A stretch of DNA of 64,000 bases from the IMG/VR virus record IMGVR_UViG_3300045049_000270. One strand, written 5' to 3'. Each line of letters opens with the position of its first letter. Within the stretch, counting starts at the first letter, position 1. Under the pieces are notes generated by a model. That model saw nothing but the letters and a program-made list of their open reading frames with translations, made no database searches and had not been told where the DNA came from. Source of the stretch: a virus (taxonomy: Duplodnaviria > Heunggongvirae > Uroviricota > Caudoviricetes). The translations under genes and the position numbers were made by a program. This document shows positions 1 to 64,000 of the stretch, in pieces.

Positions 1-7
1 AGGTGAT

Positions 8-298
8 ATGCCGTTCACGCATTGTGCTGTTTATAACATTCTCGACGACCAATACCTAGTATTGGAAGAATGCCCAACCATGTTTGATAAAACCATGGAT
101 GAATCTTGGATTCGAGATCGTCTGACTGGTAAAGTTGGTAACCCAACCACCATGACTCACATTCAGGTGTACGGTCATTCTGTTGAACATGCGCAATTGC
201 GCTGCATGGCGCTCGTCGATTCCTTCAAGGCTGAAGGGCTCATTCAACTGCAACGCACGACCGTTCGTGGATGGCAGAGCTCCGCAAGAAGCTGGTAG
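8..298 (+). CDS. hypothetical protein
   Basis: 96-aa ORF, colinear with neighbours. Confidence 0.6.
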   Translation: MPFTHCAVYNILDDQYLVLEECPTMFDKTMDESWIRDRLTGKVGNPTTMTHIQVYGHSVEHAQLRCMALVDSFKAEGLIQLQRTTVRGWQSSARSW

Positions 299-383
299 AA
301 GCGGAGCAAATGACCGACAGTGAAATTTCCGATGCAGTCGCCAATTTTTGGCTGAAGGCATTCCGTCAACGTTAAGGATTAAT

Positions 384-959
384 ATGAGCAATACCCAACT
401 CGAACCAATGGGGTTCGATGATTTCAGAAAGATGCTAGTCGACAAGGGCTATCAGTATGGTTTCGACGCGGCAGACAATGCGTACATGGGGTACAAGTTG
501 GCGCTTGAGCTTGTCGAGCATCAAAAGCTAGTCATTGACGACATTCAGACGATTGCGCAGATGCATGCTCGACACGGCACTACCACCCCAAGCACTGGAA
601 ATTGCATCAGGGTCAAGAGCAGCAAGCCTGGTGCTACCGGCGTTTACGACTTGTTCCCTGCCCCTTCGCCACATCACAACGATTATTCCACGGCACTGCC
701 GCAACTGCCAGAACGTGAGGATGAACAATATCCCCATATGGCGGTCGGTAGTGTGCGGCTGTACCTGGTGTACAAGTACAGCTTCTACAATCGTGAGAAA
801 GATCTCGTGCGCCACGAAGCTGCACAAGCGGCAGCCAAGGAAGCGGCAGAGCGCAAGGGTAAGCAGTTCAACCCCACTCCCTTCAAGGAAAAGGGACCGT
901 CGCGTGGTACTTGGACGTGGTTGTACACTGAATGCAACGGAATGAAGCTTGCAGAATGA
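384..959 (+). CDS. hypothetical protein
   Basis: ORF 348-959; ATG at 384 after AAGGA chosen as likely start. Confidence 0.7.
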   Translation: MSNTQLEPMGFDDFRKMLVDKGYQYGFDAADNAYMGYKLALELVEHQKLVIDDIQTIAQMHARHGTTTPSTGNCIRVKSSKPGATGVYDLFPAPSPHHNDYSTALPQLPEREDEQYPHMAVGSVRLYLVYKYSFYNREKDLVRHEAAQAAAKEAAERKGKQFNPTPFKEKGPSRGTWTWLYTECNGMKLAE

Positions 960-1009
960 TTCAGGTGGTTGTACCATCTGGTTATAATCAGTCACTCTTT
1001 GGAGGTCAT

Positions 1010-1363
1010 ATGTCACGATTTGTGAAGATCAATGATAAGCCGCTTGAACGACTTCGTATGGAAGAGTTTACTGATTTCTTTACGGAGCATATCTTCTTCA
1101 AGTTCATGGATGGCGGCCGTGTCGGTATTCAAGTTGGCGTCCAAGACTTGGTTGACAACAGCATTGCTCGAACGCTTGCTGCATTACCGACCAATATCGA
1201 CAAGCGAATTCGTCCATCGAGGCGATTACAAGATCCGGCACTCACCACGAAACTGTACGACTATCACCTCCCACGTATTGTTAGTGCATTCATTAATGGC
1301 GGCACAAAAGAAATGCGCTCCGCCATCTTTAGTTGCGCGACTGATCCGCTAATGTTCGAATAA
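1010..1363 (+). CDS. hypothetical protein
   Basis: GGAGGT SD before ATG 1010; followed by hairpin 1370-1415. Confidence 0.7.
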   Translation: MSRFVKINDKPLERLRMEEFTDFFTEHIFFKFMDGGRVGIQVGVQDLVDNSIARTLAALPTNIDKRIRPSRRLQDPALTTKLYDYHLPRIVSAFINGGTKEMRSAIFSCATDPLMFE

Positions 1364-1482
1364 AGCACGATTTTGCTCAAAGCAAGGTGCCACAATATTG
1401 TGGCACCTTCGTTCATTCTATGCTTGACTCGCCACCATATGAATGTATCATCTGATACATGGTGAACAAACAGGAGGACGAA

Positions 1483-1866
1483 ATGCTTGAAGCAATCAAG
1501 AATGCACAACGCGTCATGACCAAAGCCCACAAGCGTTTTGGTGTCGAATACCCTGCGACTCCTACTGAGTACCTGGTTGTGATCGAGAAAAACAAGAGCA
1601 TCCAGATCTACCGTGAAGGCAAAGACGGGTCGATTACCGTGTGCCGTAAGTTTGAACTTGGTGATATTGCTGAATACGACAGTTACAATCTTTCTTACTT
1701 GGGAACGATCAAATCCATCAGTGACAAGTCTGTCACGATCGTCAAAGCCTACGGCAAGGATGTGAAACAACATCGACTCGGCCTGTATGAATTCTGCTAC
1801 CGCAACTACAGGTTCGATCTCGAAGAAACTCGCCGGCAAAACGCTGAAACAAGCACGTATATCTAA
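1483..1866 (+). CDS. hypothetical protein
   Basis: AGGAGG SD; preceded by the repeated early-type promoter motif. Confidence 0.75.
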   Translation: MLEAIKNAQRVMTKAHKRFGVEYPATPTEYLVVIEKNKSIQIYREGKDGSITVCRKFELGDIAEYDSYNLSYLGTIKSISDKSVTIVKAYGKDVKQHRLGLYEFCYRNYRFDLEETRRQNAETSTYI

Positions 1867-1960
1867 CGTTGTCACGGCACAACGATTTATCAATTTTCCC
1901 TTGCATCATACTGTAGATGAATATAGTATGATGCAGTTCTGAACTATTACAATTACAAAA

Positions 1961-2251
1961 ATGCCATTGTCAAAATCAGAAGTGCGATCTATTAAAGATG
2001 ATGGTTATTATCATCGAGAACGTGAATGGGATGAAGACGAACAAGAATATGTCACCGTCAGATCAACCCAGCGTCATTTAATTGATTCGAATGATCCACA
2101 CGCTCCAAACAAAAATGAATCGAAAGAGCTTCGTCGAATCATGGCGAAAACTCACTTGACAGAAGAACAAGTGCGTGAACACCCAAAATACCGCCGTCAA
2201 CTCTCCAAGGCACAAAAGGTACCCGAGAAAAAACGAGAACAAACGCCGTGA
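1961..2251 (+). CDS. hypothetical basic protein
   Basis: 96-aa ORF after TTGCAT..TAGTAT promoter-like site. Confidence 0.65.
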   Translation: MPLSKSEVRSIKDDGYYHREREWDEDEQEYVTVRSTQRHLIDSNDPHAPNKNESKELRRIMAKTHLTEEQVREHPKYRRQLSKAQKVPEKKREQTP

Positions 2252-2255
2252 CATT

Positions 2256-2378
2256 ATGCGTAAACGCTTGCAACGGCTATATGCAAACGAACTTGGTTTG
2301 CCTGGTTACCATCCGGATGTCCAACTTAAAGTAGACGCCTACTTTGAACGCTTGAGATCGCGCCGCCATATTTGGTAA
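2256..2378 (+). CDS. small hypothetical protein
   Basis: ATG 2256 directly after previous stop, 40 aa. Confidence 0.5.
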   Translation: MRKRLQRLYANELGLPGYHPDVQLKVDAYFERLRSRRHIW

Positions 2379-2534
2379 ATTTGTAACTTGTTGTAAAAGT
2401 ACAACAAATTAGATTCTGCTTGCTGTATGTACCACGTGAAAGTAGTATCACAAACGTTTTGAACTAGTAATACGCATAAAGGGACCACGCAATGACGTGG
2501 TAAATTATCAAAATTTTCCCGGAGGTACAAGAAT

Positions 2535-4370
2535 ATGAAGAAGAGTCTTATGGCTTCGACAATGATTGCTATTTTGGCAATCTCTTCGCAAGCTTTTGCA
2601 GATTGCACTGGTAATCCGCATGACTGCACAAGTGCAACCCAAACATATGTTGATCAAAGCATTGCAACAGAAACGACCCGAGCAACCAATGCAGAATCTG
2701 GTTTGCAAAGTCAGATCACGACGAATGCTGGTAATATCACTGTTTTGCAAAAACAAGCTGGCGATTTGCAAACGCAGATCAACAACACTAACACCACTGT
2801 CAACGGCCTGGGTCAAGGTCTCGCCAGCACACAAACGCAAGTAAATGCAAATACGGCAGCTATCAATAGCCTACAGACGAATAGTGCTTCTCATCAAGAA
2901 GTGATGAATTCGGCGGCTGCGACATTGTCAGCAGCTAATGCAAATGCGAGCACAGTCGTAGGCGCTGAAACGCAACGGGCACAAGGTGTTGAAGCTGGCT
3001 TGCAGAATCAAATCAACAACAACGCGGCAACCGCTTCATCGATGGTTCAAGGTGAAAATCAGCGAGCAACGACAATTGAAGGAATGTTGCAATCGCAGAT
3101 TGCGGCAAATGCATCGACTGCGGCTGGAGCAACGGCTGCTGAAACCGCTCGCGCACAAACAGCAGAGTCGACGCTGAATGCAAAGGTTAATACTGCGCAA
3201 TCAACTGCAGATAAAGCACTTGGTGCCGCAGGCGCGGCACAGAGCACTGCTAATCAAGCATTGACTGGAGCTGGTGTGGCGATTGGCATCGGTATTGGTA
3301 ATTCGATCGCGATCAACGCAACTGATCAACGTCTTGACCAAACAAATGCTAATGTGGCAAATGTTGCGAAGCAAGTTTCGACGAACACGTCCAATATTGC
3401 TTCGCTGCAACAAAAGAGCGCTACGCATTCGGAAGTTACTCAAGCGATGGGTAATGCGATCGAACAAGCAAATAGCTTCACCATGGGACAGGTTGCTGGT
3501 GAATCGCAACGTGCTCAAGCAGCTGAAGCATCGCTGAGCACGGCAATCGGCATTGAAACAACACGTGCTGAAGGAGCCGAAAACAACCTGCAGTCTCAGA
3601 TCACAACGAATGCTGCTTCTGCAAAAAGTTACACTGACCAGACGGCAGCCAAGACTCTCTCGGCGGCTAACCGACATGCTGATGCGGTTGCAGCAAAAGA
3701 CGCGTCAATCGCATATGGTGCGGCAGTTATGACGTCAAACCAATATACGAATCAAGTTGCAAGTAAGACGTTGGCTGGGGCGAAGACGTACACTGACCAG
3801 CAGGTTGGTGCAGAATCGACTCGTGCGCAGGCTGCTGAACAAACGAATGCAAATGCAATCTCGAATGAAACGCAACGTGCGAAGACTGCTGAAGCTGGTT
3901 TGCAATCGCAAGTGACACAAAATAGTGGTGACATTGCAACGCTTCAACAGCAATCGGCATCCCATGATGAAGTGGCACAAGCGCATGCACAATCCAACGT
4001 TTACACTGATCAGTCGTCGGCAGCGACTTTACAAGCTGCTAACAGTTATACTGATCAATCGGTTGCAAATGGTGTGCAGGCAGCCAACAACTACACGAAT
4101 CAACGCTTTAATCAAGCAGAGAGCGACATTAGCACGCTTCGTCAAGATATGTATGGTGGTGTAGCCAGCGCAATGGCAGTAGCAGGCCTCCCGCAACCGA
4201 TGAGTAATGGCCATTCTATGATGTCGGCAGCAGCGAGCACGTATCATGGTGCTACTGGTTACGCGATCGGCGTATCTACTGCTACTGGCGGTTGGGTAGT
4301 GAAGGGAGCAGTAACCGGTAACAGCCGTGGTGACTTTGGCGCAGTAGTCGGTGCAGGTTATCAATTTTAA
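2535..4370 (+). CDS. trimeric autotransporter adhesin (YadA-like C-terminal anchor, coiled-coil stalk)
   Basis: N-terminal signal peptide (..AFA/D), repeated AETxRAxxAE and AxxYTD stalk motifs, C-terminal GGVASAMA...GAVVGAGYQF beta-barrel anchor; GGAGG SD. Confidence 0.92.
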   Translation: MKKSLMASTMIAILAISSQAFADCTGNPHDCTSATQTYVDQSIATETTRATNAESGLQSQITTNAGNITVLQKQAGDLQTQINNTNTTVNGLGQGLASTQTQVNANTAAINSLQTNSASHQEVMNSAAATLSAANANASTVVGAETQRAQGVEAGLQNQINNNAATASSMVQGENQRATTIEGMLQSQIAANASTAAGATAAETARAQTAESTLNAKVNTAQSTADKALGAAGAAQSTANQALTGAGVAIGIGIGNSIAINATDQRLDQTNANVANVAKQVSTNTSNIASLQQKSATHSEVTQAMGNAIEQANSFTMGQVAGESQRAQAAEASLSTAIGIETTRAEGAENNLQSQITTNAASAKSYTDQTAAKTLSAANRHADAVAAKDASIAYGAAVMTSNQYTNQVASKTLAGAKTYTDQQVGAESTRAQAAEQTNANAISNETQRAKTAEAGLQSQVTQNSGDIATLQQQSASHDEVAQAHAQSNVYTDQSSAATLQAANSYTDQSVANGVQAANNYTNQRFNQAESDISTLRQDMYGGVASAMAVAGLPQPMSNGHSMMSAAASTYHGATGYAIGVSTATGGWVVKGAVTGNSRGDFGAVVGAGYQF

Positions 4371-4389
4371 TTGAACATCAGCAGTAAAT

Positions 4390-4420
4390 GCGAAAGGGGA
4401 GCAGATGCTCCCCTTTCGTT
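4390..4420 (+). terminator. hairpin terminator after adhesin
   Basis: GCGAAAGGGGAGCA-GA-TGCTCCCCTTTCG stem. Confidence 0.75.
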
Positions 4421-4501
4421 CGTTGATGAACAGATGGTAAAGAGTGCCATAACACAAAGATTGCCATGCTACAATTGGCAAGCAATCAAAAGGAAAATGA
4501 A

Positions 4502-5035
4502 ATGGCACTGTTTATTGTAGACGTAGAAGCTGATGGACCGTACCCAGGTGATTATTCGATGGTATCATTTGGAATCGTTAAAGTACAAAACGATATGGCA
4601 TCCGCACCATCTTTCTACGGTAAAGTAGCTCCAATTAGTGATATATGGCTACCTGAGGCTCTGGCTGTCAGTGGTCATACCCGCGAAGAGACCTTAAGTT
4701 TCGATCAAGCCAGCGTCGTTATGCCGCAAGCTATGACGTTTGTGAATGCGCAGAAGGGTGAAGGACATGCAGTCTTCATCTCGGACAACAACGGCTTCGA
4801 CTGGCAGTTCATTAATTACTACATGCACAAATATGCAGGTAGCAATCCATTCGGGTTTTCATCCCGTAGAATTGGTGATTTCTTTGCTGGATTGGAACGC
4901 AATTTCAAAGCTGCAAACAACTGGAAGCGTATGCGGACTACCGCACATGATCACAATCCGGTTAATGATGCTAGGGGCAATGGTGAGGCTCTAATTGCTA
5001 TTGCGAAGAAACATAACATCACATTTCCACTTTAA
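4502..5035 (+). CDS. DEDDh 3'-5' exonuclease (Rv2179c-like exoribonuclease)
   Basis: FIVDVEADGP, FISDNNGFDWQFINYY, HNPVNDA motifs. Confidence 0.85.
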   Translation: MALFIVDVEADGPYPGDYSMVSFGIVKVQNDMASAPSFYGKVAPISDIWLPEALAVSGHTREETLSFDQASVVMPQAMTFVNAQKGEGHAVFISDNNGFDWQFINYYMHKYAGSNPFGFSSRRIGDFFAGLERNFKAANNWKRMRTTAHDHNPVNDARGNGEALIAIAKKHNITFPL

Positions 5036-5446
5036 ATGTATCTCTTCAAGTATCGATTTGACGCTGTCGAAAATCATAATGCTTATGTTCAAAAGAGCAA
5101 GGAATTGCTGGAGTGGGTTAAAAGCCTCGAACGTCCAGTTAGAGATAAAGGCCGAGTATATGAACAACGTCGATATGGCAAGGAGCAAATTCCACGCGCA
5201 TGGCATAAACGTATTATCAAGCTCGATTCTTGGTTTGCTACTCAAGATTTAAATGAAGTAGTTCATTCATATAATGACGGATGGGAAGTCATTTTTGTGA
5301 GTTCAATTGATACGATCGGTAGTTTGGCAGTAGATGAAGCGGAAGATGAAAATAAAGGTTTACAACATCGAGCGACGAGATACACATATTTGGTATTGAT
5401 TGAAGATCTCTGTGAGGCGACAGAGATGAGATTGCTTTATGGTTAG
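5036..5446 (+). CDS. hypothetical, AxxFKL-like paralog family
   Basis: C-terminal IEDLCEATEMRL. Confidence 0.65.
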   Translation: MYLFKYRFDAVENHNAYVQKSKELLEWVKSLERPVRDKGRVYEQRRYGKEQIPRAWHKRIIKLDSWFATQDLNEVVHSYNDGWEVIFVSSIDTIGSLAVDEAEDENKGLQHRATRYTYLVLIEDLCEATEMRLLYG

Positions 5447-5847
5447 TGACTATGATTCGTTTGCATTACGTTCAAGAAGGTCCATGGTACGGTCATGATA
5501 ATGTGGCCGTTTGTGCCAAGGATAAACTAGCAGAATTCGGCAGATTGCTAAACCCAGATGGTGAATGGTGGGATGACGGTATAAAGCATGAAGGTATGAA
5601 TATGGTCACATGTGCTGGTGACTGGACCAAGATGCGTGCGTATGCGAATGAATATCTTGAAATTCAAGAAATCAAATTACAAAACGATTTTGATCTCTAT
5701 TTCTGTTGGACCTTTTATTTTGATGGTTGCACGTTGCGAGAAACCCTTTACAGGAACGATGCTCTTTCTATGCATGGCACCGTAAAATTCACATTCGACT
5801 TTTACGATGAAACGTTAGCAGTTCAGTTCAAGCTTGAGATGCTCTGA
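5446..5847 (+). CDS. hypothetical, AxxFKL paralog family
   Basis: C-terminal YDETLAVQFKL. Confidence 0.7.
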   Translation: MTMIRLHYVQEGPWYGHDNVAVCAKDKLAEFGRLLNPDGEWWDDGIKHEGMNMVTCAGDWTKMRAYANEYLEIQEIKLQNDFDLYFCWTFYFDGCTLRETLYRNDALSMHGTVKFTFDFYDETLAVQFKLEML

Positions 5848-6242
5848 TGTATAACGTGACTTATTACGTGCCAACTGAACAAGGTATATTGGCGCTTCGT
5901 GCAAAGTTTGAAGAGATAATCAACTGGCTTTCTGCCAATGTATCACCTTACACTAGTAAGCAGTGCGAAGTCTCGAAATGGGGACATTCATACTATACTA
6001 ATCCTGATGATTCAATAGAAATTAACCAAAAGTTCAATAACATCATAGCACATTACATTAGTGTGGCTGATCCGTTATGGTCCGGCTACGTATGGACGAG
6101 GAATGCAGGGCGAGCGGTTGGTAAGGGATGGGCGGCATTCTACATGTGGCATTGGAATAGGGATGGATATCTGGAGAATCACACTATGATTATGGTATAT
6201 GATGAATTGGTAGCCGTTCAGTTGAAGTTGATTTTTTTGTAA
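5847..6242 (+). CDS. hypothetical, AxxFKL paralog family
   Basis: C-terminal YDELVAVQLKL. Confidence 0.7.
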   Translation: MYNVTYYVPTEQGILALRAKFEEIINWLSANVSPYTSKQCEVSKWGHSYYTNPDDSIEINQKFNNIIAHYISVADPLWSGYVWTRNAGRAVGKGWAAFYMWHWNRDGYLENHTMIMVYDELVAVQLKLIFL

Positions 6243-6258
6243 AAATTGAAGACTTCTG

Positions 6259-6323
6259 CCTGGGTTTGACATCGTGGTATAAGGCTCTAGCCACTGACGG
6301 ATCCGATATCAACCTCCATGAAT
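6259..6323. repeat. dispersed structured repeat, copy 1
   Basis: CCTGGGTTTG - hairpin - AACCTCCATGAAT; also at 7205 and 55124. Confidence 0.75.
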
Positions 6324-6358
6324 ATTCGTTGATATTATTTTAAAGTTGATGGTGTGAT

Positions 6359-6700
6359 ATGGCTACTATTGTGTATGAGACTGCTGCATGGGGTGAGTTG
6401 CATTCCAAGGTGCTTCATTTTCTGGCGGATCATGTTCCAGAGGATGGTAGTTATGAGCGGTGGATGTTTTTGGGATTTGGTTTTGATGAGTTGGTGGAAA
6501 AGAAACGGGAACGAATTGGTCCGTTTCTTCAAGTATTTCGTGATGTTGGATTTGATTTTCCAACCTACCGAATTGGGAAGCATGAAAAAACTAGTATCTG
6601 GGATTACTATACCATCCAAAATGATCCTGACAGGATTGTTATTGTGATGGTATTTAAGAATGATGCAGATGCTATTACTTTTAAATTGATGATGTCATGA
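6359..6700 (+). CDS. hypothetical, AxxFKL paralog family
   Basis: C-terminal FKNDADAITFKL. Confidence 0.7.
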   Translation: MATIVYETAAWGELHSKVLHFLADHVPEDGSYERWMFLGFGFDELVEKKRERIGPFLQVFRDVGFDFPTYRIGKHEKTSIWDYYTIQNDPDRIVIVMVFKNDADAITFKLMMS

Positions 6701-7107
6701 AATTTCTAGTTTATGAACTTCCTCGTTATGATCTAGCGCAATTAAAGAATATAGGTAGGGCGCATCACCAGGTCCTTCAAAAATATTTTGGTGGCTTTTC
6801 TTTAGTTGAGGAATCAAATGTTCGTGAAGACATAGTGAAAATGTATGGTCCCAGGAATGATACTGATTGTTTTCTGGATTACTACTTGGTGCGCGGTTCT
6901 GAAGTGTGTTGGCCAGATAGAGCAAATAATCATATTTGTGAAATTCGACAACATTGTTATTTCGAAGTTCAGGATAGTGGTTACATTTATTTTATTAATG
7001 GTGTTGGATGGCGTATGTGGTATCTTTGTTGCGATCAACGACCTGCTTGCATCTATGCCTTCGAAAATGATAATGATGCTGTACTTTTTAAATTGGCGGT
7101 ATCATGA
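6697..7107 (+). CDS. hypothetical, AxxFKL paralog family
   Basis: C-terminal FENDNDAVLFKL; ATGA overlap. Confidence 0.7.
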   Translation: MKFLVYELPRYDLAQLKNIGRAHHQVLQKYFGGFSLVEESNVREDIVKMYGPRNDTDCFLDYYLVRGSEVCWPDRANNHICEIRQHCYFEVQDSGYIYFINGVGWRMWYLCCDQRPACIYAFENDNDAVLFKLAVS

Positions 7108-7197
7108 TGAATGTTGTCACATTCAAAAATTACACCAGATATTACCATTTTAAAAACTGATGCCGAAGCAGTTGCTTATCGATTGGCCACTTCTTAG
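7104..7197 (+). pseudogene. frameshifted remnant of the AxxFKL family
   Basis: ATG 7104; one extra A in TTTTAAAAAC separates it from FKTDAEAVAYRLATS*. Confidence 0.4.
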
Positions 7198-7204
7198 AGT
7201 TCTA

Positions 7205-7273
7205 CCTGGGTTTGGTAGCTTTCCTCTATTGATTAGATATTATCAATAGGTAAAGTTAATAACCTCCATGAAT
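7205..7273. repeat. dispersed structured repeat, copy 2
   Basis: CCTGGGTTTG - CTATTGAT/ATCAATAG hairpin - AACCTCCATGAAT. Confidence 0.75.
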
Positions 7274-7289
7274 TATTCGTTGAAATGAA

Positions 7290-7613
7290 ATGAAAACTAC
7301 TGTAGTGTTTACACAATTATTTCCTAATGAAGCATATGAACATGATCGTTTACTAGAGCGCACCCTTGATATGTTGTGTGAGCAATATGGACCATTGAAA
7401 GCTGTTGACTCTGATCTGTCGATATATGAAATTGTTGTAAGGCATAATTTGGAGGGTTACCTTTCGTATGCTTCTTGCCGTAGTAATTGTGAAGTAAAGG
7501 TTTGGGATACTCAGAGGGACATCGTTACTGGTAACATTAATGAAACATATTATGATATTGTAATTGAGTTTCCATGCGAGCTGGATGCTTTGATATTCAA
7601 GTTAAGTGTGTGA
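7290..7613 (+). CDS. hypothetical, AxxFKL paralog family
   Basis: C-terminal FPCELDALIFKL. Confidence 0.7.
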   Translation: MKTTVVFTQLFPNEAYEHDRLLERTLDMLCEQYGPLKAVDSDLSIYEIVVRHNLEGYLSYASCRSNCEVKVWDTQRDIVTGNINETYYDIVIEFPCELDALIFKLSV

Positions 7614-7752
7614 TTTAATAGGTTTTCGTTATTGGAAGTTGATTGTTGATAGTTACAACCAATTGACATTTAGGTTTAGATATAGATAAGTACCTGCTAG
7701 TATTATTACTGTTGGCTAACAACATCATTAACCCTGTGCAGGGGATCTCATC

Positions 7753-8028
7753 ATGGACGCTATAAAAATAGCGAATGAGGTCGGTTATAAGCCTGATATA
7801 AGTAATGCGTTCTCAGCGTATTGGTGTTTAGCGACACGTGCTGAATATGATCGATTGTTGGATCATATTGATACCTTTTTAGTGGGTGATCAGAAGTTCG
7901 GATTTAGGTGTTATGATTCTGATCATCGAGCTATCACATATAGTTCTAATTCAGATAGTTCGTTTCGGGTGGTTGTAGAGCGAGGAGAGCAGATGTTGGT
8001 AGTTCGGGTGACTATTTTGATGATATAA
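7753..8028 (+). CDS. hypothetical protein
   Basis: 91-aa ORF. Confidence 0.55.
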   Translation: MDAIKIANEVGYKPDISNAFSAYWCLATRAEYDRLLDHIDTFLVGDQKFGFRCYDSDHRAITYSSNSDSSFRVVVERGEQMLVVRVTILMI

Positions 8029-8097
8029 GAATGCCACTTTGTTGAGTAGTTGTTACTGTTTTAGTGTAGACTGGCGTTTTCATCATTGGAGTGATGG

Positions 8098-9720
8098 ATG
8101 GGAACGCCAATCTACTATAAAATTCTTCCTGCTGGTTCAACCATCTTCCGTGGTGGTGATAACGTCCCTTATGTGACTGACTTCCTAACGGAAGACCTGC
8201 TATTGTCTTCGAATCAGTCACACCATTATGGTATTCCCTACGAAATTAGACATCTCATCAGAGACAATACAAATGGTCGAATACTGCGTTTCGAAAAAGT
8301 GCAAGTTGATGACAATTTGTACTATTTCTTCATGCAAGTTGATGCTCAGCAACAAGAATTGAAATGGCCTGATGGTTCAGTCGTAGAAGAAGATCAGTAT
8401 TTTTCGATTGCTGGTGGTGTAGACATTCTTCAGGCTGAAGGCAATAGCAACATTCTCTATAATTACCATCAGAAGATCAAAGCTGAAAAGGCTCCCCGTA
8501 AGTACAATGGAAAAATCGTTAATGCTAAAACGTTAACGAAACCAGCATTACCGGCAGATGCGAAGCCTGGTGTGTACTTAGTCTATAAAGACGGTGAGTG
8601 TGCAGTTCATATTGACAATGTTATTCGTGCAGAAGCTCCGAAACCCCGTAAAGAAGCGAAAGAAACTGGACCTACGTTCCGCCAGGTTTTCGTTCCTGGA
8701 ACTACCTGGAAAGTAACAAAAGAAATCAAATTGCCCAAGATTGTTAAAACGCCGTCTCATAGCTATAACGGTCATCAATACTACACCACCACATTAGAAG
8801 AAGGTGCTGGTGCAGTGATTCCTGTTGGAGCAGAATTCAAGTTGACTGAAAAAGTTAGTCAACCGGGACCCGGATATAGTTCTGGTCTGTGGTTTACAAA
8901 TACATTTGGCGGCACCGTGACGCATTGGGCACGTATGTCTGATGTGAATGGTAAAGTTGAACGGATTTTATCGGCACAATCAAATGTCCATGTTGATGGA
9001 ACGGTGAATCTTGATTCTAACGATATTATTCCGGTCTTCTACATATACGACACTTCTGAACAAAAATATTTCAAGGGTGATGCTGGTAATTGGAAAAATG
9101 GTTATCAGCATGCAATTGAGTACTCTGAGAAGGGTATTCGTGGTTGCAAGAATTGGAAACGTTTAAGCGATGTTCGCCAGTTTGCTTTGAACGCAAGTGG
9201 GTATTATGTTGGTTTGCCCGATATGTATGGTGGCGCTGAGTATTACACGACTGGCTATAAGTTTGACATTCCAGATACTTGGGAGATTCACGAATACGAC
9301 AAAAGCTCCAAACAACTGGTTAAAAAGATTGATTTGGTTGAATCGTTTAAGCGTACATGGCGTCTTCGTGATTTGACAATCAAGTTTGGTAGTGCAGTTC
9401 GTCAAGTGTATTCTGATCTTGAGAAGAAGAAAAAGCTTGATGAATTCAGTGCGATGGTTGTCTTCTCCAAGAAAGAGGACGACAAATACTATTATGACTA
9501 TGAGTTGACTGACACAGAAAAGGCCGAAATCAATGAAGCTATAGAAGTTCTGGACAAGAAGGATTACAAGCGTGCAAAGAGCGATACTCAGATGGCATTC
9601 GCAATAAAAGATATCACTACCGCTATTCAAATCAAGTTGACATACAACGGCAGCCTTGATATTGCCATGATTGACTTGCAAAAGATGACTGAAGTAATTG
9701 AAGAAAAGGAACAAGCATGA
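8098..9720 (+). CDS. large hypothetical protein
   Basis: 540-aa ORF with phage-like codon use; no family recognised. Confidence 0.8.
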   Translation: MGTPIYYKILPAGSTIFRGGDNVPYVTDFLTEDLLLSSNQSHHYGIPYEIRHLIRDNTNGRILRFEKVQVDDNLYYFFMQVDAQQQELKWPDGSVVEEDQYFSIAGGVDILQAEGNSNILYNYHQKIKAEKAPRKYNGKIVNAKTLTKPALPADAKPGVYLVYKDGECAVHIDNVIRAEAPKPRKEAKETGPTFRQVFVPGTTWKVTKEIKLPKIVKTPSHSYNGHQYYTTTLEEGAGAVIPVGAEFKLTEKVSQPGPGYSSGLWFTNTFGGTVTHWARMSDVNGKVERILSAQSNVHVDGTVNLDSNDIIPVFYIYDTSEQKYFKGDAGNWKNGYQHAIEYSEKGIRGCKNWKRLSDVRQFALNASGYYVGLPDMYGGAEYYTTGYKFDIPDTWEIHEYDKSSKQLVKKIDLVESFKRTWRLRDLTIKFGSAVRQVYSDLEKKKKLDEFSAMVVFSKKEDDKYYYDYELTDTEKAEINEAIEVLDKKDYKRAKSDTQMAFAIKDITTAIQIKLTYNGSLDIAMIDLQKMTEVIEEKEQA

Positions 9721-10040
9721 GTATGTTTGATAATCAGTTTGAAGAAGATCACGGCGAAGGTGAGCAAGCACGTCACGAAGCTGATGCTCTGAACAAAGTG
9801 CATTCGATCAAGTTCATGCGTGTGCGTGGCAAGTGTGATGATCGGTCACAGGTTATTGCAACGAATAGCGATGGTGGAATCTTGTTTAACATTGATGGCT
9901 ATATGCCATCAGGTTTGGGTTTTGGTCGTTCAGACTATATCGAATTCGTTATTGATATTGAAACTGGTCAAATTATGAACTGGAAAAAACCAAGTGAACA
10001 AGCACTGATTGATTCGTTTTTAACGGATAAAGAGGCATGA
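9717..10040 (+). CDS. hypothetical protein
   Basis: ATGA overlap, 107 aa. Confidence 0.7.
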   Translation: MSMFDNQFEEDHGEGEQARHEADALNKVHSIKFMRVRGKCDDRSQVIATNSDGGILFNIDGYMPSGLGFGRSDYIEFVIDIETGQIMNWKKPSEQALIDSFLTDKEA

Positions 10041-10393
10041 GCAAGCATTTTTGCCCAGATGGTTTTTCTAAGAAGGCACGTTATCGAGTGTCTCTTTCGA
10101 AAGCTCGAGCGAAATCTTCATTCGGTAAGAAAGAAACGTACATTCTTTATTATTACAGCAATATAAAGGAACGTCGCAAAAGTCGTCTGTTTGAGAATTA
10201 TAAAACGAAACGACCATATGCCTTGAATATTCAATTCAAGATCAGGTTCTTTGGTATGCTACATCATGTAGTCAGCCATGGGCCTGAAAAAGCGGCAAAG
10301 CGTTGGAAACAAGCCAATTTGCGATGGGAGAAAGTAGCACGTAATCGCAACATTTCTTCACGCGCCCGAGAACGGTTTCGATCTTATATGTAA
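10037..10393 (+). CDS. hypothetical basic protein
   Basis: ATGA overlap, 118 aa. Confidence 0.65.
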   Translation: MSKHFCPDGFSKKARYRVSLSKARAKSSFGKKETYILYYYSNIKERRKSRLFENYKTKRPYALNIQFKIRFFGMLHHVVSHGPEKAAKRWKQANLRWEKVARNRNISSRARERFRSYM

Positions 10394-10473
10394 TACTAGT
10401 GTAAGTACTTACATATTCTTATTGCCATTTGTGCTACCGTTCTAGGTGAACAACGTCTATAAAGGGGACACAA

Positions 10474-10788
10474 ATGAAAGTTGATATTGTTCGTACTTGC
10501 ATGCTTGCAGTTGTGGCAATTTGTTTGAGCGTGATTGTGATGTTTATGGCACAGCACGCTCATGCAAGTCCGCCATCTAAAGCAGAACAAACAGCATCAA
10601 AAGATTACTTGCGATATGCTTGTGGTCAAGTGACTGGTATGGATACCAATCGATACAAAGATTGGGTAGTAGAAGATGTAGTCGATAATAAGAATCATAC
10701 TGTTGGTTATGTTGTTTATGTTTCCAAGCATACATGTGTTTTTGACATTGACGCAGATGGACACCTGATTGCTGCCCAGATTGAGTAA
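10474..10788 (+). CDS. hypothetical secreted/membrane protein
   Basis: N-terminal hydrophobic signal-like segment. Confidence 0.65.
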   Translation: MKVDIVRTCMLAVVAICLSVIVMFMAQHAHASPPSKAEQTASKDYLRYACGQVTGMDTNRYKDWVVEDVVDNKNHTVGYVVYVSKHTCVFDIDADGHLIAAQIE

Positions 10789-10885
10789 GTGGTTCTTGCC
10801 AGTAACCACAAACTGGCAAGAAAAGCTTGTAAAGTGTAGGTAAAGCTGTACAATGTGGCAACCGTAACACAACACATAACTATAA

Positions 10886-11956
10886 ATGTCATATTTCATC
10901 CGTAACGGCAACACTTTCAGCGTTTCAGATTCCGCATCACTTGATATTCACAGCGAATTGCCAGCTGGTAATTACATCGTTCGCCAAAATCCTCAAACTG
11001 GTGCATTGTATCTGGAGATGATCGACAGTTTCACTCCCATCAGTAAGATGTACGGCGATACATCTCGCAATGCAGATCGAATCATTAACACATTCATGCA
11101 ACGCACAGTAAGCACTGGCGTTATGCTTACCGGTGAAAAGGGTAGTGGAAAGTCTTTGCTTGCTAAGACATTGTCAATCAAGTGCGCTGAGCAAGGTATT
11201 CCGACCATCGTTATCAATGCAGCATGGAAGGGTGATGGCTTCAACAAGTTCATGCAGGACATAAACCAGCCTTGTGTAGTTTTGTTCGACGAGTTTGAAA
11301 AAGTATACGATCGTGAAGATCAGGAAGAAATCCTGACTCTGCTTGATGGTGTTTTCCCCAGCAAGAAGTTATTTGTGATCACATGTAATGACAAATACCG
11401 TGTCGATTCACACATGCGTAATCGTCCGGGTCGTATCTATTACATGATCGACTTTAAAGGTTTGGCGGAATCATTCATTCGTGAATACTGCGAAGACAAC
11501 TTGGAGAACAAACAGCATATCGACAAGATTTGCTCAATTGCTTCGTTGTTCCATCAGTTCAACTTCGATATGCTGAAAGCTTTGGTCGAAGAAATGAATC
11601 GTTATGGCGAAAGTCCGCAAGATGCATTGCGTATGCTGAATGCAAGCCCAGAGTACGACAACGATGCCAAGTATGAAGTGCAACTTATCATCAACGGTAA
11701 GGAAGTTGAAGAACGTCGTATGTCTGGTGATCGTGAATGGCGTGGTAATCCTCTTTCACCTGAAGGTATCTCCATTGGTTATTACGAAGATTCCAGTGCT
11801 GATGAAGGTGATTGGGAATGGTCAACGGTTAGTTTCACATCTAGCCACCTGCAGAAAATTGATTCATCACAAAGTACATTCGTGTTTGGTGATGCCACAC
11901 GAAAGTTGATTCTGAAGAAGGTGCAACCCAAGTACTTCAACTACGATGCAGTATAA
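10886..11956 (+). CDS. AAA+ ATPase
   Basis: Walker A GEKGSGKS, Walker B VVLFDEFEK, RPGRIYY arginine finger. Confidence 0.9.
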   Translation: MSYFIRNGNTFSVSDSASLDIHSELPAGNYIVRQNPQTGALYLEMIDSFTPISKMYGDTSRNADRIINTFMQRTVSTGVMLTGEKGSGKSLLAKTLSIKCAEQGIPTIVINAAWKGDGFNKFMQDINQPCVVLFDEFEKVYDREDQEEILTLLDGVFPSKKLFVITCNDKYRVDSHMRNRPGRIYYMIDFKGLAESFIREYCEDNLENKQHIDKICSIASLFHQFNFDMLKALVEEMNRYGESPQDALRMLNASPEYDNDAKYEVQLIINGKEVEERRMSGDREWRGNPLSPEGISIGYYEDSSADEGDWEWSTVSFTSSHLQKIDSSQSTFVFGDATRKLILKKVQPKYFNYDAV

Positions 11957-12036
11957 GCAATGAACCAGGTTATGCCTGGTTCATTGCATTAGTAATTGAC
12001 TTCTGGCACAGTAGGTTCATAATAACGATCTCCAAA

Positions 12037-12114
12037 GCGCGGGTGGCTGAGTGGTCCAAAGCAACTGCCTGCAAAGCAGTAAAACCGTAGGTTCAAATCC
12101 TACCCCGCGCTCCA
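12037..12114 (+). tRNA. tRNA-Cys(GCA)
   Basis: cloverleaf, loop CT-GCA-AA, U73, CCA. Confidence 0.9.
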
Positions 12115-12130
12115 TTTAATAACAAATGCA

Positions 12131-12310
12131 ATGACACTTGAACAATTTCGAGACCAATTTAGCGGTGGACCGTGGAGTTTGACTGACTTTGCAGATGAAG
12201 CGGCAACAGTTACCGACTGTGAAGAGCTTTCATCTGCCGCAAAAGCTTTTCTGGATGCTGAAAAAGCTTTTTACAATGCACTAGATAAAGCTGGTGTTGA
12301 ACAAGGTTAA
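12131..12310 (+). CDS. small hypothetical protein
   Basis: 59-aa ORF (MTLEQFRD..) between tRNA and infA; below the ORF-track cutoff. Confidence 0.55.
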
Positions 12311-12318
12311 TGAGGAAA

Positions 12319-12540
12319 ATGGCCAAACAAGATGATGTGATTCAAATGCAGGGAGAGGTAGTTGAAAACCTACCTAATGCAATGTTCCGGGTGAAACTGG
12401 AAAACGGTCATACCGTTCTTGGGCATGCTTCGGGCAAGATTCGACAGAACTTCATTCGTATCTTACCTGGTGATAAAGTAACGATCGACATTTCACCGTA
12501 CGATATGTCAAAAGGTCGAATCACCTTCCGTCACAAATAA
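12319..12540 (+). CDS. infA: translation initiation factor IF-1
   Basis: [50 protein letters not shown]; GAGG SD. Confidence 0.97.
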
Positions 12541-12563
12541 CACCAGGCTTTTGATAGCTGGTT

Positions 12564-12606
12564 GGTGTGAAGGGGTCAACATTTTTGTTGACCCCTTCAC
12601 ACATCT
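12564..12606 (+). terminator. long hairpin after infA
   Basis: GGTGTGAAGGGGTCAAC-ATTTTT-GTTGACCCCTTCACAC. Confidence 0.75.
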
Positions 12607-12706
12607 GTAAGAAATACAGCAAAATTCCAAAAAAAAAAGTTGGTGACTGTTGGTGTGATATATGTCTAGCTATACTAGAACATTTGTACTTTCACAGGAG
12701 AGTCAA

Positions 12707-13894
12707 ATGACTACAGCACTAAGCGGAACCACGTTCAAAACTGATAATGCAATCAGTGATAATTTGGGACGAGTGTGGACTATCAGTACTGATGGCAATG
12801 GATATGTTCTTTTAAATGGCCAACGTGCTGGTGGTAGCTATAATGCCGCAATGTTATTGTGGTATGCAAACACTTTGTACCATCAAAATACATCCGGTGC
12901 ATTTTATGCATGGAATGATGCCCAGAAGACATGGTTCGCGTCAGCTGACCCTCGAACGTATCCTCTACCAAAGATGTTTTATGGTATAAACGCTCATTGG
13001 GATTTTCCTTTTAATCCGACTGGGTTGAAGAATGTAATGCTTGATATTGGTTTGACGTCAATTCGTATGACTTACGAATCATCTGATCAATCGCTTAATT
13101 CGATACTCAATTGGCTCCAAGCACTACGTGGTAGTGGTATCACATTTGTTGTTTGTATCAATTGTTCCTTTAAAGATTCGACTGGGGCATATTGGCAAAG
13201 TGAAGACGCGGCATATAACTATGCGAAATCCACTGCTGCTCATGTAGCGCAAACCCTAACTCCATATGGGGATTTCATATATGAAATGGGGAATGAATAC
13301 ACCCGAGCACCAGAAATTATCTCTAATCCAGCGTTAATGGGAACCAGCATAACTGATTTCAAACAAGGCTTCTGGCCTCAAATGCGTGGTTTGATCAGAG
13401 GTATTCACGATGGCGTAAAATCAATTGATAGCAAGAATGTCACCGCTGCTCTGTTTTGTGTGGCAGATATTGGTGCATCAGACGCTCTTTGGAACGGAAA
13501 TGAGCCCGGTGGTGCAACCGGAAAACCACAAGTGCGTTGGGACTTGACTAGTTGGCATAACTATGAAGTATACGGTGATATCTTCAATATTGCTCGTGAC
13601 GGCGATGGAACGTCACGTTTCAATTTAGTTGATTACTGTGATAAGGCTTACGGTGTTCCATTCATCATTACTGAATGGGGTGGTTTGCCTGAACAGTCTG
13701 ACGCTGATCAGGCGGCATATTACACGAAATTCCTCACTGAGGTTTATAGCAACCGCAGCCGGGGCAATGGTATCAAATCGGTTATGTTGTATCAGATGCT
13801 TGGGTCCTGGGGAATTACGAATGATAGCTATACACTGAACTTCAATGCACGCTACGGTGCGTTGAAAAGCTTCGTCAAATCGAATGTTGACTAA
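12707..13894 (+). CDS. glycoside hydrolase (clan GH-A-like TIM barrel) with N-terminal accessory domain
   Basis: YEMGNE acid/base and IITEWG nucleophile motifs, SWHNY; AGGAG SD. Confidence 0.75.
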   Translation: MTTALSGTTFKTDNAISDNLGRVWTISTDGNGYVLLNGQRAGGSYNAAMLLWYANTLYHQNTSGAFYAWNDAQKTWFASADPRTYPLPKMFYGINAHWDFPFNPTGLKNVMLDIGLTSIRMTYESSDQSLNSILNWLQALRGSGITFVVCINCSFKDSTGAYWQSEDAAYNYAKSTAAHVAQTLTPYGDFIYEMGNEYTRAPEIISNPALMGTSITDFKQGFWPQMRGLIRGIHDGVKSIDSKNVTAALFCVADIGASDALWNGNEPGGATGKPQVRWDLTSWHNYEVYGDIFNIARDGDGTSRFNLVDYCDKAYGVPFIITEWGGLPEQSDADQAAYYTKFLTEVYSNRSRGNGIKSVMLYQMLGSWGITNDSYTLNFNARYGALKSFVKSNVD

Positions 13895-13998
13895 TAACTA
13901 ATGCAAACATGAAACCCGGCTAGTAGCCGGGTTTCATTCTAGGCTTGACTGTAATCACTTGGCATCGTATAGTAAGAGCATGATGAATTTGGGAGAAC

Positions 13999-14277
13999 GT
14001 GATGGATCTTCGTGCTGGTGGATTTACGATGAATGTGATGATCATCAACTTCGAGAACTGGGATGGTACTATCGTCATTGCTACTCCACCTGAAACAATG
14101 TCGACAGATGAGGCCAATGCAGCCGCTGAACGCATTTACGACAAAGTGGAAGCCGCAAGAGACGGGAATTATGTCGTCTACGCAGACGGTCAGTTCAATC
14201 TCCGTGAAGCTATTTTGAATGAGCTCGAAGCGATTGGCGCCGCTGTTATTGCTGACAAGGGCGATTATCGTTTTTAA
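13999..14277 (+). CDS. hypothetical protein
   Basis: 92-aa ORF. Confidence 0.6.
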   Translation: MMDLRAGGFTMNVMIINFENWDGTIVIATPPETMSTDEANAAAERIYDKVEAARDGNYVVYADGQFNLREAILNELEAIGAAVIADKGDYRF

Positions 14278-14380
14278 AAGTGGTTACCTAGGTGAATAAA
14301 TCGCTTGACTGTAGATGAGTATTGCCATAGAATAGCAGCATGGGTTGTAGAGCAGAGCAACAGGGTGAAAGTTTCGGATC

Positions 14381-14630
14381 CATTAGTGTTTAATGCATTA
14401 AACGTGGTAGTCTAGACGGTCACTGGGGAACGTGCCTGGGAAGCCGAGACAGAGGGATCATTATCCCTGACTATCACGCTTAATACATTAATGAAGCTTT
14501 TGTAAGACTCACCGATGCGCTGGCATCCAAACTGAAAGTCAAACCTCACGATCAAGTGTAAAACGATCATTTGCACTGAGGCTGAGTTTTAGCGCATGAT
14601 GCTGCAAGTTGGTGAGCCTTCCAAAAGCTT
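14381..14630 (+). ncRNA. two-domain structured RNA with pseudoknot, unassigned
   Basis: helices 14403-12/14469-78, 14494-502/14622-30, 14508-16/14608-16; crossing GCGCT/AGCGC and GCATC/GATGC. Confidence 0.6.
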
Positions 14631-14640
14631 TACAAGTTTT

Positions 14641-14715
14641 GGGCCCTTTGGCACGGTGCTGTGGGAGATGAAAGTCTTGCCGCTGATGGAGGTTCGATTC
14701 CTCTGGGGTCCACCA
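14641..14715 (+). ncRNA. anticodon-less tRNA-like RNA with Ala identity
   Basis: acceptor GGGCCCT/GGGGTCC with G3.U70, A73, CCA; T arm; GAAA-capped helix instead of anticodon arm. Confidence 0.75.
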
Positions 14716-14729
14716 GTTTTGTAGTATAA

Positions 14730-14840
14730 GGATGAGTTCAGCAATTACTGGTCAATCGGGCAAGCGTAGAGTTCGATTCTCTACCTAGGTTGAAAGACCT
14801 AGTCGCCAAGTGGTAAGGCGCCCGACTTAAAAGTTCATCC
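14730..14840 (+). ncRNA. YrlA-type Y RNA (permuted tRNA domain)
   Basis: GGATGAGTTCAGCAA..TTCATCC terminal stem; T arm, loop-closed acceptor stem CTAGGT/ACCTAG, D arm in that order. Confidence 0.8.
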
Positions 14841-15061
14841 TGTTTAAAAGTTTCAAGAAGTGGCAATAAAGTGCTTGACGTAAGGTTGCCATAGCAGTAG
14901 ACTAGAGTTAAGGTAGTTAGGTCTGCACTAGATGTTTGAAGCTAGTGACGAGTGAGAGTTAAAAGACCTAGTGTTTCAGCGCTCAACAAGCTGAGACTTA
15001 GCGCAAAAGTTGCCAGTATTGCTATGCGCTAAATCTGAATATTGGAAGAATTTAAGGTTTT

Positions 15062-15111
15062 GGATGCCTACAGCAATTACCTACACTTGCTATGTGACCA
15101 AAGGTGCATCC
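15062..15111 (+). ncRNA. mini Y-RNA-like stem
   Basis: GGATGCCTACAGCAA..GCATCC. Confidence 0.65.
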
Positions 15112-15122
15112 AGTTAGTTTTA

Positions 15123-15256
15123 GGATCCTTACAGCAATCTATAGGCTAAGGAATCTGGTGTCGCAAGACGTGAAGGTTCGAGTCCTTCTGATCCACCCTT
15201 AAAAGTGGATTATGGCGAAATTGGTAGACGCGCTAGACAATGTGAAAATAGGATCC
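15123..15256 (+). ncRNA. YrlA-type Y RNA (Leu-like permuted tRNA domain)
   Basis: GGATCCTTACAGCAA..GGATCC; variable arm and T arm, closed acceptor TGATCCAC/GTGGATTA, D arm TGGCGAAATTGGTAGACGC. Confidence 0.8.
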
Positions 15257-15281
15257 TGTTGTTTTTGAATTAACCATGTAG

Positions 15282-15348
15282 TTCCTCCTGTAGTTGTTTA
15301 CCATCGGCGACGGGCCCCGGCAACGGGGCCCTTAGTCGTTCTACAGTC
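15282..15348 (+). ncRNA. anti-SD-containing sRNA candidate 1
   Basis: TTCCTCCTG-T-AGTTGTTTACC followed by a GC-rich hairpin; motif repeated at 16930. Confidence 0.5.
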
Positions 15349-15365
15349 GAAAAATAAATAACAAC

Positions 15366-15839
15366 ATGACTGCGTTAGTAAAATATCCACCCTGCTTCTT
15401 TAAGAAGCCTGCTCATCTTGAGCAACCCTCCATCTTTCTTGCTGGTACCATAGAAATGGGCAACAGCGATGACTGGCAGCAAATTGCTATCGATCGTTTG
15501 ATGGTCAATGCAAGCGTGATCTACAACCCACGGCGATCAGACTGGGATGCTTCGTGGACACAGGAAATCGACAGTCCAGAATTCAATTCCCAAGTAAATT
15601 GGGAACTTGATCACATCAATTCGTCTGATATTGTGGTAATGTATTTTGCGCCTGGTACGAAGTCACCAATCACATTACTTGAACTTGGTATTATCGCAGC
15701 AAGTAATCCTGGTAAGTTGCATGTCTGTTGCCCAGAAGGATATTGGCGAAAGGGTAATGTTGATATTGTTTGCAATCGTTATGGCGTTCGTACATATGAA
15801 AGCCTTGATGTTTTGCTTGATTACATTAGTGAAATGTGA
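15366..15839 (+). CDS. nucleoside 2-deoxyribosyltransferase-like protein
   Basis: SIFLAGTI..DWQQ..YNPRR..WELDHI..SPITLLELG. Confidence 0.88.
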   Translation: MTALVKYPPCFFKKPAHLEQPSIFLAGTIEMGNSDDWQQIAIDRLMVNASVIYNPRRSDWDASWTQEIDSPEFNSQVNWELDHINSSDIVVMYFAPGTKSPITLLELGIIAASNPGKLHVCCPEGYWRKGNVDIVCNRYGVRTYESLDVLLDYISEM

Positions 15840-16052
15840 GAAATCAAATGAGTCTTTATACCATCTTTATGCTTTGGACTGGCATTGTAGTCCGATGGAT
15901 GTTTAATCCATTCTAAGTTTGAATCATTATTCGATAAATAATATTGACTGGCATAATCCAATTATGTAAAGTCATCATCTGAGCGCAATGCTCAAACCAC
16001 AGCATTATAAACAAATGACGCCTATGCTGTCGTCAGTATTAAGGACATCAAA

Positions 16053-16880
16053 ATGTTCAAAGAAAATCTAGTCGTGGCCATCAAAGCCAACAATAAGGTT
16101 CTCCGTGAGTTCAAGGACGCAACCTACATTCCATTCGGATCTGAATATTCAATCTTGATCAAGAACTTGGACACTCGTCGTGCTATGGTTCGAGTATCAA
16201 TCGACGGTACTGATGCAACAGAAGGTGTGTCACTTATCGTCAATGCGAATAGTGAGATCGAGCTTGAACGTTTCATTCGAAACGGCAATTTAAAGGAAGG
16301 TAACAAGTTCAAGTTCATTGAACGTACAGCAAACATTGAGAAGCATCGTGGTTCCAAGGTAGATGATGGATTCATCCGTGTCGAATATCAGTTCGAAGCA
16401 GTATATAATTGGAACAATATCAATACTTGGTATACTGGGTCTTCAATACAACCAACTCTGTATGGGCAACCTACCTGGACCACAACCAGCAATCACGCAA
16501 CGTTGAATAATTCAGTTCTTCGTAGCGCGGTGAATAATGTATCGATGGCTTCTTCGGCAGCAACCGCCACTACGTTGACATCAAATTCAACTGAAGCACC
16601 TACTGCTGCCTATTCAGCACAAGCTTCAGTTCAAAACGATGTTGGTATTACTGTTCCTGGTGCTAAGAGCGAACAAACGTTCCAGACATCATATGGTTTT
16701 CAAGTTGAATCAACTAAGCACGTGATTACGCTGAAGCTGTTGGGTGAAAGCCCAGAGGGCAAGAAAGTTGAAGCTCCTGTTACAGTGAAAGCAAAGCCCG
16801 TCTGCACAACATGTGGTAGAACGAACCAAGCGACTGCTAAATTTTGCAGCGAATGTGGTACAGCACTTACCTTGTTCTAA
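16053..16880 (+). CDS. hypothetical protein with C-terminal zinc ribbon
   Basis: CTTCG..FCSECG; S/T-rich linker. Confidence 0.8.
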   Translation: MFKENLVVAIKANNKVLREFKDATYIPFGSEYSILIKNLDTRRAMVRVSIDGTDATEGVSLIVNANSEIELERFIRNGNLKEGNKFKFIERTANIEKHRGSKVDDGFIRVEYQFEAVYNWNNINTWYTGSSIQPTLYGQPTWTTTSNHATLNNSVLRSAVNNVSMASSAATATTLTSNSTEAPTAAYSAQASVQNDVGITVPGAKSEQTFQTSYGFQVESTKHVITLKLLGESPEGKKVEAPVTVKAKPVCTTCGRTNQATAKFCSECGTALTLF

Positions 16881-16929
16881 AAAGTTCTTGACTGCTTAGA
16901 CGAATAGTCGTAGTATATGACTTAACACT

Positions 16930-17000
16930 TTCCTCCTGAAAGTTGTTTACCTGGCGAAAGCGCCCCGAATGATCGAAAGATTGTTTGGGGCGCCTAGCCA
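16930..17000 (+). ncRNA. anti-SD-containing sRNA candidate 2
   Basis: TTCCTCCTG-AA-AGTTGTTTACC then GCGCCCC/GGGGCGC hairpin; TTGACT..TAGTAT promoter just upstream. Confidence 0.55.
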
Positions 17001-17106
17001 TCTGGTGTTTGGACTGGTGAAGTGGTTAAGTCAGCTTGACTGAAATGGCGCGCCAATACACACTCTTAGTTGTTTCATTCTTTAAAAACAACTTTAGGAG
17101 AACACC

Positions 17107-17892
17107 TTGTTCGAAGCCCTATTTGCTAGTGCGATTGCCTTTTCACTCTTCGAATGGATCGCACTTGCCGTAGCTTTTGTGTTCATTGTTCTTTCGATCA
17201 GTGTCTACGCAGAAGATGCGTTTGGATTGTCGTTCTTTACGATGCTGCTTTGTTTTGTGGCGATTGGTTATGTTTACCATCAGCCACTCATCGCGTACTT
17301 CCATTCCACTTCACTTATCCATGCCATTATGGAGCCGATTGCATTGTATCTTGCTATTGGTGTCGGTGTGTCGTTTGTGAATTGGATTTTGTTCTGTATG
17401 CATGTGAAGACACGATACCGCAATATGATATTGCCGTATTTGACGGATTCAGATGCTTTTCAAAAATACGCAAACGCTGTTATCAAGAATTTGAATGATG
17501 GTCGTCCTACGCCAATTGATCCTCTAACGGTAACAGATGATTTTATTCGTCGTGTGCTTCAATTAGACATTGCTGCCAATAACAAGGATCATATCTTTGG
17601 CCGTTCGTATAAAGTGAATACGATGTTTGATCTTTATTCACTAAAGCACGAACAATCGATCTTAAGTGTTGAAGATACTATTGCCAAGAAGATGGCGGAG
17701 CTTTTTCCGCCGAAGACATTACGCGGTAAGGCTATTCTCGCAAGCGCGGTTTTCGAATGGCCGATCACAATTCTCTCAATCCTGTTTTCACGCTTCCTGA
17801 CGGTGATCGTAGATAAGGTGATCTTTGTTTCGCGTAAGTTCATCGATCTCGTATCACACGTTGCATTTGGTTCGCACGAAATCAAGCTGTAA
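17107..17892 (+). CDS. membrane protein
   Basis: TTG start after TAGGAG; several hydrophobic segments. Confidence 0.75.
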   Translation: MFEALFASAIAFSLFEWIALAVAFVFIVLSISVYAEDAFGLSFFTMLLCFVAIGYVYHQPLIAYFHSTSLIHAIMEPIALYLAIGVGVSFVNWILFCMHVKTRYRNMILPYLTDSDAFQKYANAVIKNLNDGRPTPIDPLTVTDDFIRRVLQLDIAANNKDHIFGRSYKVNTMFDLYSLKHEQSILSVEDTIAKKMAELFPPKTLRGKAILASAVFEWPITILSILFSRFLTVIVDKVIFVSRKFIDLVSHVAFGSHEIKL

Positions 17893-17958
17893 GCAGTTGG
17901 TAGTGACAACGAAGGCTACTGTAGTAAGTGGCCTTCGTTCCCTATATAGGGTATTCTG

Positions 17959-18303
17959 ATGCACCTGATACACATTAAACAAGCCATACACAACCCGGAG
18001 GTAGTTCGTGAAATACTCACATGGTTGATTGGCCATGTAGGTGATAAACAGTGCAAAATGCGCGCCAATAGAGCTGATAAAAACGTTAGTAGCTAGTGTC
18101 TGTTAGCCGCCGAAGTGACTCAATTCACGAATTGGTTTCATGTTGAGAAAATAAATGATATCCATCGCATTGAAGGATATGGATGGAAATTGTATGACTG
18201 TACTATGCAACGAACATGGATTGGCGTCATTTCACACAACGTCCACATTCAGATTGAAGATTCAATTCTCGCCGTTCAATTCAAACTCACATTTTTGAAT
18301 TAA
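17959..18303 (+). pseudogene. AxxFKL-family gene with one in-frame TAG
   Basis: continuous frame from ATG 17959 to LAVQFKLTFLN*, TAG at 18094-18096. Confidence 0.55.
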
Positions 18304-18305
18304 TT

Positions 18306-18764
18306 ATGACTTTCATTTTTCGTGTTAATTGGGATTACGATCTTGATACTGATCTAATGGAACGAATGATTGATTGGCTGTCAAAGCAAATTGGATCAAC
18401 CAATAATGCACGCATAACTGCCCATTATGGATCAAAAATTTGGGCTTCTGGCGGTCTATTTTCTGATCGGTTTAATTCAAAGTTAAAAGAGGATTATGCA
18501 TCTTGGGTGAAATTAGAAAATCATTATAAACAGTATATTCAAGAACTACTTCATGATCGGTTTAAAAACCCAATGAGCATTGATGGCGTTTCTGATCTAA
18601 GTCAGGCGACTTGTAATGAGTGGACGATTTCAAGAATAGAACTATTACATTCAGATAAAGATTCATTTCGGGATACTGATGATTTGATCTTCTATGTGGT
18701 GACTGTGAAAGATGATCCGTGTGATGCCTTGATGACCATGTTCAAACTACAAGAGATGGAATAA
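18306..18764 (+). CDS. hypothetical, AxxFKL paralog family
   Basis: MIDWLSKQIG N-terminal motif, DALMTMFKL C-terminus. Confidence 0.7.
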   Translation: MTFIFRVNWDYDLDTDLMERMIDWLSKQIGSTNNARITAHYGSKIWASGGLFSDRFNSKLKEDYASWVKLENHYKQYIQELLHDRFKNPMSIDGVSDLSQATCNEWTISRIELLHSDKDSFRDTDDLIFYVVTVKDDPCDALMTMFKLQEME

Positions 18765-18909
18765 TATTGCATTTCTCTATGGAAGGCGTAAAATGGCATA
18801 CGGTTAATAAACCTTCGTGATTGATTGAAGTTATCTACGTCGTCAATGTGTAGAAAATTTTAACAAAGTTGTTGACTTGTTTGGTAACTCTGTTAGAATA
18901 GATGTTTTA

Positions 18910-19106
18910 GGATTGTTACAGCAAGCCAAAATTACTTAATCCGGCGTTGCTTCATGATCCATGTGCTGGCTTAAATGCTAAGACCGAAAGGTCGTGTGTG
19001 GAGTGCGATGAAGATAGTGTCCATAGAATATGGAATAGTGCTCGTAGAAACGAGATCGACCAAGGAAGATCCTGGCCTTGAATCGATAGTAGGGAGACCA
19101 CAATCC
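18910..19106 (+). ncRNA. large Y-stem-capped structured RNA A
   Basis: GGATTGTTACAGCAA..ACAATCC; internal GATAGTGTCCATAG motif and hairpins. Confidence 0.7.
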
Positions 19107-19147
19107 TGGTGGTTTCAAAGCACTGGCTTTTGGATAGTTAGGTGTTT

Positions 19148-19431
19148 GGATGGGTACAGCAATAAACTTTCTAATATAGAAAGCCGTTGAATGCTTTCAC
19201 CTTTTAGGTGAAAGCTGATGTAACGGATAGTGTCCATAGCGAATATGTGGCGTTGGGCTCGTAGACGAAATGCGCGAGATAGGCACGTAGAATACGTGAT
19301 AGTTTGGTGGGTGTACGCTTGTTGATAAGGTCTTCCGCTGGCATTATGAAATTTTTGTCAGTACGTGAAGGATAAGGCAGCTTGCTATGTAGACCAAACG
19401 ATAAACAAAAAACTGCATGCACAATCCATCC
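19148..19431 (+). ncRNA. large Y-stem-capped structured RNA B
   Basis: GGATGGGTACAGCAA..TCCATCC; same GATAGTGTCCATAG motif and hairpin order. Confidence 0.7.
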
Positions 19432-19460
19432 TGTTTGAAACTCTTAGCAAATTGATTCAA

Positions 19461-19471
19461 TTTGCTAAATA
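19461..19471 (+). promoter_or_regulatory. TTTGCTAAATA motif (possible late promoter)
   Basis: identical 11-mer also at 23643, 23736 and 23878; lies upstream of tRNA-Thr. Confidence 0.5.
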
Positions 19472-19494
19472 GAAATGTAGTTGTAATCAAGTAC

Positions 19495-19568
19495 GCCCTG
19501 TTAGTTTAATGGTAGAACAGTTGACTTGTAATCATCAGACGATAGTTCGATTCTGTCACGGGGCACCA
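19495..19568 (+). tRNA. tRNA-Thr(TGT)
   Basis: cloverleaf, CT-TGT-AA, CCA. Confidence 0.9.
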
Positions 19569-19673
19569 CTGATCAAGTTTTAAAAGCGGCCTAAAAGGCC
19601 GCTTTTTCATTTCCGGCGAACCTAGACTTCCCATTCATATGAATGTATAATGAAGTCTCATATAGGAGAGGAA

Positions 19674-20453
19674 ATGATCGAGTTCACCGAAGAGATGCTA
19701 AACAAGCGTAGGTTGCAATTTGGTTGTTTTCATCAATGGCAGCAAAAAGAAGCATCCATTAGTAAATTAAAGGATGAATTTGCTTCTGTTGCTGGTGATC
19801 TAAGCCGCTTCTATGAAATTGATCTTGCGCGTTATTGGGCCAAACGAACAGGTTATACTGTCGCATATGGTAATGGTGTAATTGGTGCTCGATGTATCAA
19901 TCATGACGATTGGACGATTAAGGTCAAACCAGAAAACAAATCATATGAAGACTTAGAATGTGAATCGATCTGGGGTCATGTCTTGTATGAACGTAGATTT
20001 TGCCAAAGTTTAATGAAGGAAAAGTCGAAACGTTACCGCAAACATCTACGTTACGAACTTCGACGACCATACATCGAGCCAGTGTTTCCTGTGATGAATG
20101 AACAAGAAGTAACTCAGCTCTTTCAAGCAGTGCTCAAATATCGTTTGAATGACCCTGACATTGATCCAATTGCCGATTTTACTGATGCGATCAAATTAGG
20201 ATTGATGTTGAATTTTACGGTTTCCGTTGTATCAGAAGTAACCTACTGTAGGTATAATAATAGAAGAACACTTAAAGATTGGTTGCATTGTCCGTATGAA
20301 AATAACAATATTCAAGTCTGTATTGAACACTTTAAAGACGAGAATGATGCATATGGACACGGTGCATTAATCGGAGCTATGTTTATGTTAGACTTCTTTG
20401 ATCGTCGGCTGTTGGATCGAATGCGTCAAACCATCATTGAAAGAGGGTGGTAG
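19674..20453 (+). CDS. hypothetical protein
   Basis: GAGG SD, ATG 19674. Confidence 0.7.
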   Translation: MIEFTEEMLNKRRLQFGCFHQWQQKEASISKLKDEFASVAGDLSRFYEIDLARYWAKRTGYTVAYGNGVIGARCINHDDWTIKVKPENKSYEDLECESIWGHVLYERRFCQSLMKEKSKRYRKHLRYELRRPYIEPVFPVMNEQEVTQLFQAVLKYRLNDPDIDPIADFTDAIKLGLMLNFTVSVVSEVTYCRYNNRRTLKDWLHCPYENNNIQVCIEHFKDENDAYGHGALIGAMFMLDFFDRRLLDRMRQTIIERGW

Positions 20454-20533
20454 GAAAAATAATTTGCGCGTCTAGCTTGCCATACTGTTATAATTCGGGT
20501 CAAGCTTTACTCCACTCAGAATAATAACAATAA

Positions 20534-22408
20534 ATGGCACTTGACAAATCAGTCATCGACTCCAAGCGAGTCGAACTTGAAAAAGTAAAAAAGCAGCTCA
20601 AAACAGAATTCTTTGGTCTCGACTCAATCATCGACAAGGTGATTGATTCAATGTCGGCCTGGTATATTTTCCCTGAACTTATTACACGTCCAGTCATAGT
20701 TAACCTTTGGGGTATGACTGGTGTTGGCAAGACGCAACTCGTGCGTCGCATTGTTTCCCTGCTCGATTTTAGTGACCGCTTTGTTGAAGTGGTTATGGAT
20801 GGTAGTTCATCTCACGGTAGTTATTTTAGTAACTCACTTTCTTCGATTTTGTCGCAATCAAAAATTGAAGAAGGTAAGCCAGGCATTTTGTTGCTTGATG
20901 AGATTCAACGTTTCCGTACAGTTGATGATAACGGCGGTGACATGAAGGTTGAACGTTATCAAGACGTATGGACGTTGTTGAGTGATGGTAAATTCTCATC
21001 CGATTCATCAGTATTCAATGAGATTGAAATGATGATGGCCAGTCGCATGAACGACGATGATGAAGAAAGCGAAGTTGTGGCAGAAGGTGAAACAAAATCC
21101 AAGAAGCACAAGATCTACATGTGGGAAGCAAACAACATCAAGAAGCTTTTGCGTTTGCCGAATTCAGTTTCCGAGATCATGTCGTGGGATTCAAAAGATG
21201 TGGTAGCTGCATATCATAAAGTTCAAGCAACACGCAAGTCATGGGAAATTGATTATACGAAGTTGATCATCTTCATCTCTGGTAATCTTGACACTGCATT
21301 TGCTGGTGCAACCAGTACGGACGATTCAGACACTGATGCTGACTTCTACCACGAAATCACAAAGAATATTTCAACCAACAAGATCAAGGCAAATCTGTTG
21401 CGTCGCTTCCGCCCAGAGCAAATTGCTCGCATGGGCAATAACCACATCATCTATCCCTCGATGAGCAAAGTGTCATACCAGAAGCTTATCGCAGCAACGT
21501 GCAAGCGTTACACTGATGAGATGACTGCGGTATCAGATATCAAGTTTGACATCGACCAGTCAATACTCGATCAAATTTACGACAATTCAGTTTTCCCAAC
21601 ACAAGGAACACGACCAGTCTTTTCTTCGATTCATAAGATCTTCAGTAATCTGCTCGTCAACCTTACGTTTTGGGCCATTGAAAATGACCACAAAGACGTG
21701 AAGCTAACGATCAATGATGGCTTAGCTTTTGTTAATGCAACAGCAGATGGGCAAACAGCCAAGTTTGCAGTTGAGTTCGAAATGAACGAACGCAAGAAGA
21801 AAACATCGGTTGATTATAAGACGTTGGTTGCGGCACACGAAGCAGGGCACGCGATCACATTTGCATTGTTGAACAAGACATCACCTTTTGAAGTGAAGGT
21901 TAATATTAATTCCTTCAATGGTGGTTACATGCTGCCTCCACCAGACAACGAAGCAGTGACGCGTGAGGGATTGCGAAATGATCTCTGCATTTTGTTGAGT
22001 GGACGGGCTGCTGAAGAAATCGTATTCGGTATTGAAAATACTACTACTGGTGCGCAATCTGATATTGCTAAAGCAACTGAAGGTGCTAGTTTCTATGTGC
22101 GACGTTATGGCTTTACTGACGTTGTTGGGCTGATCGAAACTAGTGCGTCACCCACGATCAATTGGTTGACGATGATCGAAGAAACTGATCCAGCAGTGAA
22201 AGCGTTGATTCAACAACAATATGTTCGTGCTAAGGCCTTGATCGGTGAGCACCTAGACTATTACAAACATATTACAAATGTGTTGATTGAACGGAATTCA
22301 CTCAGTCAAGATGAATTTATCGCTGAATCCCAACCGTTCATTAAACTTGAAAAACAGCAACCTTCGTTTCCATTTACGGAGCGCTGGAAACAGTTTCTAG
22401 CAAAGTGA
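20534..22408 (+). CDS. AAA+ ATPase fused to peptidase M41 (FtsH-type protease domain), soluble
   Basis: GMTGVGKT, LLLDEI; HEAGH zinc motif, GRAAEE, TTGAQSD; no transmembrane segment. Confidence 0.85.
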   Translation: MALDKSVIDSKRVELEKVKKQLKTEFFGLDSIIDKVIDSMSAWYIFPELITRPVIVNLWGMTGVGKTQLVRRIVSLLDFSDRFVEVVMDGSSSHGSYFSNSLSSILSQSKIEEGKPGILLLDEIQRFRTVDDNGGDMKVERYQDVWTLLSDGKFSSDSSVFNEIEMMMASRMNDDDEESEVVAEGETKSKKHKIYMWEANNIKKLLRLPNSVSEIMSWDSKDVVAAYHKVQATRKSWEIDYTKLIIFISGNLDTAFAGATSTDDSDTDADFYHEITKNISTNKIKANLLRRFRPEQIARMGNNHIIYPSMSKVSYQKLIAATCKRYTDEMTAVSDIKFDIDQSILDQIYDNSVFPTQGTRPVFSSIHKIFSNLLVNLTFWAIENDHKDVKLTINDGLAFVNATADGQTAKFAVEFEMNERKKKTSVDYKTLVAAHEAGHAITFALLNKTSPFEVKVNINSFNGGYMLPPPDNEAVTREGLRNDLCILLSGRAAEEIVFGIENTTTGAQSDIAKATEGASFYVRRYGFTDVVGLIETSASPTINWLTMIEETDPAVKALIQQQYVRAKALIGEHLDYYKHITNVLIERNSLSQDEFIAESQPFIKLEKQQPSFPFTERWKQFLAK

Positions 22409-22501
22409 TCAAACTAGGGGGCCAATTGGCCCCCTATTCATTTGTGCCTTTACTCGTGTTGGCGTTCGTAGTAGAATGAATTAGAGATTACTACGGGGGC
22501 C

Positions 22502-23530
22502 ATGGTGGTTAGCAAAGTCAAGCGGAAGCCGACACTAGCTGATATGTTCTTGGCAACATCTGTTCGCCGAGAAATTGAAGAACCACATTTTCACGAAACC
22601 ACGTGCGACCATTTACGGCAAGCGCATCGCTTTGTGTTTGATGATCAAGCAACCGAATATGTGGGTGAGATGATCAGAACGATGCCGCGTATCATTGCTG
22701 ACGCGCAAGATTTCGCTATTCCACCGTTTGAGAAAACTTGGATAGAGTTTGATTCTCGAGTGCTGTTCAAAGCCGTAACCTGTAAAGAACCTGATGTGAT
22801 CAGCGACTTTCGGTTGGGTTACCTGATAACAGGTCCGCTTGTTCGTGTAATCGTCAATTCGAACGACGAAAAGATGATTCCAGAAGTTCTCCCCTTGCAA
22901 TACAAACTGTTCCAACCGTTTTCGTTTCAACAGGAATTAGAATTCTGCCAGAAGACGCGTATATCGCGTATCGCTTTAGATGCAATGTATTGGGGCTCGG
23001 CAGCTGATGTTTTCCTGAATGAACAAGATAAAGAAGGGTTGAGATCGTTACGCGAAAATCATTCGATAGAATTGTGCTGCTTACCACAAATTCAAGATCG
23101 TATAATGGACGAACTTGCGTATGGACAAGCAGGTGACTTACGCAACATCATTGCGTTCTTGTTGTTTTTGAATCGCACTAGAGGTGACATCTACCTGAAG
23201 GAAGTTGGTCATGCTCAAGCACTTGTGCGACACCAAGTAAGGCCATTATTAAAGCATTCAGTCATTCACCTGAAGTTGAATCCAATACCAAGATTGCGTA
23301 AGTTGATTGCTGGTCCTGGTGTTTGGCGACGGTTGCATGATGTGCGTGGGCACTTCTGTCATAATAAAGAAGCGAAGTTTAGCGGTTGTATGCATGAATG
23401 GGAAGAAACTAAACCGCTACATTGGGAATGCAAACTCAAATGTGGTGGGGTTCGATGGTGGCGCCATGAGCATCAACGTGGGCATGCTGACAAAGGAACG
23501 GTCACGAGCCACTACAAAGTAACAGAATAA
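22502..23530 (+). CDS. conserved phage hypothetical, paralog of 37982-38968
   Basis: C-terminal RLHDVRGH..WW..HQRG motif. Confidence 0.8.
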   Translation: MVVSKVKRKPTLADMFLATSVRREIEEPHFHETTCDHLRQAHRFVFDDQATEYVGEMIRTMPRIIADAQDFAIPPFEKTWIEFDSRVLFKAVTCKEPDVISDFRLGYLITGPLVRVIVNSNDEKMIPEVLPLQYKLFQPFSFQQELEFCQKTRISRIALDAMYWGSAADVFLNEQDKEGLRSLRENHSIELCCLPQIQDRIMDELAYGQAGDLRNIIAFLLFLNRTRGDIYLKEVGHAQALVRHQVRPLLKHSVIHLKLNPIPRLRKLIAGPGVWRRLHDVRGHFCHNKEAKFSGCMHEWEETKPLHWECKLKCGGVRWWRHEHQRGHADKGTVTSHYKVTE

Positions 23531-23642
23531 AATAATTGTTGACAGGTAGATTGGCATGCCATATAGTGTGACATATGTTGTTGCAGAACAACGCACCAAC
23601 AAAGTGGCAAGCAAGTTGGTAGAAATAATTGACGCCAAATTG

Positions 23643-23985
23643 TTTGCTAAATATAATGTGAACACGCTGTAGGAAACGGCAGCGTTTGTTTAGCAAGTGG
23701 CAAGAAAGTTAGAAAAAGTTGTTGACTTCAGCCAGTTTGCTAAATAGAATTAGAAAACGTTGTAGTTAACAGTTGGTGGCGAATCCTTACGCCCTTGTTA
23801 CTTGGACGTTGCAGTGATAACGAAACGCTGCTCATGGTGGAAGTAGAAACAGGGTTAAGTGAAGTCCTCCACCCGACTTTGCTAAATAGAATTGTAGTTG
23901 TAGAGTGTTGTTTTTCTGCAACAAGTAAGTGTTGGTGGGTTAACAAAAAGTTTGTTGACTTGCCGTTGTAGTAGATGTAGAGTAC
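23643..23985 (+). promoter_or_regulatory. promoter cluster upstream of the tRNA operon
   Basis: three TTTGCTAAATA copies and TTGAC-type -35 boxes (e.g. TTGACT ~23955 .. TAGAGT). Confidence 0.6.
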
Positions 23986-24038
23986 GTAACATGCTGTGAT
24001 GAACACAGCGTAATGATTAACTCCTATTTGAGGGAAAA

Positions 24039-24188
24039 ATGCAAACTTCGTTTAACTTTTATCGACCAGAGCAGCAGCAAGGACATTGCTTGTCCATGCC
24101 CGCAGCAACATGGCTCGGTAATGGTAATCGCGAAGTGAAAAGCATTAGTCTGTCAGATAGTAAGGGGTGCCAAGGGGGTAGCGCATAA
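24039..24188 (+). CDS. leader peptide (49 aa, contains all 20 amino acids)
   Basis: GAGG SD; MQTSFNFYRPEQQQGHCLSMPAATWLGNGNREVKSISLSDSKGCQGGSA*. Confidence 0.7.
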   Translation: MQTSFNFYRPEQQQGHCLSMPAATWLGNGNREVKSISLSDSKGCQGGSA

Positions 24189-24251
24189 TAAGCGCAACCC
24201 TTAAATTACAAGGCACCCCGGTAAACGAAAGTTTCCGGGGTTTCGTGTTTT
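24164..24251 (+). terminator. attenuator: antiterminator 24164-71/24212-19 versus terminator 24216-40 plus U-rich tail
   Basis: GGGGTGCC/GGCACCCC overlaps the 5' arm of CCCCGG-T-AAAC-GAAA-GTTT-CCGGGG-TTTCGTGTTTT. Confidence 0.8.
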
Positions 24252-24280
24252 AGAGCACCAATGTTCTTTGTAGTACGTGT

Positions 24281-24517
24281 GGATGGGAAACGAGATCCCT
24301 GGCGAGCACGTAAAACACAAGCTAAATGGGCGGCGGCGAGGATGAAGGTTCGTTTGCGAGCGAACGTATAAAATTCGTCAGTCTAGGGCAATTAGGCCTA
24401 GACACAACTGCATAACGCAGTAGCATGAAGTTGATGTTGTCCGTTATGCAGATGCTTACTAAGTTGGGCGTGGCTCAAAACCACGTGCGTTGAAAAAGCG
24501 TAACCAACTTAGTAAGC
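24281..24517 (+). ncRNA. structured RNA directly after the attenuator
   Basis: helices 24381-87/24397-403, 24408-17/24442-51, 24454-67/24504-17. Confidence 0.55.
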
Positions 24518-24523
24518 GCTTGT

Positions 24524-24597
24524 TGGGGGATAGTGTAATGGTAGCACCCATGACTTTGACTCATGTAGCCTAGGTTCGAGCCCTAGTCCCTCAGCCA
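24524..24597 (+). tRNA. tRNA-Gln(TTG)
   Basis: cloverleaf, CT-TTG-AC, CCA. Confidence 0.92.
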
Positions 24598-24603
24598 GAA
24601 TAT

Positions 24604-24693
24604 GGAGGCGTGGCAGAGTGGTTTATTGCACCGGTCTTGAAAACCGACGAGTTTTAAAAAGCTCCGTGAGTTCGAATCTCACCGCCTCCGCCA
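24604..24693 (+). tRNA. tRNA-Ser(TGA)
   Basis: class II cloverleaf, CT-TGA-AA. Confidence 0.92.
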
Positions 24694-24758
24694 GTAATAA
24701 AGATGAAACGAGAGGATAACAGCTATAAAGGCACTTGCGTTTCATTTGTAAGTTTTAT

Positions 24759-24843
24759 GGGGTAGCGGTCAAGTTGGAGAGTGGCGGCGGACTGTAAATC
24801 CGTTCCTTCGGGTGAGTTGGTTCGAATCCATCCTACCCCACCA
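24759..24843 (+). tRNA. tRNA-Tyr(GTA)
   Basis: class II, CT-GTA-AA, CCA. Confidence 0.9.
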
Positions 24844-24863
24844 TAATTAAAGGAGATAATGCA

Positions 24864-25040
24864 ATGAATATTATGTCTAGTATCAAGAAAATGTGGCAAG
24901 ATGTTAAAGAGTTTATGAATTCCACAGTGCCACCTGAAGCATTTCAAAATGCTTATGATCCTGAACATAATAGTCAAAAGCATGTTTCGGATTATGAACA
25001 CCCAGATATGCGCAATGCGCCGGGTGGTTATGATTATTAA
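24864..25040 (+). CDS. small hypothetical protein
   Basis: AAGGAG upstream, 58 aa. Confidence 0.5.
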   Translation: MNIMSSIKKMWQDVKEFMNSTVPPEAFQNAYDPEHNSQKHVSDYEHPDMRNAPGGYDY

Positions 25041-25050
25041 GATTCAGTAG

Positions 25051-25202
25051 TTTGCTTTAATCATCCGCACTGCGTTGGTTTTTGACCGATACGCAGAAGA
25101 AGACTGCTACAAGCAGGGTAAATCCAGTGTGTGCCTGTTGAATGCGCCTAAATGTTCGAGGATAAAAAGGTGGTTCGATCCCACCCGGATGAGCAAAGCA
25201 AA
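25051..25202 (+). ncRNA. tRNA-like RNA (acceptor and T arm only, non-tRNA body, extended stem)
   Basis: TCATCCG/CGGATGA with GGTGG-TTCGATC-CCACC; flanking TTTGCTTT/AAAGCAAA; no CCA. Confidence 0.55.
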
Positions 25203-25220
25203 TTGCGATAAAGTTTCAAT

Positions 25221-25308
25221 GGAGAGTGTTCCTGTCAGCGGATTGTAAACCCGTTACCATGATAGACAGGTGGTTGGTTATTAGGTTCGATTCCTTCACT
25301 CTTCACCA
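25221..25308 (+). ncRNA. D-armless Tyr(GTA)-like tRNA
   Basis: acceptor GGAGAGT/ACTCTTC-A-CCA, loop TT-GTA-AA, no D hairpin. Confidence 0.6.
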
Positions 25309-25316
25309 AGTTTTAC

Positions 25317-25472
25317 GGAGATATAGGGCACTGGGAAGCCCAGCAGCAGCATAGGCTGCCGTTGAAAGCAATAGCATTCCGACGTGTGACAGTTGACCAT
25401 GGATAGCACTGTTGCATAGAACAGGGATTGAGCAAGTAGGCTAGTTTGGTTCGATTCCAAATGTCTCCACCA
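25317..25472 (+). ncRNA. tRNA-like RNA with ~85-nt variable region
   Basis: acceptor GGAGATA/TGTCTCC-A-CCA, D arm, GCAGC-AGCATAG-GCTGC arm, T arm. Confidence 0.7.
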
Positions 25473-25548
25473 TCTACTACACATGCCCCGTTAAGACGGG
25501 CACGCATGTTAAGGCATGCGTAAGGTTCTCAGCCGGGTATGTGTTTTT

Positions 25549-25623
25549 GGCCTTGTCTTATATTGGTTATTATCCTAGACTGTCTATCTGGGGAACGGAG
25601 TTCGATTCTCCGCAGGGTCGCCA
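25549..25623 (+). tRNA. tRNA-Asp(GTC)
   Basis: CT-GTC-TA, G73, CCA. Confidence 0.88.
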
Positions 25624-25696
25624 AGTTTAATAGTAGCGGTTGGGTTAAACGTTTGACGATTCGCGCAAGCCAATCCAAAGCGTCCAATTCGCTTAT

Positions 25697-25772
25697 CTCC
25701 CCGTAGTGTTAGCGGCAAGCACACGTGATTTGGGATCATGAAGCGACAGTTCGAGTCTGTCCGGGGTGACCA
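25697..25772 (+). tRNA. tRNA-Pro(TGG)
   Basis: TT-TGG-GA, CCA. Confidence 0.88.
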
Positions 25773-25790
25773 AGTTTTGTTTTACATGAT

Positions 25791-25866
25791 GGGTCCTTAG
25801 TTCAATGGAGAGAATCTCGTGCTACGAACGCGAGGATGGTGTGTTCGATTCACCCAGGACCCTCCA
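25791..25866 (+). tRNA. tRNA-Arg(ACG)
   Basis: CT-ACG-AA, CCA. Confidence 0.88.
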
Positions 25867-25875
25867 AGTTTCATC

Positions 25876-25951
25876 GCCTCGTTAACTCAGCGGCTAGAGT
25901 GCTCGACTGTCTATCGGGAAGTCAGGGGTTCGAACCCCCTACGGGGCGCCA
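25876..25951 (+). tRNA. tRNA-Asp(GTC)
   Basis: CT-GTC-TA, CCA. Confidence 0.92.
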
Positions 25952-26076
25952 GTTTTAAATTACTTGGTGCTATGAGTAGCGAACATAGCATTGTTTCTCA
26001 GTGAAACAGACGCTTGCGTCTCAAGGTGGAATGCAGGGGGTGCGACCTTCGCATAGAAAAACGCACAACAAATTCT

Positions 26077-26153
26077 GGGGGAACATGTACCAAGAGTGGC
26101 GAGATGCACTTGCAATGCGTCTGTGGTGGGTTTGATTCCCACTTTCTCCACCA
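26077..26153 (+). tRNA. tRNA-Ala(TGC)
   Basis: G3.U70, CT-TGC-AA; atypical D arm. Confidence 0.85.
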
Positions 26154-26163
26154 GATTTACAAT

Positions 26164-26239
26164 GTCGTGTTCGTCTAAAGGTAAGGACGGTGGCCTTTCA
26201 AGCCGCAAATGTAGGGTTCAAGTCCCACACACGACTCCA
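26164..26239 (+). tRNA. tRNA-Glu(TTC)
   Basis: CT-TTC-AA, CCA. Confidence 0.88.
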
Positions 26240-26249
26240 AAATTCCAAT

Positions 26250-26325
26250 GCCGTTCAAGCTAACCTGGTGGAAGCGCGGGACTGAAAATCCTGAGGGCGC
26301 GGTTCGATCCCGCGGGGCGGCACCA
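26250..26325 (+). tRNA. tRNA-Phe(GAA)
   Basis: CT-GAA-AA, CCA. Confidence 0.92.
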
Positions 26326-26333
26326 CAAGTTTT

Positions 26334-26421
26334 GAAGTGTCCCTGTGAGGTGGCAAGATAGTCCATAGCGCTTGACGTTATGTTGACGCTTGAGATGGAG
26401 AAGGCGCCGACCATCCACTTC
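26334..26421 (+). ncRNA. small structured RNA sharing the GATAGT(GT)CCATAG motif
   Basis: GAAGTG/CACTTC closing stem, TCCAT/ATGGA helix, U-rich tail. Confidence 0.5.
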
Positions 26422-26439
26422 TTTTTGTTTTTTGACTGT

Positions 26440-26515
26440 TCCGCTCTCGTATTCTCGGTGAGTACCCCCGGCTGTTAACCGGATGAGGTTGGTTCGAATC
26501 CAACGGGCGGAGCCA
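26440..26515 (+). tRNA. tRNA-Asn(GTT)
   Basis: CT-GTT-AA, G73, CCA. Confidence 0.88.
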
Positions 26516-26525
26516 AGTTTATTGG

Positions 26526-27152
26526 CTATAGTCGTTTGACTGTAGTATCTGGTTTGATGCTTGTAGTTAAATTGCCTAGTTGATTAACGATCTCACTTAA
26601 TGTGATTGATCGATCAATGGTGGTTGCGCTAATGATAAAGCGAGTGGTTTCGATGTTTGAAACACCGTGTAAGCGTGCGGTATCAAACAGACACCAGTTA
26701 TTTGCTTCTTGAATATATGATTCCGAAATTTCAAAAGAATCATGTATGGCTTGTTGATCTCGTTGCTCTTCTGTAGGAGCTATAAACCAAGTCTCAACTT
26801 GAGAACCACCAGGTTCAAGTAAAAAATTGAACGCCACATTGCGTTTTCGATCATAATGCGGTACAATGTAAGCAGTGCTGTTTGGATTTTGGTTTGCTAT
26901 CACCGAGAGTGAATAGCACATAGGCCATGGCATAGAATCGAGTATGGCATCAACTTCCGGGAAAATACCTGAACATTGAGGGAAGTTTAGAAACAGAGCA
27001 ATATTTGCTCCTTCTCGATAATTCCAAGGTAGGATGAACGTTGAATTGTCCTTGTTTGTCTTATAAAGAAATTCAAGTTTACCAATAATCTCATTGCTCG
27101 TTTCTGGCGAAATAGTTGGTAAATATAGCTTGTACATGCTCATCGGTATCAT
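26526..27152 (-). CDS. 2OG-Fe(II) oxygenase-like (double-stranded beta-helix) protein
   Basis: IVPHYD HxD motif, distal FDTARLHGV, AT-rich; only credible minus-strand gene in the window. Confidence 0.7.
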   Translation of the reverse strand: MIPMSMYKLYLPTISPETSNEIIGKLEFLYKTNKDNSTFILPWNYREGANIALFLNFPQCSGIFPEVDAILDSMPWPMCYSLSVIANQNPNSTAYIVPHYDRKRNVAFNFLLEPGGSQVETWFIAPTEEQRDQQAIHDSFEISESYIQEANNWCLFDTARLHGVSNIETTRFIISATTIDRSITLSEIVNQLGNLTTSIKPDTTVKRL

Positions 27153-27196
27153 CCTTAAAGAGATATTGATATTTAGTGGTGAGCATTAATGGTTTT

Positions 27197-27245
27197 GGAT
27201 GCCTACAGCAACTTAAATTTTCTTGGTGAAAACGAAAGTGCATCC
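27197..27245 (+). ncRNA. mini Y-RNA-like stem
   Basis: GGATGCCTACAGCAA..GCATCC. Confidence 0.65.
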
Positions 27246-27334
27246 AGTTGTTTTTCAGGGTGAATGATAGACTGGCGTCGTGGAACTCGAGGCTCACCCT
27301 TTTCATGTTTTAGGATGTTTACAGCATCATCAAT

Positions 27335-27409
27335 TCCGGAGTAGCACAGCGGTAGTGCAGCGCACTGTTAATGCGCGGGTCGCTGGTTCGATCCCAGCCT
27401 CCGGAGCCA
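27335..27409 (+). tRNA. tRNA-Asn(GTT)
   Basis: CT-GTT-AA, CCA. Confidence 0.92.
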
Positions 27410-27428
27410 TTTATGTACATCCTGTTAT

Positions 27429-27503
27429 CGCTACGTCGTTCAACGGCTAGGACACTTGTTTCATACGCAGGTTATGGTGGTTCGATTCCACCCGTAGCGA
27501 CCA
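27429..27503 (+). tRNA. tRNA-Met/Ile2(CAT)
   Basis: TT-CAT-AC; identity (Met versus lysidine Ile2) not resolved. Confidence 0.8.
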
Positions 27504-27513
27504 AGATTTCAAT

Positions 27514-27588
27514 ACCTGATTAGCTCAATGGCTAGAGCACTCGACTGATAATCGGGCGACAGTGGTTCGATTCCACTATTAGGTACCA
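27514..27588 (+). tRNA. tRNA-Ile(GAT)
   Basis: CT-GAT-AA, CCA. Confidence 0.92.
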
Positions 27589-27636
27589 CTTTTAAATTGT
27601 GTTGTATGCCAAACGCTGTACAATACGAGGAAATTG

Positions 27637-27798
27637 ATGCAACAAGAACGATACTTCTGCAAGACACGCAGACGCAACAGTAAGTGGAAGCGTGCTGATG
27701 AATTACTTTACCGTATCCGTGACATACATGGGCCACGTAAAGCGTATAACCGTCGAGTAGAAGCATTCTACAGATTGCTTGAACGACGTGGTGAATAA
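27637..27798 (+). CDS. small basic hypothetical protein
   Basis: GAGG SD, 53 aa, R/K-rich. Confidence 0.55.
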   Translation: MQQERYFCKTRRRNSKWKRADELLYRIRDIHGPRKAYNRRVEAFYRLLERRGE

Positions 27799-27859
27799 AT
27801 TTGTGTTGCATTGTACAGCGAAAGGTGTATAATGTGGCAAACTGTTAGCGTAAGCTGAT

Positions 27860-28005
27860 GGGCTGTAACAGAGCCAATATGTACCAGTAGTATGCTACGT
27901 TTTATTGGTGACAGACTTGGTTACAGTTAGGGACGTAGCTCCTCGTTCATTATGTGGAAATGTAAAGCGCTGCATGATGACTTGTGCGAACGCAACGAGT
28001 GCTTT
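27860..28005 (+). ncRNA. pseudoknotted RNA, unassigned
   Basis: CTGTAAC/GTTACAG, CCAATA/TATTGG, loop GCTACGT pairs with downstream ACGTAGC; own TTGCAT..TATAAT promoter. Confidence 0.5.
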
Positions 28006-28013
28006 CAATATAT

Positions 28014-28089
28014 TGCCGGTTAGCTCAGTGGTAGCAGCAGCGTCTTGATAAGGCGAAGGTCATTGGTTCAAATCCAATACCGGCAACCA
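28014..28089 (+). tRNA. tRNA-Ile(GAT)
   Basis: TT-GAT-AA, CCA. Confidence 0.88.
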
Positions 28090-28109
28090 GAATTCTCGCT
28101 TTCGACGAT

Positions 28110-28185
28110 TGCGGGGGAGTGAAACGGTTTACACGTCGGTCTCATAAGCCGAAGACATCAGGTTCGACTCCTGCTCCCCGCAACC
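28110..28185 (+). tRNA. tRNA-Met(CAT), initiator-like
   Basis: TCGGT-CT-CAT-AA-GCCGA, 5' TGCGGGG. Confidence 0.85.
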
Positions 28186-28231
28186 AGTGAACATTTTTGC
28201 ACATCAACTATAATAACTAAGTGAAACGAAT

Positions 28232-28360
28232 ATGTGGTCATTTGTTCTCGGTATTATCAAAGCGGTCGTAATTGACATCGTGAAAGGCATTGTAGTTGAT
28301 GCTGTCAAGCGTTCAATTGCACGCAGAACGACATACCGTCGTTCAATGCAATTTGCATAA
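28232..28360 (+). CDS. small amphipathic peptide
   Basis: 42 aa MWSFVLGIIKAVVIDIVKGIVVDAVKR..; TATAAT upstream. Confidence 0.45.
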   Translation: MWSFVLGIIKAVVIDIVKGIVVDAVKRSIARRTTYRRSMQFA

Positions 28361-28457
28361 AAGTGTTTCAATACAACGGTCGTCCTACCATAGCAATTCT
28401 GGGCGGCACACACCACTTCTCCTACCATAGCAGTGCTGGGGATGCGTTGTATTCATT

Positions 28458-28540
28458 GCCCGATTGGCGAAATTGGCATACGCGCTGGATTTAGGTTCCA
28501 GTCCTTCGGGGTGAGGGTTCGAGTCCCTTGTCGGGCACCA
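28458..28540 (+). tRNA. tRNA-Leu(TAG)
   Basis: class II, TT-TAG-GT. Confidence 0.92.
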
Positions 28541-28685
28541 GATTTTTGTCAGCTCACATAAAACTAGCTGTTCAACGTGTGTGTGTGGTGCAAAACCACG
28601 GGGGTCTGTAAAAGGGCTCCTGATCAGCAAGCTGACATCTTTTTGCACGTGGCGCGATATACGCAGCCTGTGCTTTTTTACAAAT

Positions 28686-28770
28686 GCCTCGGTGGCGGAA
28701 GTGGTAGACGCGCTGGACTCAAAATCCAGTTCCGAAAGGAGTGTCGGTTCGAGTCCGACCCGAGGTACCA
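28686..28770 (+). tRNA. tRNA-Leu(CAA)
   Basis: class II, CT-CAA-AA. Confidence 0.92.
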
Positions 28771-28780
28771 AGTTTTCAAT

Positions 28781-28857
28781 TGCGGAAGAGTGAAACGGTT
28801 TACATACCAGTCTCATAAGCTGGTGACAATGGGTTCGACTCCCAATTTCCGCATCCA
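28781..28857 (+). tRNA. tRNA-Met(CAT)
   Basis: CT-CAT-AA; paralog of 28110. Confidence 0.85.
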
Positions 28858-28862
28858 ATATT

Positions 28863-29133
28863 TGTCGCGGAGCAGTTAGATTCCGACGTCCGCAACCAGT
28901 AACCGAGTAGTGCTTGAACCAGTTCATGGGGTATTAACATGAACGCGTAGTTTAGCGATAGAAGCTGTCGCATTCTGCGTGGCATTACTCACCAGTTTAA
29001 ACCGACCTAGGCGACAGCTTAGAACTCGTGCTAGTCAAACATGATCTACGCTGTCATGATTAAATGTTTGTGTTCATAGCACTGTCCTCCGTGACATAGG
29101 TCGACACGGAGCTGAGTAGGAAAACCTCAGCAC
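28863..29133 (+). ncRNA. multi-pseudoknot RNA, unassigned
   Basis: 28905-13/28982-90 crosses 28962-71/29011-20; 29004-09 complementary to 29097-102. Confidence 0.65.
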
Positions 29134-29164
29134 ATTTAATTTAACTTTCTCAGGAGAGACTGTC

Positions 29165-29209
29165 ATGTCAAGTGCCAAATCTGGCAAACCTGAGGGGGTT
29201 GGGAAGTAA
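29165..29209 (+). CDS. leader peptide MSSAKSGKPEGVGK
   Basis: CAGGAG SD 8 nt upstream; three Lys codons; overlaps a switch helix. Confidence 0.6.
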   Translation: MSSAKSGKPEGVGK

Positions 29210-29257
29210 ATTCTCATACCCCCTTAGGCGAATTTGTAGTAACCCTAAGGGGGTATG
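29189..29257 (+). promoter_or_regulatory. three-segment RNA switch masking the tRNA-Lys 5' end
   Basis: B 29215-28 is the perfect 14-nt complement of C 29244-57 and an alternative partner of A 29189-205. Confidence 0.75.
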
Positions 29258-29325
29258 GTGTTAGCGGTTAGCACAGCGGACTTTTAATCCGTCAGGCTTG
29301 GGTTCGAATCCCAGTGCCCCCACCA
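29249..29325 (+). tRNA. tRNA-Lys(TTT)
   Basis: CT-TTT-AA, CCA. Confidence 0.92.
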
Positions 29326-29333
29326 ATTTCCAC

Positions 29334-29470
29334 AAGTATCATTCGATGTGGTTAACCTGATCACCCACGGTAAGTAAAAGTGCATGACGCCTACTCAGCG
29401 TTATATGTGCAAGTAGCTTCAGCATCGTGATCAACAGGTGATGTGATGGAGATCACATCGAATGATATTT
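29334..29470 (+). ncRNA. structured RNA between the two Lys tRNAs
   Basis: 17-bp stem 29334-50/29454-70 (one G.U) with nested helices. Confidence 0.5.
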
Positions 29471-29473
29471 AAT

Positions 29474-29549
29474 GGGGTCATGGTGTCAATGGTTAGCACA
29501 GCGGACTCTTAATCCGTTTGTCTCAGTTCGAATCTGAGTGGCCCTACCA
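29474..29549 (+). tRNA. tRNA-Lys(CTT)
   Basis: CT-CTT-AA, CCA. Confidence 0.92.
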
Positions 29550-29561
29550 ATTTCAATAACA

Positions 29562-29828
29562 ATGACATTCGACATTAAACTTTCAGCAGCTGGTAAACTA
29601 CGTGATGAAATATTGGCGCGCCTAAAGACTTGCGACAGTGAAGCGTTAGTAGCTGAGAATGTAAGGTTTAACGGTCATACCTGTTCGCCTGCAATTATTG
29701 GTTTAGGATTCTCAACTGAGCAAGAACGTCTTGCTTTTTTGTTGGAATTCAAGGATCGGCTTTTAGTTTGCGAGCCAACTGATAAACAGTTCAAGTGGGG
29801 GTTTGACCCCGATGATATAGATTTTTGA
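29562..29828 (+). CDS. hypothetical protein
   Basis: ATG 29562 (the track start overlaps the tRNA). Confidence 0.6.
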   Translation: MTFDIKLSAAGKLRDEILARLKTCDSEALVAENVRFNGHTCSPAIIGLGFSTEQERLAFLLEFKDRLLVCEPTDKQFKWGFDPDDIDF

Positions 29829-29844
29829 AGTACCAAGTTTCAAC

Positions 29845-29919
29845 AGGGGATTAGTTCAATGGCTAGAATATCGGTCTCCAAATCCGCAGACGTGGGTTCG
29901 ATTCCTACATCCCCTGCCA
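29845..29919 (+). tRNA. tRNA-Trp(CCA)
   Basis: CT-CCA-AA, G73. Confidence 0.88.
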
Positions 29920-30239
29920 GTTTTAGTTGCAAAACGACAATAGAGTAGTAGAATAGTTTGCATAGTAATTAGCGTCAGGAAGTGGTCGGACGCTTTTGCA
30001 CTGCAAGTGGTAAAGCCCTTGTTCACGTGGGATAGGTGAGTGTGGACAGTGTATCACACAGAAGTTAAGTCGCTTACAAGTATCGGGAACCCCCGACGCG
30101 CCTCCCACTTCTAGGCAAGGTTGGTCGTGAGAGCGAATGGAAGAGTGGATTGATCACCACTTGGCGTCCATTCTCCACTGCGTTAATGTGCAAACCTGGT
30201 GTTAATTGCTATTCGAATCAATAACAATAACAACTGAAT

Positions 30240-30774
30240 ATGAAAACTTCTGAAACATGGTGGCAAGCCAGTTAAAGCAGATGAAACACTTTTGAAAGAT
30301 TGGTTGCTGAAGCAATGGCGTGGTGAAGTAACAGCCTCAAATCGCATTGTACGGTTTGCAGAGCAATATGCAAGCGATCAACATCAAGTAAAGGTGTTGA
30401 ATGCGATTGCAGCACAAGAACGCCAGCATGCTGAATGGGTTGAGCAATTGCTCCTCTCGCGTGGTATTGAAGTTGATGCAGGTCAGATTGATCAAGCAGA
30501 GCAACGTTATTGGAAAGAAACGTTGCATGGTATCACAGATTTCGAAACCGGATCAGCAGTAGCAGCGCATGCTGAAGGTATGCGACTTGAACGGATCCGT
30601 GTTATCGCAGCTGATGAGCAAGCACCTGCTGATATTCGTAGTGTGTTTGAACGTATTTTGAAGGACGAAGAATGGCATGAGCGCGCTTTTAGCGAATTGT
30701 CTAGTCCAGTAGCACTGGCAGCAACGCAAGCTAACCATGAGGCTGGTTTGCAGGCTCTAGGGCTTGTAGCATAA
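30240..30774 (+). CDS. ferritin-like di-iron protein, apparently +1 frameshifted near the N-terminus
   Basis: QERQH and DEEWH ExxH motifs; ATG 30240 frame stops at 30275, main frame open from 30271. Confidence 0.75.
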
Positions 30775-30782
30775 GTTTCTGT

Positions 30783-30806
30783 TCCGATGTAGCTCAGCGG
30801 TAGAGC
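30783..30806 (+). pseudogene. orphan tRNA 5' fragment (acceptor strand and D arm)
   Basis: TCCGATGTAGCTCAGCGGTAGAGC with no matching 3' half. Confidence 0.55.
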
Positions 30807-30830
30807 TATATGATTTAGAGTGTGTTTTGC

Positions 30831-30909
30831 TCCGCGAAACCCGAGCTTGGTGCATGGGCCTGACTGTTAATCAGTGGCTAGGTGAGTTCGATCCTCACAC
30901 GCGGAGCAA
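30831..30909 (+). tRNA. tRNA-Asn(GTT)-like, no CCA, inside a 19-bp inverted repeat
   Basis: CT-GTT-AA, T arm; inverted repeat 30818-36/30900-18. Confidence 0.65.
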
Positions 30910-30936
30910 AACACATTCATTTTAGACCCAGTTTTT

Positions 30937-30985
30937 GGAAGCCTACAGCAATCACATTCATTTTCCAACATGACCATGTGCTTCC
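30937..30985 (+). ncRNA. mini Y-RNA-like stem
   Basis: GGAAGCCTACAGCAA..GCTTCC. Confidence 0.65.
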
Positions 30986-30995
30986 AGTCAGTTTT

Positions 30996-31056
30996 GGATA
31001 GTTGCAGCAAACTTAAAAACATCAAACCGTTAATTTGACTCGTTAAAAAGCTATCC
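30996..31056 (+). ncRNA. mini Y-RNA-like stem
   Basis: GGATAGTTGCAGCAA..CTATCC. Confidence 0.65.
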
Positions 31057-31067
31057 AGTTTTACAAT

Positions 31068-31142
31068 GCGGGCAGAGTTTTGTTGGTAAAACGACAGCTT
31101 GCCATGCTGTAGTCCCGGGTTCGAAACCCGGTGCCCGCTCCA
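31068..31142 (+). tRNA. tRNA-Gly(GCC)
   Basis: TT-GCC-AT, U73. Confidence 0.9.
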
Positions 31143-31194
31143 GTGACAAAAATGCACACCATTAGCTAAATACTCCAAAAGGAGTATTGGCAAG

Positions 31195-31911
31195 ATGCGT
31201 CGTGCATATAGAAGAAAATACCATTACATTTACAAGACAACTTGCACTGTAACTGGTAAGTATTATATCGGAATGCACTCCACAGATGATCTAGATGATG
31301 GTTATGTGGGTTCTGGTAAGCGCTTGGGTTATTCAATTCGCAAATATGGTAAAGAAAACCATAAATGTGAAATTATAGAGCATTTACCAGATCGCGAAAG
31401 TTTACGTAAACGCGAAAGTGAGTTAGTATGTGAAGATAAACTAACCGACCCACTTTGCATGAACTTGAAGTTAGGTGGTGATGGTGGTTTTGATCACATT
31501 CTGCATCATGAAGACCAACGTGAATGGGCAAAAGCAGGACGAGCACAGACTACAGAAATTCTACTTGGACGTGGTATTACGCAAGCTGATTTAAGCAAAC
31601 GCGGAATTGATTCTGCAAGAAAGCAGAAAAAGAACGTTGCGTTTGATCCTGAATTACAATTGAAATACAGCTTCGCACATAACAAAGAGTTGCAGCAAGC
31701 TGGTAATTCACCAGAGGCTAGAGCAAAAGCTTCTGAATCGTTAAAGCGATATCACGAACTGCATAAACCACAGTTAGGTGATAATAATTCACAATACGGC
31801 ACTTGCTGGGTGCATTCGTTGACTGAGAAAAAGTCGATGAAAATATCCAAAGCTGACCTAGAAGCACATTTAGCGCTCGGTTGGCAAGCAGGGCGTAAGA
31901 TGAAGTTTTAA
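31195..31911 (+). mobile_element. GIY-YIG (Seg-like) homing endonuclease
   Basis: HYIYKTTC..GKYYIGMHST..GYVGSG; free-standing within the tRNA array. Confidence 0.88.
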
Positions 31912-31913
31912 AT

Positions 31914-32006
31914 GGTGGGGTGGTGTAACGGTAGCACGACGAGATTTATAACCTCGATTCGCTAGATAGGCGGTTAGCATGGGTTCGAATCCCATCCCCA
32001 CTACCA
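31914..32006 (+). tRNA. atypical tRNA, probable TAT anticodon, long variable arm
   Basis: acceptor, D and T arms intact; CGAG-A-TT-TAT-AA-C-CTCG; CCA. Confidence 0.65.
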
Positions 32007-32012
32007 AGTTTT

Positions 32013-32059
32013 GAATGCCTACAGCACTTTAAATCATTGGCATATGAAAAAACGCATCC
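32013..32059 (+). ncRNA. degenerate mini Y-RNA-like stem
   Basis: GAATGCCTACAGCAC..GCATCC. Confidence 0.5.
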
Positions 32060-32079
32060 AGTCAAAGAACAAATACTAC

Positions 32080-32259
32080 ATGAAAGCCGATGGATATTGG
32101 AATCATCGTAGTCCCATAAAGCTTATAATCAACCCCATTCTGCGCAAGCTGCAATGGTTCACTCAGCGCCCTTACGTGATTGCTAGTGAAACCAAGTTTG
32201 TAGATGGTAAGCCAGAGTTTATTGCTTATAAGTTTTGTCGCGTGTTTCACGCAAAATGA
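32080..32259 (+). CDS. small hypothetical protein
   Basis: ATG 32080, 59 aa. Confidence 0.55.
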   Translation: MKADGYWNHRSPIKLIINPILRKLQWFTQRPYVIASETKFVDGKPEFIAYKFCRVFHAK

Positions 32260-32265
32260 TTTAAT

Positions 32266-32341
32266 GCTGGTGTAGCTCAGCTGGTAGAGTTGCTGCCTTC
32301 CAAGCAGTATGTCGAGGGTTCGAATCCCTTCTCCCGCTCCA
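32266..32341 (+). tRNA. tRNA-Gly(TCC), two acceptor mismatches
   Basis: CT-TCC-AA; GCTGGTG versus CTCCCGC. Confidence 0.75.
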
Positions 32342-32406
32342 ATGAATGTGTCTTGACTAACACCACAAATGGCCTCATCATATAAGCAAATGAAAAAGGA
32401 AGACTC

Positions 32407-32820
32407 ATGAAAGCTGATAGTTTGTATGATCGACCTGTTGTGGTAAACCTTCAAGAAGATGAAGGTACAGTTGAAGGCTACGTTGTAAATAGCAATGCTG
32501 TCCAGATAGTTAATTGGTTTTCAAAGCATGGTATTGATAATGACGCGTTGATCGCCGAAATTCGTGCAAAGTATCCGCGCATTGCAATGTTGAATAATGT
32601 CAACGTATACGATGAATTCAAAGGTCAAGGCTACGGAAATTTCCTACTTGGTCGTTTTATAGACGACGTTGGATATGAAGATGCAAAGGCTATTTTGTTG
32701 ATAGCCGATACTGCTGAATCACAAGCTGAAGGTTTTGATCTTGTGCAGTGGTATGCAAAGAATGGTTTTGCAGTGCTTCATCAAACGGGCGGCGGCCCTT
32801 TGATGTTGAAAGAACTGTAA
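32407..32820 (+). CDS. GNAT acetyltransferase-like protein
   Basis: VNVYDEFKGQGYGNFLL acetyl-CoA motif, LVQWYAKNGF. Confidence 0.8.
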   Translation: MKADSLYDRPVVVNLQEDEGTVEGYVVNSNAVQIVNWFSKHGIDNDALIAEIRAKYPRIAMLNNVNVYDEFKGQGYGNFLLGRFIDDVGYEDAKAILLIADTAESQAEGFDLVQWYAKNGFAVLHQTGGGPLMLKEL

Positions 32821-32863
32821 TTTGTCTTGACTGATGCTGCAAATGACATAATCATATGGTTAT

Positions 32864-33090
32864 GGGTCGGTGGCTGAGAGGAAAAGCACTCCTAAAATGA
32901 AAGGAGATCCGGTAAAACGGGTTCCATTCGCAAGTCACACATAACGCACGGTTGCAGAAGCACCTATAGCGGCCTCGAAAGAGGTGGCATCTAAACAGCA
33001 AGGGAAGCGCGTTTCCAAGTTATGTGTGGGCCTGGAGTAATGCCCAGGTAAGCGGAAACTACGCGGGTTCAATTCCCGTCCGATCCACCA
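32864..33090 (+). ncRNA. 227-nt tRNA-like/tmRNA-like RNA with Ala identity
   Basis: GGGTCGG/CCGATCC-A-CCA (G3.U70); D arm; GCGGGTTCAATTCCCG T arm; internal CACACATAAC/GTTATGTGTG helix. Confidence 0.8.
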
Positions 33091-33171
33091 ATTTACGTTT
33101 AAAGGGAAGCAACTATTCGTTATTACACACGAAACAAAAAGGGAACGATGCTACATCTTCTAGAAGAGGAC

Positions 33172-33468
33172 ATGAAAAGAGCACAGACCCAGATACAGTT
33201 CATCAACCACGAACAAAAGTTTGTGGGCCCAATTCATCCGGGTTACGATTACACGTATGATGACTTGATGCTATGGTATTGGGAATCCTGCAATGGGCTT
33301 CCAAAAACAGGCGTAGTTCGTGGTAAATGGAGTAGCGCTTCACAAGCAACCTTTAGAGTTCTAGCACAAGATTTATCGAATAAAGCTCAGGTGGTTGGTG
33401 TTGAATGCTTTAATGTTGCAAAACAGTTTAAAACCTTTGATGAATTCAAAACTTTCATCAAAAGTTAA
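33172..33468 (+). CDS. hypothetical protein
   Basis: GAGG SD. Confidence 0.6.
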   Translation: MKRAQTQIQFINHEQKFVGPIHPGYDYTYDDLMLWYWESCNGLPKTGVVRGKWSSASQATFRVLAQDLSNKAQVVGVECFNVAKQFKTFDEFKTFIKS

Positions 33469-33477
33469 AGTTTCAAT

Positions 33478-33555
33478 GCCCAGGTGGCCGAGAGGTCCAA
33501 GGCGACTGCCTGCAAAGCAGTAAAACCGCTGGTTCGAATCCAGCCCTGGGCTCCA
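33478..33555 (+). tRNA. tRNA-Cys(GCA)
   Basis: CT-GCA-AA, U73. Confidence 0.9.
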
Positions 33556-33565
33556 GCTTTACCAT

Positions 33566-33659
33566 AGAGAGTTACCCAAGAGGTTCAAGGGGGCGTCCTG
33601 CTAAGACGTTAGGGTGGTGATAAACTGCCGCATGGGTTCGAATCCCATACTCTCTGCCA
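33566..33659 (+). tRNA. tRNA-Ser(GCT)
   Basis: class II, CT-GCT-AA. Confidence 0.9.
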
Positions 33660-33678
33660 GATATAATCGAGACCCAAA

Positions 33679-33891
33679 ATGGGAAGACGTTTAACACAAG
33701 TTGATATGGCAGCAGCACGCTATGAAGAGGAAGTTTTCAATTCTCGTTTGAAGCGTGGAGAAGTGAAAGAAGCAGACAAGATTCGTCGCACGTTTCATGT
33801 TATTTGTGGTTGTGGCGTTGAAGGTTGTATGTTCATGTCTCATATTCGTGAGCGTGACGATCAAAGCAACACGCCCAATCCAACGTTTTAA
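33679..33891 (+). CDS. small Cys/His protein
   Basis: 70 aa with HVICGCGVEGC. Confidence 0.65.
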   Translation: MGRRLTQVDMAAARYEEEVFNSRLKRGEVKEADKIRRTFHVICGCGVEGCMFMSHIRERDDQSNTPNPTF

Positions 33892-33892
33892 T

Positions 33893-33993
33893 GCCGAGAG
33901 AGTCCAGTAGGCTGCTGGTACGAATCAATAAGAGTTGGTCTTCTGGTGACCCAGGTCCAACCCGCTGCGGTTCGATTCCGTGACTCGGCTCCA
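33893..33993 (+). ncRNA. tRNA-like RNA without a paired anticodon stem
   Basis: GCCGAG/CTCGGC-T-CCA, T arm, long internal hairpin. Confidence 0.6.
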
Positions 33994-34003
33994 GTTTCGT
34001 ATA

Positions 34004-34273
34004 ACTTGATACGGGATGTAGGGATAGTAGCACCCATCATTTAAAGAGTAGGGCGTTGGACGTGGGAGAGCAGTAAAATTAGGGTACTTGCCCCAGAAAC
34101 CTAATTTCCACCTCAAACGAACTCACAGCAGTATAGTGAGAGACGAGGGGATGGTTGCTTTGAGTACCGTGGCAAGCGTTTTGCAACAGCGGAGATCCAA
34201 CGTGCATTCCATACTAGGAGTTGGGTTTTAGTCTGCATGAGCACCTTTTGGCGTAACAGCACACCATTCAAGT
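34004..34273 (+). ncRNA. 23S rRNA H43-H44 (L11/GTPase centre) mimic with ~200-nt insert
   Basis: GGATGTAGGGATAGTAGCACCCATCATTTAAAGA .. GCGTAACAGCACAC aligns gaplessly to the 1055-1088 and 1091-1104 segments of E. coli 23S as I recall them. Confidence 0.85.
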
Positions 34274-34286
34274 ATATGAAATTTAT

Positions 34287-34378
34287 GGTAGGGTGGCAGA
34301 GTCCGGATTATTGCTCCAGCCTCGAAAACTGGCGAGTCCTAAAAAGCTCCGTGGGTTCAAATCCCACCCCTACCGCCA
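34287..34378 (+). tRNA. tRNA-Ser(CGA)
   Basis: class II, CT-CGA-AA. Confidence 0.9.
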
Positions 34379-34521
34379 ATTGCAATGCCAGGCACGGATA
34401 TTACGACCGCCTGTGAAGAATCTATGTAATGCGCTTCTGTTCGTTTGAGAGCAGATGAACAATAGCAGGTATTGATTCACAGTGACAATGAATATATCAT
34501 ATGGCTAATATTGGAGGCCAT

Positions 34522-34704
34522 ATGAGACAAGACATAGTAAACCTGATTCATCAGTGCGTGGATAAGCAAGCTAAAGTATCAGCTGAATATGGTGTTACAT
34601 ACAACCAAGCTGATCGAACACGCAAGTTCAATGAGTTGAAAAATCAATTCATAGCTGGTGAAATCACTCGTGAAACCCTCGTTGAATACCTCAACGAAGA
34701 ATAA
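34522..34704 (+). CDS. small hypothetical protein
   Basis: GGAGG SD. Confidence 0.6.
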   Translation: MRQDIVNLIHQCVDKQAKVSAEYGVTYNQADRTRKFNELKNQFIAGEITRETLVEYLNEE

Positions 34705-34733
34705 CTTTTAACCATTTTCTCAAGGAGAGCATT

Positions 34734-34880
34734 ATGTTTACGACGCTGACATTCGCGCACGTTACCGCATTACCACAGCATACGCTCGCTCTGGCTCTCC
34801 CTGAGCATATGTCCACACTTGAAGTCTCCCCTGAGACTTGTGTCTTGACGCGTGAAGAGGGTTTCGCTGTACACTCGTAA
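34734..34880 (+). CDS. candidate leader peptide (48 aa, Thr/Leu/Ala/Glu-rich)
   Basis: AAGGAG SD in the same TTTCTCA(A)GGAGAG context as the Lys leader. Confidence 0.5.
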   Translation: MFTTLTFAHVTALPQHTLALALPEHMSTLEVSPETCVLTREEGFAVHS

Positions 34881-34918
34881 TCGCCTTTCTTCGTGGCTTG
34901 GCGATTTGAAAAGAATAT

Positions 34919-35009
34919 AGTGGGATGGCTGAGCGGTTTAAGGCGCCTGGTTGGAAGCCGGGAGGGTCTGTAAATGGCCCCAGGAGTTCGAATCTCCTTC
35001 CCACTGCCA
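34919..35009 (+). tRNA. tRNA-Ser(GGA)
   Basis: class II, TT-GGA-AG. Confidence 0.9.
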
Positions 35010-35021
35010 GTTGTGCTCGTA

Positions 35022-35138
35022 GGTTGATTTCAGCAAATTTATTTTAATCATCTGAGAAATGAAAGGTCCAGGTTCGAACCCTGGCGGAGGAGATGAGCCC
35101 CTCTGTGGTGTAATTGGATAGCACTTAAAATATCAACC
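35022..35138 (+). ncRNA. YrlA-type Y RNA
   Basis: GGTTGATTTCAGCAA..ATCAACC; T arm, closed acceptor CGGAGG/CCTCTG, D arm. Confidence 0.8.
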
Positions 35139-35144
35139 AGTTTT

Positions 35145-35220
35145 GTCGGTATAGTTTAATGGTTAGAATAGCGGACCTTCAATCCGCGGATCGCGAGTTC
35201 GATTCTCCGTACCGACGCCA
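35145..35220 (+). tRNA. tRNA-Glu(TTC) with C33
   Basis: GCGGA-CC-TTC-AA-TCCGC, G73. Confidence 0.75.
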
Positions 35221-35222
35221 TC

Positions 35223-35296
35223 GCCCTTTTAGTTTAATGGTAGAACACCGGTTTTGTACTCCGGAAATGTGAGTTCGATTCTCACTTAGGGCTCCA
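35223..35296 (+). tRNA. tRNA-Thr(TGT)-like, weak stems
   Basis: TT-TGT-AC; U.U mismatches; U73. Confidence 0.65.
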
Positions 35297-35304
35297 GAAT
35301 TCAT

Positions 35305-35378
35305 GTGTCGTTCGTCTATCGATAGGACATCACCCTTTCACGGTGAGAAGACGGGTTTGACTCCCGTACGGCACGCCA
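35305..35378 (+). tRNA. tRNA-Glu(TTC)
   Basis: CT-TTC-AC. Confidence 0.9.
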
Positions 35379-35386
35379 AGTTTTAT

Positions 35387-35460
35387 GCCCCATTAGTTTA
35401 ATGGTAGAATACCTGTTTCGTAGTCAGGTGATGGTGGTTCAATTCCGCCATGGGGCACCA
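35387..35460 (+). tRNA. tRNA-Thr(CGT)
   Basis: TT-CGT-AG. Confidence 0.85.
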
Positions 35461-35468
35461 GTTTCAAT

Positions 35469-35543
35469 ACCCGTATAGCGTAGCGGTAGCGCAACGGCTT
35501 GACATGCCGTAGGTCGGTGGTTCGATTCCACCTGCGGGTACCA
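35469..35543 (+). tRNA. tRNA-Val(GAC)
   Basis: TT-GAC-AT. Confidence 0.9.
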
Positions 35544-35560
35544 GTTTTGCTTGATGCAGA

Positions 35561-35914
35561 ATGAATGCTATCGTATCATATGATTTTCCTATGGAGAAAA
35601 TCATGGCCGGTGGTATTCGTGCTTTGCTAAAGAAAGGCACAGTCTGGGTGACTAAGAAAGAGATTCCAGTGCGTGTGGGGATTTATCACCAAGCTTCCAA
35701 GAAAGATGCTGATGGCAACGTTACGGATAACGTGATTGCAACTATTCCCGCGCGGACTATGATCAAAGTAACCGGGAAAATGGTTATTCCTGGTGATGTT
35801 GAGGGTATGGCTGGTCTTGGTAGCAAAGCAGTTCCGATCGAACTAGAAGACGGATCCAAGCACCATGTGTTGTATGATGATGTGTGGAATAAACTTGAAC
35901 AAGTGATTAGTTGA
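35561..35914 (+). CDS. hypothetical protein
   Basis: 117-aa ORF between tRNAs. Confidence 0.7.
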   Translation: MNAIVSYDFPMEKIMAGGIRALLKKGTVWVTKKEIPVRVGIYHQASKKDADGNVTDNVIATIPARTMIKVTGKMVIPGDVEGMAGLGSKAVPIELEDGSKHHVLYDDVWNKLEQVIS

Positions 35915-35920
35915 AATACC

Positions 35921-35995
35921 GCGTCCTTAGTTCAATGGATAGAATAAGCTCCTCCTAAGAGTTGGATACAGGTTCAATTCCTGTAGGACGCACCA
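35921..35995 (+). tRNA. tRNA-Arg(CCT)
   Basis: CT-CCT-AA. Confidence 0.9.
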
Positions 35996-36056
35996 AATAT
36001 TGTGGTTCTAACCAAGTTGCTTATAATTATAGCATCAACTTTTGAGGTTAGACCCC

Positions 36057-36473
36057 ATGAAATTTTCACACATCAAGCCAGCTGACACTGAATGGAAAGG
36101 TGATGGTCTGCGCGATTTCTTCCTGTATAAGGATCTCGGTATCAAGGACGCAACTGATGGTAAAGTCATTGCACATTTGGTGAAAGCTAACAAACCACCT
36201 GTTGAAGGTACTGGTTGGCACCGACATGTTTTAGATTTTCAGATTGTTGTAATGAACAAAGGCTGGGCCAAGTTCATGTACGGCGATCAAGTAACGCTTG
36301 TTGAAGCAGGCGATGTAGTACATCAAGTTCCTGGGCTAGTACATTATTTGTATGATTACTCGCCTGACATGGAGTACTTGGAAATTTGTTCACCAGCAGA
36401 TTTTGGTAGCATTGAAGTTGATGCACCAGAAAATGCTGTTGTTCCTTCACCAACTCCTTGGGACAACAAGTAA
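36057..36473 (+). CDS. cupin domain protein
   Basis: GTGWHRH..GWAKF..GDVVHQVPGLVH..LEICSPADF. Confidence 0.88.
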   Translation: MKFSHIKPADTEWKGDGLRDFFLYKDLGIKDATDGKVIAHLVKANKPPVEGTGWHRHVLDFQIVVMNKGWAKFMYGDQVTLVEAGDVVHQVPGLVHYLYDYSPDMEYLEICSPADFGSIEVDAPENAVVPSPTPWDNK

Positions 36474-36474
36474 C

Positions 36475-36549
36475 GCCCTGATAGTATAAAGGTCAGTACA
36501 CCGACTTGGTATGTCGGAAATGAGTGTTCGATTCACTCTCGGGGCACCA
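36475..36549 (+). tRNA. tRNA-Thr(GGT)
   Basis: TT-GGT-AT. Confidence 0.9.
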
Positions 36550-36556
36550 AGTTTAT

Positions 36557-36675
36557 TGGGCTGTAGTGTAACGGTAGCACGCGTAAAGAAGGTGATCCTG
36601 ATAAGGATCCGTTCAGCACGCAATTCATCCATGCACAAGGACGAAGTCTAGGTTCAATTCCTGGCGGCCCAACCA
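36557..36675 (+). ncRNA. tRNA-like RNA with a Y-motif insert in place of the anticodon loop
   Basis: acceptor, D arm, T arm, CCA; insert with GGATCCGTTCAGCAC. Confidence 0.7.
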
Positions 36676-36727
36676 ATAGCCTTGGCTGACATTTAAGTCA
36701 GCCAAGTTTTTAACGTAAGGTAATTAT

Positions 36728-37057
36728 ATGGACCACGACCTCCGCAAACGGTTTCTCACAAATACAGATGAAACCGGTAGATTCATTGTTGTATCGCAAC
36801 GCACTGGTAAATCGTATTTTGTAGAACCGATTGACAATCAGAGCAAAACTGATTGGACGGAATGGGGTTCAGTAGATCCAGCAACAGGCAAGCTAATGAA
36901 TAAACCTGGTTTTCGTAAATATGCAGGTGCTGTCCAACCTAAGGATTCACTTGTTACGATGGAAAACGGCTTTAGCAAGGTTCATGATCTGGAACCAGGT
37001 ATGAGCCCACTTGCTTATATCGAGGAACTTGACTCCAAGTATCCTGATAAGCAGTAA
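36728..37057 (+). CDS. conserved phage hypothetical protein
   Basis: 109 aa, GRFIVVSQRTGKSYFVEPI. Confidence 0.75.
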   Translation: MDHDLRKRFLTNTDETGRFIVVSQRTGKSYFVEPIDNQSKTDWTEWGSVDPATGKLMNKPGFRKYAGAVQPKDSLVTMENGFSKVHDLEPGMSPLAYIEELDSKYPDKQ

Positions 37058-37066
37058 AGGTTTTAC

Positions 37067-37173
37067 AGGGGTATGGTGTAATTGGTCAGCACACGTAAAA
37101 AGGCTTTCCTTTCAGCAACCATTTCTTCCATCCCAAGGACGTGATCTAGGTTCGAATCCTAGTGCCCCTGCCA
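37067..37173 (+). ncRNA. tRNA-like RNA with a Y-motif insert in place of the anticodon loop
   Basis: CACGT/ACGTG stem enclosing a ~40-nt loop with TTTCAGCAAC; CCA. Confidence 0.7.
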
Positions 37174-37197
37174 AGTTTCAAAGAGTAGTATGTCAAT

Positions 37198-37273
37198 GGT
37201 GGCTATAGCTCAATGGTTAGAGTTCTGGACTGTGAATCCGGAGATGTGGGTTCGATCCCCACTAGCCACCCCA
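37198..37273 (+). tRNA. tRNA-His(GTG)
   Basis: G-1/C73, CT-GTG-AA. Confidence 0.92.
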
Positions 37274-37352
37274 ATGAATAATGCGCTATAACGCAGAAAT
37301 CGGTACGCAATGATAGGGCGTCACTCCGGAACCCGTAACCGGACCAATTAAT

Positions 37353-37426
37353 AGGGACGTGGTGTAAAGGAAGCATGGCTGACTCTGACTCAGTAGGTGA
37401 AGGTTCAATCCCTTCCGTCCCCGCCA
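37353..37426 (+). tRNA. tRNA-Gln(CTG)
   Basis: CT-CTG-AC. Confidence 0.88.
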
Positions 37427-37469
37427 AATTTATATGATTACAAAAATTTCACTTGACAATAATAATCGT

Positions 37470-37556
37470 ATGCTGAGAATTGGTTTTGGTAAGCATGACG
37501 GAAAATGGTTTGCCAGAATCGATTTATGGTTTGTCGGTTATCGATTCACAAAATAA
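37470..37556 (+). CDS. 28-aa peptide
   Basis: MLRIGFGKHDGKWFARIDLWFVGYRFTK*. Confidence 0.4.
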   Translation: MLRIGFGKHDGKWFARIDLWFVGYRFTK

Positions 37557-37562
37557 TTCAAT

Positions 37563-37636
37563 GCCCCTGTAGTTCAATGGTAGAACATCGGTCCTACAAA
37601 CCGAATACGAAGGTTCGATTCCTTCCGGGGGTACCA
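37563..37636 (+). tRNA. tRNA-Val(TAC) with C33
   Basis: TCGGT-CC-TAC-AA-ACCGA. Confidence 0.85.
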
Positions 37637-37659
37637 AGTCTCAAAAAGGTTGTTGAGGT

Positions 37660-37733
37660 GTGGCCATAGTGTAATGGTAGCACTACAGAATGTGACTCTG
37701 TTAGTATGGGTTCGAAACCCATTGGTCACCCCT
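37660..37733 (+). tRNA. tRNA-His(GTG)-like, no G-1 and no CCA, flanking inverted repeat
   Basis: AT-GTG-AC; GTTGTTGAGG/CCTCAACAAC extension. Confidence 0.7.
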
Positions 37734-37747
37734 CAACAACTTCATAT

Positions 37748-37824
37748 CAGGGCGTAATGTCAATTGGTAGACGGTCGGATCTGGAATCCGAAGGTTGAGC
37801 GTTCGAGTCGCTCCGCTCTGACCA
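37748..37824 (+). tRNA. tRNA-Pro(TGG) with C33 and A37
   Basis: TCGGA-TC-TGG-AA-TCCGA. Confidence 0.8.
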
Positions 37825-37831
37825 AGTTTAT

Positions 37832-37906
37832 GGGCTGTTGGTATAATTGGGAACACACTTGCCTTGCACGCAGGAGTCCGGGGTTCGAATCCCCGACGGT
37901 CCACCA
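37832..37906 (+). tRNA. tRNA-Ala(TGC)
   Basis: G3.U70, CT-TGC-AC. Confidence 0.92.
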
Positions 37907-37981
37907 GTAAACAAAAAGCTTTGCAGTAAAATTCATATGAGTGTATCATAAACGATACACATCGTCTATGGGTCAACTTAA

Positions 37982-38968
37982 ATGAACTTCGTCTCAGATG
38001 CGATTGAGTTCTTACAACGGTTATCAGCAGTTTCAGCTCGTAAACCTGAGTTGAAAAATGACGCAGTTGCTATTGAGTTGCTTATTGATCAACTACGTTA
38101 TGGTGTGAAGTTTCTCCTACCGTTGCACGGTGAAGTTGGTGTGTCGAACATAGACACTGACCTTTTTAGACTCACGAAATGCCCGTACCCCGTCATGGTG
38201 TTTGAATATGAAACTGTCAACACTGTGAATGAGCGGTTGATATCAGGTACAAATGAATTTTACGGTTCAAATAGTTCGATGGCTTCAATTACCCCGTCAT
38301 CAAAACGTTTGATTGTTGTCACTGATGGTGAAGCACTTGGTCCTCTTGAATCGATAGTGAAAACTGTTACAAGAAATGATTCAATTGACGGTGTGTTAGT
38401 ACAACCCGTGTCGTATTATGATGAAATGGATGTGTGGGTACCTTCACCTATTGGTATCTGGATCCCTCGCATTAATGAAGTTGAACTAATAACTATTGAA
38501 GGGCGACAACGATCTTCTTTCAAGTCGGCTTGGATACCTTTGCATCCAGATGCTATTCGACAGAACAAAGCAGCTGGTGTTGATATGAATACGATGGCTC
38601 GTGACTGTCATGAAGAAGTAACAGTCACGATTGCGACATTGTTAGCGATCAATGCTCGTAATGTGAATGAGATTTCGATAACACCTTCAGAGAAGTTGAA
38701 TCGAAAAAGACGTAAAACTGGTAAGCCACCATTTTTCGAATACAAAGTGCTCGATATCTTTCTCGGTAATGCGATACGTGACATACCGTCAGGGCATGGT
38801 AGACGTAATGCTGCCATCCAGCAATGGCTTAGAAATCCACCAAGGTTACATACGGTGAGCGGACATTTTAAACGCCGCAAAACTGGAATATTCTGGTGGC
38901 ATTCACATATGCGCAGTAAAGCTGAACACGGTGTCATCGTAAAAGACTATCGAGTAAAAACGAAGTGA
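37982..38968 (+). CDS. conserved phage hypothetical, paralog of 22502-23530
   Basis: RLHTVSGH..FWWHSHMR C-terminus. Confidence 0.8.
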   Translation: MNFVSDAIEFLQRLSAVSARKPELKNDAVAIELLIDQLRYGVKFLLPLHGEVGVSNIDTDLFRLTKCPYPVMVFEYETVNTVNERLISGTNEFYGSNSSMASITPSSKRLIVVTDGEALGPLESIVKTVTRNDSIDGVLVQPVSYYDEMDVWVPSPIGIWIPRINEVELITIEGRQRSSFKSAWIPLHPDAIRQNKAAGVDMNTMARDCHEEVTVTIATLLAINARNVNEISITPSEKLNRKRRKTGKPPFFEYKVLDIFLGNAIRDIPSGHGRRNAAIQQWLRNPPRLHTVSGHFKRRKTGIFWWHSHMRSKAEHGVIVKDYRVKTK

Positions 38969-38987
38969 AAAATGCTTGCATCCTAGC

Positions 38988-39029
38988 CAGATGAGTGTAT
39001 CATTTGATACATGGTAAACAACAAGGAGC
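38988..39029 (+). promoter_or_regulatory. early-type promoter motif (representative copy)
   Basis: ATGAR-N-TATCAT-N6-ACATGGTAAAC-AAC-AAGGAG; about 12 similar copies. Confidence 0.65.
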
Positions 39030-39035
39030 AAGTAG

Positions 39036-39332
39036 ATGAAGAAGCTGCCCAAGGTAACCGTCAAGCATTCGTCGGAATTGACCAAAGCTGATGTCAATTC
39101 CTACAACAAAGTTCAGCAAAAGCTTCGTGATAACTGGATGCAGCTAGGCCAGACGCAAGAGCAGGTGGACAAGATGTTCCCCCTTGTTACGCTGGAACAG
39201 TTTACCAGTAAACCGGGTTTTTACGGAAAGTTCGGTGGCTCACGATCGCGTGGTTGGGAAGGTCCTTGGTCGACGCGCGAACAAGCACACGACGCAGTAA
39301 GTGAGATCGCGTTCGAAACCACGTTCAGCTAA
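39036..39332 (+). CDS. hypothetical protein
   Basis: 98 aa, AAGGAG SD. Confidence 0.7.
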   Translation: MKKLPKVTVKHSSELTKADVNSYNKVQQKLRDNWMQLGQTQEQVDKMFPLVTLEQFTSKPGFYGKFGGSRSRGWEGPWSTREQAHDAVSEIAFETTFS

Positions 39333-39389
39333 ACAAAGCTGGAATAATAAATTTGCGCAAAAGAGCCACATGTGGCTCTTTTGTTTTAT

Positions 39390-39478
39390 GCCCAAGTGTT
39401 GGAATTTGGTAGACATCACGGATTGAGAGTCCGTGGCCCGTTTTGGGCGTAGGGGTTCGAGCCCCCTCTTGGGCACCA
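39390..39478 (+). tRNA. tRNA-Leu(GAG)
   Basis: class II, TT-GAG-AG. Confidence 0.9.
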
Positions 39479-39550
39479 TCATTCAAACCTTGCTGTTTCG
39501 TTCATATGAACGTAGAATCGTTACATAGTTAACAACAGTAAGGAGAAAAC

Positions 39551-39988
39551 ATGGCCTACGGAAATAATTTCACGTATGAAGATGCTGGAACGGTACTTGA
39601 AATTTTTGAAGGTCATCCGAAAGACTTCAACTTCAAACTGCAAACAGCCAACTACGAAGCGATCAAAGCAATTCTAGCAGTTGCGGGGCTTGAACTCACG
39701 TTCATGAAAGCAACTAAGTTTGTTGCTCATCTCCGTTACGCAGACAGTAGAGAGATGACTACGTTGACCCGGTTTATCGCGTATGTTGGTGATCAATCTG
39801 ATGCACGTTTTATCTGGAACAAATATGAAGGCAACGTTTCTGGTGGCGGACAAAACAAGGTCCGCTTTGCTGGTGAAGAAATGAAGCTTACCACATTTCT
39901 CGCCATGGATGAGTTCATGCGCGCGATCATGTTGATGAGCGGTAAGCCGGCATATAAGAAAAAACGTAATGCCCGCAAGCTTGCATAA
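39551..39988 (+). CDS. hypothetical protein
   Basis: AAGGAG SD, 145 aa. Confidence 0.75.
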   Translation: MAYGNNFTYEDAGTVLEIFEGHPKDFNFKLQTANYEAIKAILAVAGLELTFMKATKFVAHLRYADSREMTTLTRFIAYVGDQSDARFIWNKYEGNVSGGGQNKVRFAGEEMKLTTFLAMDEFMRAIMLMSGKPAYKKKRNARKLA

Positions 39989-40055
39989 ACGTCTTGCAAC
40001 TATGTTCAAATGAATGTACTATTTGAACATGGTAAACAAATGCAAGGAGAATGAA

Positions 40056-40259
40056 ATGACTGGTCAAGAATTGATCGACTACATCACTAACAATTGCGAT
40101 TTGGCTAACGATGTTTTGCTAAAAGATGGCAACGGTAATCTGTTTGACGTCATTCTCAACGTGTCGACTGACATCAAGCGTGATCCGTACGATGGCGATT
40201 TCGATAAGAATGTGAACGTGATCGAACTTTATAGCAACGTTACGATTACGGAACAATAA
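40056..40259 (+). CDS. hypothetical protein
   Basis: AAGGAG SD. Confidence 0.65.
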   Translation: MTGQELIDYITNNCDLANDVLLKDGNGNLFDVILNVSTDIKRDPYDGDFDKNVNVIELYSNVTITEQ

Positions 40260-40588
40260 TGGATCAGCATTTCATATTGATCATTACTGAGAGCCGCATT
40301 CTTCATTCCGATCCAGAATATTGGGAACCAGAAGAATATCGTTGTGATATTACTGAATATCGAATCAGTACTCGAAAGTTGGGCAGTTGGCTAGAACAGC
40401 ATAAATTCGAATATGGTTACGTCAAAAGTATTGTCGAAGCTGCCTTGGAAGGCAAACCACTCCTCTATGGTTATGCAAGTCGCAAATACAGCTTTGGCGA
40501 CACACCGGATTGGTGGAATGGTCTTCGACCTGATGAAGACTGCATTGATCCCGAAAAGCACTTTTCATACGAAGTGATCTGTAGTTGA
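40259..40588 (+). CDS. hypothetical protein
   Basis: TAATG overlap. Confidence 0.65.
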   Translation: MDQHFILIITESRILHSDPEYWEPEEYRCDITEYRISTRKLGSWLEQHKFEYGYVKSIVEAALEGKPLLYGYASRKYSFGDTPDWWNGLRPDEDCIDPEKHFSYEVICS

Positions 40589-40643
40589 CACCACAGCCAG
40601 ATGAATGCATCATGGTTATACGGTGAACAACAAAGGAGAGATC

Positions 40644-40889
40644 ATGAATCAAAAGCAAATCCAAACATTCGGCCTTGAGTACATCACCATGAAAGTGGCG
40701 GAAGTACGTAACGATGTGAATGCTAGCCAATATGGTATAAAGGAGGATGAGATCGATACATTCATGGGTTGGTTCTCCACCTTCGAAGACTTCAAGGAAT
40801 GGATCGTCAACGAGTCCAACTGGGACAAAGAAACGTGCGTTCATGCACACGAAATTTTCGAATTTGTCAAGCGATTAATGAATTGTTAA
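40644..40889 (+). CDS. hypothetical protein
   Basis: AAGGAG SD. Confidence 0.65.
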   Translation: MNQKQIQTFGLEYITMKVAEVRNDVNASQYGIKEDEIDTFMGWFSTFEDFKEWIVNESNWDKETCVHAHEIFEFVKRLMNC

Positions 40890-41158
40890 AAGTCAGGGAT
40901 ATTATCCTGGCCCTGAAGGACCAACTACCACTGCGTAGGTTGGTCCTTAATTTTTGGAAGGGTCACATCTTTGGTTTGCTTTCTCGACGCTCACATGAGA
41001 ATGCAGATGGTAAACCAAAGATCAGCTATGGTTCCAAGGCATCAGCGCAGAAAGCTGCCACAGTTATGGCTAAGAAGCGCGGCGTCTATTTCAGCAATTA
41101 CAAGTGTATGCGCTGTGACGGCTATCATATCGGAAAGAATAGCGAAAACAAGAGTTGA
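40769..41158 (+). CDS. hypothetical protein with C-terminal zinc-finger-like YKCxxCxGYH; start uncertain
   Basis: motif YKCMRCDGYHIG. Confidence 0.55.
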   Translation: MVLHLRRLQGMDRQRVQLGQRNVRSCTRNFRICQAINELLKVRDIILALKDQLPLRRLVLNFWKGHIFGLLSRRSHENADGKPKISYGSKASAQKAATVMAKKRGVYFSNYKCMRCDGYHIGKNSENKS

Positions 41159-41490
41159 CATGTTACTTGGTGGCTTTATCATACTTGCTTAGTGTGCGTA
41201 CGGTAAAAGTAATGAACATCAGGCATCTAACAACCCGTCAACTCTGCTGTCTTCTGCATTCTGACAGCCCCGTGCATAAGGGCATATTCAGCAATAAGCA
41301 AGTATTACATGCTGTAACTGAGGTTAAATACAATCATATGATTGATGGCCCACATAAAGCCACTCATTTGTATGAGATCGAAGTGAATTATAGTTTGATT
41401 GACGGTGTTGACGCCGGAGTCGAACGATTTGCGGTAAGCGTTTGGCGTTCTCATGGTAGGTTATCAGCAACTGCCAAACGGAAAAAATAA
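41155..41490 (+). CDS. hypothetical protein; start uncertain
   Basis: 111-aa ORF. Confidence 0.5.
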   Translation: MTCYLVALSYLLSVRTVKVMNIRHLTTRQLCCLLHSDSPVHKGIFSNKQVLHAVTEVKYNHMIDGPHKATHLYEIEVNYSLIDGVDAGVERFAVSVWRSHGRLSATAKRKK

Positions 41491-41492
41491 AT

Positions 41493-41570
41493 GGGCATGT
41501 GACGGGAACCGGAATACCTAGCTGATTCAGAATCAGTTGATTGTCAGTTCAAATCTGACCATGCCCACCA
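41493..41570 (+). tRNA. tRNA with CAG (Leu) anticodon but short variable loop
   Basis: TT-CAG-AA; class I length. Confidence 0.8.
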
Positions 41571-41578
41571 ATTCAAAA

Positions 41579-41654
41579 CTCCGAATAGTGTTAGCGGCAA
41601 GCACTCATGCTTCGGGAGCATGGAGCGAGGGTTCGAGTCCCTCTTCGGAGACCA
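41579..41654 (+). tRNA. tRNA-Pro(CGG)
   Basis: TT-CGG-GA. Confidence 0.9.
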
Positions 41655-41716
41655 CCCTTCTAGGTATTGACCCCCTCACCATATGATTTTATCATATTGG
41701 AAAACAGGAGGGTTTC

Positions 41717-42151
41717 ATGAAAATCACAAGTATTGACGACGCAGTACGAAGCGGCCCATTCCGGCGGTATTCAAGGTTCCGCTCTGCACTGTTAAACGAG
41801 CTATACGGTAGTACATATGAATCTAGTGAACACATTGATGCAGACTTGATCCAAAAGTTAGTCGACACGGGCAACACCGTCGAAACTCTTCAAGAGTTTC
41901 TTAATCTGTTGCTCAATCCCCATCTTGGGAGAATTGAATACAAAGAGTTCGTCATTGATACTCCCAATCAAGCAGCGATTAATGAATTGAAAGCGATGGT
42001 CAATCCGTACTGGAAGCACAAGGGAACGTTGATCGAACCGATTGAATTCAAAGGCAAATCGCCTGTCAAATATCGCGTTGTAGCGTACGATGATTTGATT
42101 GTACACCTCAAGACACGATACAATACGATTTCAGTAGCCGTAGCGATATAA
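41717..42151 (+). CDS. hypothetical protein
   Basis: AGGAGG SD. Confidence 0.7.
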   Translation: MKITSIDDAVRSGPFRRYSRFRSALLNELYGSTYESSEHIDADLIQKLVDTGNTVETLQEFLNLLLNPHLGRIEYKEFVIDTPNQAAINELKAMVNPYWKHKGTLIEPIEFKGKSPVKYRVVAYDDLIVHLKTRYNTISVAVAI

Positions 42152-42217
42152 TAAAATCCTTGCTACCATGTTCATTTGAGCTTACCATATGAATATGGTA
42201 AAGATAAGGGGCAAACA

Positions 42218-42730
42218 ATGACGCGTAAGTTTAATGTTGGTGACGTTGTTATCAATTTCGAGTCGATCGAACTCTGGGACAATGTGTACCATTTCGAGCA
42301 GACGCTTGCCTACTTCAAGAAGGAAGTCGTTACTGCCGCCGACGATTACTGTTTCACAACTGCGCCCGGACTTGATGTGACTAAGCGTGTGAACATGGAT
42401 CATCACGATAAACGCAAGCTGTACGATCAGCGGGATGGCCGTCAATGGGGCGATATAGCTCGGAATAGCACCCGTTTCTATGGGAACTGGACGACAAACG
42501 AAGCAGGCATCCGTGCATACTTGAACAAAAAGTTCGACGAAGCTTGCAAAAAATGCGACGACCGCGATGCTGAAGAAATCGTGAATCTTGAAGAAACGAT
42601 TCGCCGTGCGCAAACAAAGATCGACGCGATCAAAGCTGGTAAGCGGACCATTTCCTTCAAATCCGATACGATCGAACGTGATTTCATCAACGAACGCATA
42701 GCTGCCTTGAATGCGGTTCTTGCGTCATAA
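42218..42730 (+). CDS. hypothetical protein
   Basis: after the promoter motif; C-terminal coiled coil. Confidence 0.7.
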   Translation: MTRKFNVGDVVINFESIELWDNVYHFEQTLAYFKKEVVTAADDYCFTTAPGLDVTKRVNMDHHDKRKLYDQRDGRQWGDIARNSTRFYGNWTTNEAGIRAYLNKKFDEACKKCDDRDAEEIVNLEETIRRAQTKIDAIKAGKRTISFKSDTIERDFINERIAALNAVLAS

Positions 42731-42792
42731 ATCACTTGGAATCTTGTTTCAAATTTTCCGAGTCGGATCGTGCAAACTAAGTCAGGAAAATC

Positions 42793-43053
42793 ATGGAAAT
42801 TCAAAACGTTACCGAGCAGATCACCGAGAATGATCTGCTCGCGTTGTTTTTAACAGATGACGTTTGCTATCGATGGAGCAATGGACTGAAAACAGTCCAA
42901 GTAGTATTCGAACAAGGTGTCGGTCGTCAACACATATTTGGTTTCGTTATCAAAATTCATGATGATGGTATAATGACAAAGCGTGGTTTCTTTAAAGAAG
43001 AAGCAACCAAAGCAGTTGAATTTTTCAACAATAACATGACTTCTGTGAAATAA
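42793..43053 (+). CDS. hypothetical protein
   Basis: 86 aa. Confidence 0.6.
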   Translation: MEIQNVTEQITENDLLALFLTDDVCYRWSNGLKTVQVVFEQGVGRQHIFGFVIKIHDDGIMTKRGFFKEEATKAVEFFNNNMTSVK

Positions 43054-43133
43054 CCATTTTGCAATAATTGCAGTTGATTTGGCTTCTCATTATTCATATA
43101 ATGAATCGTCAAAACAGAAAAGTGAGAAACTAA

Positions 43134-43448
43134 ATGTACATGGTGTACTGGACTTATATGTTAGAGCAATATGGTAATGGCTGGTCCCCACAGCACAAAC
43201 ATTTCGGCTCCGATGAAATGTCGGCTGCTCTTAAGTTCATGGAAGATCTCCGCAAACAACAACGTGAAGATGGCAGCGTTGGCTTCGTCACGTTCGTGTC
43301 AGAAAATCCCAACAGTGTCGGTAAGCCTGGTGTTGACGAAACTGGAGCGGATTACAGTTGGACCAAACGTCGCTCAACTGCATTACGCAAAGACGTTCTA
43401 GACGAAGCTCGTGCCCAAGCAGATGACGAGGAGTTCGGCGACCAATAA
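43134..43448 (+). CDS. hypothetical protein
   Basis: 104 aa. Confidence 0.7.
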   Translation: MYMVYWTYMLEQYGNGWSPQHKHFGSDEMSAALKFMEDLRKQQREDGSVGFVTFVSENPNSVGKPGVDETGADYSWTKRRSTALRKDVLDEARAQADDEEFGDQ

Positions 43449-43469
43449 ATAACCATAAACAGGGAGTCG

Positions 43470-43715
43470 GTGATGGGTAAATGTGTTTATGGTTGTGGTG
43501 GAGAAGCCAACTTTTCATTGAAAAATGGCAAAGAATGCTGTTCAAAGCATCATAGTTCTTGTCCGGCGATTAAAAGAAAGATAATCGAAGGTAATCGTGT
43601 TGCGCATCAAGCTGGTATGAAAAAATACTACAAGTCAACACCAGTACAAGTGGACAAAGGTACGCTTGTTATGGAAGATATTTTCTGTTTTGAACCAAAA
43701 CAAGTAAACAATTGA
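43470..43715 (+). CDS. small Cys-rich protein (possible homing-endonuclease-associated zinc module)
   Basis: CxYGCG..CCxxxxxSCP. Confidence 0.5.
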   Translation: MMGKCVYGCGGEANFSLKNGKECCSKHHSSCPAIKRKIIEGNRVAHQAGMKKYYKSTPVQVDKGTLVMEDIFCFEPKQVNN

Positions 43716-43818
43716 TCATGCGATACACCGAAATTGCTTCAAAATCTCCGTAATGCTTGTGTTCTCCGTCATGTGAAGCTATAATGTGAAACATGGTAGA
43801 CACCGAAGGAGAACGTAA

Positions 43819-44031
43819 ATGAAGAAGCAAAAGCTGCAAGTTTCCGATCTTACATACTTGAAACATGTGAACGTGTTCTGTTCGTCGAAAGACCCCAGCT
43901 ACAGCATTTCCGCAGTCGTGACCAAAGTTGGTCATGACGACATCGAGTTTTACAATGCACGGAGCGGCGTTACAACGCACGTGATGCCCCAGTCAATTAA
44001 GCGTGGTTCAGTCGTTGTAACGGCTCGATAA
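43819..44031 (+). CDS. hypothetical protein
   Basis: AAGGAG SD. Confidence 0.6.
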   Translation: MKKQKLQVSDLTYLKHVNVFCSSKDPSYSISAVVTKVGHDDIEFYNARSGVTTHVMPQSIKRGSVVVTAR

Positions 44032-44098
44032 AGAGCTTGCTTTCCCAGCCATATGAAACTACCATATGAAACATGGTAAACATCAGGAGGGAACGCTA

Positions 44099-44422
44099 AT
44101 GATGCTCAGCACACCGCGCTTTTCGACCAAAGGTTTTACATTCGTACGTGAAACGGGTTCATTGGTAGAAGAAATCTCCACGCTCAGCCAAGGCGGAAAG
44201 ATCCAAGTCTGGGGTCAAGTTTACGACGATGCCGCTGACGAAGGCTTCACGCTTGTATCTCATCGTACTGGTGTAGAAGTTGTCTACTATCTCGACCACG
44301 AAGAGTACAGCGGACAGGGCGAAGATCGTGAAATAGCAGGTTGGCGGTTTTATCCTACGGAAGAAAGCAAGCGCCAATATCCGCAGTGTCGCAATACGTC
44401 AGTTCTTGTGATCAACGACTGA
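44099..44422 (+). CDS. hypothetical protein
   Basis: AGGAGG SD. Confidence 0.65.
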   Translation: MMLSTPRFSTKGFTFVRETGSLVEEISTLSQGGKIQVWGQVYDDAADEGFTLVSHRTGVEVVYYLDHEEYSGQGEDREIAGWRFYPTEESKRQYPQCRNTSVLVIND

Positions 44423-44449
44423 TATGTTGACACACCTGAAGGGAACAGT

Positions 44450-44692
44450 ATGAAAGCTGGTCACTTTACATTGATCGAAAACGGCAAAACGTTTTACGTC
44501 GAACAATCGAAGAACGCTTGGGCCATCTCTCACGGTCTTGAATACGATCTTCTCCTACAGAACGGCGAAGAACGTCGTGCATGTAAACTGCTGAAGACGG
44601 TTGCTTATGTGGCCGTTGATGAAAACACAGATGGTTCTCCAAAGTTGGAAAAGTGGCGAATTCGCGGTTGCAGTACCTACGAATTGTCGTAA
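44450..44692 (+). CDS. hypothetical protein
   Basis: 80 aa. Confidence 0.6.
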   Translation: MKAGHFTLIENGKTFYVEQSKNAWAISHGLEYDLLLQNGEERRACKLLKTVAYVAVDENTDGSPKLEKWRIRGCSTYELS

Positions 44693-44710
44693 AATAGAGT
44701 AAAGATCAAC

Positions 44711-44795
44711 GCGGGTGTGGTGTAATAGGTAGCCACAGCAGACTTAAAATCTGCCGCCTTTTGGCGTACGGGTTCGAGTCCCGTCACCCGCACCA
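44711..44795 (+). tRNA. tRNA-Leu(TAA)
   Basis: class II, CT-TAA-AA. Confidence 0.92.
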
Positions 44796-44878
44796 AAACA
44801 AAAAGAGCAAGGGGAATTCCCCTTGCTCTTTTTGCCATCTGAACTTAGAATTTGACATCTTGAAATACGAGGTGAACA

Positions 44879-45415
44879 ATGAAATCTGGTGTTTTCCAAT
44901 CTGGTTCGCAGCGTAATATCATCATTACCCAAGCAGGTATCGATCACATGGCCGCCCATCCGATCGAAGATCATCTGTTGCACGAGGCATTTCGTATGCT
45001 CGTGGTGCCGTACGTGGACACCAAATTCTGGAAGGGAACTGTTGATCTTGGTCGCATTATTGGCCATTCAGGGTGTGTTGCTGCCCCTGCTGTTGGGCTT
45101 GATGAGCAGGCTACCTTTGCGCATCGTGTCAATCGTAAGCGTGCGACTCGTTGCACAATTGCAGAGCCTCAGGAAACGTCGCTTGTCACTGTAGTATTGC
45201 GACGCGGCAAATATAGTGACTATTTCTTCGTTTCGGCATGGTGTGGCGATTCCGCACCAGCTGAGCCCAACCATGTAAATGATGCTGAGAACCTTGATTT
45301 CTGGTGCAAGAATGCTTTGATCTGGAACGACCAGAGCTTCATCGAAGAACCGTTCGAATCGACGTGGCGTGAAGTGTTGATGAAGAAGAAAAAGGTTGCC
45401 AACGAAGTTGAGTAG
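44879..45415 (+). CDS. hypothetical protein
   Basis: GAGGT SD, 178 aa. Confidence 0.75.
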   Translation: MKSGVFQSGSQRNIIITQAGIDHMAAHPIEDHLLHEAFRMLVVPYVDTKFWKGTVDLGRIIGHSGCVAAPAVGLDEQATFAHRVNRKRATRCTIAEPQETSLVTVVLRRGKYSDYFFVSAWCGDSAPAEPNHVNDAENLDFWCKNALIWNDQSFIEEPFESTWREVLMKKKKVANEVE

Positions 45416-45452
45416 CGCATAAATAAGTCTATAACTCAAAAGGATATAGACG

Positions 45453-46040
45453 ATGCGCTATACTGATCTGTTTGAACATTACGTCAATGCGTTTGACGAT
45501 GATTCCAAGACCAAGTACGCAGACCAAGTCTGGCATATAATGCAACTCAGTTACGAGAAAGTTGGCGGGTTTCATTCAGCTGCTAATGTTGAAGAATTGA
45601 TTGCAAAAACTGGTTTGTGGAAATTATGCGTACGAAACGGTCACGTATTCGCAGCCATGGTGTATAAAGACCAGCACGGTCGAAAGAGTATTGCTAGTGG
45701 TACAGATGGTTCAAGCCAGGGCAAGCGCGATTATCTTAGAATGAAAGATGAAGATGTCACACGTGAGCGTTCATGGGCTGAAGTAAGTGGTCCGGTTGAG
45801 TTGATATTGAAGAGAGCAGGCGCTCAGCCAGTACCAAATACACTGGCAGCAGCACTGACTGGTAAAGAAATCCTCGAACTTGATCCAGACGGTTATCACT
45901 ATGAACGCATGATCTCGGGCCATCGTCACAAAAAGATGATCTACGGTTTTGTCAACATGGATAAGCGGACTGCTGACTTCCTTGCTTCTCAAGGCGTTGA
46001 ATTGAGTGAGCTGCCACCAAACGTAAAGTTAAGTAAGTAA
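45453..46040 (+). CDS. hypothetical protein
   Basis: 195 aa; TAAATA upstream. Confidence 0.75.
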   Translation: MRYTDLFEHYVNAFDDDSKTKYADQVWHIMQLSYEKVGGFHSAANVEELIAKTGLWKLCVRNGHVFAAMVYKDQHGRKSIASGTDGSSQGKRDYLRMKDEDVTRERSWAEVSGPVELILKRAGAQPVPNTLAAALTGKEILELDPDGYHYERMISGHRHKKMIYGFVNMDKRTADFLASQGVELSELPPNVKLSK

Positions 46041-46102
46041 TCGTTTGACGGCTACCTGTATTCTTCATATAATGAAGCTGTGAGGAATATGACGGAGTCG
46101 AA

Positions 46103-46666
46103 ATGAAAATCATCTATTTGCACGGTTTCGGGAGTTCTGGTAAGAGCACAAAGTCTGATGCACTAAAAGCCGTGTTTGGTGATGATCATGTTGAAGCTCC
46201 CAACCTCCCCATCAATCCCCGCTCTGTTGTTGAGATGGTCCAATCGATCATCAAAAATAACAAAGACGAACCCATCGTGTTTGTTGGCACGAGTCTCGGT
46301 GGTTTCTACGCTCATTACTTTTCCACCAAGTTTGATGCACCATGCGTTCTTGTTAATCCGAGTACTGAGCCGCATATCACGATGCGAGAACGATTGGGAA
46401 AGAGCAAGAACTATGCAACGGGTGAAGACTTCTGGGTTACTGAAGATTTCATCGATGAGTGGGAAGCAATGGAGACCGAAATTGCGTTCAACCAAAATGG
46501 TGCAAACATCCATCTTTTTCTAGCTGCTGACGATGATGTTTTGAATCCAGAAGTTGCACGCAAGAATATCCCTTATATCAAGTCCCTCACCGTAACGGAA
46601 GACGGTGGTCACCGCTATGATCTGCACTGGGACAAGGTGATCGAAGCGATCAAGACAATTGCTTGA
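46103..46666 (+). CDS. YqiA/UPF0227-type alpha/beta hydrolase (esterase)
   Basis: IIYLHGFGSS, GTSLGG nucleophile elbow, LVNP, DDVL, GGH. Confidence 0.9.
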   Translation: MKIIYLHGFGSSGKSTKSDALKAVFGDDHVEAPNLPINPRSVVEMVQSIIKNNKDEPIVFVGTSLGGFYAHYFSTKFDAPCVLVNPSTEPHITMRERLGKSKNYATGEDFWVTEDFIDEWEAMETEIAFNQNGANIHLFLAADDDVLNPEVARKNIPYIKSLTVTEDGGHRYDLHWDKVIEAIKTIA

Positions 46667-46719
46667 TTGTGAAACTACCTGAATTTACCATATGAACCTG
46701 GTGGACAAGGGAGGTCGAC

Positions 46720-46989
46720 ATGACAACAGTTTCGGCACATTCACTTTATATCGTCGTCACCTATATCCGTTATAGCGGAATTTCAGGTGATCTGGATAAC
46801 TTGTATGATGACAAAGAAGAAGCACAACGAATGGCGGACAAAATGTCGAGGCCCGATCGCAATTTGCCGAACTTGGGTTCGCTCAAATATTCTGTGATGA
46901 CCCTTGATGATTACATAGATGAAGTTAAGAGTGAAGCCTGTTCTGACGGTAGACAAGATGAGCGTGATAGCCAGTCAGGTAACTGGTAA
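46720..46989 (+). CDS. hypothetical protein
   Basis: GGAGG SD. Confidence 0.65.
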   Translation: MTTVSAHSLYIVVTYIRYSGISGDLDNLYDDKEEAQRMADKMSRPDRNLPNLGSLKYSVMTLDDYIDEVKSEACSDGRQDERDSQSGNW

Positions 46990-47056
46990 CCAATTACAAA
47001 AAGTTGCGGAAAGAGTGCTATAATCTGGCACTCTTTCACCATTCAGAGCGATAACA

Positions 47057-47494
47057 ATGATCAAAAAAGCTATTCATCGCGCTTACCAAACCATGCGCTC
47101 GCGCAATTGGGACACAATTTACTGGGCAATTGACCTGCACGGTGTTTGCCTAAAGTCAAACTACGATAACGGTGGCTATACATTCATTAATCAAACCGTA
47201 GTTGATGGGCTTCAAGCAATAACAGCTCGCAAAGAGAGCAAGATCATTCTGTGGTCGTCCTGTCACGACCACGAGAAAACAGCTATTGTTGATTTCTTTG
47301 GACAACATGGCATCATGGTCCATTATTTCAACGAGAATCCTGACGAGAAGAATACAAAAACCGGTTGCTTCGACCAGAAGTTTTACTTCAGCATTCTGCT
47401 TGATGACAAAGCTGGGTTCGACCCCGACGTCGATTGGTTTGAAGTAATCGATGCACTTGAAATCGAATCACCAGTTAACGTGGTTGAGTTGTAA
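47057..47494 (+). CDS. HAD-like phosphatase
   Basis: WAIDLHG motif I-like, ILWS, LLDDKAG motif IV. Confidence 0.65.
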   Translation: MIKKAIHRAYQTMRSRNWDTIYWAIDLHGVCLKSNYDNGGYTFINQTVVDGLQAITARKESKIILWSSCHDHEKTAIVDFFGQHGIMVHYFNENPDEKNTKTGCFDQKFYFSILLDDKAGFDPDVDWFEVIDALEIESPVNVVEL

Positions 47495-47590
47495 GAACAC
47501 GGCTCAGCCTTCATCTGTCTAGATTTTGCTTGATTCTTGGTTCATATGAACGTAATATACGAACATGGTGAACAACAAAGGAGAAAGCGA

Positions 47591-48136
47591 ATGAAGCAAG
47601 ATGCTTGGCAAGTACGTGATGCGTTGAAAGCGCAGTACAAGAAGAACAAGCAATTTGTTGCGAATATCTTCAATGATGTTCGCCTTACCGATATTAAAGC
47701 ACTCATCGTCGAACTTGGTTTGACTGAGGATGAAGAACTTGGTGGTAATGAGTTTAGCATCGAAATGAACAAAACGTGGGCCTGGTCGGTTTACAAAAGC
47801 AATGTTGGTGCGATTCACTTGCTTGACTTGCACGGTGTCAACGCTGAAATTACTGTCATGTCCAATACAAAGGACTTGATTGAATTGCTGTATACGCAGC
47901 TGGTCGAACGTGGCATGATTAAAACGATTGAAGAAAAGCGTGAGGCTCGGGCAGAAAAAGCCGCAAAGCGTATGGCAGCACTTGAGAAGAAGGGCCTCAA
48001 GATTGGCTCTGAAGTTGCATGGTCAAATGGTAATGCGGTAATTGAAAGCATTAGCCCCGCAGGTGTTGTTACGCTGCGTCTGCAAGATGGAACGCCGGAA
48101 AAAACGAAACCGCACTTTTTGAAAGCCGCAAAGTAA
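47591..48136 (+). CDS. hypothetical protein
   Basis: AAGGAG SD after the promoter motif. Confidence 0.7.
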   Translation: MKQDAWQVRDALKAQYKKNKQFVANIFNDVRLTDIKALIVELGLTEDEELGGNEFSIEMNKTWAWSVYKSNVGAIHLLDLHGVNAEITVMSNTKDLIELLYTQLVERGMIKTIEEKREARAEKAAKRMAALEKKGLKIGSEVAWSNGNAVIESISPAGVVTLRLQDGTPEKTKPHFLKAAK

Positions 48137-48243
48137 GCTGAAAATGCTTTGAAATGAAGGGCCTACAGTGTAGGCCCTTCATTCACGTGTAAATCAACCG
48201 TTTTGTGCTACCATATGAATAGGTGAACAAATAGGAGGTGCAA

Positions 48244-48378
48244 GTGAAAGAAGTTCCTGGCGTGTGGTTTATGGAATGGAATAGTAGCTATGGTAATTCT
48301 GAGCTTCGCATCTATATTGATGATGAAGAAAAATACGAAGCTTTCAAAGTAGCAAACGAAAACACCAATCTTGCTTGA
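48244..48378 (+). CDS. small hypothetical protein
   Basis: AGGAGG SD, GTG start, 44 aa. Confidence 0.5.
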   Translation: MKEVPGVWFMEWNSSYGNSELRIYIDDEEKYEAFKVANENTNLA

Positions 48379-48420
48379 CATAAGTTGCCAAAGCTGTAGA
48401 ATTGGCAATTAACTTGTTAT

Positions 48421-48514
48421 GCCCAGGTGGTCGAGAGGTCAAAGGCAACGGCCTGCAAAGCCGCAAAGCCGCAAAGCCGCAAAGTCGGGGGTTCGAATCC
48501 CTCTCTGGGCTCCA
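48421..48514 (+). tRNA. tRNA-Cys(GCA) with an 8-nt tandem repeat expansion
   Basis: (GCAAAGCC)x3 plus GCAAAGTC at 48455-48486. Confidence 0.8.
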
Positions 48515-48529
48515 AAATTTGAGAATATC

Positions 48530-48700
48530 GTGAACCAAGTCGTAGGAAACGTTATATACGTGCCGATTGAGCTTGATGATAAGCTGCGCGAAGAAGCAGC
48601 AAAGTTAAACATCAAGCATACTGACTTGATATTAAAGTATTTGAAACTTGGTATGAAAACGTCAGCCAAGCAAAAACAAAAAGAAAAAGGCAAAAAATGA
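48530..48700 (+). CDS. small hypothetical protein
   Basis: GTG start inferred; the track ORF overlaps the tRNA. Confidence 0.45.
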   Translation: MNQVVGNVIYVPIELDDKLREEAAKLNIKHTDLILKYLKLGMKTSAKQKQKEKGKK

Positions 48701-49092
48701 AGGTTGGGTTTTCTTTTGGTCGTTGTATTCGCGATATCGTGAATGGTGAAGTTGACATAAAAGATGTTGCAGTGATCATCGCCCGTACTCGTATGGAAGA
48801 TGATAATGCCATTTTAGATGTAGTGGCCGAATATATGTATACACCTGGTTACCTTTTAGGTCTCGACGTAGACAAATGTAATGAAGTTGCGCTTCAACTT
48901 CAGCATGATGGCAAGTTGCATCAGCCACGCAATTTTGGTAAGTATCCAGTACGCATTCGCGAAGAACATGTATGGATGGATTTGGTACCCACCAACATAA
49001 ATGACAATGAGACGGTCAAATCAGCTTGGGAACAGTACCAAATTGCGTTGAGGCTAACGGATGTTCTCCCACAACCGCCAGAGGTACTATGA
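48697..49092 (+). CDS. conserved phage hypothetical protein
   Basis: MKVGFSFGRCIRDIVNGEV; ATGA overlap. Confidence 0.75.
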   Translation: MKVGFSFGRCIRDIVNGEVDIKDVAVIIARTRMEDDNAILDVVAEYMYTPGYLLGLDVDKCNEVALQLQHDGKLHQPRNFGKYPVRIREEHVWMDLVPTNINDNETVKSAWEQYQIALRLTDVLPQPPEVL

Positions 49093-49364
49093 CGCTCTTT
49101 TCCGGCCGCACAGCTTTTAAGATGAAAGACGAGAAAGGAATGCCACTCGATCTTATTGTTGAAATGGTCCGAGACCGTGGTATGGCAATCGATTGGATAG
49201 ATTTCATAGAGACGGCACGTAAGTCGAAGTGGTGGGATTTCCAGACAATTGAGCAGATGGAACACGCATTGATCGATGCTGGTTGTGATGACGAATATCG
49301 CACTGCTGTTATTCAGCGTGCCAAGTTGTATATTTTGAACCATCCGCACCCGGGGATGAAGTAA
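49089..49364 (+). CDS. small protein resembling the AlaRS helical tRNA-recognition segment
   Basis: SGRTAFKMKDEKGMPLDLIVEMVRDRGMAIDWIDF resembles the AlaRS GxxAFxLYDTYGFPxDL motif. Confidence 0.6.
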   Translation: MTLFSGRTAFKMKDEKGMPLDLIVEMVRDRGMAIDWIDFIETARKSKWWDFQTIEQMEHALIDAGCDDEYRTAVIQRAKLYILNHPHPGMK

Positions 49365-49365
49365 A

Positions 49366-49665
49366 ATGACGAATTTAAAAGTATTCATTAGTTTTCTCTG
49401 CGTTATGTCATTGTTTGGTTGCGTCCGGCAAAATGCACCAGTAAAAACAAATGAAGAGCTGAACGAAACAACCACGTTCTTGAAACTTGGTACCAATTCT
49501 GATGGTTGTACTGTGACAAAATTCATACATTTATATCTGAATGGGACACGGTACGAAGAAGGGTATTACACCTATTGTAAATCTGATTCACAACCAGTAA
49601 CATCCTTTGTTGAAGGATGTGGTAGAAACTGTAGACGAACGGTTGATGTGAAGACAAGCGAATGA
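49366..49665 (+). CDS. lipoprotein
   Basis: lipobox LFGC. Confidence 0.6.
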   Translation: MTNLKVFISFLCVMSLFGCVRQNAPVKTNEELNETTTFLKLGTNSDGCTVTKFIHLYLNGTRYEEGYYTYCKSDSQPVTSFVEGCGRNCRRTVDVKTSE

Positions 49666-49895
49666 GTTTATTTTCCGAATTAGGTGCATGGCGCTTTAAG
49701 GTTGAGCGACTGAAACGTATTGAAAATGGTACTGCTTCTCAATACGATTTGGAGTGGTATGAACTAGAACAACGAGAGTGGGAAAGAACAAACCAAGCCA
49801 TATATGAAGATATGGGCAAAACTGCCGCAATCGCGTTTGGAGTTTTCTTTTCCTTCTTTATTGTGATACTAGCGATTGCTATTTTCGTAAAATAA
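49662..49895 (+). CDS. small membrane protein
   Basis: C-terminal TM helix. Confidence 0.6.
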   Translation: MSLFSELGAWRFKVERLKRIENGTASQYDLEWYELEQREWERTNQAIYEDMGKTAAIAFGVFFSFFIVILAIAIFVK

Positions 49896-50089
49896 TGGTA
49901 CCTGAAATAATTGACATTCATTGGTGTGTTCATCCAACAACTGGTGAAGGCCAGGTGAGGAGATACCATAGATATCTTTGTTCTAGATGTAGGTTGAGTG
50001 ATAAGCGTGTATTTGGTCTTTGTATTCCTGAAGATCAATATGAAACCACTAAGCAACGGTTAGAAGCAAGCGAGGGTAAAAATGGTTGA
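49895..50089 (+). CDS. small hypothetical protein
   Basis: TAATG overlap. Confidence 0.5.
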   Translation: MVPEIIDIHWCVHPTTGEGQVRRYHRYLCSRCRLSDKRVFGLCIPEDQYETTKQRLEASEGKNG

Positions 50090-50282
50090 ATTGACTGGTG
50101 ATAGCAAGCGCGATAACCAAATTATTGGTTTAACTCGTCGTAGTGAGTGGTGGATCATCGAACAATATCTTGAGAAAATTGTTAAAAGTTCAGACCAGTA
50201 CGCTGTTGGTGCTCCAGAAGAGCTTGAAACGATTGAACGAGTAAAGCAATTGCTTTCAAAGATCAAAATCGAACAAAACTGA
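50082..50282 (+). CDS. small hypothetical protein
   Basis: GAGG SD. Confidence 0.6.
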   Translation: MVELTGDSKRDNQIIGLTRRSEWWIIEQYLEKIVKSSDQYAVGAPEELETIERVKQLLSKIKIEQN

Positions 50283-50288
50283 TTTATT

Positions 50289-50410
50289 GTCGGGGTAGCC
50301 CAATAGGTAGAGGCCATGGCCAGAAAGCCATGTGTGCGTATTCTAGACAACGCAGACCCACCAAAGGCCACGGTGGTGAAGTGCGGGTTCGACTCCCGCC
50401 CCCGGCACCA
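50289..50410 (+). ncRNA. tRNA-like RNA with non-canonical anticodon loop and two-hairpin variable region
   Basis: acceptor, D arm, T arm, CCA; CATGGC-CAGAAA-GCCATG. Confidence 0.7.
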
Positions 50411-50417
50411 TACAAAA

Positions 50418-50642
50418 ATGAAAAAATATAAAATTGTTGAAGTCGAAAAGGATGTTTTTCATTTGTACTGGAAAACTCGGTTTTTCTGGCATGCCGTATG
50501 TTACTATAAAACCGAACCCATGTCTTTCTATGAAAAAGAATTCGCGGAAAGTCATATGCTTAAAATGATGGCAAAAGATGAACGCGAGCGTCAGCTTGAC
50601 GAAGAACGTAAGAGATTCAAACCAAAGACTTGGTATTATTGA
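50418..50642 (+). CDS. hypothetical protein
   Basis: ATG 50418. Confidence 0.6.
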   Translation: MKKYKIVEVEKDVFHLYWKTRFFWHAVCYYKTEPMSFYEKEFAESHMLKMMAKDERERQLDEERKRFKPKTWYY

Positions 50643-50683
50643 ACCGAATGATCGATTGTCTCGAAAGAGATAATCGACTTTAT

Positions 50684-50757
50684 GGTTGGGGTAACTCAAT
50701 GTAGAGTTCTGTGAAGTCGACCACAGAAGGTTGTGGGTGCAAATCCCACCCCTAACC
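50684..50757 (+). pseudogene. degenerate tRNA (His-like G-1/C73, 8-nt loop, no CCA)
   Basis: CTGTG-AAGTCGAC-CACAG arm; T loop TGCAAAT. Confidence 0.55.
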
Positions 50758-50962
50758 CGCTAATATAGCCCTGCCATGTCGGCAGGGCTTCATGCCATCT
50801 GATTTTGCTGTTCGTGTAACAGTAAATAACAATTACAAAATTGAGACAAAACCAACTTTTCCTTATTCTAGAAGTTGGCAAGAAAACCTATTAAAACAAG
50901 TAGTTAATTCATAAATAGGTTTGAGACAGTTCGTCTTGTCAACTCCATCCCAGGAAAAGAAA

Positions 50963-51934
50963 ATGTCACATCGTAATCAACCAGTTTCTCAAGGACATAA
51001 CGGGCGCACACTTTATGTCATCGCTGTTATCAGCAATCCAGTGCGATACGACAGTCGTTATCGGCTATACAAAGAATTTGAAGAACGCATGCTTCAAACT
51101 CCTAACATAAAATTAATAGTCGTAGAGCACGCTTTCGGTGATCGACCATTCGAAATCACTGATGTCAATAATCCAGATCACGTTCAACTGCGCGGTGGTC
51201 CAGAATATGAATTGTGGTTGAAGGAACCAATGATCAACCGCGGATTCAAGCATCTGTACGAAAAGTACCCAGATTGGCAATACGCCGCATGGATCGATGC
51301 TGATGTTGAGTTTACTCGTTCTGACTGGGCTGAAGAAACTCTCGAAGCGTTGCAACATTATAAGGTTGTTCAGCCATGGAGCCACTCTTTGGACCTCGGT
51401 CCTAACCACGAAATCGTTGGCAAGCCAGCACGCTCATTCCTGTCATGCTATGTTGAAGGTATTCCACCATCGTCACAATATGGTGGTGAATACTGGCACG
51501 CTGGCTACGCATGGGCAATTCGTCGTGACGCAATGGATGGTATCAAGAAACTCATCGATTGGTGTCCCATGGGCGCCGGGGATCACCACATGGCTTGGGG
51601 ATTTGTCGGTGACATTTGGAGCGGCGTACACGGTCAAATGGGTATCGGCTACCGCACAATGGCAGCTGAATTCCAATCACTTTGTGATAAGCACATTCAG
51701 AAGGATGTAGGCTATGTTCCGGGTACATTGATGCATCACTGGCATGGCAGCAAGAAGAAGAGATTTTACGTAGAACGATGGAGCACTCTTGTTGAAACTA
51801 AGTTCGACCCACGCGCTGACATTGCATTTGACAAGGATGGTATGCCATTCCTGGTTGGCAATAAGCCAGAACTGCGTGACGCTCTAAGAAAATATTTTCG
51901 CAGTCGCAACGAGGATGGGATCGATCTGGACTAA
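50963..51934 (+). CDS. glycosyltransferase-like (GT-A fold)
   Basis: AAWIDADVEF DxD motif, HHWHG. Confidence 0.65.
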   Translation: MSHRNQPVSQGHNGRTLYVIAVISNPVRYDSRYRLYKEFEERMLQTPNIKLIVVEHAFGDRPFEITDVNNPDHVQLRGGPEYELWLKEPMINRGFKHLYEKYPDWQYAAWIDADVEFTRSDWAEETLEALQHYKVVQPWSHSLDLGPNHEIVGKPARSFLSCYVEGIPPSSQYGGEYWHAGYAWAIRRDAMDGIKKLIDWCPMGAGDHHMAWGFVGDIWSGVHGQMGIGYRTMAAEFQSLCDKHIQKDVGYVPGTLMHHWHGSKKKRFYVERWSTLVETKFDPRADIAFDKDGMPFLVGNKPELRDALRKYFRSRNEDGIDLD

Positions 51935-52024
51935 TAAGTCGAGATTAATTTAGATTAATGTCTGTAAAGAAGCCACCCTTGGGTGGCTTCTTTACCATAT
52001 AAATATTATTTTCAGAGAACCATT

Positions 52025-52984
52025 ATGCGGTATTTCGAATTACGAGAAACAGCCAGAGAAATCAATGATATTATTAAGATATCAGATGCGTTAATGACTG
52101 CTATTAATAAAGCCATCCAAATAAATATACGTCAAAATTCTGGCGCCCAGAATGATGATGACCCTGAAGATCTAATATGGCGCCCTAGTGTTTTCATGGC
52201 GCCCGCTCGAAATAAAGATTGGGCAAATTCATCAACTAAAAATTCACCACGTCGTTTTAAAGACGTTATATCAGATGAAATCATCGAAGACTATTGGGAT
52301 GAAATTAGTTCTTCCGTTTGTTCTATGCTTGTTGGAAAACATGACAACACGCTTAAAGGCTCAGATCATGCTACTAGCGAGATTGAAGTTGGAACAATAG
52401 ATGAAATCTTAAGAAACAATGATTTTGATTTCAATTCAGTTGATAGCAATACATACAATATGGTTAAATCTCTATGGGTAGTTTTAACCAATAATGGTGC
52501 GTCAAAGGGAAAATATTCTCCGAATGCAAAAAATGATAATGACATAAAAAAGACAAAAGAAGATGGTATGCATTCATTACAAGGTGAAGTAATGATAAGT
52601 GCTTTCTGGTTTATTAAAAATGGTCGTGTTGCTGCGAAATCAATAGCTAGTACGATTGCGCATGAATTAACACATGCAATTGACGATCAAAAGAGTGCGG
52701 GGAGATACATGATGAACAAACGCACTGGTCAATTCCAAGATCAATCAAAAATGACTAACCAAGAATATTTGCAATCAAATATTGAAGTGAATGCTCGCTT
52801 CACGCAAGCAATCAAAGAACTTGCAAGTAAGATAAAAGCAGACCCTGATTTGTTGCAACGTGATCGGTTCATCACAGAACTTAACAAATCATTTCGTAAG
52901 CATCAATTGTCAAAAGAAACATTGACACCAGAACAAACACAAAAGTTGATTAAACGAGCGTTACAGTATTTCGAAATCAAATAG
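52025..52984 (+). CDS. HExxH metallopeptidase-like protein
   Basis: TIAHELTHAID .. EVNAR. Confidence 0.6.
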   Translation: MRYFELRETAREINDIIKISDALMTAINKAIQINIRQNSGAQNDDDPEDLIWRPSVFMAPARNKDWANSSTKNSPRRFKDVISDEIIEDYWDEISSSVCSMLVGKHDNTLKGSDHATSEIEVGTIDEILRNNDFDFNSVDSNTYNMVKSLWVVLTNNGASKGKYSPNAKNDNDIKKTKEDGMHSLQGEVMISAFWFIKNGRVAAKSIASTIAHELTHAIDDQKSAGRYMMNKRTGQFQDQSKMTNQEYLQSNIEVNARFTQAIKELASKIKADPDLLQRDRFITELNKSFRKHQLSKETLTPEQTQKLIKRALQYFEIK

Positions 52985-53083
52985 TTGATGACCGATGCAT
53001 ATCATTGCATTTGAGCATAAAGCCACCCTTAGGGTGGCTTTAGCCATTTCTGTGTTATGCTAATGCTTTTGTAGGAATGGCTT

Positions 53084-53290
53084 ATGTTTCATTTCAATAT
53101 GTCTACCAACCAAAACTTTGCATCATTCAAAGATGATGACAGCGACGCTTACGTATTCGTTGAATCATTCGACAACATTGAATTTGAGGTTCGAATTGGT
53201 AGTGTGAGCGTATCAACATATCAAGCAACAATCATGGCTTCTTCGGATGAAGATCTGAATGGCCAATTGTGTGATATGTTCAATAAGTAA
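53084..53290 (+). CDS. small acidic protein
   Basis: 68 aa. Confidence 0.55.
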   Translation: MFHFNMSTNQNFASFKDDDSDAYVFVESFDNIEFEVRIGSVSVSTYQATIMASSDEDLNGQLCDMFNK

Positions 53291-53499
53291 AGTTTATAAT
53301 AAAATGAGAGCATTAATTCTGGGTGTCGTGGTTTTCTTTATCGTTCTGTTTATTTTGCTTTTTGACACGTATGATATGTTTTGTGATGATGATTTTTAAT
53401 TCATAAAATGAAAGCACTTCTCATAATTGGCATCATCGTATGGTTAGTGCTGTTATTCGCATTTGAAGAAATAGATCCACCAGATGTAGACATCGATTT

Positions 53500-53997
53500 A
53501 TGACAATAAAACTAGTTCAGGCAACGGGCAGTCCATTTGATTTGTATCCTCAATTGCAAACAATTTGGCCTGAGCCCTATAATTCCATCGCTCATGAAAT
53601 CTCGTCTGAAGATTCTAATACCGGCGAAATCTATTTGATTACTCTCGATGATGAAGTAGTTGGTATAACAGGTGTGTTCTCAAGCGAAGACTATCCTGAA
53701 GATCAATTGGGTGAACATCCAGAAAACATATATTTGAGATGGACAGGTGTAGTTCCAAACATTCGTAAAAGTGGTATTGGCCGTGCTGCTCTTGACTTGC
53801 TTCTTCGTGATGTTTGTCCGTTTCATTACCCAAATCGCAAACATTTGGTCGAATTAGTGCCGCATACGGATTATGGACGCACCGTAGTCGAACCTTTCTT
53901 CCAGAAAGTTGGCTTCGTCAAACATGGCCCGCTTGAACGTTATGATTGGATTGATCACGAGTGGCAACCATATTTGTTGACTTTCAAAAAAGCTTGA
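53500..53997 (+). CDS. GNAT acetyltransferase-like protein
   Basis: GVVPNIRKSGIGRAAL, FFQKVGF. Confidence 0.8.
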   Translation: MTIKLVQATGSPFDLYPQLQTIWPEPYNSIAHEISSEDSNTGEIYLITLDDEVVGITGVFSSEDYPEDQLGEHPENIYLRWTGVVPNIRKSGIGRAALDLLLRDVCPFHYPNRKHLVELVPHTDYGRTVVEPFFQKVGFVKHGPLERYDWIDHEWQPYLLTFKKA

Positions 53998-54233
53998 TCC
54001 CATTGCCAAATGAATCTACCATATGAACATGGTAGATGAACAGGAGAGTGAGATGACGCAGCAAGAGCAGCAAAGCTATCAACGTTATACCGATTTGTGC
54101 GAGAAATATGGATTTCAACCAATGCCGTTCGAATTGTTTCAAGTAGGAGCGACGTTTCGAGCGCAATCTAATGCTTGAATATAAGCTCAAATGAGCTTAT
54201 CATTTAACGAAGAATGTAACAAGGAGAGCAATC

Positions 54234-54419
54234 ATGTTATTGGCGAAATTAGATGACCGAGTAGTTGAAATCGTGAGGATTGCACACGATGTACGGTTTT
54301 CAGATGCCAAGGACTGGTTGCTGATTAGCCTCGAACCTGGAGATCTTGAAAGTCTCACTGTTCGTTGGCTTCCGGCTGCAACGACCAAATTCTGGTGGGT
54401 GAGAGAATTCCGTTTTTAA
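54234..54419 (+). CDS. small hypothetical protein
   Basis: AAGGAG SD. Confidence 0.55.
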   Translation: MLLAKLDDRVVEIVRIAHDVRFSDAKDWLLISLEPGDLESLTVRWLPAATTKFWWVREFRF

Positions 54420-54429
54420 AGGATGAATT

Positions 54430-54744
54430 GTGAACACAAAGAACGTTCAATACGGCACATGCCCGGTCTGTAGTGGAACAGGACGTATGCCATGTCCTGA
54501 TCATCTCCGCAAGTATGCTGAAAGTAACGGATGGTACGGGTACAAACCAGAAGATGATTGTGTTGATTGTACTAACTGCGGGGCACAATACATGTTTGGT
54601 AAAGCCAGCGGGAAAGTGCGATTGCGTGACGATGGTACACCATGTGAACATGAATATACGTCAAGTAAAGGTTCGTGGCGCTGTACAACCAACTATCACT
54701 GCAAGCATTGTGGGGACACTTATATGATCGACTCTGGTGACTAA
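54430..54744 (+). CDS. zinc-finger protein
   Basis: CPVCSGTG, CTNCG, CKHCG. Confidence 0.7.
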   Translation: MNTKNVQYGTCPVCSGTGRMPCPDHLRKYAESNGWYGYKPEDDCVDCTNCGAQYMFGKASGKVRLRDDGTPCEHEYTSSKGSWRCTTNYHCKHCGDTYMIDSGD

Positions 54745-54800
54745 GCCTGACTTCTAAGCTCACCTGTGTTAGAATGAAATCTCTTCACAGGGGGCGAACG

Positions 54801-55064
54801 ATGATCGTGATCAAGATATTGAGTGCGGCAACGGGACAGGCAACAGACTTTGATGGTACCTATATCAAATCATTTGACGTTGAGGCCCATGATGGACGAG
54901 GGGAATTGAAATGCTCCCCTTTCATCAAAGATGCAAAACAGTTCCCAGATAGAGTCACTGCACATGAATTTTGGCGTCAACAATCTAACGTTACCCCAAT
55001 ACGCCCAGATGGTAAACCAAATCGACCACTCACCTACTTCAATGTTGAGCTAGTACCTATGTAG
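54801..55064 (+). CDS. hypothetical protein
   Basis: ATG 54801. Confidence 0.6.
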   Translation: MIVIKILSAATGQATDFDGTYIKSFDVEAHDGRGELKCSPFIKDAKQFPDRVTAHEFWRQQSNVTPIRPDGKPNRPLTYFNVELVPM

Positions 55065-55123
55065 GTAATTATCACACATGCCAAAAATGGCGGCTGTTAA
55101 GTCGCCATTTTTCATGACCTCTG

Positions 55124-55192
55124 CCTGGGTTTGATAGTCTCCAATTAATGATTTGTGAAAGTCATTAGGAAAGACTTATAACCTCCATGAAT
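55124..55192. repeat. dispersed structured repeat, copy 3
   Basis: CCTGGGTTTG - hairpin - AACCTCCATGAAT. Confidence 0.75.
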
Positions 55193-55471
55193 TCTTCTGT
55201 GATTGATGGTTAGTTCGTGATATACGAGTGACGGTTGTGAACATAGGATAATTTACTATACTGACAGTCATACTTGCTCAGTTACTACGGTATTACGTTT
55301 GACGTAATATTCAAATGAGCATATCATGTGATGAGGGTAAACTTAAAGGAGGTGGTGATGGTGATTAGTTAGGGCAAACCATGCAATATGCTTTTTTGGA
55401 ACCAACCTGGATTGGTCATGATTAGCTTCGTAAATTAATTGTTGAAGCAGAATAACTACAGGAGGGCCGTC

Positions 55472-55783
55472 ATGTTTAATTTTCCTGGAGAGTTGCCTGT
55501 TATCGAACTTGAAGGTATCAAGGTTATTCATGATACCTGGATAGAGACTCGTTCTGTTAGTGTTATAGGGCAATGTGTTACTCTCAATGAAGGTGATGTG
55601 GTTGATCCTGATTCACGTTGTCGTATTTGCCAAGCGATTCAACAAAATGTGTACGAGATGAATGCGTACATGATGAACATAACTGCGAAATCGCAAGCGT
55701 TGCCGTTGTTTTACCGGCCTGAAGATTTGGTTGAGTCAACGGATAACGAGGGTGATCAAGAAGGGGAATGGATCAAGTTCTGA
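55472..55783 (+). CDS. hypothetical protein
   Basis: AGGAGG SD. Confidence 0.6.
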   Translation: MFNFPGELPVIELEGIKVIHDTWIETRSVSVIGQCVTLNEGDVVDPDSRCRICQAIQQNVYEMNAYMMNITAKSQALPLFYRPEDLVESTDNEGDQEGEWIKF

Positions 55784-55995
55784 TGGACATAACCAATTTA
55801 TTTCTGGTTGAATTCACATTGCAAACCAGGCATTATATGCGGGAACCCGAGCACGAAAAGCTACGTCGATTAGTGGTAGCCGCCGACTCCGATGATGCAA
55901 TGGCTAAGGTCATGGTTCATTATGAAGGGCAGAGTCGTCCTCATGATGTATCGTATTATGTGACGATTGATTCGTGCGAAGGTGTGCTGATTTAA
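55768..55995 (+). CDS. hypothetical protein
   Basis: 75 aa. Confidence 0.55.
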   Translation: MDQVLMDITNLFLVEFTLQTRHYMREPEHEKLRRLVVAADSDDAMAKVMVHYEGQSRPHDVSYYVTIDSCEGVLI

Positions 55996-56023
55996 TTGGC
56001 GAGTGATGTTATCATTCGCTTAT

Positions 56024-56098
56024 GCGCCCGTAGTTCAACGGATAGAACAGGTGTCTTCTAAGCATCGAGTGGGGGTTCGATTCCCTCCGGGCGCGCCA
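56024..56098 (+). tRNA. tRNA-Arg(TCT)
   Basis: CT-TCT-AA. Confidence 0.92.
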
Positions 56099-56113
56099 TT
56101 TGAGGGGTAGGTT

Positions 56114-56467
56114 ATGGAACACTTGGTCCGTTTGTACCGAACGATGTACGAACATACGAAGGACGAGTGTGCTCAATGTAGATGCCCGCATTCTTGTTGT
56201 TCACCCGAATACTGCGAGGGAGCGATCATCTATGCTCAAGAGCAATGGGGTGTCACTCTTGTTCGTACGAATCATCCAAGGCTTCCATTGATGGGTCCGA
56301 CTGGTTGTACTGCCGATCCGCATTTACGCCCGATATGCACGCTACATACTTGTGCTGTGAACGGTCTTGGGTTCAAACCAGGTGACGATGTTTGGACTGA
56401 AAAGTATTTCGCCATTCGTGATGAAATTGAAACAGCTGAGTATGAACGGATGAAAGATGAGGATTGA
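56114..56467 (+). CDS. Cys-cluster protein (YkgJ-like Zn/Fe-S)
   Basis: CxxCxCxxxCC .. GC .. RPICTLHTC. Confidence 0.65.
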   Translation: MEHLVRLYRTMYEHTKDECAQCRCPHSCCSPEYCEGAIIYAQEQWGVTLVRTNHPRLPLMGPTGCTADPHLRPICTLHTCAVNGLGFKPGDDVWTEKYFAIRDEIETAEYERMKDED

Positions 56468-56564
56468 ATCAAATACCACAGTGAAATAACGTTTGGCTTG
56501 CCGTTCTGTTATTATTGCAAAGCGGCAATTTCATTAGTGAAGCCGTAATACGGCTTCTTTTCAT

Positions 56565-58079
56565 TTGGAAATAAAAACAAATATGGAAATCAAAGTAGTT
56601 CGTCATTCTGATTATGATAAAACGCAATATCAGGACATGATTGTTGTTGGTGTGTTTGAAGAAGACATACTGACTGGTATTGTCAGTGAATATGATTCAT
56701 ATTTCGCTGGTGTCATCTCCAAGCGTATTGCTGATGGTGATTTCAAACCGTCTCTGGGCAATACGCATATTGAATTTGTGACGTCACTCTCCAGAGTTCT
56801 TCTTGTTGGTCTTGGTAAACGAGAAAAATTTGATCGTCATGCATTCAACAAGGCTGTTTCTGCTGTTGCATCAAATATCAAAGGTCGTGCGTTTTCCGGC
56901 GTTCTGGTACGTTTGATCGAACAGATCAACACCCAGTACATGACTGGCTTGGATGCTCTTCGTGAGCTTACCATGACGCTTCGTGGTGCCGAATACTCTT
57001 TTGACAAGTTCAAGAGCAAGGCTGAACCTGTTGTCTTCCCAAATGCAATTACTGTTGTCATTGATGACGATGAAAGCGTGCCGTTTGCGCAAGATTCGGT
57101 GAATACAGGTAATGCTATTGCATCGGGTATGTCGTTCACGAAAGATCTCGGTAACACACCTGGTAATGTTTGCACTCCAACATGGCTTGGTGAACAGGCT
57201 ATTACACTGGCCAATAAAAACACGGACGTGGTTGTACTAACCAAGTATGCGATCGAGCAGTTGGGTATGAATTCGTTCTTGTCAGTTGCACAAGGTTCGG
57301 TGCAGGAACCAAAGCTTATTTTGATTTCATACAATGGTGCCGATAATTATGATGAAGCCCCTATAGCATTGGTTGGTAAGGGAATCACATTTGATACAGG
57401 TGGTATCTCGATCAAGCCATCATCTGGCATGAACGAAATGAAGTACGACATGCTTGGTGCAGGTGCCGTTATTGGTGCCATCAAGGCCGCCCAACAAATT
57501 GGCATTAAGAAGAACATTGTTGGTGTTATCCCAACATGTGAAAATATGCCATCAGGTTCGGCTGTTAAACCTGGCGATATCGTTACCTCGATGTCTGGTA
57601 TTACTATCGAGAATAACAACACTGACGCTGAAGGTCGTTTGATTCTATGTGATGCATTGACCTATGCTCAACAAAAGCTGCGCACCAAGCCATCATTGAT
57701 TATTGACCTTGCTACATTGACTGGTGCTATTTGTGTTGCCTTGGGTGAAGTGCATAGTGGTTTGTTCACCAAGGATGATGAACTTGCTCGTGATCTGATC
57801 AATGCTGGTTATGGTGCTATGGATACGGTGTGGCGTATGCCCATGGATCAAGAGTTCGATGATATGTTGAAGACTAACCATGCGGACGTTGCTAATGTTG
57901 GTGGTCGTGATGGTGGAAGTTCATCTGCTGCTTGTTTCTTAGGCCGTTTCATCGAAGATGGCACACGTTGGGCTCACCTTGATATTGCTGGTACAGCTTC
58001 AACTGGTGGTAAAAACAAAGAAGCAACCGGACGACCGGTGCCGTTGCTCGTTCAGTTCTTGTTGAACCAAGCCAAGTAA
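56565..58079 (+). CDS. pepA: leucyl aminopeptidase (M17)
   Basis: VGKGITFDTGGISIKP, MKYDM, NTDAEGRL, ATLTGA, WAHLDIAG. Confidence 0.97.
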   Translation: MEIKTNMEIKVVRHSDYDKTQYQDMIVVGVFEEDILTGIVSEYDSYFAGVISKRIADGDFKPSLGNTHIEFVTSLSRVLLVGLGKREKFDRHAFNKAVSAVASNIKGRAFSGVLVRLIEQINTQYMTGLDALRELTMTLRGAEYSFDKFKSKAEPVVFPNAITVVIDDDESVPFAQDSVNTGNAIASGMSFTKDLGNTPGNVCTPTWLGEQAITLANKNTDVVVLTKYAIEQLGMNSFLSVAQGSVQEPKLILISYNGADNYDEAPIALVGKGITFDTGGISIKPSSGMNEMKYDMLGAGAVIGAIKAAQQIGIKKNIVGVIPTCENMPSGSAVKPGDIVTSMSGITIENNNTDAEGRLILCDALTYAQQKLRTKPSLIIDLATLTGAICVALGEVHSGLFTKDDELARDLINAGYGAMDTVWRMPMDQEFDDMLKTNHADVANVGGRDGGSSSAACFLGRFIEDGTRWAHLDIAGTASTGGKNKEATGRPVPLLVQFLLNQAK

Positions 58080-58144
58080 CCGCTGTGAAGGTGCCAATTG
58101 TGTTATATAATTGGCACCGTTCTAGTCAATACCGAAAAAATAAA

Positions 58145-58561
58145 ATGACAACCATTCAAGAACTACAAAAAGAAATCGATCTATACAAGGATATCGTAAA
58201 CAATATCCATTCGCATTTCACGAAAGTTATTACTGACAAAACGATTCCAATTGATGATCGTTGGAAATTGTTTGTTTCGGCCCCAAGTGAATTGCGAGGA
58301 CATAAAGAATATCTTTATACTTTTTCGTGTTTGGGTAGGTTTGATTGGTATGATTACGGTGCCGAACGACATCAAACAATTAATATGATTGACTTTGTGA
58401 ACGAAGTTCAAGGTGATGTTGATCAATACATTCAGACTTGTAGCACAGATGATTTGGTGTATTGTTTTACTGAGAAGCTAGTGAAAATTCCAAATGTAGT
58501 AGAGAAGATAAAAGAAGAATTGATGCAAGCTAATATTGGCAGCTTTGTTTTTGATTGGTAA
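58145..58561 (+). CDS. hypothetical protein
   Basis: ATG 58145. Confidence 0.65.
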   Translation: MTTIQELQKEIDLYKDIVNNIHSHFTKVITDKTIPIDDRWKLFVSAPSELRGHKEYLYTFSCLGRFDWYDYGAERHQTINMIDFVNEVQGDVDQYIQTCSTDDLVYCFTEKLVKIPNVVEKIKEELMQANIGSFVFDW

Positions 58562-58566
58562 TAACA

Positions 58567-58965
58567 ATGATTGAAGTAACCAACCCAATGAATTTTCACA
58601 CCCGACGATGGATCAAGCCCGAAGATTTGAACCCTAACGGTTCATTATTTGGTGGAAGGCTACTTTCGTGGATTGATGAAGAGTGTGCAATCTACGCAAT
58701 GATTCAACTTCAGAATCAGCGTATCGTTACAAAGCTGATGTCAGAAATTAACTTTGTTAGCAGTGCTAAACAAGGTGACATTATTGAACTTGGTATTGTG
58801 GCTACTCACTTCGGTCGTACATCAATCACAATGCGCTGTGAGGTCCGCAACAAAATGACCAAACAAACAATACTATCAATTGATAAAATTGTATTTGTCA
58901 ACATTGGTGAGGATGGCAAACCAGCAGCACATGGCAAGACAGAAATTACTTACGCATATCGATAA
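58567..58965 (+). CDS. acyl-CoA thioesterase (hotdog fold)
   Basis: PEDLNPNGSLFGGRLLSWIDE, GRTS. Confidence 0.9.
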   Translation: MIEVTNPMNFHTRRWIKPEDLNPNGSLFGGRLLSWIDEECAIYAMIQLQNQRIVTKLMSEINFVSSAKQGDIIELGIVATHFGRTSITMRCEVRNKMTKQTILSIDKIVFVNIGEDGKPAAHGKTEITYAYR

Positions 58966-59288
58966 TGAGCGATTTTGAAGATAAACAGCATCATTTTGTA
59001 TTTGTTACCACCTGTTCGACAACTGGTAAAAGTTTCATAGATTATCATTCAACTGATGACTTGAATGATGGTTACTTGGGTCGTTCTAGATTGCTGCTTG
59101 ATTCAGTTGCCACACATGGTGTAGAAGCTCATCAACGAACGATTATTGAACATGCTTCTGATCGTGAAGCGGTGAAGGTTTTAGCTGCGAAATATAAGAA
59201 AACCGCACGAATGATGGCTGCAACACCGTTTGAAGAACGAACTTCTCGTTCACCTTACAAAATTGAAACTACGAATTGGAATAAGTGA
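58965..59288 (+). CDS. degenerate GIY-YIG-like domain protein
   Basis: HFVFVTTCSTTGKSFIDYHSTDDLNDGYLG aligns with the N-terminus of 31195-31911. Confidence 0.65.
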   Translation: MSDFEDKQHHFVFVTTCSTTGKSFIDYHSTDDLNDGYLGRSRLLLDSVATHGVEAHQRTIIEHASDREAVKVLAAKYKKTARMMAATPFEERTSRSPYKIETTNWNK

Positions 59289-59503
59289 TGCCGATGACTA
59301 GAAAAAACGTTCGCCCCGTTGAAATTGATTATGTCTGCGACAAGTGTGGTCAGGGCAAGATGCGGTCCTATGCGAATTTGATGAGCAATCCTGTTCAATT
59401 TCGTCATCGTTGTACAAATTGGTGCAATGGTTGTGACTTTGAATTAACACGCACATTCAAGTATCCGTATGTAGAATACGAAGTAGTCAATGACTTTGAC
59501 TAA
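59285..59503 (+). CDS. small zinc-ribbon protein
   Basis: CDKCG .. HRC .. C. Confidence 0.6.
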   Translation: MMPMTRKNVRPVEIDYVCDKCGQGKMRSYANLMSNPVQFRHRCTNWCNGCDFELTRTFKYPYVEYEVVNDFD

Positions 59504-59546
59504 ATGAACAAAGTTTCGTATCATTTGAAGAAATTAAGGAACCCAA

Positions 59547-59789
59547 ATGAACAAAGACTTCGCCATTGTCCATATAACTCGCAAGAACGAAAAAACTGGG
59601 AGTGATGATGCTGTTGTTTTAGTCACCTATAAAGGTGAAGCTTTGGCTTTGTTCAAAGGTGACGATCTCGAATCTAGAGCGATAGATTACATCAAAACTT
59701 ACGGTTACCTTGCGGAATGGCGTCGTCTGTGGTTAATTGGAACTAACCCGAATTGGGATGAATGTTTACGAGTAAACATTGATGGATAA
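59547..59789 (+). CDS. hypothetical protein
   Basis: AAGGA SD. Confidence 0.6.
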   Translation: MNKDFAIVHITRKNEKTGSDDAVVLVTYKGEALALFKGDDLESRAIDYIKTYGYLAEWRRLWLIGTNPNWDECLRVNIDG

Positions 59790-60207
59790 AAAGTACGACA
59801 TTGATGTCATTCGATCGCTGGCTATATTCATTATTGCCGGGTTGTACCCGGGCAGTTTTGCAGAGGCTTGCATTATGCAAGACCGAGTACGCGCATATAA
59901 GATGGCGCATGCCTTGCTGAAAATTGAGCATGCAGGTCAAGATATTATCGCTAATATGTTGGAATTTGTTGAACAGCACTTTCCTCGAACATTGTTGGAT
60001 AATACAGATTTGATGAGTGAATGGCCTTCACATGGTGGTTTGTTGAATGTTGACTACAAAGTAAAGATGCAAATGTACCTGGAATGTGGTCATGATCCGT
60101 GGTTTTTGAAGCTGATAAATCCTGAATTCCTCGATTACATTTGGCAAGATAACGCGAATTTCCCAAAAGTAAATGTGCCATTTTGGCGCAAATTTCCACG
60201 TGATTGA
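59779..60207 (+). CDS. hypothetical protein
   Basis: 142 aa. Confidence 0.65.
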   Translation: MMDKKYDIDVIRSLAIFIIAGLYPGSFAEACIMQDRVRAYKMAHALLKIEHAGQDIIANMLEFVEQHFPRTLLDNTDLMSEWPSHGGLLNVDYKVKMQMYLECGHDPWFLKLINPEFLDYIWQDNANFPKVNVPFWRKFPRD

Positions 60208-60267
60208 CGTTGCATGATAAGGTTGCTTTCGTTATAATATTTTCTCCAAGACTACCAACAAAGACAA

Positions 60268-60969
60268 ATGCAATACACAACCGCAGTACAAGATCGAATC
60301 GAACGCCTCCTGAAGATTGGCGGCGAAATACTTGACAAACAAGTAACAAATGGTAATGAACTAGCTGCTGTTGGTGTTAATCAAGGTGTTCACTTTGTCA
60401 TGTATCCAGATGGAACATTTGAACGCTTTGAAAAAGATGAATTGGTCAAATATCGCAAAGGCTGGACTGGCCCCACGATTAATGATCCCAAAGAAGTTAG
60501 AGCTCGTAAGGAACGAGAATTTAACGAACAAATGGCTGCAATTGCTGAAGAAAAGCAAAAGCAGCGTGATGCCCGCCGAGCCGCTCGAAAGAAGGGATTG
60601 GTGGAATCTAATGAACCTTCTCTAGTCGAACGGCTCAAACGTTACGAGATTGAAGTACCGGCTGCTGAACGTGAAGTGATTGAGCTTGCTCGACCAGCAT
60701 TCGACTTCTTTTTCGAACAATTTGGTCAAACTATCGATCGAAAAATCAGCGGAAGCACGCGTGAAAAAGAAAATTGGAGCGATCCAGAATACGTGCTTGA
60801 TTTTGTCACGAATAAGTTAAAACCGTACTTGGGAACAGAAGATGCTACAGGTGAAGTAGATGGTGAAGGTCCTGCTTGTTCTCCTGAAGAATGGCAAGAT
60901 TTCAAACAGCTTGACACTGCGTATCAACTCACTCTCGCTGTGCAGTTTTGCGGTATTCTCCCATACTGA
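60268..60969 (+). CDS. hypothetical protein
   Basis: 233 aa with a coiled-coil segment. Confidence 0.75.
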   Translation: MQYTTAVQDRIERLLKIGGEILDKQVTNGNELAAVGVNQGVHFVMYPDGTFERFEKDELVKYRKGWTGPTINDPKEVRARKEREFNEQMAAIAEEKQKQRDARRAARKKGLVESNEPSLVERLKRYEIEVPAAEREVIELARPAFDFFFEQFGQTIDRKISGSTREKENWSDPEYVLDFVTNKLKPYLGTEDATGEVDGEGPACSPEEWQDFKQLDTAYQLTLAVQFCGILPY

Positions 60970-61076
60970 TACAATAATAGCTCGTCAATAATGGCTACCA
61001 AACTGGTAGCCATTTCATTTGCTACCTTGAGTTGCCAAATTATGCATGTTACTATTTGGCAACTTTGAGGATACGC

Positions 61077-61394
61077 ATGATCAAACTTTTCATTGATGAC
61101 GAACGATTTCCACCGAATGATGGTACAGAATGGATCGTAGTTAGATCTAGTGCCGAAGCCAAAAACTTCGTAAAAAAGTTTGGTATTCCTGATTTCATTT
61201 CGTTTGATCATGACTTAGGTGGTGAAGATACATCAATCGTTTTCATCAATTGGCTTACCGACGAACTAATTGAAGGACGATTGCAGTTTCCTACTGAATT
61301 TCAATATTACGTTCACAGCCAGAATCCAGTTGGTGTCAAAAATATTGAATCAAAAATGAACCAACTTTTGAAGCATTTCAACACAGGAAGTTAA
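61077..61394 (+). CDS. cyclic-phosphate-processing receiver domain protein
   Basis: LFIDDERFPP..WIVVRS..ISFDHDLG..VHSQNPVG. Confidence 0.8.
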   Translation: MIKLFIDDERFPPNDGTEWIVVRSSAEAKNFVKKFGIPDFISFDHDLGGEDTSIVFINWLTDELIEGRLQFPTEFQYYVHSQNPVGVKNIESKMNQLLKHFNTGS

Positions 61395-61401
61395 AAATAA
61401 A

Positions 61402-61914
61402 ATGATTGTTGATTCATTTAGTGATGGCGCTACTGATTTTCGTAGCATGGTTAACGATAGTTGGATTAGGAAAAGAACGATCATCGATACCAACTTTGAT
61501 ACCATCAAGTTAGTTGTTCATAAAACCAATTATGAATACTACGTGAGTATTGAACATGCTGAGCTCATGAATGCTGAAAGTAACTGGCGAGATCGGGTCA
61601 TGGGAATAGTTGAATTGATTCCCAAAAGATACGGTAAGTATAAGAAAGTTTTCGAACCACATTCGTTCACCGTTAAAGAGCAGCGTGGTAATGGTTACGT
61701 TGAATCAATCTATCGCTGGATACTGAACAACGGTTATACTCTCGTGTCCGGAAACAACCAGTCGCATGCAAGCAACGGTCTTTGGAGGAAACTCAGCAAA
61801 GATTACGAATGCTACTTGTTTGATGTTAACAGGTACGCTATCATCTGCGAGGGTGACGAATTCAACGTCAACGCTTCGAACACGAGGTTGATGTTGCGTA
61901 AAAGGAGTGAATAA
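61402..61914 (+). CDS. hypothetical protein (GNAT-like C-terminus)
   Basis: VKEQRGNGY .. LVSGNNQS..LWRKL. Confidence 0.6.
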   Translation: MIVDSFSDGATDFRSMVNDSWIRKRTIIDTNFDTIKLVVHKTNYEYYVSIEHAELMNAESNWRDRVMGIVELIPKRYGKYKKVFEPHSFTVKEQRGNGYVESIYRWILNNGYTLVSGNNQSHASNGLWRKLSKDYECYLFDVNRYAIICEGDEFNVNASNTRLMLRKRSE

Positions 61915-62483
61915 TGGATGCATTTGACGGCGTACCAATCAGCTATGTACCGAACTGGATTTCGAACCCAGACGAAGTATTCAAGACACTTTGGAATGAG
62001 CTTGATTGGGTACGACATGAAAATGTGCCACGTCGAGAATACTATTGTAGCAGTTCAGGCGAACCGTACACGTATGGTTCTGGCCGGGGCATCCGCACGT
62101 ATTGTTCGCAGCCATGGCATCCACTTATTACCAAGATGACTGAAGACCTTGCATTGTATGCAAGCGAGCAGTATGAAGTCGTTTTCTTGAATGGATACGA
62201 TCACGGTTTGGACCATCTAGGGTGGCATGCTGACGACAGTCCTGAAATGGATGATGCACGAAGCATTGCTATCATCAGCTTAGGTGCTGAGCGTGACATT
62301 CTGTTCCGTCCGAACAACGACACAACCAAAGTCACTAGGGTCAAGCTTCAGAACGGGAGTTTGTGCTTGATGCATCCTGGTATGCAGGATTCACACATGC
62401 ATCGAATTCCGAAGAGCGATCGTGGGGCCAGTTGTCCACCGAGAATCAGCTTAACTTTTCGTGGTTATGTTGACATCAAGTAA
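61914..62483 (+). CDS. alkB: AlkB-family 2OG-Fe(II) dioxygenase
   Basis: LNGY..LGWHADD, SLGAERDILFR, MHRIPK, RISLTFR. Confidence 0.9.
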   Translation: MDAFDGVPISYVPNWISNPDEVFKTLWNELDWVRHENVPRREYYCSSSGEPYTYGSGRGIRTYCSQPWHPLITKMTEDLALYASEQYEVVFLNGYDHGLDHLGWHADDSPEMDDARSIAIISLGAERDILFRPNNDTTKVTRVKLQNGSLCLMHPGMQDSHMHRIPKSDRGASCPPRISLTFRGYVDIK

Positions 62484-62523
62484 CCTTGCGTTGGTCTTCA
62501 TATGAAGCTACACTATAGCCAGT

Positions 62524-62835
62524 ATGACTACCAACGGAGGTTATATGAGTGGACTTCAGCAAGCGTTTACTACGTGGGCATATGAGCAGACCGCCAAAGT
62601 TGGTTTGAACCCTTCAGAGGTAATACTCGACGATGGTCGAATTTTGTTTGTATTCGATCGTCTGCAAGATGCAAGTAAAATGCAAGAATTGAAGCAAGCT
62701 TGCATTGACAGTGACTTCATTCATGAGCCGTTCGTGTTGAACACGGTCGAAGACACTTCGACCCAAGATGCAGAAAATCAAGGCGAAATTGTATGGTCGT
62801 TGGGAATTCATAACAAAGAACTTGATGTTAGCTAA
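62524..62835 (+). CDS. hypothetical protein
   Basis: 103 aa. Confidence 0.6.
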   Translation: MTTNGGYMSGLQQAFTTWAYEQTAKVGLNPSEVILDDGRILFVFDRLQDASKMQELKQACIDSDFIHEPFVLNTVEDTSTQDAENQGEIVWSLGIHNKELDVS

Positions 62836-63103
62836 TAAAATCTGGGATACACCAAGTGTATGCATTTGCGATCATTCAGTCTGCTCCTGTGATAAACAGG
62901 AACAAGTAGTTCGCAACGTTGCAGCAGGAATTGTGAAGTTTGACCATAATCAACGAACGATGTTGATTATGGAGTTGACATCAGGTTTGTTTGTAGATCA
63001 TGCTCCGCTAAGGATTCAATTGGTAAATATGAGTGATGCAGATTTGGCGAATACAGCATTGCTAGTATGGTGGTCGTATTACCGTTCTTTATCGCCCCAA
63101 TAG
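62825..63103 (+). CDS. hypothetical protein
   Basis: ATG 62825 in the track ORF frame. Confidence 0.45.
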   Translation: MLANKIWDTPSVCICDHSVCSCDKQEQVVRNVAAGIVKFDHNQRTMLIMELTSGLFVDHAPLRIQLVNMSDADLANTALLVWWSYYRSLSPQ

Positions 63104-63170
63104 CTCAGTGGATAGAGTGCCGTCTTCCGAAGGCGTGAGGTCGGGGGTTCGAATCCCTCTTGGGGTACCA
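63094..63170 (+). tRNA. tRNA-Arg(CCG)
   Basis: TT-CCG-AA, CCA. Confidence 0.88.
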
Positions 63171-63181
63171 ACAAAAAGGAT

Positions 63182-63471
63182 ATGAAAATGGCACATGCAA
63201 TCGTTATCAAATCGCGACGTTATCAAGCCGGATGGGAAATTCTGCATGGGCACGAAAGCCGTACCGTAAAAGAGATGCGGGCATATTCCAAAAAAAATTT
63301 GGTGGTTTTGCCAAAGTAGTGAAACTACCGTTCGACATTAATGATCCATCAAACAAAGATTACAAAACAAAATCACACAATGAAAGTGTAACGAGTGGTA
63401 AGCCAGGGTTTAGTCAAGAAGCTTTATTGGACGTTCTAAATGCTTTGGAAGCAGCGAGAAACAGTATATGA
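63182..63471 (+). pseudogene. hypothetical gene split at an A8 run
   Basis: ATG 63182 after AAGGA; frames join at 63290-63297. Confidence 0.5.
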
Positions 63472-63824
63472 AATATGTTTACAAGTTGATGAACTATGGA
63501 AAGTTCACAGATTTAAAGCATTATCTTAATGATTTGTGCCATCAGAGAGACCTCAAGTGTTATATTTTAGATGGCAATACCAAACTGCCCGATACACTGC
63601 AAAATAGGACTGACTCTTACAAATTCAAAGATGGTAAAAGAGTGTTTGAATATTGTGGTGGCAAATGGAATATGAAATATATTCAACATTTTTGTTTTGA
63701 TGCTGATACACAAATGATTGGTACACATGGTGAAGTATTGCTCACAATGCACGGTGACTTTGCAGTTAATTGCATTTTGCTGATGCCATCAGAATTAAAA
63801 ACTGTAGTTCAGCGAATCGCATAG
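63468..63824 (+). CDS. hypothetical protein
   Basis: ATGA overlap, 118 aa. Confidence 0.65.
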   Translation: MKYVYKLMNYGKFTDLKHYLNDLCHQRDLKCYILDGNTKLPDTLQNRTDSYKFKDGKRVFEYCGGKWNMKYIQHFCFDADTQMIGTHGEVLLTMHGDFAVNCILLMPSELKTVVQRIA

Positions 63825-63891
63825 CAAAATGGGGAGCAATTGCTCCCCATTTTCATTCTTGCTATAATTAGAAGAAAAAGCGAGATAATAA

Positions 63892-64000
63892 ATGTTTAGT
63901 AAATTCGATTTCAATTTGATTGATGAATATCAAATTGAGGTCACGACTTATTGCAATGCCGCTTGTCCACAATGTCCTAGAAATATAAATGGCACTAGTA
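63892..64000 (+). CDS. radical SAM protein (5' part, runs off the window)
   Basis: EVTTYCNAACPQCPR CxxxCxxC motif. Confidence 0.8.
   Translation, partial: MFSKFDFNLIDEYQIEVTTYCNAACPQCPRNINGTS

What the first reader, a model, noticed from the sequence alone, without database searches (positions are those of the whole stretch)
18910..19431. Tandem pair of large paralogous structured RNAs (197 and 284 nt) with a shared GATAGTGTCCATAG core
Seen: both are closed by the Y-like stem and share the order: helix domain, GATAGTGTCCATAG-loop-TATG(T)GG hairpin, CTCG/CGAG hairpin, further hairpins. They follow a TTGACT..TAGAAT promoter in a 700-nt ORF-free gap. A shortened core (GATAGTCCATAG) recurs at ~26357. 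I cannot assign a known family.
Basis: seen in the sequence. Interest (0 to 1): 0.7.

Follow-up and report, generated by a model that had tools for sequence, protein, structure and literature searches.

The report
Two large phage Y-like RNAs
Two neighbouring non-coding RNA genes in a giant soil phage's tRNA region are real, paralogous, folded RNAs of a family absent from Rfam and from the papers I could search; in other phages that family sits directly in front of the gene for a Ro60-shaped RNA-binding protein, so they are probably that protein's partner RNAs.

Summary
Two tandem RNAs (18908-19108 and 19146-19433, + strand) share a closing stem, an unpaired UACAGCAA and a GAUAGUGUCCAUAG core. 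They lie between a sigma-70-like promoter and tRNA-Thr plus a terminator.

Rfam 15 has no family for them. A covariance model built only from eight RNAs of other phages, all directly upstream of a DUF2828+vWA gene, finds unit 1 at 54.7 bits and unit 2 at 28.6 bits. The class has five covarying helices (26 of 30 pairs compensatory) and an H-type pseudoknot with an A-rich loop. Unit 2 has every element plus a ~77-nt insert. Unit 1 is a cut-down form without the pseudoknot.

Starting from RNA motifs alone, all 17 contigs with such an RNA also encode DUF2828, 16 of them within about 170 nt downstream. A DUF2828 model's best structural matches are all Ro60.

Best reading: Y-RNA-like partners of a Ro60-like protein, made here as a stand-alone transcript. 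Weak point: no DUF2828 gene lies in this 64-kb window, and the rest of the genome could not be searched.

This scan reported the family on other DNA and this locus before (e1-5441922); my tests agree. The third "core" at 26357 is not supported.

The parts
18872..18899 (+). Sigma-70-like promoter TTGACT-16-TAGAAT with an extended -10 TG. The expected start lies a few bases before unit 1.
   Evidence: 10 of 12 matches; sequence
18908..19108 (+). Unit 1, 201 nt, the cut-down type-B handle RNA. P1 18908-16 / 19100-08; UACAGCAA 18917-24; GAAA-capped hairpin 18982-93; AUAGUG+hairpin modules 19013-34 and 19035-54; P4 19055-87; GG-GAGA-CC mini-hairpin 19092-99 in place of P5 and the pseudoknot.
   Evidence: R1 54.7 bits, E 1e-11, full length; coordinates; fold z -2.56
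19146..19433 (+). Unit 2, 288 nt, the complete type-B handle RNA. P1 19146-53 / 19426-33; UACAGCAA 19155-62; two 5' hairpins 19167-83 and 19193-215; GAUAGUG 19226-32; P2 19233-50; P3 19258-78; P4 19284-98; P5 19302-08 / 19392-99 with a ~77-nt insert; pseudoknot GUGUA 19311-15 with UGCAC 19418-22; A-rich loop 19400-13.
   Evidence: R1 28.6 bits, E 2.4e-5; aligned through all five helices; coordinates; fold z -4.58
19443..19468 (+). Perfect 12-bp hairpin in the spacer between unit 2 and the tRNA. It has no U tail and may be a processing site.
   Evidence: sequence; seen as a palindrome
19495..19568 (+). tRNA-Thr(UGU), probably co-transcribed with the two RNAs.
19582..19607 (+). Intrinsic-terminator-like hairpin GCGGCC-UAAAA-GGCCGC followed by UUUUU, ending the unit.
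   Evidence: read from the sequence. The scanner did not list it. The hairpin is visible in the alignment.
14729..35140 (+). Span holding the other RNAs with the same handle: 14729-14841, 15060-15113, 15121-15258, 27195-27247, 27311-27424, 30935-30987, 30994-31058, 32011-32061, 35020-35140. All are on the + strand, and none carries the type-B cargo.

Best explanation
These are two paralogous genes for stable non-coding RNAs of the 'stem + CAGCAA handle' family, both carrying the large 'type-B' cargo domain.

Shown:
- Each RNA is closed by a 7-9 bp stem ((U)WGG...CCWG) followed by unpaired UACAGCAA.
- Inside come a capped hairpin, then two or three modules made of AUAGUG plus a 4-5 bp covarying stem capped by an invariant UAGAAUA, then a further hairpin.
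- In unit 2 there is also an H-type pseudoknot whose A-rich third loop ends just before the closing stem.
- In other phages the same RNA class lies on the coding strand directly upstream of a DUF2828+vWA gene, whose predicted fold matches Ro60 best.

Inferred:
- The pair is transcribed with tRNA-Thr from its own promoter and cut out by host tRNA-processing and double-strand RNases.
- The handle docks on the Ro60-like ring, as a Y RNA stem docks on Ro60.
- The conserved cargo presents repeated UAGAAUA hairpins and the pseudoknot to a second, unknown partner, tethering or sequestering it.
- Unit 1 is a reduced copy and unit 2 an expanded copy that arose by duplication within this phage lineage.
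For: No Rfam family matches, and there is no blastn match in 50,697 phage records.

A 14-mer scan of IMG/VR led to L002 and L003. They share a 24-nt identity with unit 1 and have the RNA just upstream of a 484-aa protein with DUF2828 (3.8e-20) and DUF7788/vWA (3.6e-43). Of 80 loci with a relative of that protein, 74 have YWCAGCAA in the 600 nt upstream, usually in 1-3 stem-closed units.

Model R1 was built from eight such RNAs without any window sequence. It hits unit 1 at 54.7 bits and unit 2 at 28.6 bits, and gives handle-only hits to eight more RNAs, all on the + strand. It also hits 30 loci at 47 bits or more, always on the gene's strand.

Covariation over 27 sequences: 96.7% of cells paired against 71.3% in shuffles, 26 of 30 pairs with compensatory changes, 0 of 500 shuffles as good, and about 30% paired when the partners are slid. 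The pseudoknot has 5-7 bp in 26 of 26 non-window members, with 13 different helix sequences. Unit 2 has GUGUA/UGCAC.

RNA-first scans found 17 contigs. Sixteen have DUF2828 within about 170 nt downstream. One (G006) has it 3.6 kb downstream, with other handle RNAs up to 27 kb away.

For the DUF2828 model, the top 11 Foldseek PDB matches are all Ro60, E 1e-7 to 1e-4. The locus has its own promoter and terminator.
Against: No DUF2828, TROVE or vWA gene lies in the 64-kb window. This rests on tblastn, Pfam on the 20 largest ORFs and hhalign of the one unassigned 540-aa ORF (probability 0.1%).

The rest of the roughly 524-kb genome could not be searched.

There is no expression or binding data of any kind. 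The protein model is of modest quality (pLDDT 63.8, TM 0.33-0.44), and a sequence profile finds no Ro60 in the PDB.

The covariation alignment was fitted to the model. Unit 2's score is modest. What the cargo binds is unknown.
Confidence: 0.6

Rival explanations
1. Type-B RNAs are mainly cis-acting leaders of the DUF2828 mRNA, for example an autoregulatory operator bound by the protein to control its own translation. On this view the window's pair is a displaced copy or decoy, not a trans-acting partner RNA.
For: In 16 of 17 RNA-first contigs the RNA lies on the coding strand within about 170 nt of the DUF2828 start. It is usually separated from the start only by a short handle unit that ends 8-19 nt before it.
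Against: Here the pair has its own promoter, is followed by a tRNA and a terminator, and precedes no protein gene. In G006 the RNA is 3.6 kb from the gene. Ten handle RNAs are scattered among the tRNAs of the window.
Confidence: 0.15
2. The RNAs work without any Ro60-like protein. They would be structured RNAs of the phage tRNA array that act as decoys or scaffolds for host RNases, tRNA-modifying enzymes or anticodon nucleases, and the linkage to DUF2828 would be mere synteny inside tRNA clusters.
For: No DUF2828 gene is in the window. The RNA arrays and DUF2828 genes of all 15 loci checked lie inside or beside clusters of tRNA genes. Sibling handle RNAs in other phages carry T-arm-like sequences.
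Against: The linkage holds across DUF2828 proteins only about 51% identical to each other and at a distance of 100-200 nt, which is tighter than cluster synteny. A relative with a 14-tRNA array (G001) has neither handle RNAs nor DUF2828.
Confidence: 0.15
3. The elements act at the DNA level, as a MITE-like repeat with terminal inverted repeats, or they are self-cleaving ribozymes.
For: The terminal inverted repeats are superficially MITE-like.
Against: The stems covary between copies instead of being identical. All copies are co-oriented with transcription: 10 of 10 on the + strand here, and always on the gene's strand elsewhere. The internal helices and the pseudoknot covary. No ribozyme family matches at E<=10.
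Confidence: 0.03

Closest known systems
Ro60 (Rsr/TROVE2) with Y RNAs, in bacteria and phages: YrlA/YrlB (Rfam RF02553; Chen et al. 2014, PMC4201824) and Thermus phage phiLo Ro60 with Yrl1/Yrl2 (PMC12135203)
   Same: The RNAs are modular: a terminal 5'-3' stem carrying a conserved protein-binding element, plus a variable effector module. Several RNA genes lie in tandem just upstream of the protein gene. The protein is a helical-repeat ring plus a vWA domain (Foldseek). The genomic setting is tRNA and RNA-repair genes; the DUF2828 gene of phage CBB sits next to an RNA ligase gene.
   Different: The protein family is DUF2828/DUF7788, not TROVE, and a sequence profile finds no Ro60. The handle is stem + unpaired YWCAGCAA, not the bulged helix with the CGAA motif (PMC12135203). 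Rfam's Y_RNA and YrlA models do not match. The type-B cargo is not tRNA-like. No binding has been shown.
Class I RNAs of dictyostelid social amoebae (Rfam RF01414; Kjellin et al. 2021, PMC7919456)
   Same: A short stem joins the 5' and 3' ends, an unpaired conserved motif follows the 5' strand, and the interior is variable. The paper gives near-invariant T, C, C, A, A at positions 3, 6, 9, 10 and 11 of its 11-nt motif. That fits ..T..C..CAA as in UUACAGCAA here. The full motif letters are from my memory, not from the text. The genes are clustered.
   Different: Class I RNAs are 42-65 nt; these are 201 and 288 nt. RF01414 does not match any handle RNA here at E<=10. The known direct binder is the RRM protein Rnp1A. 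The authors found none outside Dictyostelia. A link to DUF2828 has not been tested.
Stable non-tRNA RNAs encoded in phage tRNA clusters (T4 species 1 and 2 RNAs; from my own knowledge)
   Same: Small stable RNAs of unknown function, co-transcribed and processed with phage tRNAs.
   Different: No sequence or structure relation was tested or seen. The T4 RNAs have no CAGCAA handle that I know of.

Membership tests
Stem+CAGCAA 'handle' RNA family (undescribed; seen repeatedly in this scan) | A 7-9 bp closing stem joins the 5' and 3' ends, with conserved (U)WGG...CCWG ends and covarying inner pairs | tested here: met
   Unit 1 UAGGAUUGU/ACAAUCCUG; unit 2 UUGGAUGG/CCAUCCUG. In the family alignment the outer and inner pairs covary, e.g. 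UA:13 GC:8 AU:6.
Stem+CAGCAA 'handle' RNA family (undescribed; seen repeatedly in this scan) | YWCAGCAA lies 0-3 nt after the 5' strand of the stem | tested here: met
   UACAGCAA at 18917-24 and 19155-62. The same motif occurs in 74 of 80 DUF2828 upstream regions. In unit 1 the minimum-energy fold pairs part of it with 18943-51.
Stem+CAGCAA 'handle' RNA family (undescribed; seen repeatedly in this scan) | A DUF2828 (Ro60-like) gene in the same genome, usually nearby | tested here: inconclusive
   None in the 64-kb window. In G006 the gene lies 3.6-27 kb from the handle RNAs.
   Unit 1: 54.7 bits, E 1e-11. Unit 2: 28.6 bits, E 2.4e-5, or 25.4 bits with filters off.
   Unit 1 at 19013-34 and 19035-54; unit 2 at 19226-50 (variant loop) and 19279-98. 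There are 15 distinct module sequences with 12 different stems across phages.
   Met in unit 2 (GUGUA/UGCAC, A-rich 19400-13). Not met in unit 1, which has only a GG-GAGA-CC mini-hairpin.
Y RNA / YrlA (Rfam RF00019, RF02553) | Match to the family model; Ro60-binding bulged helix with the conserved CGAA-type motif | tested here: not met
   No match at the gathering score or at E<=10. The handle motif is CAGCAA.
Y RNA / YrlA (Rfam RF00019, RF02553) | Encoded next to a TROVE-domain Ro60 | tested here: not met
   No TROVE hit in the 20 largest ORFs of the window. Elsewhere the partner is DUF2828, not TROVE.
Dictyostelid Class I RNA (RF01414) | Match to the Rfam model; length 42-65 nt | tested here: not met
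   Not listed at E<=10 for the pair or for two short handle RNAs. The lengths are 201 and 288 nt.
Dictyostelid Class I RNA (RF01414) | Short terminal stem plus an unpaired conserved motif next to the 5' strand | tested here: met
   The architecture is the same. The invariant positions stated in PMC7919456 are compatible with UUACAGCAA.

The most novel reading that the evidence does not exclude
The handle (terminal stem plus unpaired UUACAGCAA) is the docking site of an ancient Ro60-like ring protein family (DUF2828) found in phages, bacteria, archaea and eukaryotes, and it is the same element as in the unexplained Class I RNAs of social amoebae. On this reading the giant phage carries ten or more interchangeable adaptor RNAs. 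The two type-B RNAs are the largest of them, and their repeated UAGAAUA hairpins and pseudoknot recruit a specific host or phage factor to the ring.
Probability: 0.25. Interest if true: 0.85.

Novelty: new variant of a known kind. Interest (0 to 1): 0.65.

Why it matters
DUF2828 homologues occur in 702 of 50,697 deposited phage genomes, including phages of Escherichia, Salmonella, Listeria, Staphylococcus and Mycobacterium. I found no paper on their function.

If these RNAs are the protein's partners, a very common phage protein of unknown function gains a concrete, testable job as an RNA-guided Ro-like particle. Phage tRNA clusters would then hold a second class of functional RNA genes that annotation currently misses.

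This locus adds two specific points. The large type-B RNA can be an independent gene with its own promoter, not just a leader of the protein's mRNA. It also tolerates both loss of the pseudoknot domain (unit 1) and a ~77-nt insertion (unit 2), which marks out the core that matters.

Tried and rejected
- Rfam at gathering and at E<=10 gave only tRNA and noise.
- blastn of the pair and of a homologue against 50,697 phage records gave no match.
- The 14-mer alone in IMG/VR gave mostly chance hits; only L002 and L003 were real.
- An exact 32-mer search for the window's own contig found nothing in IMG/VR or in JGI metagenomes.
The genome-wide DUF2828 search therefore could not be done.
- The neighbouring 267-aa protein has no relatives in IMG/VR.
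- Relatives found through the FtsH-like protease (L200-L202) have no homologous RNA pair, no handle RNA and no DUF2828 in the fragments held.
- A DUF2828 sequence profile against PDB sequences gave no Ro60. Only the fold comparison showed the likeness.
- The 540-aa unassigned ORF is not a hidden Ro-like protein.
- The 26357 'short core' was rejected as a member.
- I considered a GNRA tetraloop-receptor reading of CCAUAG/UAUGG and dropped it, because those bases covary as plain stem pairs in other phages.
- A T-loop reading of UAGAAUA fits the invariance of its flanking U and A but cannot be tested with these tools.
- The window's tRNA-Thr(UGU) and the tRNA-Thr(UGU) upstream of the arrays in seven other loci look only loosely alike by eye (no alignment was run), so I did not pursue co-transfer.

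Full report
**Setting.** The window carries 50 tRNA genes, all on the + strand. It reads as part of a very large phage. Earlier notes of this scan call it a roughly 524-kb soil phage. No whole genome is held.

**Observation.** The gap between the ORFs ending at 18764 and starting at 19650 holds five elements in order:
- a sigma-70-like promoter (TTGACT-16-TAGAAT with TG, 18872-18899);
- unit 1 (18908-19108);
- unit 2 (19146-19433);
- a perfect 12-bp hairpin (19443-19468);
- tRNA-Thr(UGU) (19495-19568), followed by a GC-rich hairpin with a U run (19582-19607).

Both units start with a stem strand followed by UACAGCAA and end with the complementary strand. Both contain GATAGTGTCCATAG, which occurs nowhere else in the window. 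Both fold better than shuffled controls, with z -2.56 and -4.58.

**No known family.** Rfam 15 gives nothing but the tRNA, both at gathering thresholds over the whole window and at E<=10 over the locus. blastn against 50,697 phage records finds nothing.

**Relatives.** A scan of IMG/VR for the 14-mer gave mostly chance hits. Two contigs, however, share a 24-nt identity with unit 1. There the RNA is again closed by a GGAUGA/UCAUCC stem after UUCAGCAA. It ends 8 nt before a 484-aa ORF that Pfam assigns to DUF2828 (3.8e-20) plus DUF7788/vWA (3.6e-43).

At least 265 IMG/VR stretches encode relatives of this protein. In 74 of the 80 loci fetched, the 600 nt upstream contain YWCAGCAA. It usually sits in one to three tandem units of the form (U)WGGnnnn-N-YWCAGCAA...nnnnCCWG, with several distinct interiors. 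I reached this link before consulting earlier notes of the scan.

**Membership test.** I built covariance model R1 from eight large ('type-B') units of other phages, with no window sequence included. RNAalifold gave 30 pairs, 21 of them with compensatory changes.
- R1 finds unit 1 full-length at 54.7 bits (E 1e-11) and unit 2 at 28.6 bits (E 2.4e-5).
- By the handle alone it finds eight further RNAs in the window, all on the + strand.
- Unit 2 aligns through all five helices with a ~77-nt insertion in the P5 loop.
- R1 also finds 30 loci at 47 bits or more, always on the strand of the DUF2828 gene and 100-370 nt upstream of it.

**Structure.** On 27 aligned members, 96.7% of cells pair (shuffles 71.3%; partners slid, about 30%). 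Twenty-six of 30 pairs show compensatory change, and 0 of 500 shuffles do as well. This alignment was fitted to the model, so it leans towards the structure. The eight-sequence MAFFT alignment already showed the same helices.

The class has these parts:
- P1, the handle.
- A hairpin that is often GNRA-capped (GACC-GAAA-GGUC in unit 1).
- Two or three modules of AUAGUG plus a stem capped by UAGAAUA. Across phages there are 15 distinct module sequences with 12 different stems, while the flanks and the seven loop-side bases stay fixed.
- P4.
- P5, whose loop pairs with the 3' tail.

This last pairing is an H-type pseudoknot. It has 5-7 bp in 26 of 26 non-window members and 13 different helix sequences. 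A conserved A-rich strand (AGAAAAUAAAUUAC) runs between P5 and the pseudoknot's 3' strand, which ends 0-3 nt from the closing stem.

Unit 2 has all of this: GUGUA 19311-15 with UGCAC 19418-22, and the A-rich strand at 19400-13. Unit 1 replaces P5 and the pseudoknot with a GG-GAGA-CC mini-hairpin.

**Association tested from the RNA side.** Two IMG/VR scans used cargo motifs only, followed by a stem check or R1. They gave 17 contigs with a type-B RNA. In 16 a DUF2828 gene starts within about 170 nt downstream on the same strand. These include proteins only about 51% identical to the first one.

In the seventeenth (G006, 259 kb) the gene lies 3.6 kb downstream, and other handle RNAs lie up to 27 kb away inside a 28-tRNA array. 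A separate hit, L224, has the module but no CAGCAA, and no DUF2828 in an 84-kb fragment.

**The protein.** A sequence profile of DUF2828 finds no solved structure. An AlphaFold model is of only moderate confidence (pLDDT 63.8). Even so, its top 11 Foldseek matches in the PDB are all Ro60 proteins (D. radiodurans Rsr, phage phiLo Ro60, Xenopus and human Ro60). These align over about 510 columns at E 1e-7 to 1e-4. vWA domains follow only at E>0.01.

Homologues occur in 702 cultured phage records. RefSeq labels some of them 'RNA-binding protein', and in phage CBB the gene sits next to an RNA ligase gene.

Canonical phage Ro60 uses Y RNAs with a CGAA motif (PMC12135203), so the CAGCAA handle is a different element. 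A search for papers on DUF2828 returned five unrelated ones.

**What is missing here.** The window has no DUF2828, TROVE or vWA gene. I could not reach the rest of the genome:
- The contig is in neither IMG/VR nor the JGI metagenomes.
- Fragments of three related phages have neither handle RNAs nor DUF2828, although one has a 14-tRNA array. That fits co-occurrence but is weak evidence.

The partner model therefore rests on other phages.

**What this locus adds.** The type-B RNA can be a stand-alone transcription unit ending in a tRNA and a terminator. That argues against a purely cis-acting leader role. Unit 1 and unit 2 bracket the tolerated variation of the class.

**Unit 1 oddities, unexplained.** GGCGUUGCU (18943-51) can pair with AGCAAGCC of the handle motif, and does so in the minimum-energy fold. 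The P4 loop repeats AUCCUGG, the 3' strand of P1. Neither feature is seen in homologues.

**Other comparisons.** Dictyostelid Class I RNAs share the architecture, and by the positions stated in PMC7919456 a compatible motif. Their Rfam model RF01414 does not match here.

**Earlier notes.** The scan had already reported this family on many other genomes, and this very sequence under e1-5441922. My independent tests agree with those notes.

**Verdict.** These are real, conserved, structured RNA genes. They are members of a family absent from Rfam and not found in my literature searches, and they are most likely Y-RNA-like partners of a Ro60-like protein. The function of the cargo is unknown.

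Noticed in passing
window 19443-19468: A perfect 12-bp palindromic hairpin (UUAGCAAAUUGA / UCAAUUUGCUAA) with no U tail lies between unit 2 and tRNA-Thr. It may be an RNase III-type processing site.
   Followed up: no
window 18943-18951 and 19069-19075: Unit 1 contains a stretch complementary to its own CAGCAA motif, and a copy of its P1 3' strand (AUCCUGG) in the P4 loop. Together they could mask the handle in an alternative fold. Homologues lack both.
   Followed up: partly
window 26326-26439: The spacer between tRNA-Phe and tRNA-Asn holds GATAGTCCATAG inside a UCCAU...AUGGA hairpin and a GAAGUG/CACUUC outer stem. It has no CAGCAA, no model match, and folds no better than shuffles.
   Followed up: yes
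L224 3830-3990 (IMGVR_UViG_3300045988_078733): An AUAGUG-UCUAU-AGAAU-AUAGA-AUAG module lies in an RNA closed by GGUUCUA/UAGAACC but lacking CAGCAA, in a region with tRNA T-arm-like sequences. No DUF2828 was found in the 84-kb fragment.
   Followed up: partly
L231 (Pectobacterium phage CBB, NC_041878.1 100739-104251): The DUF2828 gene, labelled 'RNA-binding protein' in RefSeq, lies two genes downstream of an RNA ligase gene. This echoes the Ro60-RtcB neighbourhoods of bacteria.
   Followed up: no
L120, L124, L126, L128, L132-L134: In seven loci checked (six carrying the most window-like type-B RNAs, plus L128), tRNA-Thr(UGU) lies upstream of the RNA array, within about 250 nt. In the window, tRNA-Thr(UGU) lies immediately downstream of the pair. 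By eye the window tRNA and that of L002 (same contig as L120) are not especially alike.
   Followed up: partly
window 20534-22408: A soluble AAA+ / M41 FtsH-like protease gene lies just downstream. Other notes of this scan describe this family in huge phages.
   Followed up: no
window 2535-4370: A 611-aa ORF has a C-terminal YadA-like membrane-anchor domain (E 2.8e-10), an unusual find in a phage.
   Followed up: no

What the first reader, a model, noticed from the sequence alone, without database searches (positions are those of the whole stretch)
24030..24251. All-20-amino-acid leader peptide plus attenuator gating the tRNA operon (candidate pan-tRNA depletion sensor)
Seen: a SD-led 49-codon ORF whose first 40 codons contain all 20 amino acids, including single W, H, Y, V, I, K and D. 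GGGGTGCC (24164-71, codons 42-45) pairs with GGCACCCC (24212-19) around a hairpin holding the stop codon. That partner overlaps the 5' arm of a strong intrinsic terminator (24216-40 plus TTTCGTGTTTT). The two folds are mutually exclusive. About 14 kb of tRNA and ncRNA genes follows. Knowledge: this is the geometry of ribosome-dependent transcription attenuation (trp/his type), which normally senses one amino acid via tandem codons. Inference: completed translation covers the antiterminator arm and terminates. Stalling at almost any codon (tRNA cleavage by host anticodon nucleases, or starvation) lets transcription read through, so the full tRNA set is induced only when host translation is damaged.
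Basis: partly seen in the sequence, partly recalled or inferred. Interest (0 to 1): 0.9.

Follow-up and report, generated by a model that had tools for sequence, protein, structure and literature searches.

The report
Leader-peptide attenuator gating megaphage tRNA array
A roughly 524-kb soil phage and seven related lineages place a small translated "test" gene, wired to a stop/go RNA switch, in front of their large tRNA gene cluster, so the phage probably makes its tRNAs mainly when ribosomes fall behind; the idea that the test gene was built to hold all 20 amino acids is not upheld.

Summary

Seven further lineages were recovered from metagenomes. All keep the promoter, SD, ATG and an in-frame ORF of 42-57 codons. 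All keep both mutually exclusive helices, each with compensatory changes. All are followed by tRNA-Gln(UUG), Ser(UGA), Tyr(GUA) and more. The two folds are within 3 kcal/mol of each other in every homolog, and the antiterminator is the predicted fold at the moment its 3' arm emerges. This is therefore very probably a ribosome-dependent transcription attenuator. It reads through by default and terminates only when a ribosome follows the polymerase closely through the leader.

The "all 20 amino acids" part is weak:
- Thr is missing in 5 of 8 lineages.
- Only 16-19 amino acids lie in the part of the ORF where stalling could act.
- Having all 20 in a 49-mer has a 2-4% chance.

I read it as a general translation-lag sensor, not a designed pan-tRNA sensor. 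I found no published attenuator in front of tRNA genes. Earlier notes of this scan describe comparable leaders in other giant phages, and the G001 copy of this one.

The parts
23955..23983 (+). Sigma-70-type promoter (TTGACT, 17 nt, TAGAGT); the transcript would start near 23990
   Evidence: The -35 TTGAC is invariant in the homologs.
23993..24009 (+). 5'-terminal stem-loop of the leader transcript (GCTGTG / CACAGC)
   Evidence: Read. A hairpin sits at the same place in every homolog with a different stem sequence. Its role is inferred (5'-end protection).
24030..24033 (+). Shine-Dalgarno GAGG, 5 nt before the ATG
   Evidence: TTTGAGG is conserved in 7 of 8 lineages and reads TTAGAGG in L020.
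24039..24188 (+). Leader ORF, 49 codons, stop TAA followed by a second TAA
   Evidence: The ORF is kept at 42-57 codons in 8 lineages. The ATG-to-arm distance takes six different lengths, all equal modulo 3. The other two frames hold 1-9 stops. Only 5 sequence relatives (window's own peptide included) were found among 5.8 billion proteins and no Pfam family.
24059..24121 (+). Conserved long hairpin inside the ORF (codons 7-28): outer helix 24059-65 with 24115-21, apical hairpin GGAC 24081-84 with GTCC 24092-95
   Evidence: RNAalifold. The apical helix changes from GGAC/GTCC to GAGC/GCTC, two pairs with compensatory changes. Its role as a pause or coupling hairpin is inferred.
24164..24171 (+). 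Antiterminator 5' arm (A), GGGGTGCC, codons 42-45
24174..24202 (+). Inner hairpin holding the stop codon (24186-88)
   Evidence: Every homolog has a hairpin of different sequence here with the stop codon in or beside its loop.
24212..24219 (+). Antiterminator 3' arm (B), GGCACCCC; its last four bases are the first four of the terminator stem
   Evidence: 95.8% of cells paired and 3 of 8 pairs with compensatory change.
24216..24251 (+). Intrinsic terminator: stem 24216-40 (10 bp, one bulge, GAAA loop) and the invariant tract TTTCGTGTTTT at 24241-51
   Evidence: 94.4% of cells paired and 3 pairs with compensatory change. Energies.
24253..24259 (+). Second copy of the B motif (GAGCACC) just after the terminator; it can pair with arm A only in read-through transcripts
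   Evidence: It appears in the MFE and in the +60 folds. It is present in 6 of 8 lineages. Role unknown.
24262..24412 (+). Highly conserved structured non-coding spacer between the terminator and the first tRNA
   Evidence: Homologs differ by 1-nt indels, so it is not coding. No Rfam match.
24524..37906 (+). Dense tRNA array (43 tRNA genes) starting Gln(UUG), Ser(UGA), Tyr(GUA)
   Evidence: The same first three tRNAs follow the leader in every lineage.

Best explanation
This is a ribosome-dependent (leader-peptide) transcription attenuator placed between early sigma-70-type promoters and the phage's tRNA array.

Shown: a conserved translated-looking leader ORF; two conserved, covarying, mutually exclusive helices of nearly equal stability; and conserved spacing of arm A, stop codon and arm B.

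Inferred mechanism. As host RNA polymerase transcribes arm B, arm A is already available, so the antiterminator A:B forms first and polymerase reads through into the tRNA genes. This is the default state. If the first ribosome follows the polymerase closely, it is unwinding or covering arm A and the inner hairpin (codons 39 to the stop) when B emerges. B then pairs with the 3' arm of the terminator and transcription ends at about 24246-51.

The element would therefore measure the accumulated lag of the lead ribosome over about 32-44 codons that use 16-19 different amino acids. Shortage or cleavage of almost any tRNA, amino-acid starvation, or a general slowing of translation would raise tRNA transcription, and restored translation would lower it. 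That is a feedback on translational capacity.

The near-complete amino-acid alphabet is most simply a by-product of a long, compositionally unbiased leader whose sequence is largely dictated by RNA structure. For example, the Cys codon lies inside arm A, and the Trp codons lie inside helices.
For: Comparative evidence:
- Eight lineages keep the promoter, SD, ATG and an ORF of 42-57 codons.
- The ATG-to-arm-A distance is 107, 116, 125, 131, 137 or 143 nt, always 2 modulo 3. The non-coding spacer downstream has 1-nt indels.
- The antiterminator is 95.8% paired with 3 compensatory pairs, against 32-56% paired when the partner is slid by 1-3 columns.
- The terminator is 94.4% paired with 3 compensatory pairs.
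- The shared base 24219 changes C to T together with its terminator partner (G to A in L004 and L020). It also stays paired with its antiterminator partner (G to A in L004, G-U in L020).

Folding and geometry:
- The two conformers differ by 3 kcal/mol or less in all nine sequences.
- In all six sequences folded stepwise (of the nine), A:B is the minimum-energy fold when B has just been made. In 5 of the 6 it still is when the terminator stem is complete.
- The stop codon lies 8-26 nt after A and 17-25 nt before B in all, so a terminating ribosome blocks the A:B enclosure but leaves the terminator free.

Context:
- The leader is always followed by tRNA-Gln, Ser, Tyr and more.
- There is no strong promoter between the terminator and the first tRNA.
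- In relative G001 there is no convincing internal + strand terminator in 11 kb holding 44 tRNAs.
- Leader-peptide attenuators that respond to general ribosome stalling are established for bmrCD and vmlR (PMC13689557).
Against: - There is no expression data: no RNA run was listed, so neither the 3' end nor translation of the ORF has been seen.
- The U-tract is interrupted (7 U in 11).
- In 5 of 8 lineages a ribosome at the stop codon would not physically cover arm A (gap 20-26 nt). There the effect must come from occupying the enclosed loop and from timing.
- No anti-antiterminator was found, so untranslated transcripts should read through. That is unlike trp-type attenuators and makes the OFF state depend wholly on tight coupling.
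- The invariant N-terminal codons (AAC, TAT CGA CCA, CAG CAR) suggest something more specific than a general sensor.
- The window has two candidate internal terminators (29718, 36681) and possible internal promoters, so control of the distal array is uncertain.
Confidence: 0.7

Rival explanations
1. One reading: the same attenuator, but its leader is selected to contain every amino acid. Loss of any single tRNA species (through anticodon nucleases or starvation) would then induce the full replacement tRNA set.
For: - All eight lineages hold 19 or 20 different amino acids in 42-57 residues, against an expected 17-18.
- The rare residues His, Trp and Cys are always present but sit at different alignment columns in different lineages.
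- The array behind the leader encodes tRNAs for all 20 amino acids.
- Thr, the only residue ever missing, has a tRNA(UGU) gene with its own promoter outside the gated array (19495).
Against: - Thr is absent in 5 of 8 lineages.
- Within the codons where stalling can free arm A, only 16-19 amino acids are present, and none of the leaders has all 20 there.
- P(19 or more) is 0.10-0.39 per peptide, and the lineages share ancestry.
- The Cys and Trp codons lie inside conserved RNA helices, so RNA structure can explain their presence.
- Most amino acids occur as a single codon, which gives weak sensitivity to partial depletion.
Confidence: 0.15
2. A codon-matched feedback attenuator: the conserved N-terminal codons (Ser, Phe, Asn, Tyr, Arg, Pro, Glu, Gln-Gln) are the control codons and report the supply of the tRNAs encoded first in the array (Gln, Ser, Tyr, Asp, Pro, Arg, Asn and others). 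Earlier notes of this scan propose this for other giant phages.
For: - AAC, TAT, CGA, CCA and CAG-CAR are invariant at the nucleotide level in all lineages, including at synonymous sites.
- Tandem Gln codons are present in all lineages, and tRNA-Gln(UUG) is always the first gene.
- Residues 2-14 are enriched for the amino acids of the first seven tRNAs in the window and G001 (8 of 13, P about 0.02).
Against: - The enrichment is not significant in the other four lineages tested (P 0.08-0.27 for residues 2-14).
- The same invariant nucleotides form the 5' strand of the conserved internal hairpin, so structure alone can explain their conservation.
- The test was devised after seeing the data.
Confidence: 0.1
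3. An ordinary small protein gene with its own terminator; the alternative pairing is incidental or stabilises the mRNA 3' end.
For: The N-terminal 13 residues are well conserved. Gene callers predicted the ORF in several metagenomes.
Against: - Both exclusive helices covary and are nearly equal in energy in all homologs.
- The C-terminal half varies freely in length and sequence while keeping RNA arms and hairpins in place.
- No protein family was found.
- The unit is always positioned directly ahead of the tRNA array.
Confidence: 0.03
4. A ribosome-independent riboswitch or RNA-binding switch (ligand, protein or tRNA binding to the conserved 5' hairpin domain) selects between the two folds, and the ORF is irrelevant.
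For: The internal hairpin domain is strongly conserved at the nucleotide level. The whole leader folds much better than shuffles.
Against: - Reading-frame conservation across six indel lengths, the conserved SD and ATG, and the constrained stop-codon position would all be unexplained.
- There is no Rfam family, T-box included, even at E up to 10.
Confidence: 0.02

Closest known systems
Classical leader-peptide attenuators of enterobacterial amino-acid operons (trpL, hisL, pheL, thrL; multivalent ilvGMEDA and ilvBN leaders); textbook knowledge
   Same: An SD-led short ORF. A terminator and an antiterminator that share a strand. The position of the ribosome on the leader decides the fold. The stop codon is placed so that a terminating ribosome blocks the antiterminator but not the terminator.
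   Different: The regulated genes are tRNAs, not biosynthetic enzymes. The leader is 42-57 codons rather than 14-32. It has no run of one amino acid (only Gln-Gln or Gln-Gln-Gln). No 1:2-type anti-antiterminator overlaps arm A, so the predicted state without translation is read-through rather than super-attenuation. It is phage-encoded.
Ribosome-mediated attenuators that respond to general ribosome stalling: Bacillus subtilis bmrCD (leader bmrB) and vmlR (PMC13689557; PMC9226507)
   Same: A longer leader peptide, and read-through induced by slowed or stalled translation at many possible codons rather than by one amino acid.
   Different: Those elements have an anti-antiterminator and terminate by default. 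They control antibiotic-resistance genes and are induced by drugs. The present element has no sequence similarity to them.
pyrBI attenuator of E. coli (textbook knowledge)
   Same: It reads the distance between RNA polymerase and the lead ribosome, not a specific amino acid.
   Different: The logic is opposite. In pyrBI a closely following ribosome prevents the terminator hairpin. Here close following is predicted to favour the terminator.
T-box riboswitches
   Same: They couple tRNA status to transcription read-through by way of an antiterminator and a terminator.
   Different: T-boxes bind uncharged tRNA directly and need no ORF. No T-box or other Rfam match was found here.
Leader-peptide attenuators ahead of tRNA arrays in other giant phages (unpublished AI notes of this scan) and the G001 copy of this element (e1-5420610)
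   Same: The same order of parts: promoter, SD, mini-ORF, terminator with alternative pairing, tRNA block.
   Different: Those leaders are reported as short and spelled in the amino acids of the block that follows. This family is long and compositionally broad, its codon match to the first tRNAs is weak, and it heads an array covering all 20 amino acids.

Membership tests
Ribosome-mediated (leader-peptide) transcription attenuator | Short ORF with SD and start codon in the 5' leader, conserved as a reading frame | tested here: met
   SD, ATG and an ORF of 42-57 codons are present in 8 lineages. Six different lengths are all in frame, and the other frames are closed.
Ribosome-mediated (leader-peptide) transcription attenuator | Intrinsic terminator (GC-rich hairpin plus U-tract) between the leader ORF and the regulated genes | tested here: met
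   A 10-bp stem and TTTCGTGTTTT, with the helix supported by 3 compensatory pairs. Termination activity itself was not tested.
Ribosome-mediated (leader-peptide) transcription attenuator | Antiterminator helix that is mutually exclusive with the terminator | tested here: met
   The 8-bp A:B helix shares 4 nt with the terminator stem, is 95.8% paired with 3 compensatory pairs, and its energy is within 3 kcal/mol of the terminator fold.
Ribosome-mediated (leader-peptide) transcription attenuator | One antiterminator strand lies in or next to the ORF, so ribosome position selects the fold | tested here: met
   Arm A lies in codons 42-45 and is read in the same frame in all lineages. The stop codon is 8-26 nt after A and 17-25 nt before B.
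Ribosome-mediated (leader-peptide) transcription attenuator | Read-through changes with translation of the leader (functional proof) | not testable with these tools
   No RNA run was listed. Reporter or Term-seq experiments are needed.
trp/his-type amino-acid attenuator | Tandem control codons for the sensed amino acid | tested here: not met
   Only Gln-Gln(-Gln) is repeated. The leader uses 19-20 amino acids, mostly once or twice each.
trp/his-type amino-acid attenuator | Anti-antiterminator (1:2) hairpin that shares a strand with the antiterminator, giving termination without translation | tested here: not met
   The conserved internal hairpin (24059-24121) ends about 40 nt before arm A and does not overlap it. 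Stepwise folds give A:B as soon as B exists.
   Three lineages hold 20 of 20 and five hold 19 of 20 (no Thr). Only 16-19 fall within the sensing codons.
Codon-matched tRNA-array leader (earlier notes of this scan) | Leader composition enriched for the amino acids of the tRNAs immediately downstream | tested here: inconclusive
   P is about 0.02 in the window and G001 for residues 2-14, and 0.08-0.27 in the four other lineages tested.
T-box riboswitch | Match to the T-box covariance model (specifier loop, T-box sequence) | tested here: not met
   No Rfam match at the gathering threshold, or at E up to 10, in 23600-24540.

The most novel reading that the evidence does not exclude
The near-complete amino-acid alphabet of the leader is itself under selection, so the element is a true pan-tRNA integrity sensor. 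The phage holds back a full replacement tRNA set and releases it when any host tRNA species is depleted or cleaved by a defence nuclease. Thr is exempt because tRNA-Thr(UGU) is made constitutively from its own promoter outside the gated array.
Probability: 0.15. Interest if true: 0.9.

Novelty: new variant of a known kind. Interest (0 to 1): 0.72.

Why it matters
tRNA genes are textbook examples of promoter-level (growth-rate, stringent) control, and attenuation is known for amino-acid, pyrimidine, synthetase and resistance genes. I found no published attenuator in front of tRNA genes, in phages or in cells.

If this element works as its anatomy predicts, huge phages do not merely carry tRNAs. 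They regulate them by a feedback that reads how well ribosomes keep up with transcription. That bears directly on why large phages hoard tRNAs: codon supply, host shut-off, or escape from tRNA-targeting defences.

The element is compact (about 260 nt) and uses sigma-70 signals. It makes sharp, unusual predictions, for example that removing the start codon should switch it ON. It can therefore be tested in ordinary reporter assays without culturing the phage.

Tried and rejected
Searches for known families and near relatives:
- Rfam at the gathering and E-value thresholds: only tRNAs, nothing on the leader or the spacer.
- INPHARED phages by DNA: only tRNA-level matches.
- The neighbouring 342-aa protein finds only 35%-identical cyanophage genes.
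- Pfam on the leader peptide: no family.

Collection scans:
- IMG/VR scans with five patterns and one protein found only the single relative G001.
- Two metagenome-contig scans found nothing.
- The genome-contig scan gave three chance matches with no leader anatomy: two Acidobacteriota MAG contigs and one Pseudoalteromonas chromosome.

Expression: no RNA holder was listed for this DNA.

How the homologs were found: synteny through the 342-aa neighbour did not lead directly to leaders, because its relatives sit in other contexts. Three of those contigs happened to contain the leader further downstream. The peptide profile searches added L010-L025.

Readings rejected:
- A 36-codon ORF right after the terminator (24261-24371) is not conserved; G001 has a 1-nt insertion there.
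- A 5'-UTR segment (ACTCC, 24020-24) acting as anti-antiterminator: it forms only 5 weak long-range pairs and is displaced as soon as B is made.
- Codon matching to the first tRNAs: tested and inconclusive.

Full report
**What the window is.** The window carries 50 tRNA genes, 43 of them in a dense + strand array at 24524-37906. Its own contig is 523,572 bp. It recurs in soil and rhizosphere DNA runs. The only close relative in IMG/VR is a 523,836-bp contig with terminal repeats, called G001 here (loci L001 and L002). Genes upstream include an FtsH-like AAA/M41 protease and a 342-aa protein of no known family. This is a huge soil phage.

**Checking the observation.**
- GAGG at 24030-33 lies 5 nt before the ATG at 24039.
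- The ORF has 49 codons and ends TAA TAA at 24186-91.
- All 20 amino acids occur in the first 40 codons.
- GGGGTGCC at 24164-71 is complementary to GGCACCCC at 24212-19.
- Between them sits a hairpin (24174-24202) with the stop codon in its loop.
- The terminator stem at 24216-40 has 10 bp, one bulged T and a GAAA loop. It is followed by TTTCGTGTTTT.
- A sigma-70-type promoter (TTGACT, 17 nt, TAGAGT; 23955-83) precedes the unit.
- The leader folds far better than shuffled sequence (z = -6.9).
- Having all 20 amino acids has about a 1% chance within 40 residues, and a 2-4% chance within 49.

**Homologs.** G001 has the same unit at about 85% DNA identity, while the neighbouring protein is only 64% identical. 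Three contigs fetched through paralogs of that neighbouring protein turned out to hold the leader further downstream (L003, L004, L007). A profile of the peptides found more in 5.8 billion and 1.8 billion protein sets: L010-L019, L020, L021-L024 and L025. Together these make eight lineages, with peptide identities of 30-80% to the window.

In every lineage the unit is followed by tRNA-Gln(UUG), Ser(UGA), Tyr(GUA) and further tRNAs. The sequence between them is either a structured spacer or, in L021-24, a T5orf172-type endonuclease gene.

**Is the ORF real?**
- The -35 box, the SD (TTTGAGG) and the ATG are conserved.
- ORF length ranges from 42 to 57 codons.
- The distance from the ATG to arm A takes six values (107-143 nt), all equal modulo 3. 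Arm A is always read as Gly-Cys or Gly-Arg.
- The other two frames hold 1-2 and 5-9 stops.
- The spacer after the terminator is at least as conserved but carries 1-nt indels, and a 36-codon ORF there is broken in G001.
- The first 13 residues (F/Y-N-x-Y-R-P-x-Q-Q) are conserved. The rest varies freely.

I take translation of the ORF as well supported by comparison, though it has not been observed.

**Is the switch real?** On an alignment of nine sequences the arms are in register.
- Antiterminator: 95.8% of cells pair, and 3 of 8 pairs show changes on both sides. Sliding the partner by 1-3 columns drops pairing to 32-56%.
- Terminator: 94.4% of cells pair, with 3 compensatory pairs, including CCCCGG/CCGGGG changing to CCCTGG/CCAGGG and a replaced upper stem in L021.
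- The base shared by both helices (24219) changes C to T in L004 and L020. Its terminator partner follows in both (G to A). Its antiterminator partner follows in L004 (G to A) and tolerates it as G-U in L020. This is what a switch predicts.
- The inner hairpin has a different sequence in each lineage but is always present, with the stop codon in or next to its loop.
- With either helix enforced, the two conformers differ by at most 3 kcal/mol in all nine sequences.

**Which state is the default?** I folded growing transcripts from the predicted start in six lineages. In all six, A:B is the minimum-energy fold as soon as B exists. In five of six it persists when the terminator stem is complete. 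Equilibrium then tips towards the terminator in most of them.

No upstream strand competes seriously for arm A. The conserved internal hairpin (24059-24121; two compensatory pairs in its apical helix) ends about 40 nt before A. Without a ribosome the element should therefore read through.

The stop codon lies 8-26 nt after A and 17-25 nt before B in all lineages. A ribosome in the last codons, or at the stop, melts A and the inner hairpin and occupies the enclosed loop, yet leaves the terminator free.

My inference is that termination needs a lead ribosome following the polymerase closely. Any accumulated lag over the first 32-44 codons lets A:B form and opens the array. The internal hairpin may be a pause element that synchronises the two machines; this is conjecture.

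**The all-20 claim.**
- Leaders hold 20 (window, L004, L025) or 19 (the other five lineages) amino acids. The missing one is always Thr.
- The expected diversity is 17-18. P(19 or more) is 0.10-0.39 per peptide, and the lineages are not independent.
- In the codons where an empty A-site leaves arm A fully free, the count is 16-19. In the window the single Asp codon falls outside that range.
- The Cys codon is part of arm A and the Trp codons lie in helices, so RNA structure explains some of the rare residues.
- His is always present but sits at five different columns. This is suggestive, but expected in about one case in five.

Strict completeness is therefore not a conserved property, and selection for breadth is unproven. 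Even so, a 40-codon leader that uses nearly the whole alphabet will in practice respond to the loss of almost any tRNA.

**The codon-matching lead.** Earlier notes of this scan describe leaders in other giant phages that are spelled in the amino acids of the tRNA block that follows them. I tested this here. Residues 2-14 are enriched for the amino acids of the first seven tRNAs in the window and G001 (8 of 13, P about 0.02). They are not enriched in the other four lineages tested. The invariant codons also form one strand of the conserved hairpin. The result is inconclusive.

**Scope of control.**
- No strong promoter lies between the terminator and the first tRNA.
- G001 has no convincing + strand terminator within its 11-kb, 44-tRNA array.
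- The window has two candidates (29718, 36681) that lie in stretches G001 lacks.
- Possible internal promoters exist in both.

The attenuator probably gates most transcription entering the array, but the distal part may have other inputs.

**Comparison with known systems.** The parts list matches ribosome-mediated attenuation. It differs from the trp/his type in three ways: the length of the leader, the lack of control-codon runs, and the lack of an anti-antiterminator. It resembles the bmrCD and vmlR leaders in sensing general stalling, but those terminate by default. It resembles pyrBI in reading ribosome-polymerase distance, but with the opposite outcome. It is not a T-box. I found no paper describing attenuation of tRNA genes. 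Another first-stage note of this scan describes the G001 copy (e1-5420610).

**Verdict.** The attenuator reading is strongly supported by comparative evidence. The "designed pan-tRNA sensor" reading is not supported as stated. The element is a new variant of a known kind of regulator, applied to an unexpected target.

Noticed in passing
window 24262-24412 (also L002:3084-3245, L004:6118-6275, L007:12747-12905, L020:283-425): A non-coding block between the terminator and the first tRNA is more conserved than the leader ORF, including an invariant GGGCGGCGGCGAGGATGAAG. It has a conserved fold with a covarying hairpin. It has no Rfam match, and other sequence replaces it in L010, L021-24 and L025.
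   Followed up: partly
window 19462-19568; L003:387-461; L004:932-1007; L007:4136-4211: A tRNA-Thr(UGU) gene sits several kb upstream of the leader, outside the gated array. In the window it lies directly behind its own early-type promoter motif (TTGCTAAATAGAAA). Thr is the only amino acid ever missing from the leaders. This may be coincidence.
   Followed up: partly
window 23539-23892: Tandem sigma-70-type promoters share the extended -10 motif TTGCTAAATAGAAT (23644, 23737, 23879; also 19462). They are conserved in G001. A 38-codon ORF (23556-23672) and a terminator-like hairpin (23664-85) lie between them. The window has a stretch of about 130 nt (23786-23912) that G001 lacks.
   Followed up: partly
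window 24253-24259: A second copy of the B motif (GAGCACC) lies right after the U-tract and can pair with arm A in read-through transcripts. It appears to covary with arm A in L004 (GGCG). Function unknown.
   Followed up: partly
window 22502-23530: A 342-aa protein with no Pfam family has at least 148 relatives in metagenomes. Its paralogs in related phages sit next to FtsH-like and SIR2 genes. A 35%-identical gene is annotated 'anti-CRISPR protein' in Planktothrix phage Pag-Yong1.
   Followed up: partly
L021:3330-4028, L023:3217-4011: A T5orf172/MUG113-type endonuclease gene is inserted between the attenuator terminator and the tRNA array in one lineage. It would therefore be transcribed only on read-through.
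   Followed up: no
window 29718-29746 and 36681-36716: Two strong terminator-like hairpins lie inside the tRNA array, in stretches that relative G001 lacks. They could split the window's array into separate transcription units.
   Followed up: partly
window 29150-29325: A first-stage note of this scan (e1-5421252) reports a 14-codon Lys-rich leader next to tRNA-Lys(UUU) inside the same array. If real, the array has a second, amino-acid-specific control point.
   Followed up: no

What the first reader, a model, noticed from the sequence alone, without database searches (positions are those of the whole stretch)
29150..29325. Lys-codon leader peptide controlling a hairpin that sequesters the 5' end of tRNA-Lys(UUU)
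Seen: CAGGAG-led 14-codon ORF MSSAKSGKPEGVGK (AAA, AAA, AAG). Segment B (29215-28, CATACCCCCTTAGG) is the perfect 14-nt complement of C (29244-57), which includes the whole 5' acceptor strand of tRNA-Lys(UUU). B can instead pair with A (29189-205, inside the ORF), forming a hairpin with the stop codon in its loop. Knowledge: tRNA-Lys(UUU) is the target of PrrC-type anticodon nucleases, and RNase P needs a folded acceptor stem. Inference: ribosomes reaching the stop unwind A:B, so B:C masks the tRNA and blocks maturation. Stalling at AAA leaves A:B intact and releases a processable tRNA-Lys. This would be a translation-coupled switch acting on tRNA folding rather than on termination.
Basis: partly seen in the sequence, partly recalled or inferred. 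Interest (0 to 1): 0.85.

Follow-up and report, generated by a model that had tools for sequence, protein, structure and literature searches.

The report
Lysine-codon switch gating phage tRNA-Lys folding
A giant soil phage puts a 14-codon test gene containing lysine codons in front of its lysine tRNA, wired so that the transcript either folds into a working tRNA or traps the tRNA's first bases in a hairpin. Three diverged relatives keep this wiring with different letters, so it is probably a real and undescribed way of tying a tRNA's maturation to how well its own codons are being read.

Summary
B (29215-28) is the perfect 14-nt complement of C (29244-57), which is 5 leader nt plus tRNA-Lys(UUU) bases 1-9. 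A (29189-205) pairs with B in a 17-bp hairpin whose loop holds the stop codon of an AGGAG-led ORF, MSSAKSGKPEGVGK.

I found three diverged versions of the module in related ~0.5-Mb soil phages: the window, L188/L190, and L001/L003. All keep these features:
- a 14-codon ORF with two aligned AAA codons;
- the stop codon in the A:B loop;
- the three-way A/B/C complementarity, with different sequences;
- UGUAGU 6-12 nt after the hairpin.

In L188 a different tRNA-Lys(UUU) body (65% identical) is attached, and B changed with it while still pairing with A through G.U.

The two global folds are nearly isoenergetic and are separated by a barrier of about 16-20 kcal/mol. No terminator is present, so this is not classical attenuation.

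Run-through frees B and traps the tRNA; a stall at the first AAA keeps A:B and lets the tRNA fold.

Nothing is shown experimentally, and the second AAA is borderline. This scan has already noted leader-peptide attenuators before megaphage tRNA arrays, and unchecked look-alike Lys mini-ORF/tRNA-Lys hairpins, on other DNA.

The parts
29111..29131 (+). Upstream hairpin GCUGAG-UAGGAAAAC-CUCAGC
   Evidence: Kept in L188 as CCAAG-UAGGAAAAG-CUUGG (stem changed on both sides, loop kept) and in L001/L003 as GUCCGAAA...UUUCGGAC. Its role is unknown; it was not called as a terminator.
29132..29151 (+). Conserved AU-rich tract ACAUUUAAUUUAACUUUCUC before the SD
   Evidence: Nearly identical in all versions. 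It is not a recurrent motif in the window. Reading it as a ribosome-loading enhancer or a U-tract is inference only.
29146..29153 (+). Segment S (UUCUCAGG), overlapping the SD, complementary to the 5' part of A
   Evidence: Paired with A 29189-96 in the MFE folds whenever B:C is formed. An analogous SD:A pairing is predicted in L001/L003. Significance not established.
29152..29156 (+). Shine-Dalgarno AGGAG, 8 nt before the ATG
   Evidence: It is the only AGGAG+ATG mini-ORF in the array spacers of the window.
29165..29209 (+). Leader ORF of 14 codons, MSSAKSGKPEGVGK, plus stop; Lys codons at 29177, 29186 and 29204
   Evidence: The length of 14 codons and the two AAA codons are kept in L188 (MSSDKSGKPEGVMQ) and in L001/L003 (MKRKSSKLLGVVAD). 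A strain variant carries A4D only.
29189..29205 (+). Segment A (5' arm of the A:B hairpin), inside the ORF; near-copy of C
29211..29228 (+). Segment B: pairs with A (29211-28) or with C (29215-28)
29229..29243 (+). Linker with conserved UGUAGU (29235-40)
   Evidence: UGUAGU lies 6-12 nt after the A:B hairpin in all three versions. Reading it as a pause site is inference.
29244..29257 (+). Segment C: 5-nt leader CCUAA plus tRNA bases 1-9
29249..29325 (+). tRNA-Lys(UUU) with encoded CCA; 3' acceptor strand 29315-21 is the fourth partner in the chain

Best explanation
This is a translation-actuated folding switch on a phage tRNA-Lys. It is built from a chain of mutually exclusive helices: SD region:A, A:B, B:C and C:3' acceptor strand.

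Two global folds exist.
- State I: SD free, A:B hairpin formed, tRNA cloverleaf formed.
- State II: SD paired with A, B:C formed, tRNA 5' strand trapped.

Proposed sequence of events:
1. A:B forms first during transcription, so state I is the kinetic default. State I lets the tRNA fold and be cut out.
2. A ribosome that translates the 14-codon leader melts A:B. While it sits on the stop codon in the hairpin loop it holds A inside itself and leaves B exposed.
3. B then invades the tRNA through the 5-nt CCUAA toehold and locks the transcript in state II, so no mature tRNA is made.
4. If charged tRNA-Lys is scarce, the ribosome waits at the AAA codons upstream of A. A:B then persists and the tRNA matures.

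The result is negative feedback of tRNA-Lys on its own production.

What is shown: the anatomy, its conservation and co-variation, the near-equal energies, the barrier and the geometry. What is inferred: translation of the ORF, the polarity, and the effect on RNase P processing.
For: 1. Anatomy confirmed at the stated coordinates.

2. Three diverged versions keep the architecture:
- window;
- L188/L190: ORF MSSDKSGKPEGVMQ, A:B of 14 bp, B:C of 10 bp (plus 2 more leader pairs past a 1-nt bulge), attached to a different tRNA-Lys(UUU) body that is 65% identical;
- L001/L003: ORF MKRKSSKLLGVVAD, with A CUGGGAGUCGU, B ACGACUCCCAG and C UGGGAGUCGU.
In all of them the ORF has 14 codons, the stop lies in the A:B loop, and two AAA codons align.

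3. Dual-pairing signature. Where A and C differ, B carries the base that pairs with both. At tRNA position 6, U became C in L188 and B changed from A to G, while A kept U (a G.U pair). At the leader position, A has G, C has A and B has U.

4. The inner A:B stem was wholly replaced (UGGGAA/UUCUCA to CAUG/CAUG), yet the hairpin, the stop position and the ORF length were kept.

5. L001 and L003 are about 97% identical across the whole module, while the spacer just upstream is about 60-70% identical with indels. Their only difference inside the ORF is a synonymous AAA to AAG change.

6. Leader-to-5'-strand complementarity is the top outlier in both arrays that have it: -18.5 of 82 tRNAs and -15.3 of 22 tRNAs.

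7. States I and II are nearly isoenergetic in all three versions: -66.8 vs -70.3; -66.6 vs -66.5; -53.5 vs -55.5 kcal/mol. The direct-path barrier is 16.5-20 kcal/mol, so kinetics, and a helicase such as the ribosome, would decide the outcome.

8. Masking tests: a ribosome at K5 gives A:B, and a ribosome at the stop gives B:C.

9. There is no U-tract terminator after any helix. The same phage does have a textbook attenuator, with CCCCGG..CCGGGG plus UUUCGUGUUUU, at the head of the array.

10. Blocking RNase P by sequestering a pre-tRNA leader works in a synthetic riboswitch (PMC7897497).
Against: - There are no expression, ribosome-occupancy or 5'-end data.
- The second conserved AAA lies 0-2 nt before A, and a ribosome stalled there already frees B in my masking model. 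The two sensor codons could therefore give opposite signals.
- Lys enrichment is modest: 3 of 13 codons, P=0.04 at the phage's 6.2% Lys. The third Lys codon is not conserved.
- In L001/L003, C is followed by a long hairpin rather than a working tRNA. The further pairing I saw between the next leader and tRNA-Lys#1 is not exceptional (rank 5 of 82), so the output in that version is unclear.
- All versions come from one phage clade.
- None of 8 cultured phages with tRNA-Lys has such a leader.
- Nearest-neighbour energies ignore tRNA tertiary structure and modifications.
Confidence: 0.42

Rival explanations
1. It is the same ribosome-coupled switch but with classical (trp-like) polarity or another output. 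A ribosome stalled at the AAA that abuts A masks A, so B:C forms under Lys-tRNA shortage. B:C would then govern something other than trapping the tRNA, for example exposure of an RNase E or RNase III site, or release of the downstream precursor.
For: - The second conserved AAA sits 0-2 nt before A in all versions, the usual place for regulatory codons.
- Masking to A-site+9 at that codon gives B:C.
- In L001/L003, B:C frees UGAUUCU, which otherwise pairs with C in an extended 20-bp hairpin.
Against: - A terminating ribosome does not cover the part of B that pairs with C in any version (it starts 8-11 nt after the stop's first base). Sufficiency would therefore give B:C as well, and there would be no differential signal.
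- In the window and L188, B:C destroys the acceptor stem of the only tRNA-Lys(UUU). Shortage would then lower supply.
- No Lys codon lies inside A, apart from the non-conserved codon 14.
Confidence: 0.2
2. It is a conserved RNA element that does not sense lysine. The helices guide folding, processing or stability of the tRNA-Lys precursor, for example as a co-transcriptional folding guide or a nuclease site. The small ORF would be untranslated or incidental.
For: - Conservation and co-variation prove selection on the helices, not on translation.
- Lys enrichment is weak.
- The peptide sequence is not conserved.
- Other tRNA-like genes in this array have extended flanking stems (I2, I4, I7).
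Against: - A strong AGGAG at 7-8 nt from the ATG is kept in all versions.
- ORF length is fixed at 14 codons, and the stop stays in the loop, even after the inner stem was rebuilt.
- Two AAA codons are kept in register, and the only L001/L003 difference inside the ORF is synonymous.
- The SD is complementary to A in both sequence families.
Confidence: 0.2
3. It is an evolutionary relic. A..B would be a collapsed tandem copy of the neighbouring tRNA (acceptor stem plus remnant), so B is complementary to C simply because both copies share an acceptor stem. There would be no present function.
For: - In L001/L003, A..B reads GGGAGUC-GU-AGC...GUUCGA-C-GACUCCC-A. That is a perfect 7-bp acceptor stem with a T-loop-like GUUCGA.
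- C starts a second decayed copy (GGGAGUCGUAAGC...) preceded by the same UGUAGUC leader as the real tRNA.
- Similarity between A and C runs a few nt beyond the part that pairs with B.
Against: - Paralogy explains 7 bp, not 14, and does not explain the 5 leader nt.
- A relic would not track a swapped tRNA body. In L188, B changed while A did not, which keeps both pairings.
- A relic would not stay about 97% identical between L001 and L003 while the flanks diverge.
- It would not keep an SD, a fixed ORF length and a stop in the loop.
Confidence: 0.12
4. It is a DNA-level feature. The three copies of an 11-nt word would be binding sites for a protein, or a recombination or homing site at a tRNA gene.
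For: There are two direct copies and one inverted copy of CCTRAGGGGGT. A homing endonuclease gene lies 2 kb away at 31195-31911.
Against: - The words differ completely between versions while their mutual complementarity is kept, including through G.U pairs, which only matter in RNA.
- The motif occurs nowhere else in the window.
Confidence: 0.03

Closest known systems
Classical leader-peptide transcription attenuators (trpL, hisL, pheL, thrL; pheM before pheST)
   Same: A short SD-led ORF carries codons for the amino acid that the downstream product serves. There is a chain of overlapping alternative helices, and the ribosome's position chooses between them. A 14-codon leader is also the length of trpL (own knowledge).
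   Different: There is no terminator hairpin with a U-tract. The regulated product is a tRNA, and the last helix of the chain is the tRNA's own acceptor stem. Segment 2 (B) lies outside a ribosome at the stop, so the polarity is probably inverted. The sensor codons lie before segment 1, not inside it.
Translational attenuation of ermC, cat and cmlA (own knowledge)
   Same: Ribosome position on a leader ORF rearranges hairpins, which hides or exposes a downstream functional RNA element. No transcription termination is involved.
   Different: There the stall is drug-induced and the hidden element is a Shine-Dalgarno sequence. Here the trigger would be Lys decoding and the hidden element is a tRNA 5' acceptor strand.
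Synthetic RNase P riboswitch (Ender et al. 2021, PMC7897497)
   Same: tRNA maturation is controlled by sequestering or exposing the 5' leader and cleavage site of a pre-tRNA in an alternative hairpin.
   Different: It is designed rather than natural, it is driven by a theophylline aptamer rather than a ribosome, and it sequesters only the leader, not the acceptor strand.
Head-of-array attenuator of the same phage (window 24096-24250), and leader-peptide attenuators before megaphage tRNA arrays noted earlier in this scan
   Same: The setting is the same: a phage tRNA array behind a small translated leader.
   Different: Those end in an intrinsic terminator (CCCCGG..CCGGGG plus UUUCGUGUUUU) and gate many tRNAs. 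This one has no terminator and acts on the fold of one cognate tRNA.
T-box and lysine (L-box) riboswitches
   Same: They share the purpose: homeostasis of lysine or tRNA charging through a cis RNA.
   Different: No Rfam match even at E up to 10, no specifier or aptamer architecture, and an ORF is central here.

Membership tests
Leader-peptide transcription attenuator (trp type) | Short translated ORF with an SD, carrying codons cognate to the regulated pathway | tested here: met
   AGGAG plus ATG and 14 codons. Two AAA codons are conserved in three versions upstream of tRNA-Lys genes. Translation itself was not tested.
Leader-peptide transcription attenuator (trp type) | Overlapping alternative helices 1:2, 2:3 and 3:4 | tested here: met
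   A:B, B:C and C:3' acceptor strand (plus SD:A) are mutually exclusive.
Leader-peptide transcription attenuator (trp type) | 3:4 is an intrinsic terminator (GC-rich hairpin followed by a U-tract) | tested here: not met
   No U-tract follows A:B, B:C or the tRNA in any version. The terminator scan finds nothing at 29150-29330. The array-head leader does have one.
Leader-peptide transcription attenuator (trp type) | A ribosome at the stop codon masks segment 2 | tested here: not met
   The part of B that pairs with C starts 8-11 nt after the first base of the stop in all versions. The masking folds give B:C.
T-box / L-box riboswitch | Match to the Rfam covariance model | tested here: not met
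   cmscan with E up to 10 on the window 28850-29480 and on L001 2740-3420 returns only tRNA and chance hits.
RNase P-gated pre-tRNA (as in the synthetic riboswitch) | An alternative helix hides the 5' leader or cleavage site of a pre-tRNA | tested here: met
   B:C covers positions -5 to +9 of the tRNA in the window and -4 to +6 in L188.
RNase P-gated pre-tRNA (as in the synthetic riboswitch) | Cleavage by RNase P differs between the two folds | not testable with these tools
   Needs a cleavage assay.
Canonical tRNA-Lys | Cloverleaf, UUU anticodon, CCA end | tested here: met
   ARAGORN and Rfam (60.2 bits). The identical gene sits in a normal context in L001.

The most novel reading that the evidence does not exclude
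This is a natural ribosome-actuated tRNA-maturation switch. The phage tests decoding of AAA on a 14-codon leader and releases a correctly folded tRNA-Lys(UUU) only when that decoding falters, for instance when host defences that cleave tRNA-Lys (PrrC-, PARIS- or retron-type) strike. The same design would have arisen repeatedly in unrelated phages, as four unchecked first-reader notes of this scan suggest.
Probability: 0.3. Interest if true: 0.9.

Novelty: new variant of a known kind. Interest (0 to 1): 0.78.

Why it matters
Expression of tRNA genes is usually thought to be set at the promoter and by bulk processing. I found no natural case in which translation of a tRNA's own codons decides whether that tRNA folds and matures; the only precedent I found is a designed riboswitch (PMC7897497).

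If real, this would give phage tRNAs, long debated as codon-usage helpers or as counter-measures to tRNA-cleaving defences, a demand-driven control. It would also supply a compact, portable part of about 110 nt for codon-specific sensing, and it would show that a tRNA acceptor stem can serve as the last helix of an attenuator-like chain.

It is directly testable in a coupled transcription-translation system with RNase P.

Tried and rejected
- **Rfam.** Searches at the gathering threshold and at E up to 10 gave only tRNAs.
- **Intrinsic terminator or sigma-70 promoter at the leader.** None was called. The conserved TTTAATTTAA tract is not a recurrent motif in the window.
- **Cultured phages.** megablast and blastn against phage records hit only tRNA bodies. 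Of 8 cultured phages with tRNA-Lys that I inspected, none has a Lys mini-ORF or strong sequestration.
- **IMG/VR pattern scans.** Scans with the tRNA and the spacer found only L001.
- **Metagenome scans.** The first gave 0 hits. The second gave more than 120 hits that are almost all single bacterial tRNA-Lys(CUU) genes, with no leader homologue by blastn.
- **Distant relatives through the 342-aa protein.** G002, G003 and G005 have no tRNA-Lys leader.
- **Cupin anchor.** It led to other phages without tRNA-Lys.
- **Rubrerythrin-like anchor.** No viral locus was found, and the representatives' contigs had no retrievable DNA and showed other contexts.
- **Sequencing runs.** No RNA holder was listed. 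Only contigs could be laid, so there is no information on transcript ends.
- **Relay pairing in L001.** Pairing of the tRNA-Lys#1 leader CUGUAGUCCAG with the tRNA's 5' end is not exceptional (-9.7 kcal/mol, rank 5 of 82), so it is not claimed.
- **Formal column-wise covariation count.** Not done. MAFFT puts B one to two columns out of register between versions because loops and a bulge differ, so the co-variation was read by hand.
- **Protein context.** Pfam and PHROG scans of neighbouring ORFs gave nothing bearing on tRNA repair or nucleases.

Full report
**Observation.**
- AGGAG (29152-56) lies 8 nt before ATG 29165.
- The ORF reads MSSAKSGKPEGVGK and stops at TAA 29207-09. Lys codons are at 29177 (AAA), 29186 (AAA) and 29204 (AAG).
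- B (29215-28) is the perfect 14-nt complement of C (29244-57) (pair I6).
- ARAGORN and Rfam place tRNA-Lys(UUU) at 29249-29325. C is therefore 5 leader nt, the whole 5' acceptor strand and bases 8-9.
- A (29189-205) pairs with 29211-28 in a 17-bp hairpin whose 5-nt loop GUAAA holds the stop.
- A is also a near-copy of C, and the word CCTRAGGGGGT occurs only at A, B and C in the 64 kb.

**Context.** The window is part of a 523.6-kb contig from soil and rhizosphere metagenomes. It carries 50 tRNA genes on one strand.

At the head of the array there is a textbook attenuator. It has a 30-codon leader followed by CCCCGG..CCGGGG and UUUCGUGUUUU. An earlier follow-up of this scan (e1-5421251) described it. 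The Lys leader has no such U-tract after any of its helices.

**Relatives.** I found three sequence versions of the module.
- **v1.** This is the window. A strain variant in other runs differs in the module only by 29175 C>A, which changes Ala4 to Asp. This matches scan note e1-5441933. A 181-nt sediment contig shows the 3' end of B, a variant linker and C, followed by unrelated downstream DNA.
- **v3.** L188, identical in L190, was reached through a neighbouring protein.
  - Its upstream hairpin is CCAAG-UAGGAAAAG-CUUGG. The same AU-rich tract and AGGAG follow.
  - The ORF is MSSDKSGKPEGVMQ.
  - A is CUGAGGGGGUCAUG and B is CAUGGCCCCCUUAG, giving 14 bp with the stop in the loop CAGUAAGCA.
  - B:C is GCCCCCUUAG:CUAAGGGGGC.
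  - The attached tRNA-Lys(UUU) is a different body, 65% identical to the window's.
- **v2.** L001 comes from a 523.8-kb IMG/VR genome, and L003 from a Logan contig.
  - The ORF is MKRKSSKLLGVVAD.
  - A is CUGGGAGUCGU, B is ACGACUCCCAG and C is UGGGAGUCGU.
  - A long hairpin follows, then tRNA-Lys#1, then tRNA-Lys#2. tRNA-Lys#2 has the window's tRNA body.

All versions share these features:
- an upstream hairpin;
- the AU-rich tract, then AGGAG;
- a 14-codon ORF;
- two AAA codons in register (AAA-UCN-NNN-AAA), the second one 0-2 nt before A;
- the stop codon in the A:B loop;
- UGUAGU 6-12 nt after the hairpin.

**Selection on both pairings.**
- Between v1 and v3 the inner A:B stem was replaced entirely (UGGGAA/UUCUCA to CAUG/CAUG). 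The hairpin, the ORF length and the stop position stayed.
- With the new tRNA body, position 6 changed from U to C and B changed from A to G. A kept U. B therefore pairs with C by G-C and with A by G.U.
- The same logic holds at the leader position: A has G, C has A and B has U.
- Between v1/v3 and v2 the core changed in all three segments together. GGGGGU became GGGAGU in A and C, and ACCCCC became ACUCCC in B. The flanking pairs moved from the 5' side to the 3' side.
- L001 and L003 are about 97% identical across the roughly 235-nt module. The spacer just upstream is about 60-70% identical with indels. The only difference inside the ORF is a synonymous AAA to AAG change.
- In the two arrays where C is a tRNA, the leader-to-5'-strand complementarity is the top outlier. 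The contiguous match is 14 nt against 3-6 nt for 112 other tRNAs. The duplex energies are -18.5 kcal/mol against -12.7 for the next of 82, and -15.3 as the best of 22.

**Energetics.**
- The fold with A:B plus the cloverleaf and the fold with B:C are nearly isoenergetic in all versions. In the B:C fold, A pairs with the SD region or with the 3' acceptor strand. The values are -66.8 vs -70.3 for v1, -66.6 vs -66.5 for v3 and -53.5 vs -55.5 kcal/mol for v2.
- The direct-path barrier between the two folds in v1 is 16.5-20 kcal/mol.
- A:B is transcribed first, so it should form first. Without help it should persist. A ribosome is the obvious agent to melt it.

**Polarity.**
- I took the ribosome's unwinding edge as about 11-13 nt from the first base of the P-site codon. 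This figure is my own knowledge.
- A ribosome with the first conserved AAA in its A site leaves A:B whole.
- A ribosome at the stop holds A inside itself and covers only the first 0-3 nt of the part of B that pairs with C. That part starts 8-11 nt after the stop's first base in every version.
- Constrained folds agree: K5 gives A:B and the stop gives B:C.
- This is unlike trp, where the terminating ribosome masks segment 2.
- The only state that keeps B away from C is therefore 'ribosome not yet on A'.
- The weak point is the second conserved AAA, where my model already frees part of B. In a kinetic reading both codons merely delay arrival on A. That reading is inference.
- UGUAGU at a fixed distance behind the hairpin is where a hairpin-stabilised RNA polymerase pause would lie. 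This too is inference only.

**The v2 puzzle and the origin of the module.**
- In v2, A..B reads as a collapsed tRNA. It has a perfect 7-bp stem GGGAGUC/GACUCCC and a T-loop-like GUUCGA.
- C begins a second, decayed tRNA-like hairpin. Its pseudo-acceptor pairing (GGAGUC:GAUUCU) competes with B:C.
- The module therefore probably arose from tandem tRNA copies.
- Paralogy alone does not explain several features. These are the 14-bp match reaching into the leader, B tracking a swapped tRNA while A does not, the fixed ORF, and the strong conservation.
- What v2 controls is unresolved. A further pairing with the 5' end of tRNA-Lys#1 is not statistically exceptional.

**Literature and earlier notes.**
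- Full-text searches found no natural case of a leader peptide controlling tRNA folding or maturation.
- They did find a designed riboswitch that blocks RNase P by sequestering a pre-tRNA leader (PMC7897497).
- This scan has earlier AI notes on terminator-type leader attenuators before megaphage tRNA arrays. It also has four unchecked first-reader notes of Lys mini-ORFs whose post-stop hairpin arm is complementary to a tRNA-Lys 5' strand in other genomes.
- I could not reach those sequences, and 8 cultured phages show nothing similar.

**Verdict.**
- A conserved, bistable, ORF-linked switch on tRNA-Lys is well supported in silico.
- Translation of the ORF, the polarity and the effect on processing remain to be shown.
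- It works like an attenuator but fails the defining terminator test, so I file it as a new variant of ribosome-mediated attenuation that acts on tRNA folding.

Noticed in passing
window 29335-29471 (and L001:3268-3406): A structured RNA of about 135 nt lies between tRNA-Lys(UUU) and tRNA-Lys(CUU). It is 95% identical between the two 0.52-Mb phages and has a long closing stem carrying two compensatory pairs. There is no Rfam match, and it is absent in L003 and L188.
   Followed up: partly
L001:3101-3258 vs L003:20534-20691: The same two tRNA-Lys bodies carry swapped anticodons: CUU then UUU in L001, UUU then CUU in L003. This is single-base anticodon switching on conserved bodies.
   Followed up: no
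window 24096-24250: The array-head leader ORF (30 codons) is followed by a classical terminator, CCCCGG..CCGGGG plus TTTCGTGTTTT. GGGGTGCC inside the ORF is complementary to GGCACCCC.
   Followed up: partly
window 25170-25211 and L001:978-1025: A small frame, MVRSHPDEQSKL.., is conserved upstream of the tRNA-Asp pair. It probably lies inside a conserved RNA.
   Followed up: no
L001:3101-3175: The tRNA-Lys#1 body matches more than 120 soil metagenome contigs exactly over 32 nt. Nearly all of them are single bacterial tRNA-Lys(CUU) genes, so this phage tRNA looks host-derived.
   Followed up: partly
window 36042-36473: A cupin gene inside the tRNA array is about 75% identical to proteins of Beijerinckia and Methylovirgula. 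This hints at an alphaproteobacterial host. Other, T4-like phage contigs carry the same gene next to their tRNAs.
   Followed up: no
window 30292-30774 and L188:17033-17638: A rubrerythrin-like gene sits just after the Lys/Trp tRNAs and is 75% identical between the two phages. Its relatives elsewhere lie in ordinary protein-coding contexts.
   Followed up: partly
L188 has an extra 81-codon gene inserted before it.
   Followed up: no
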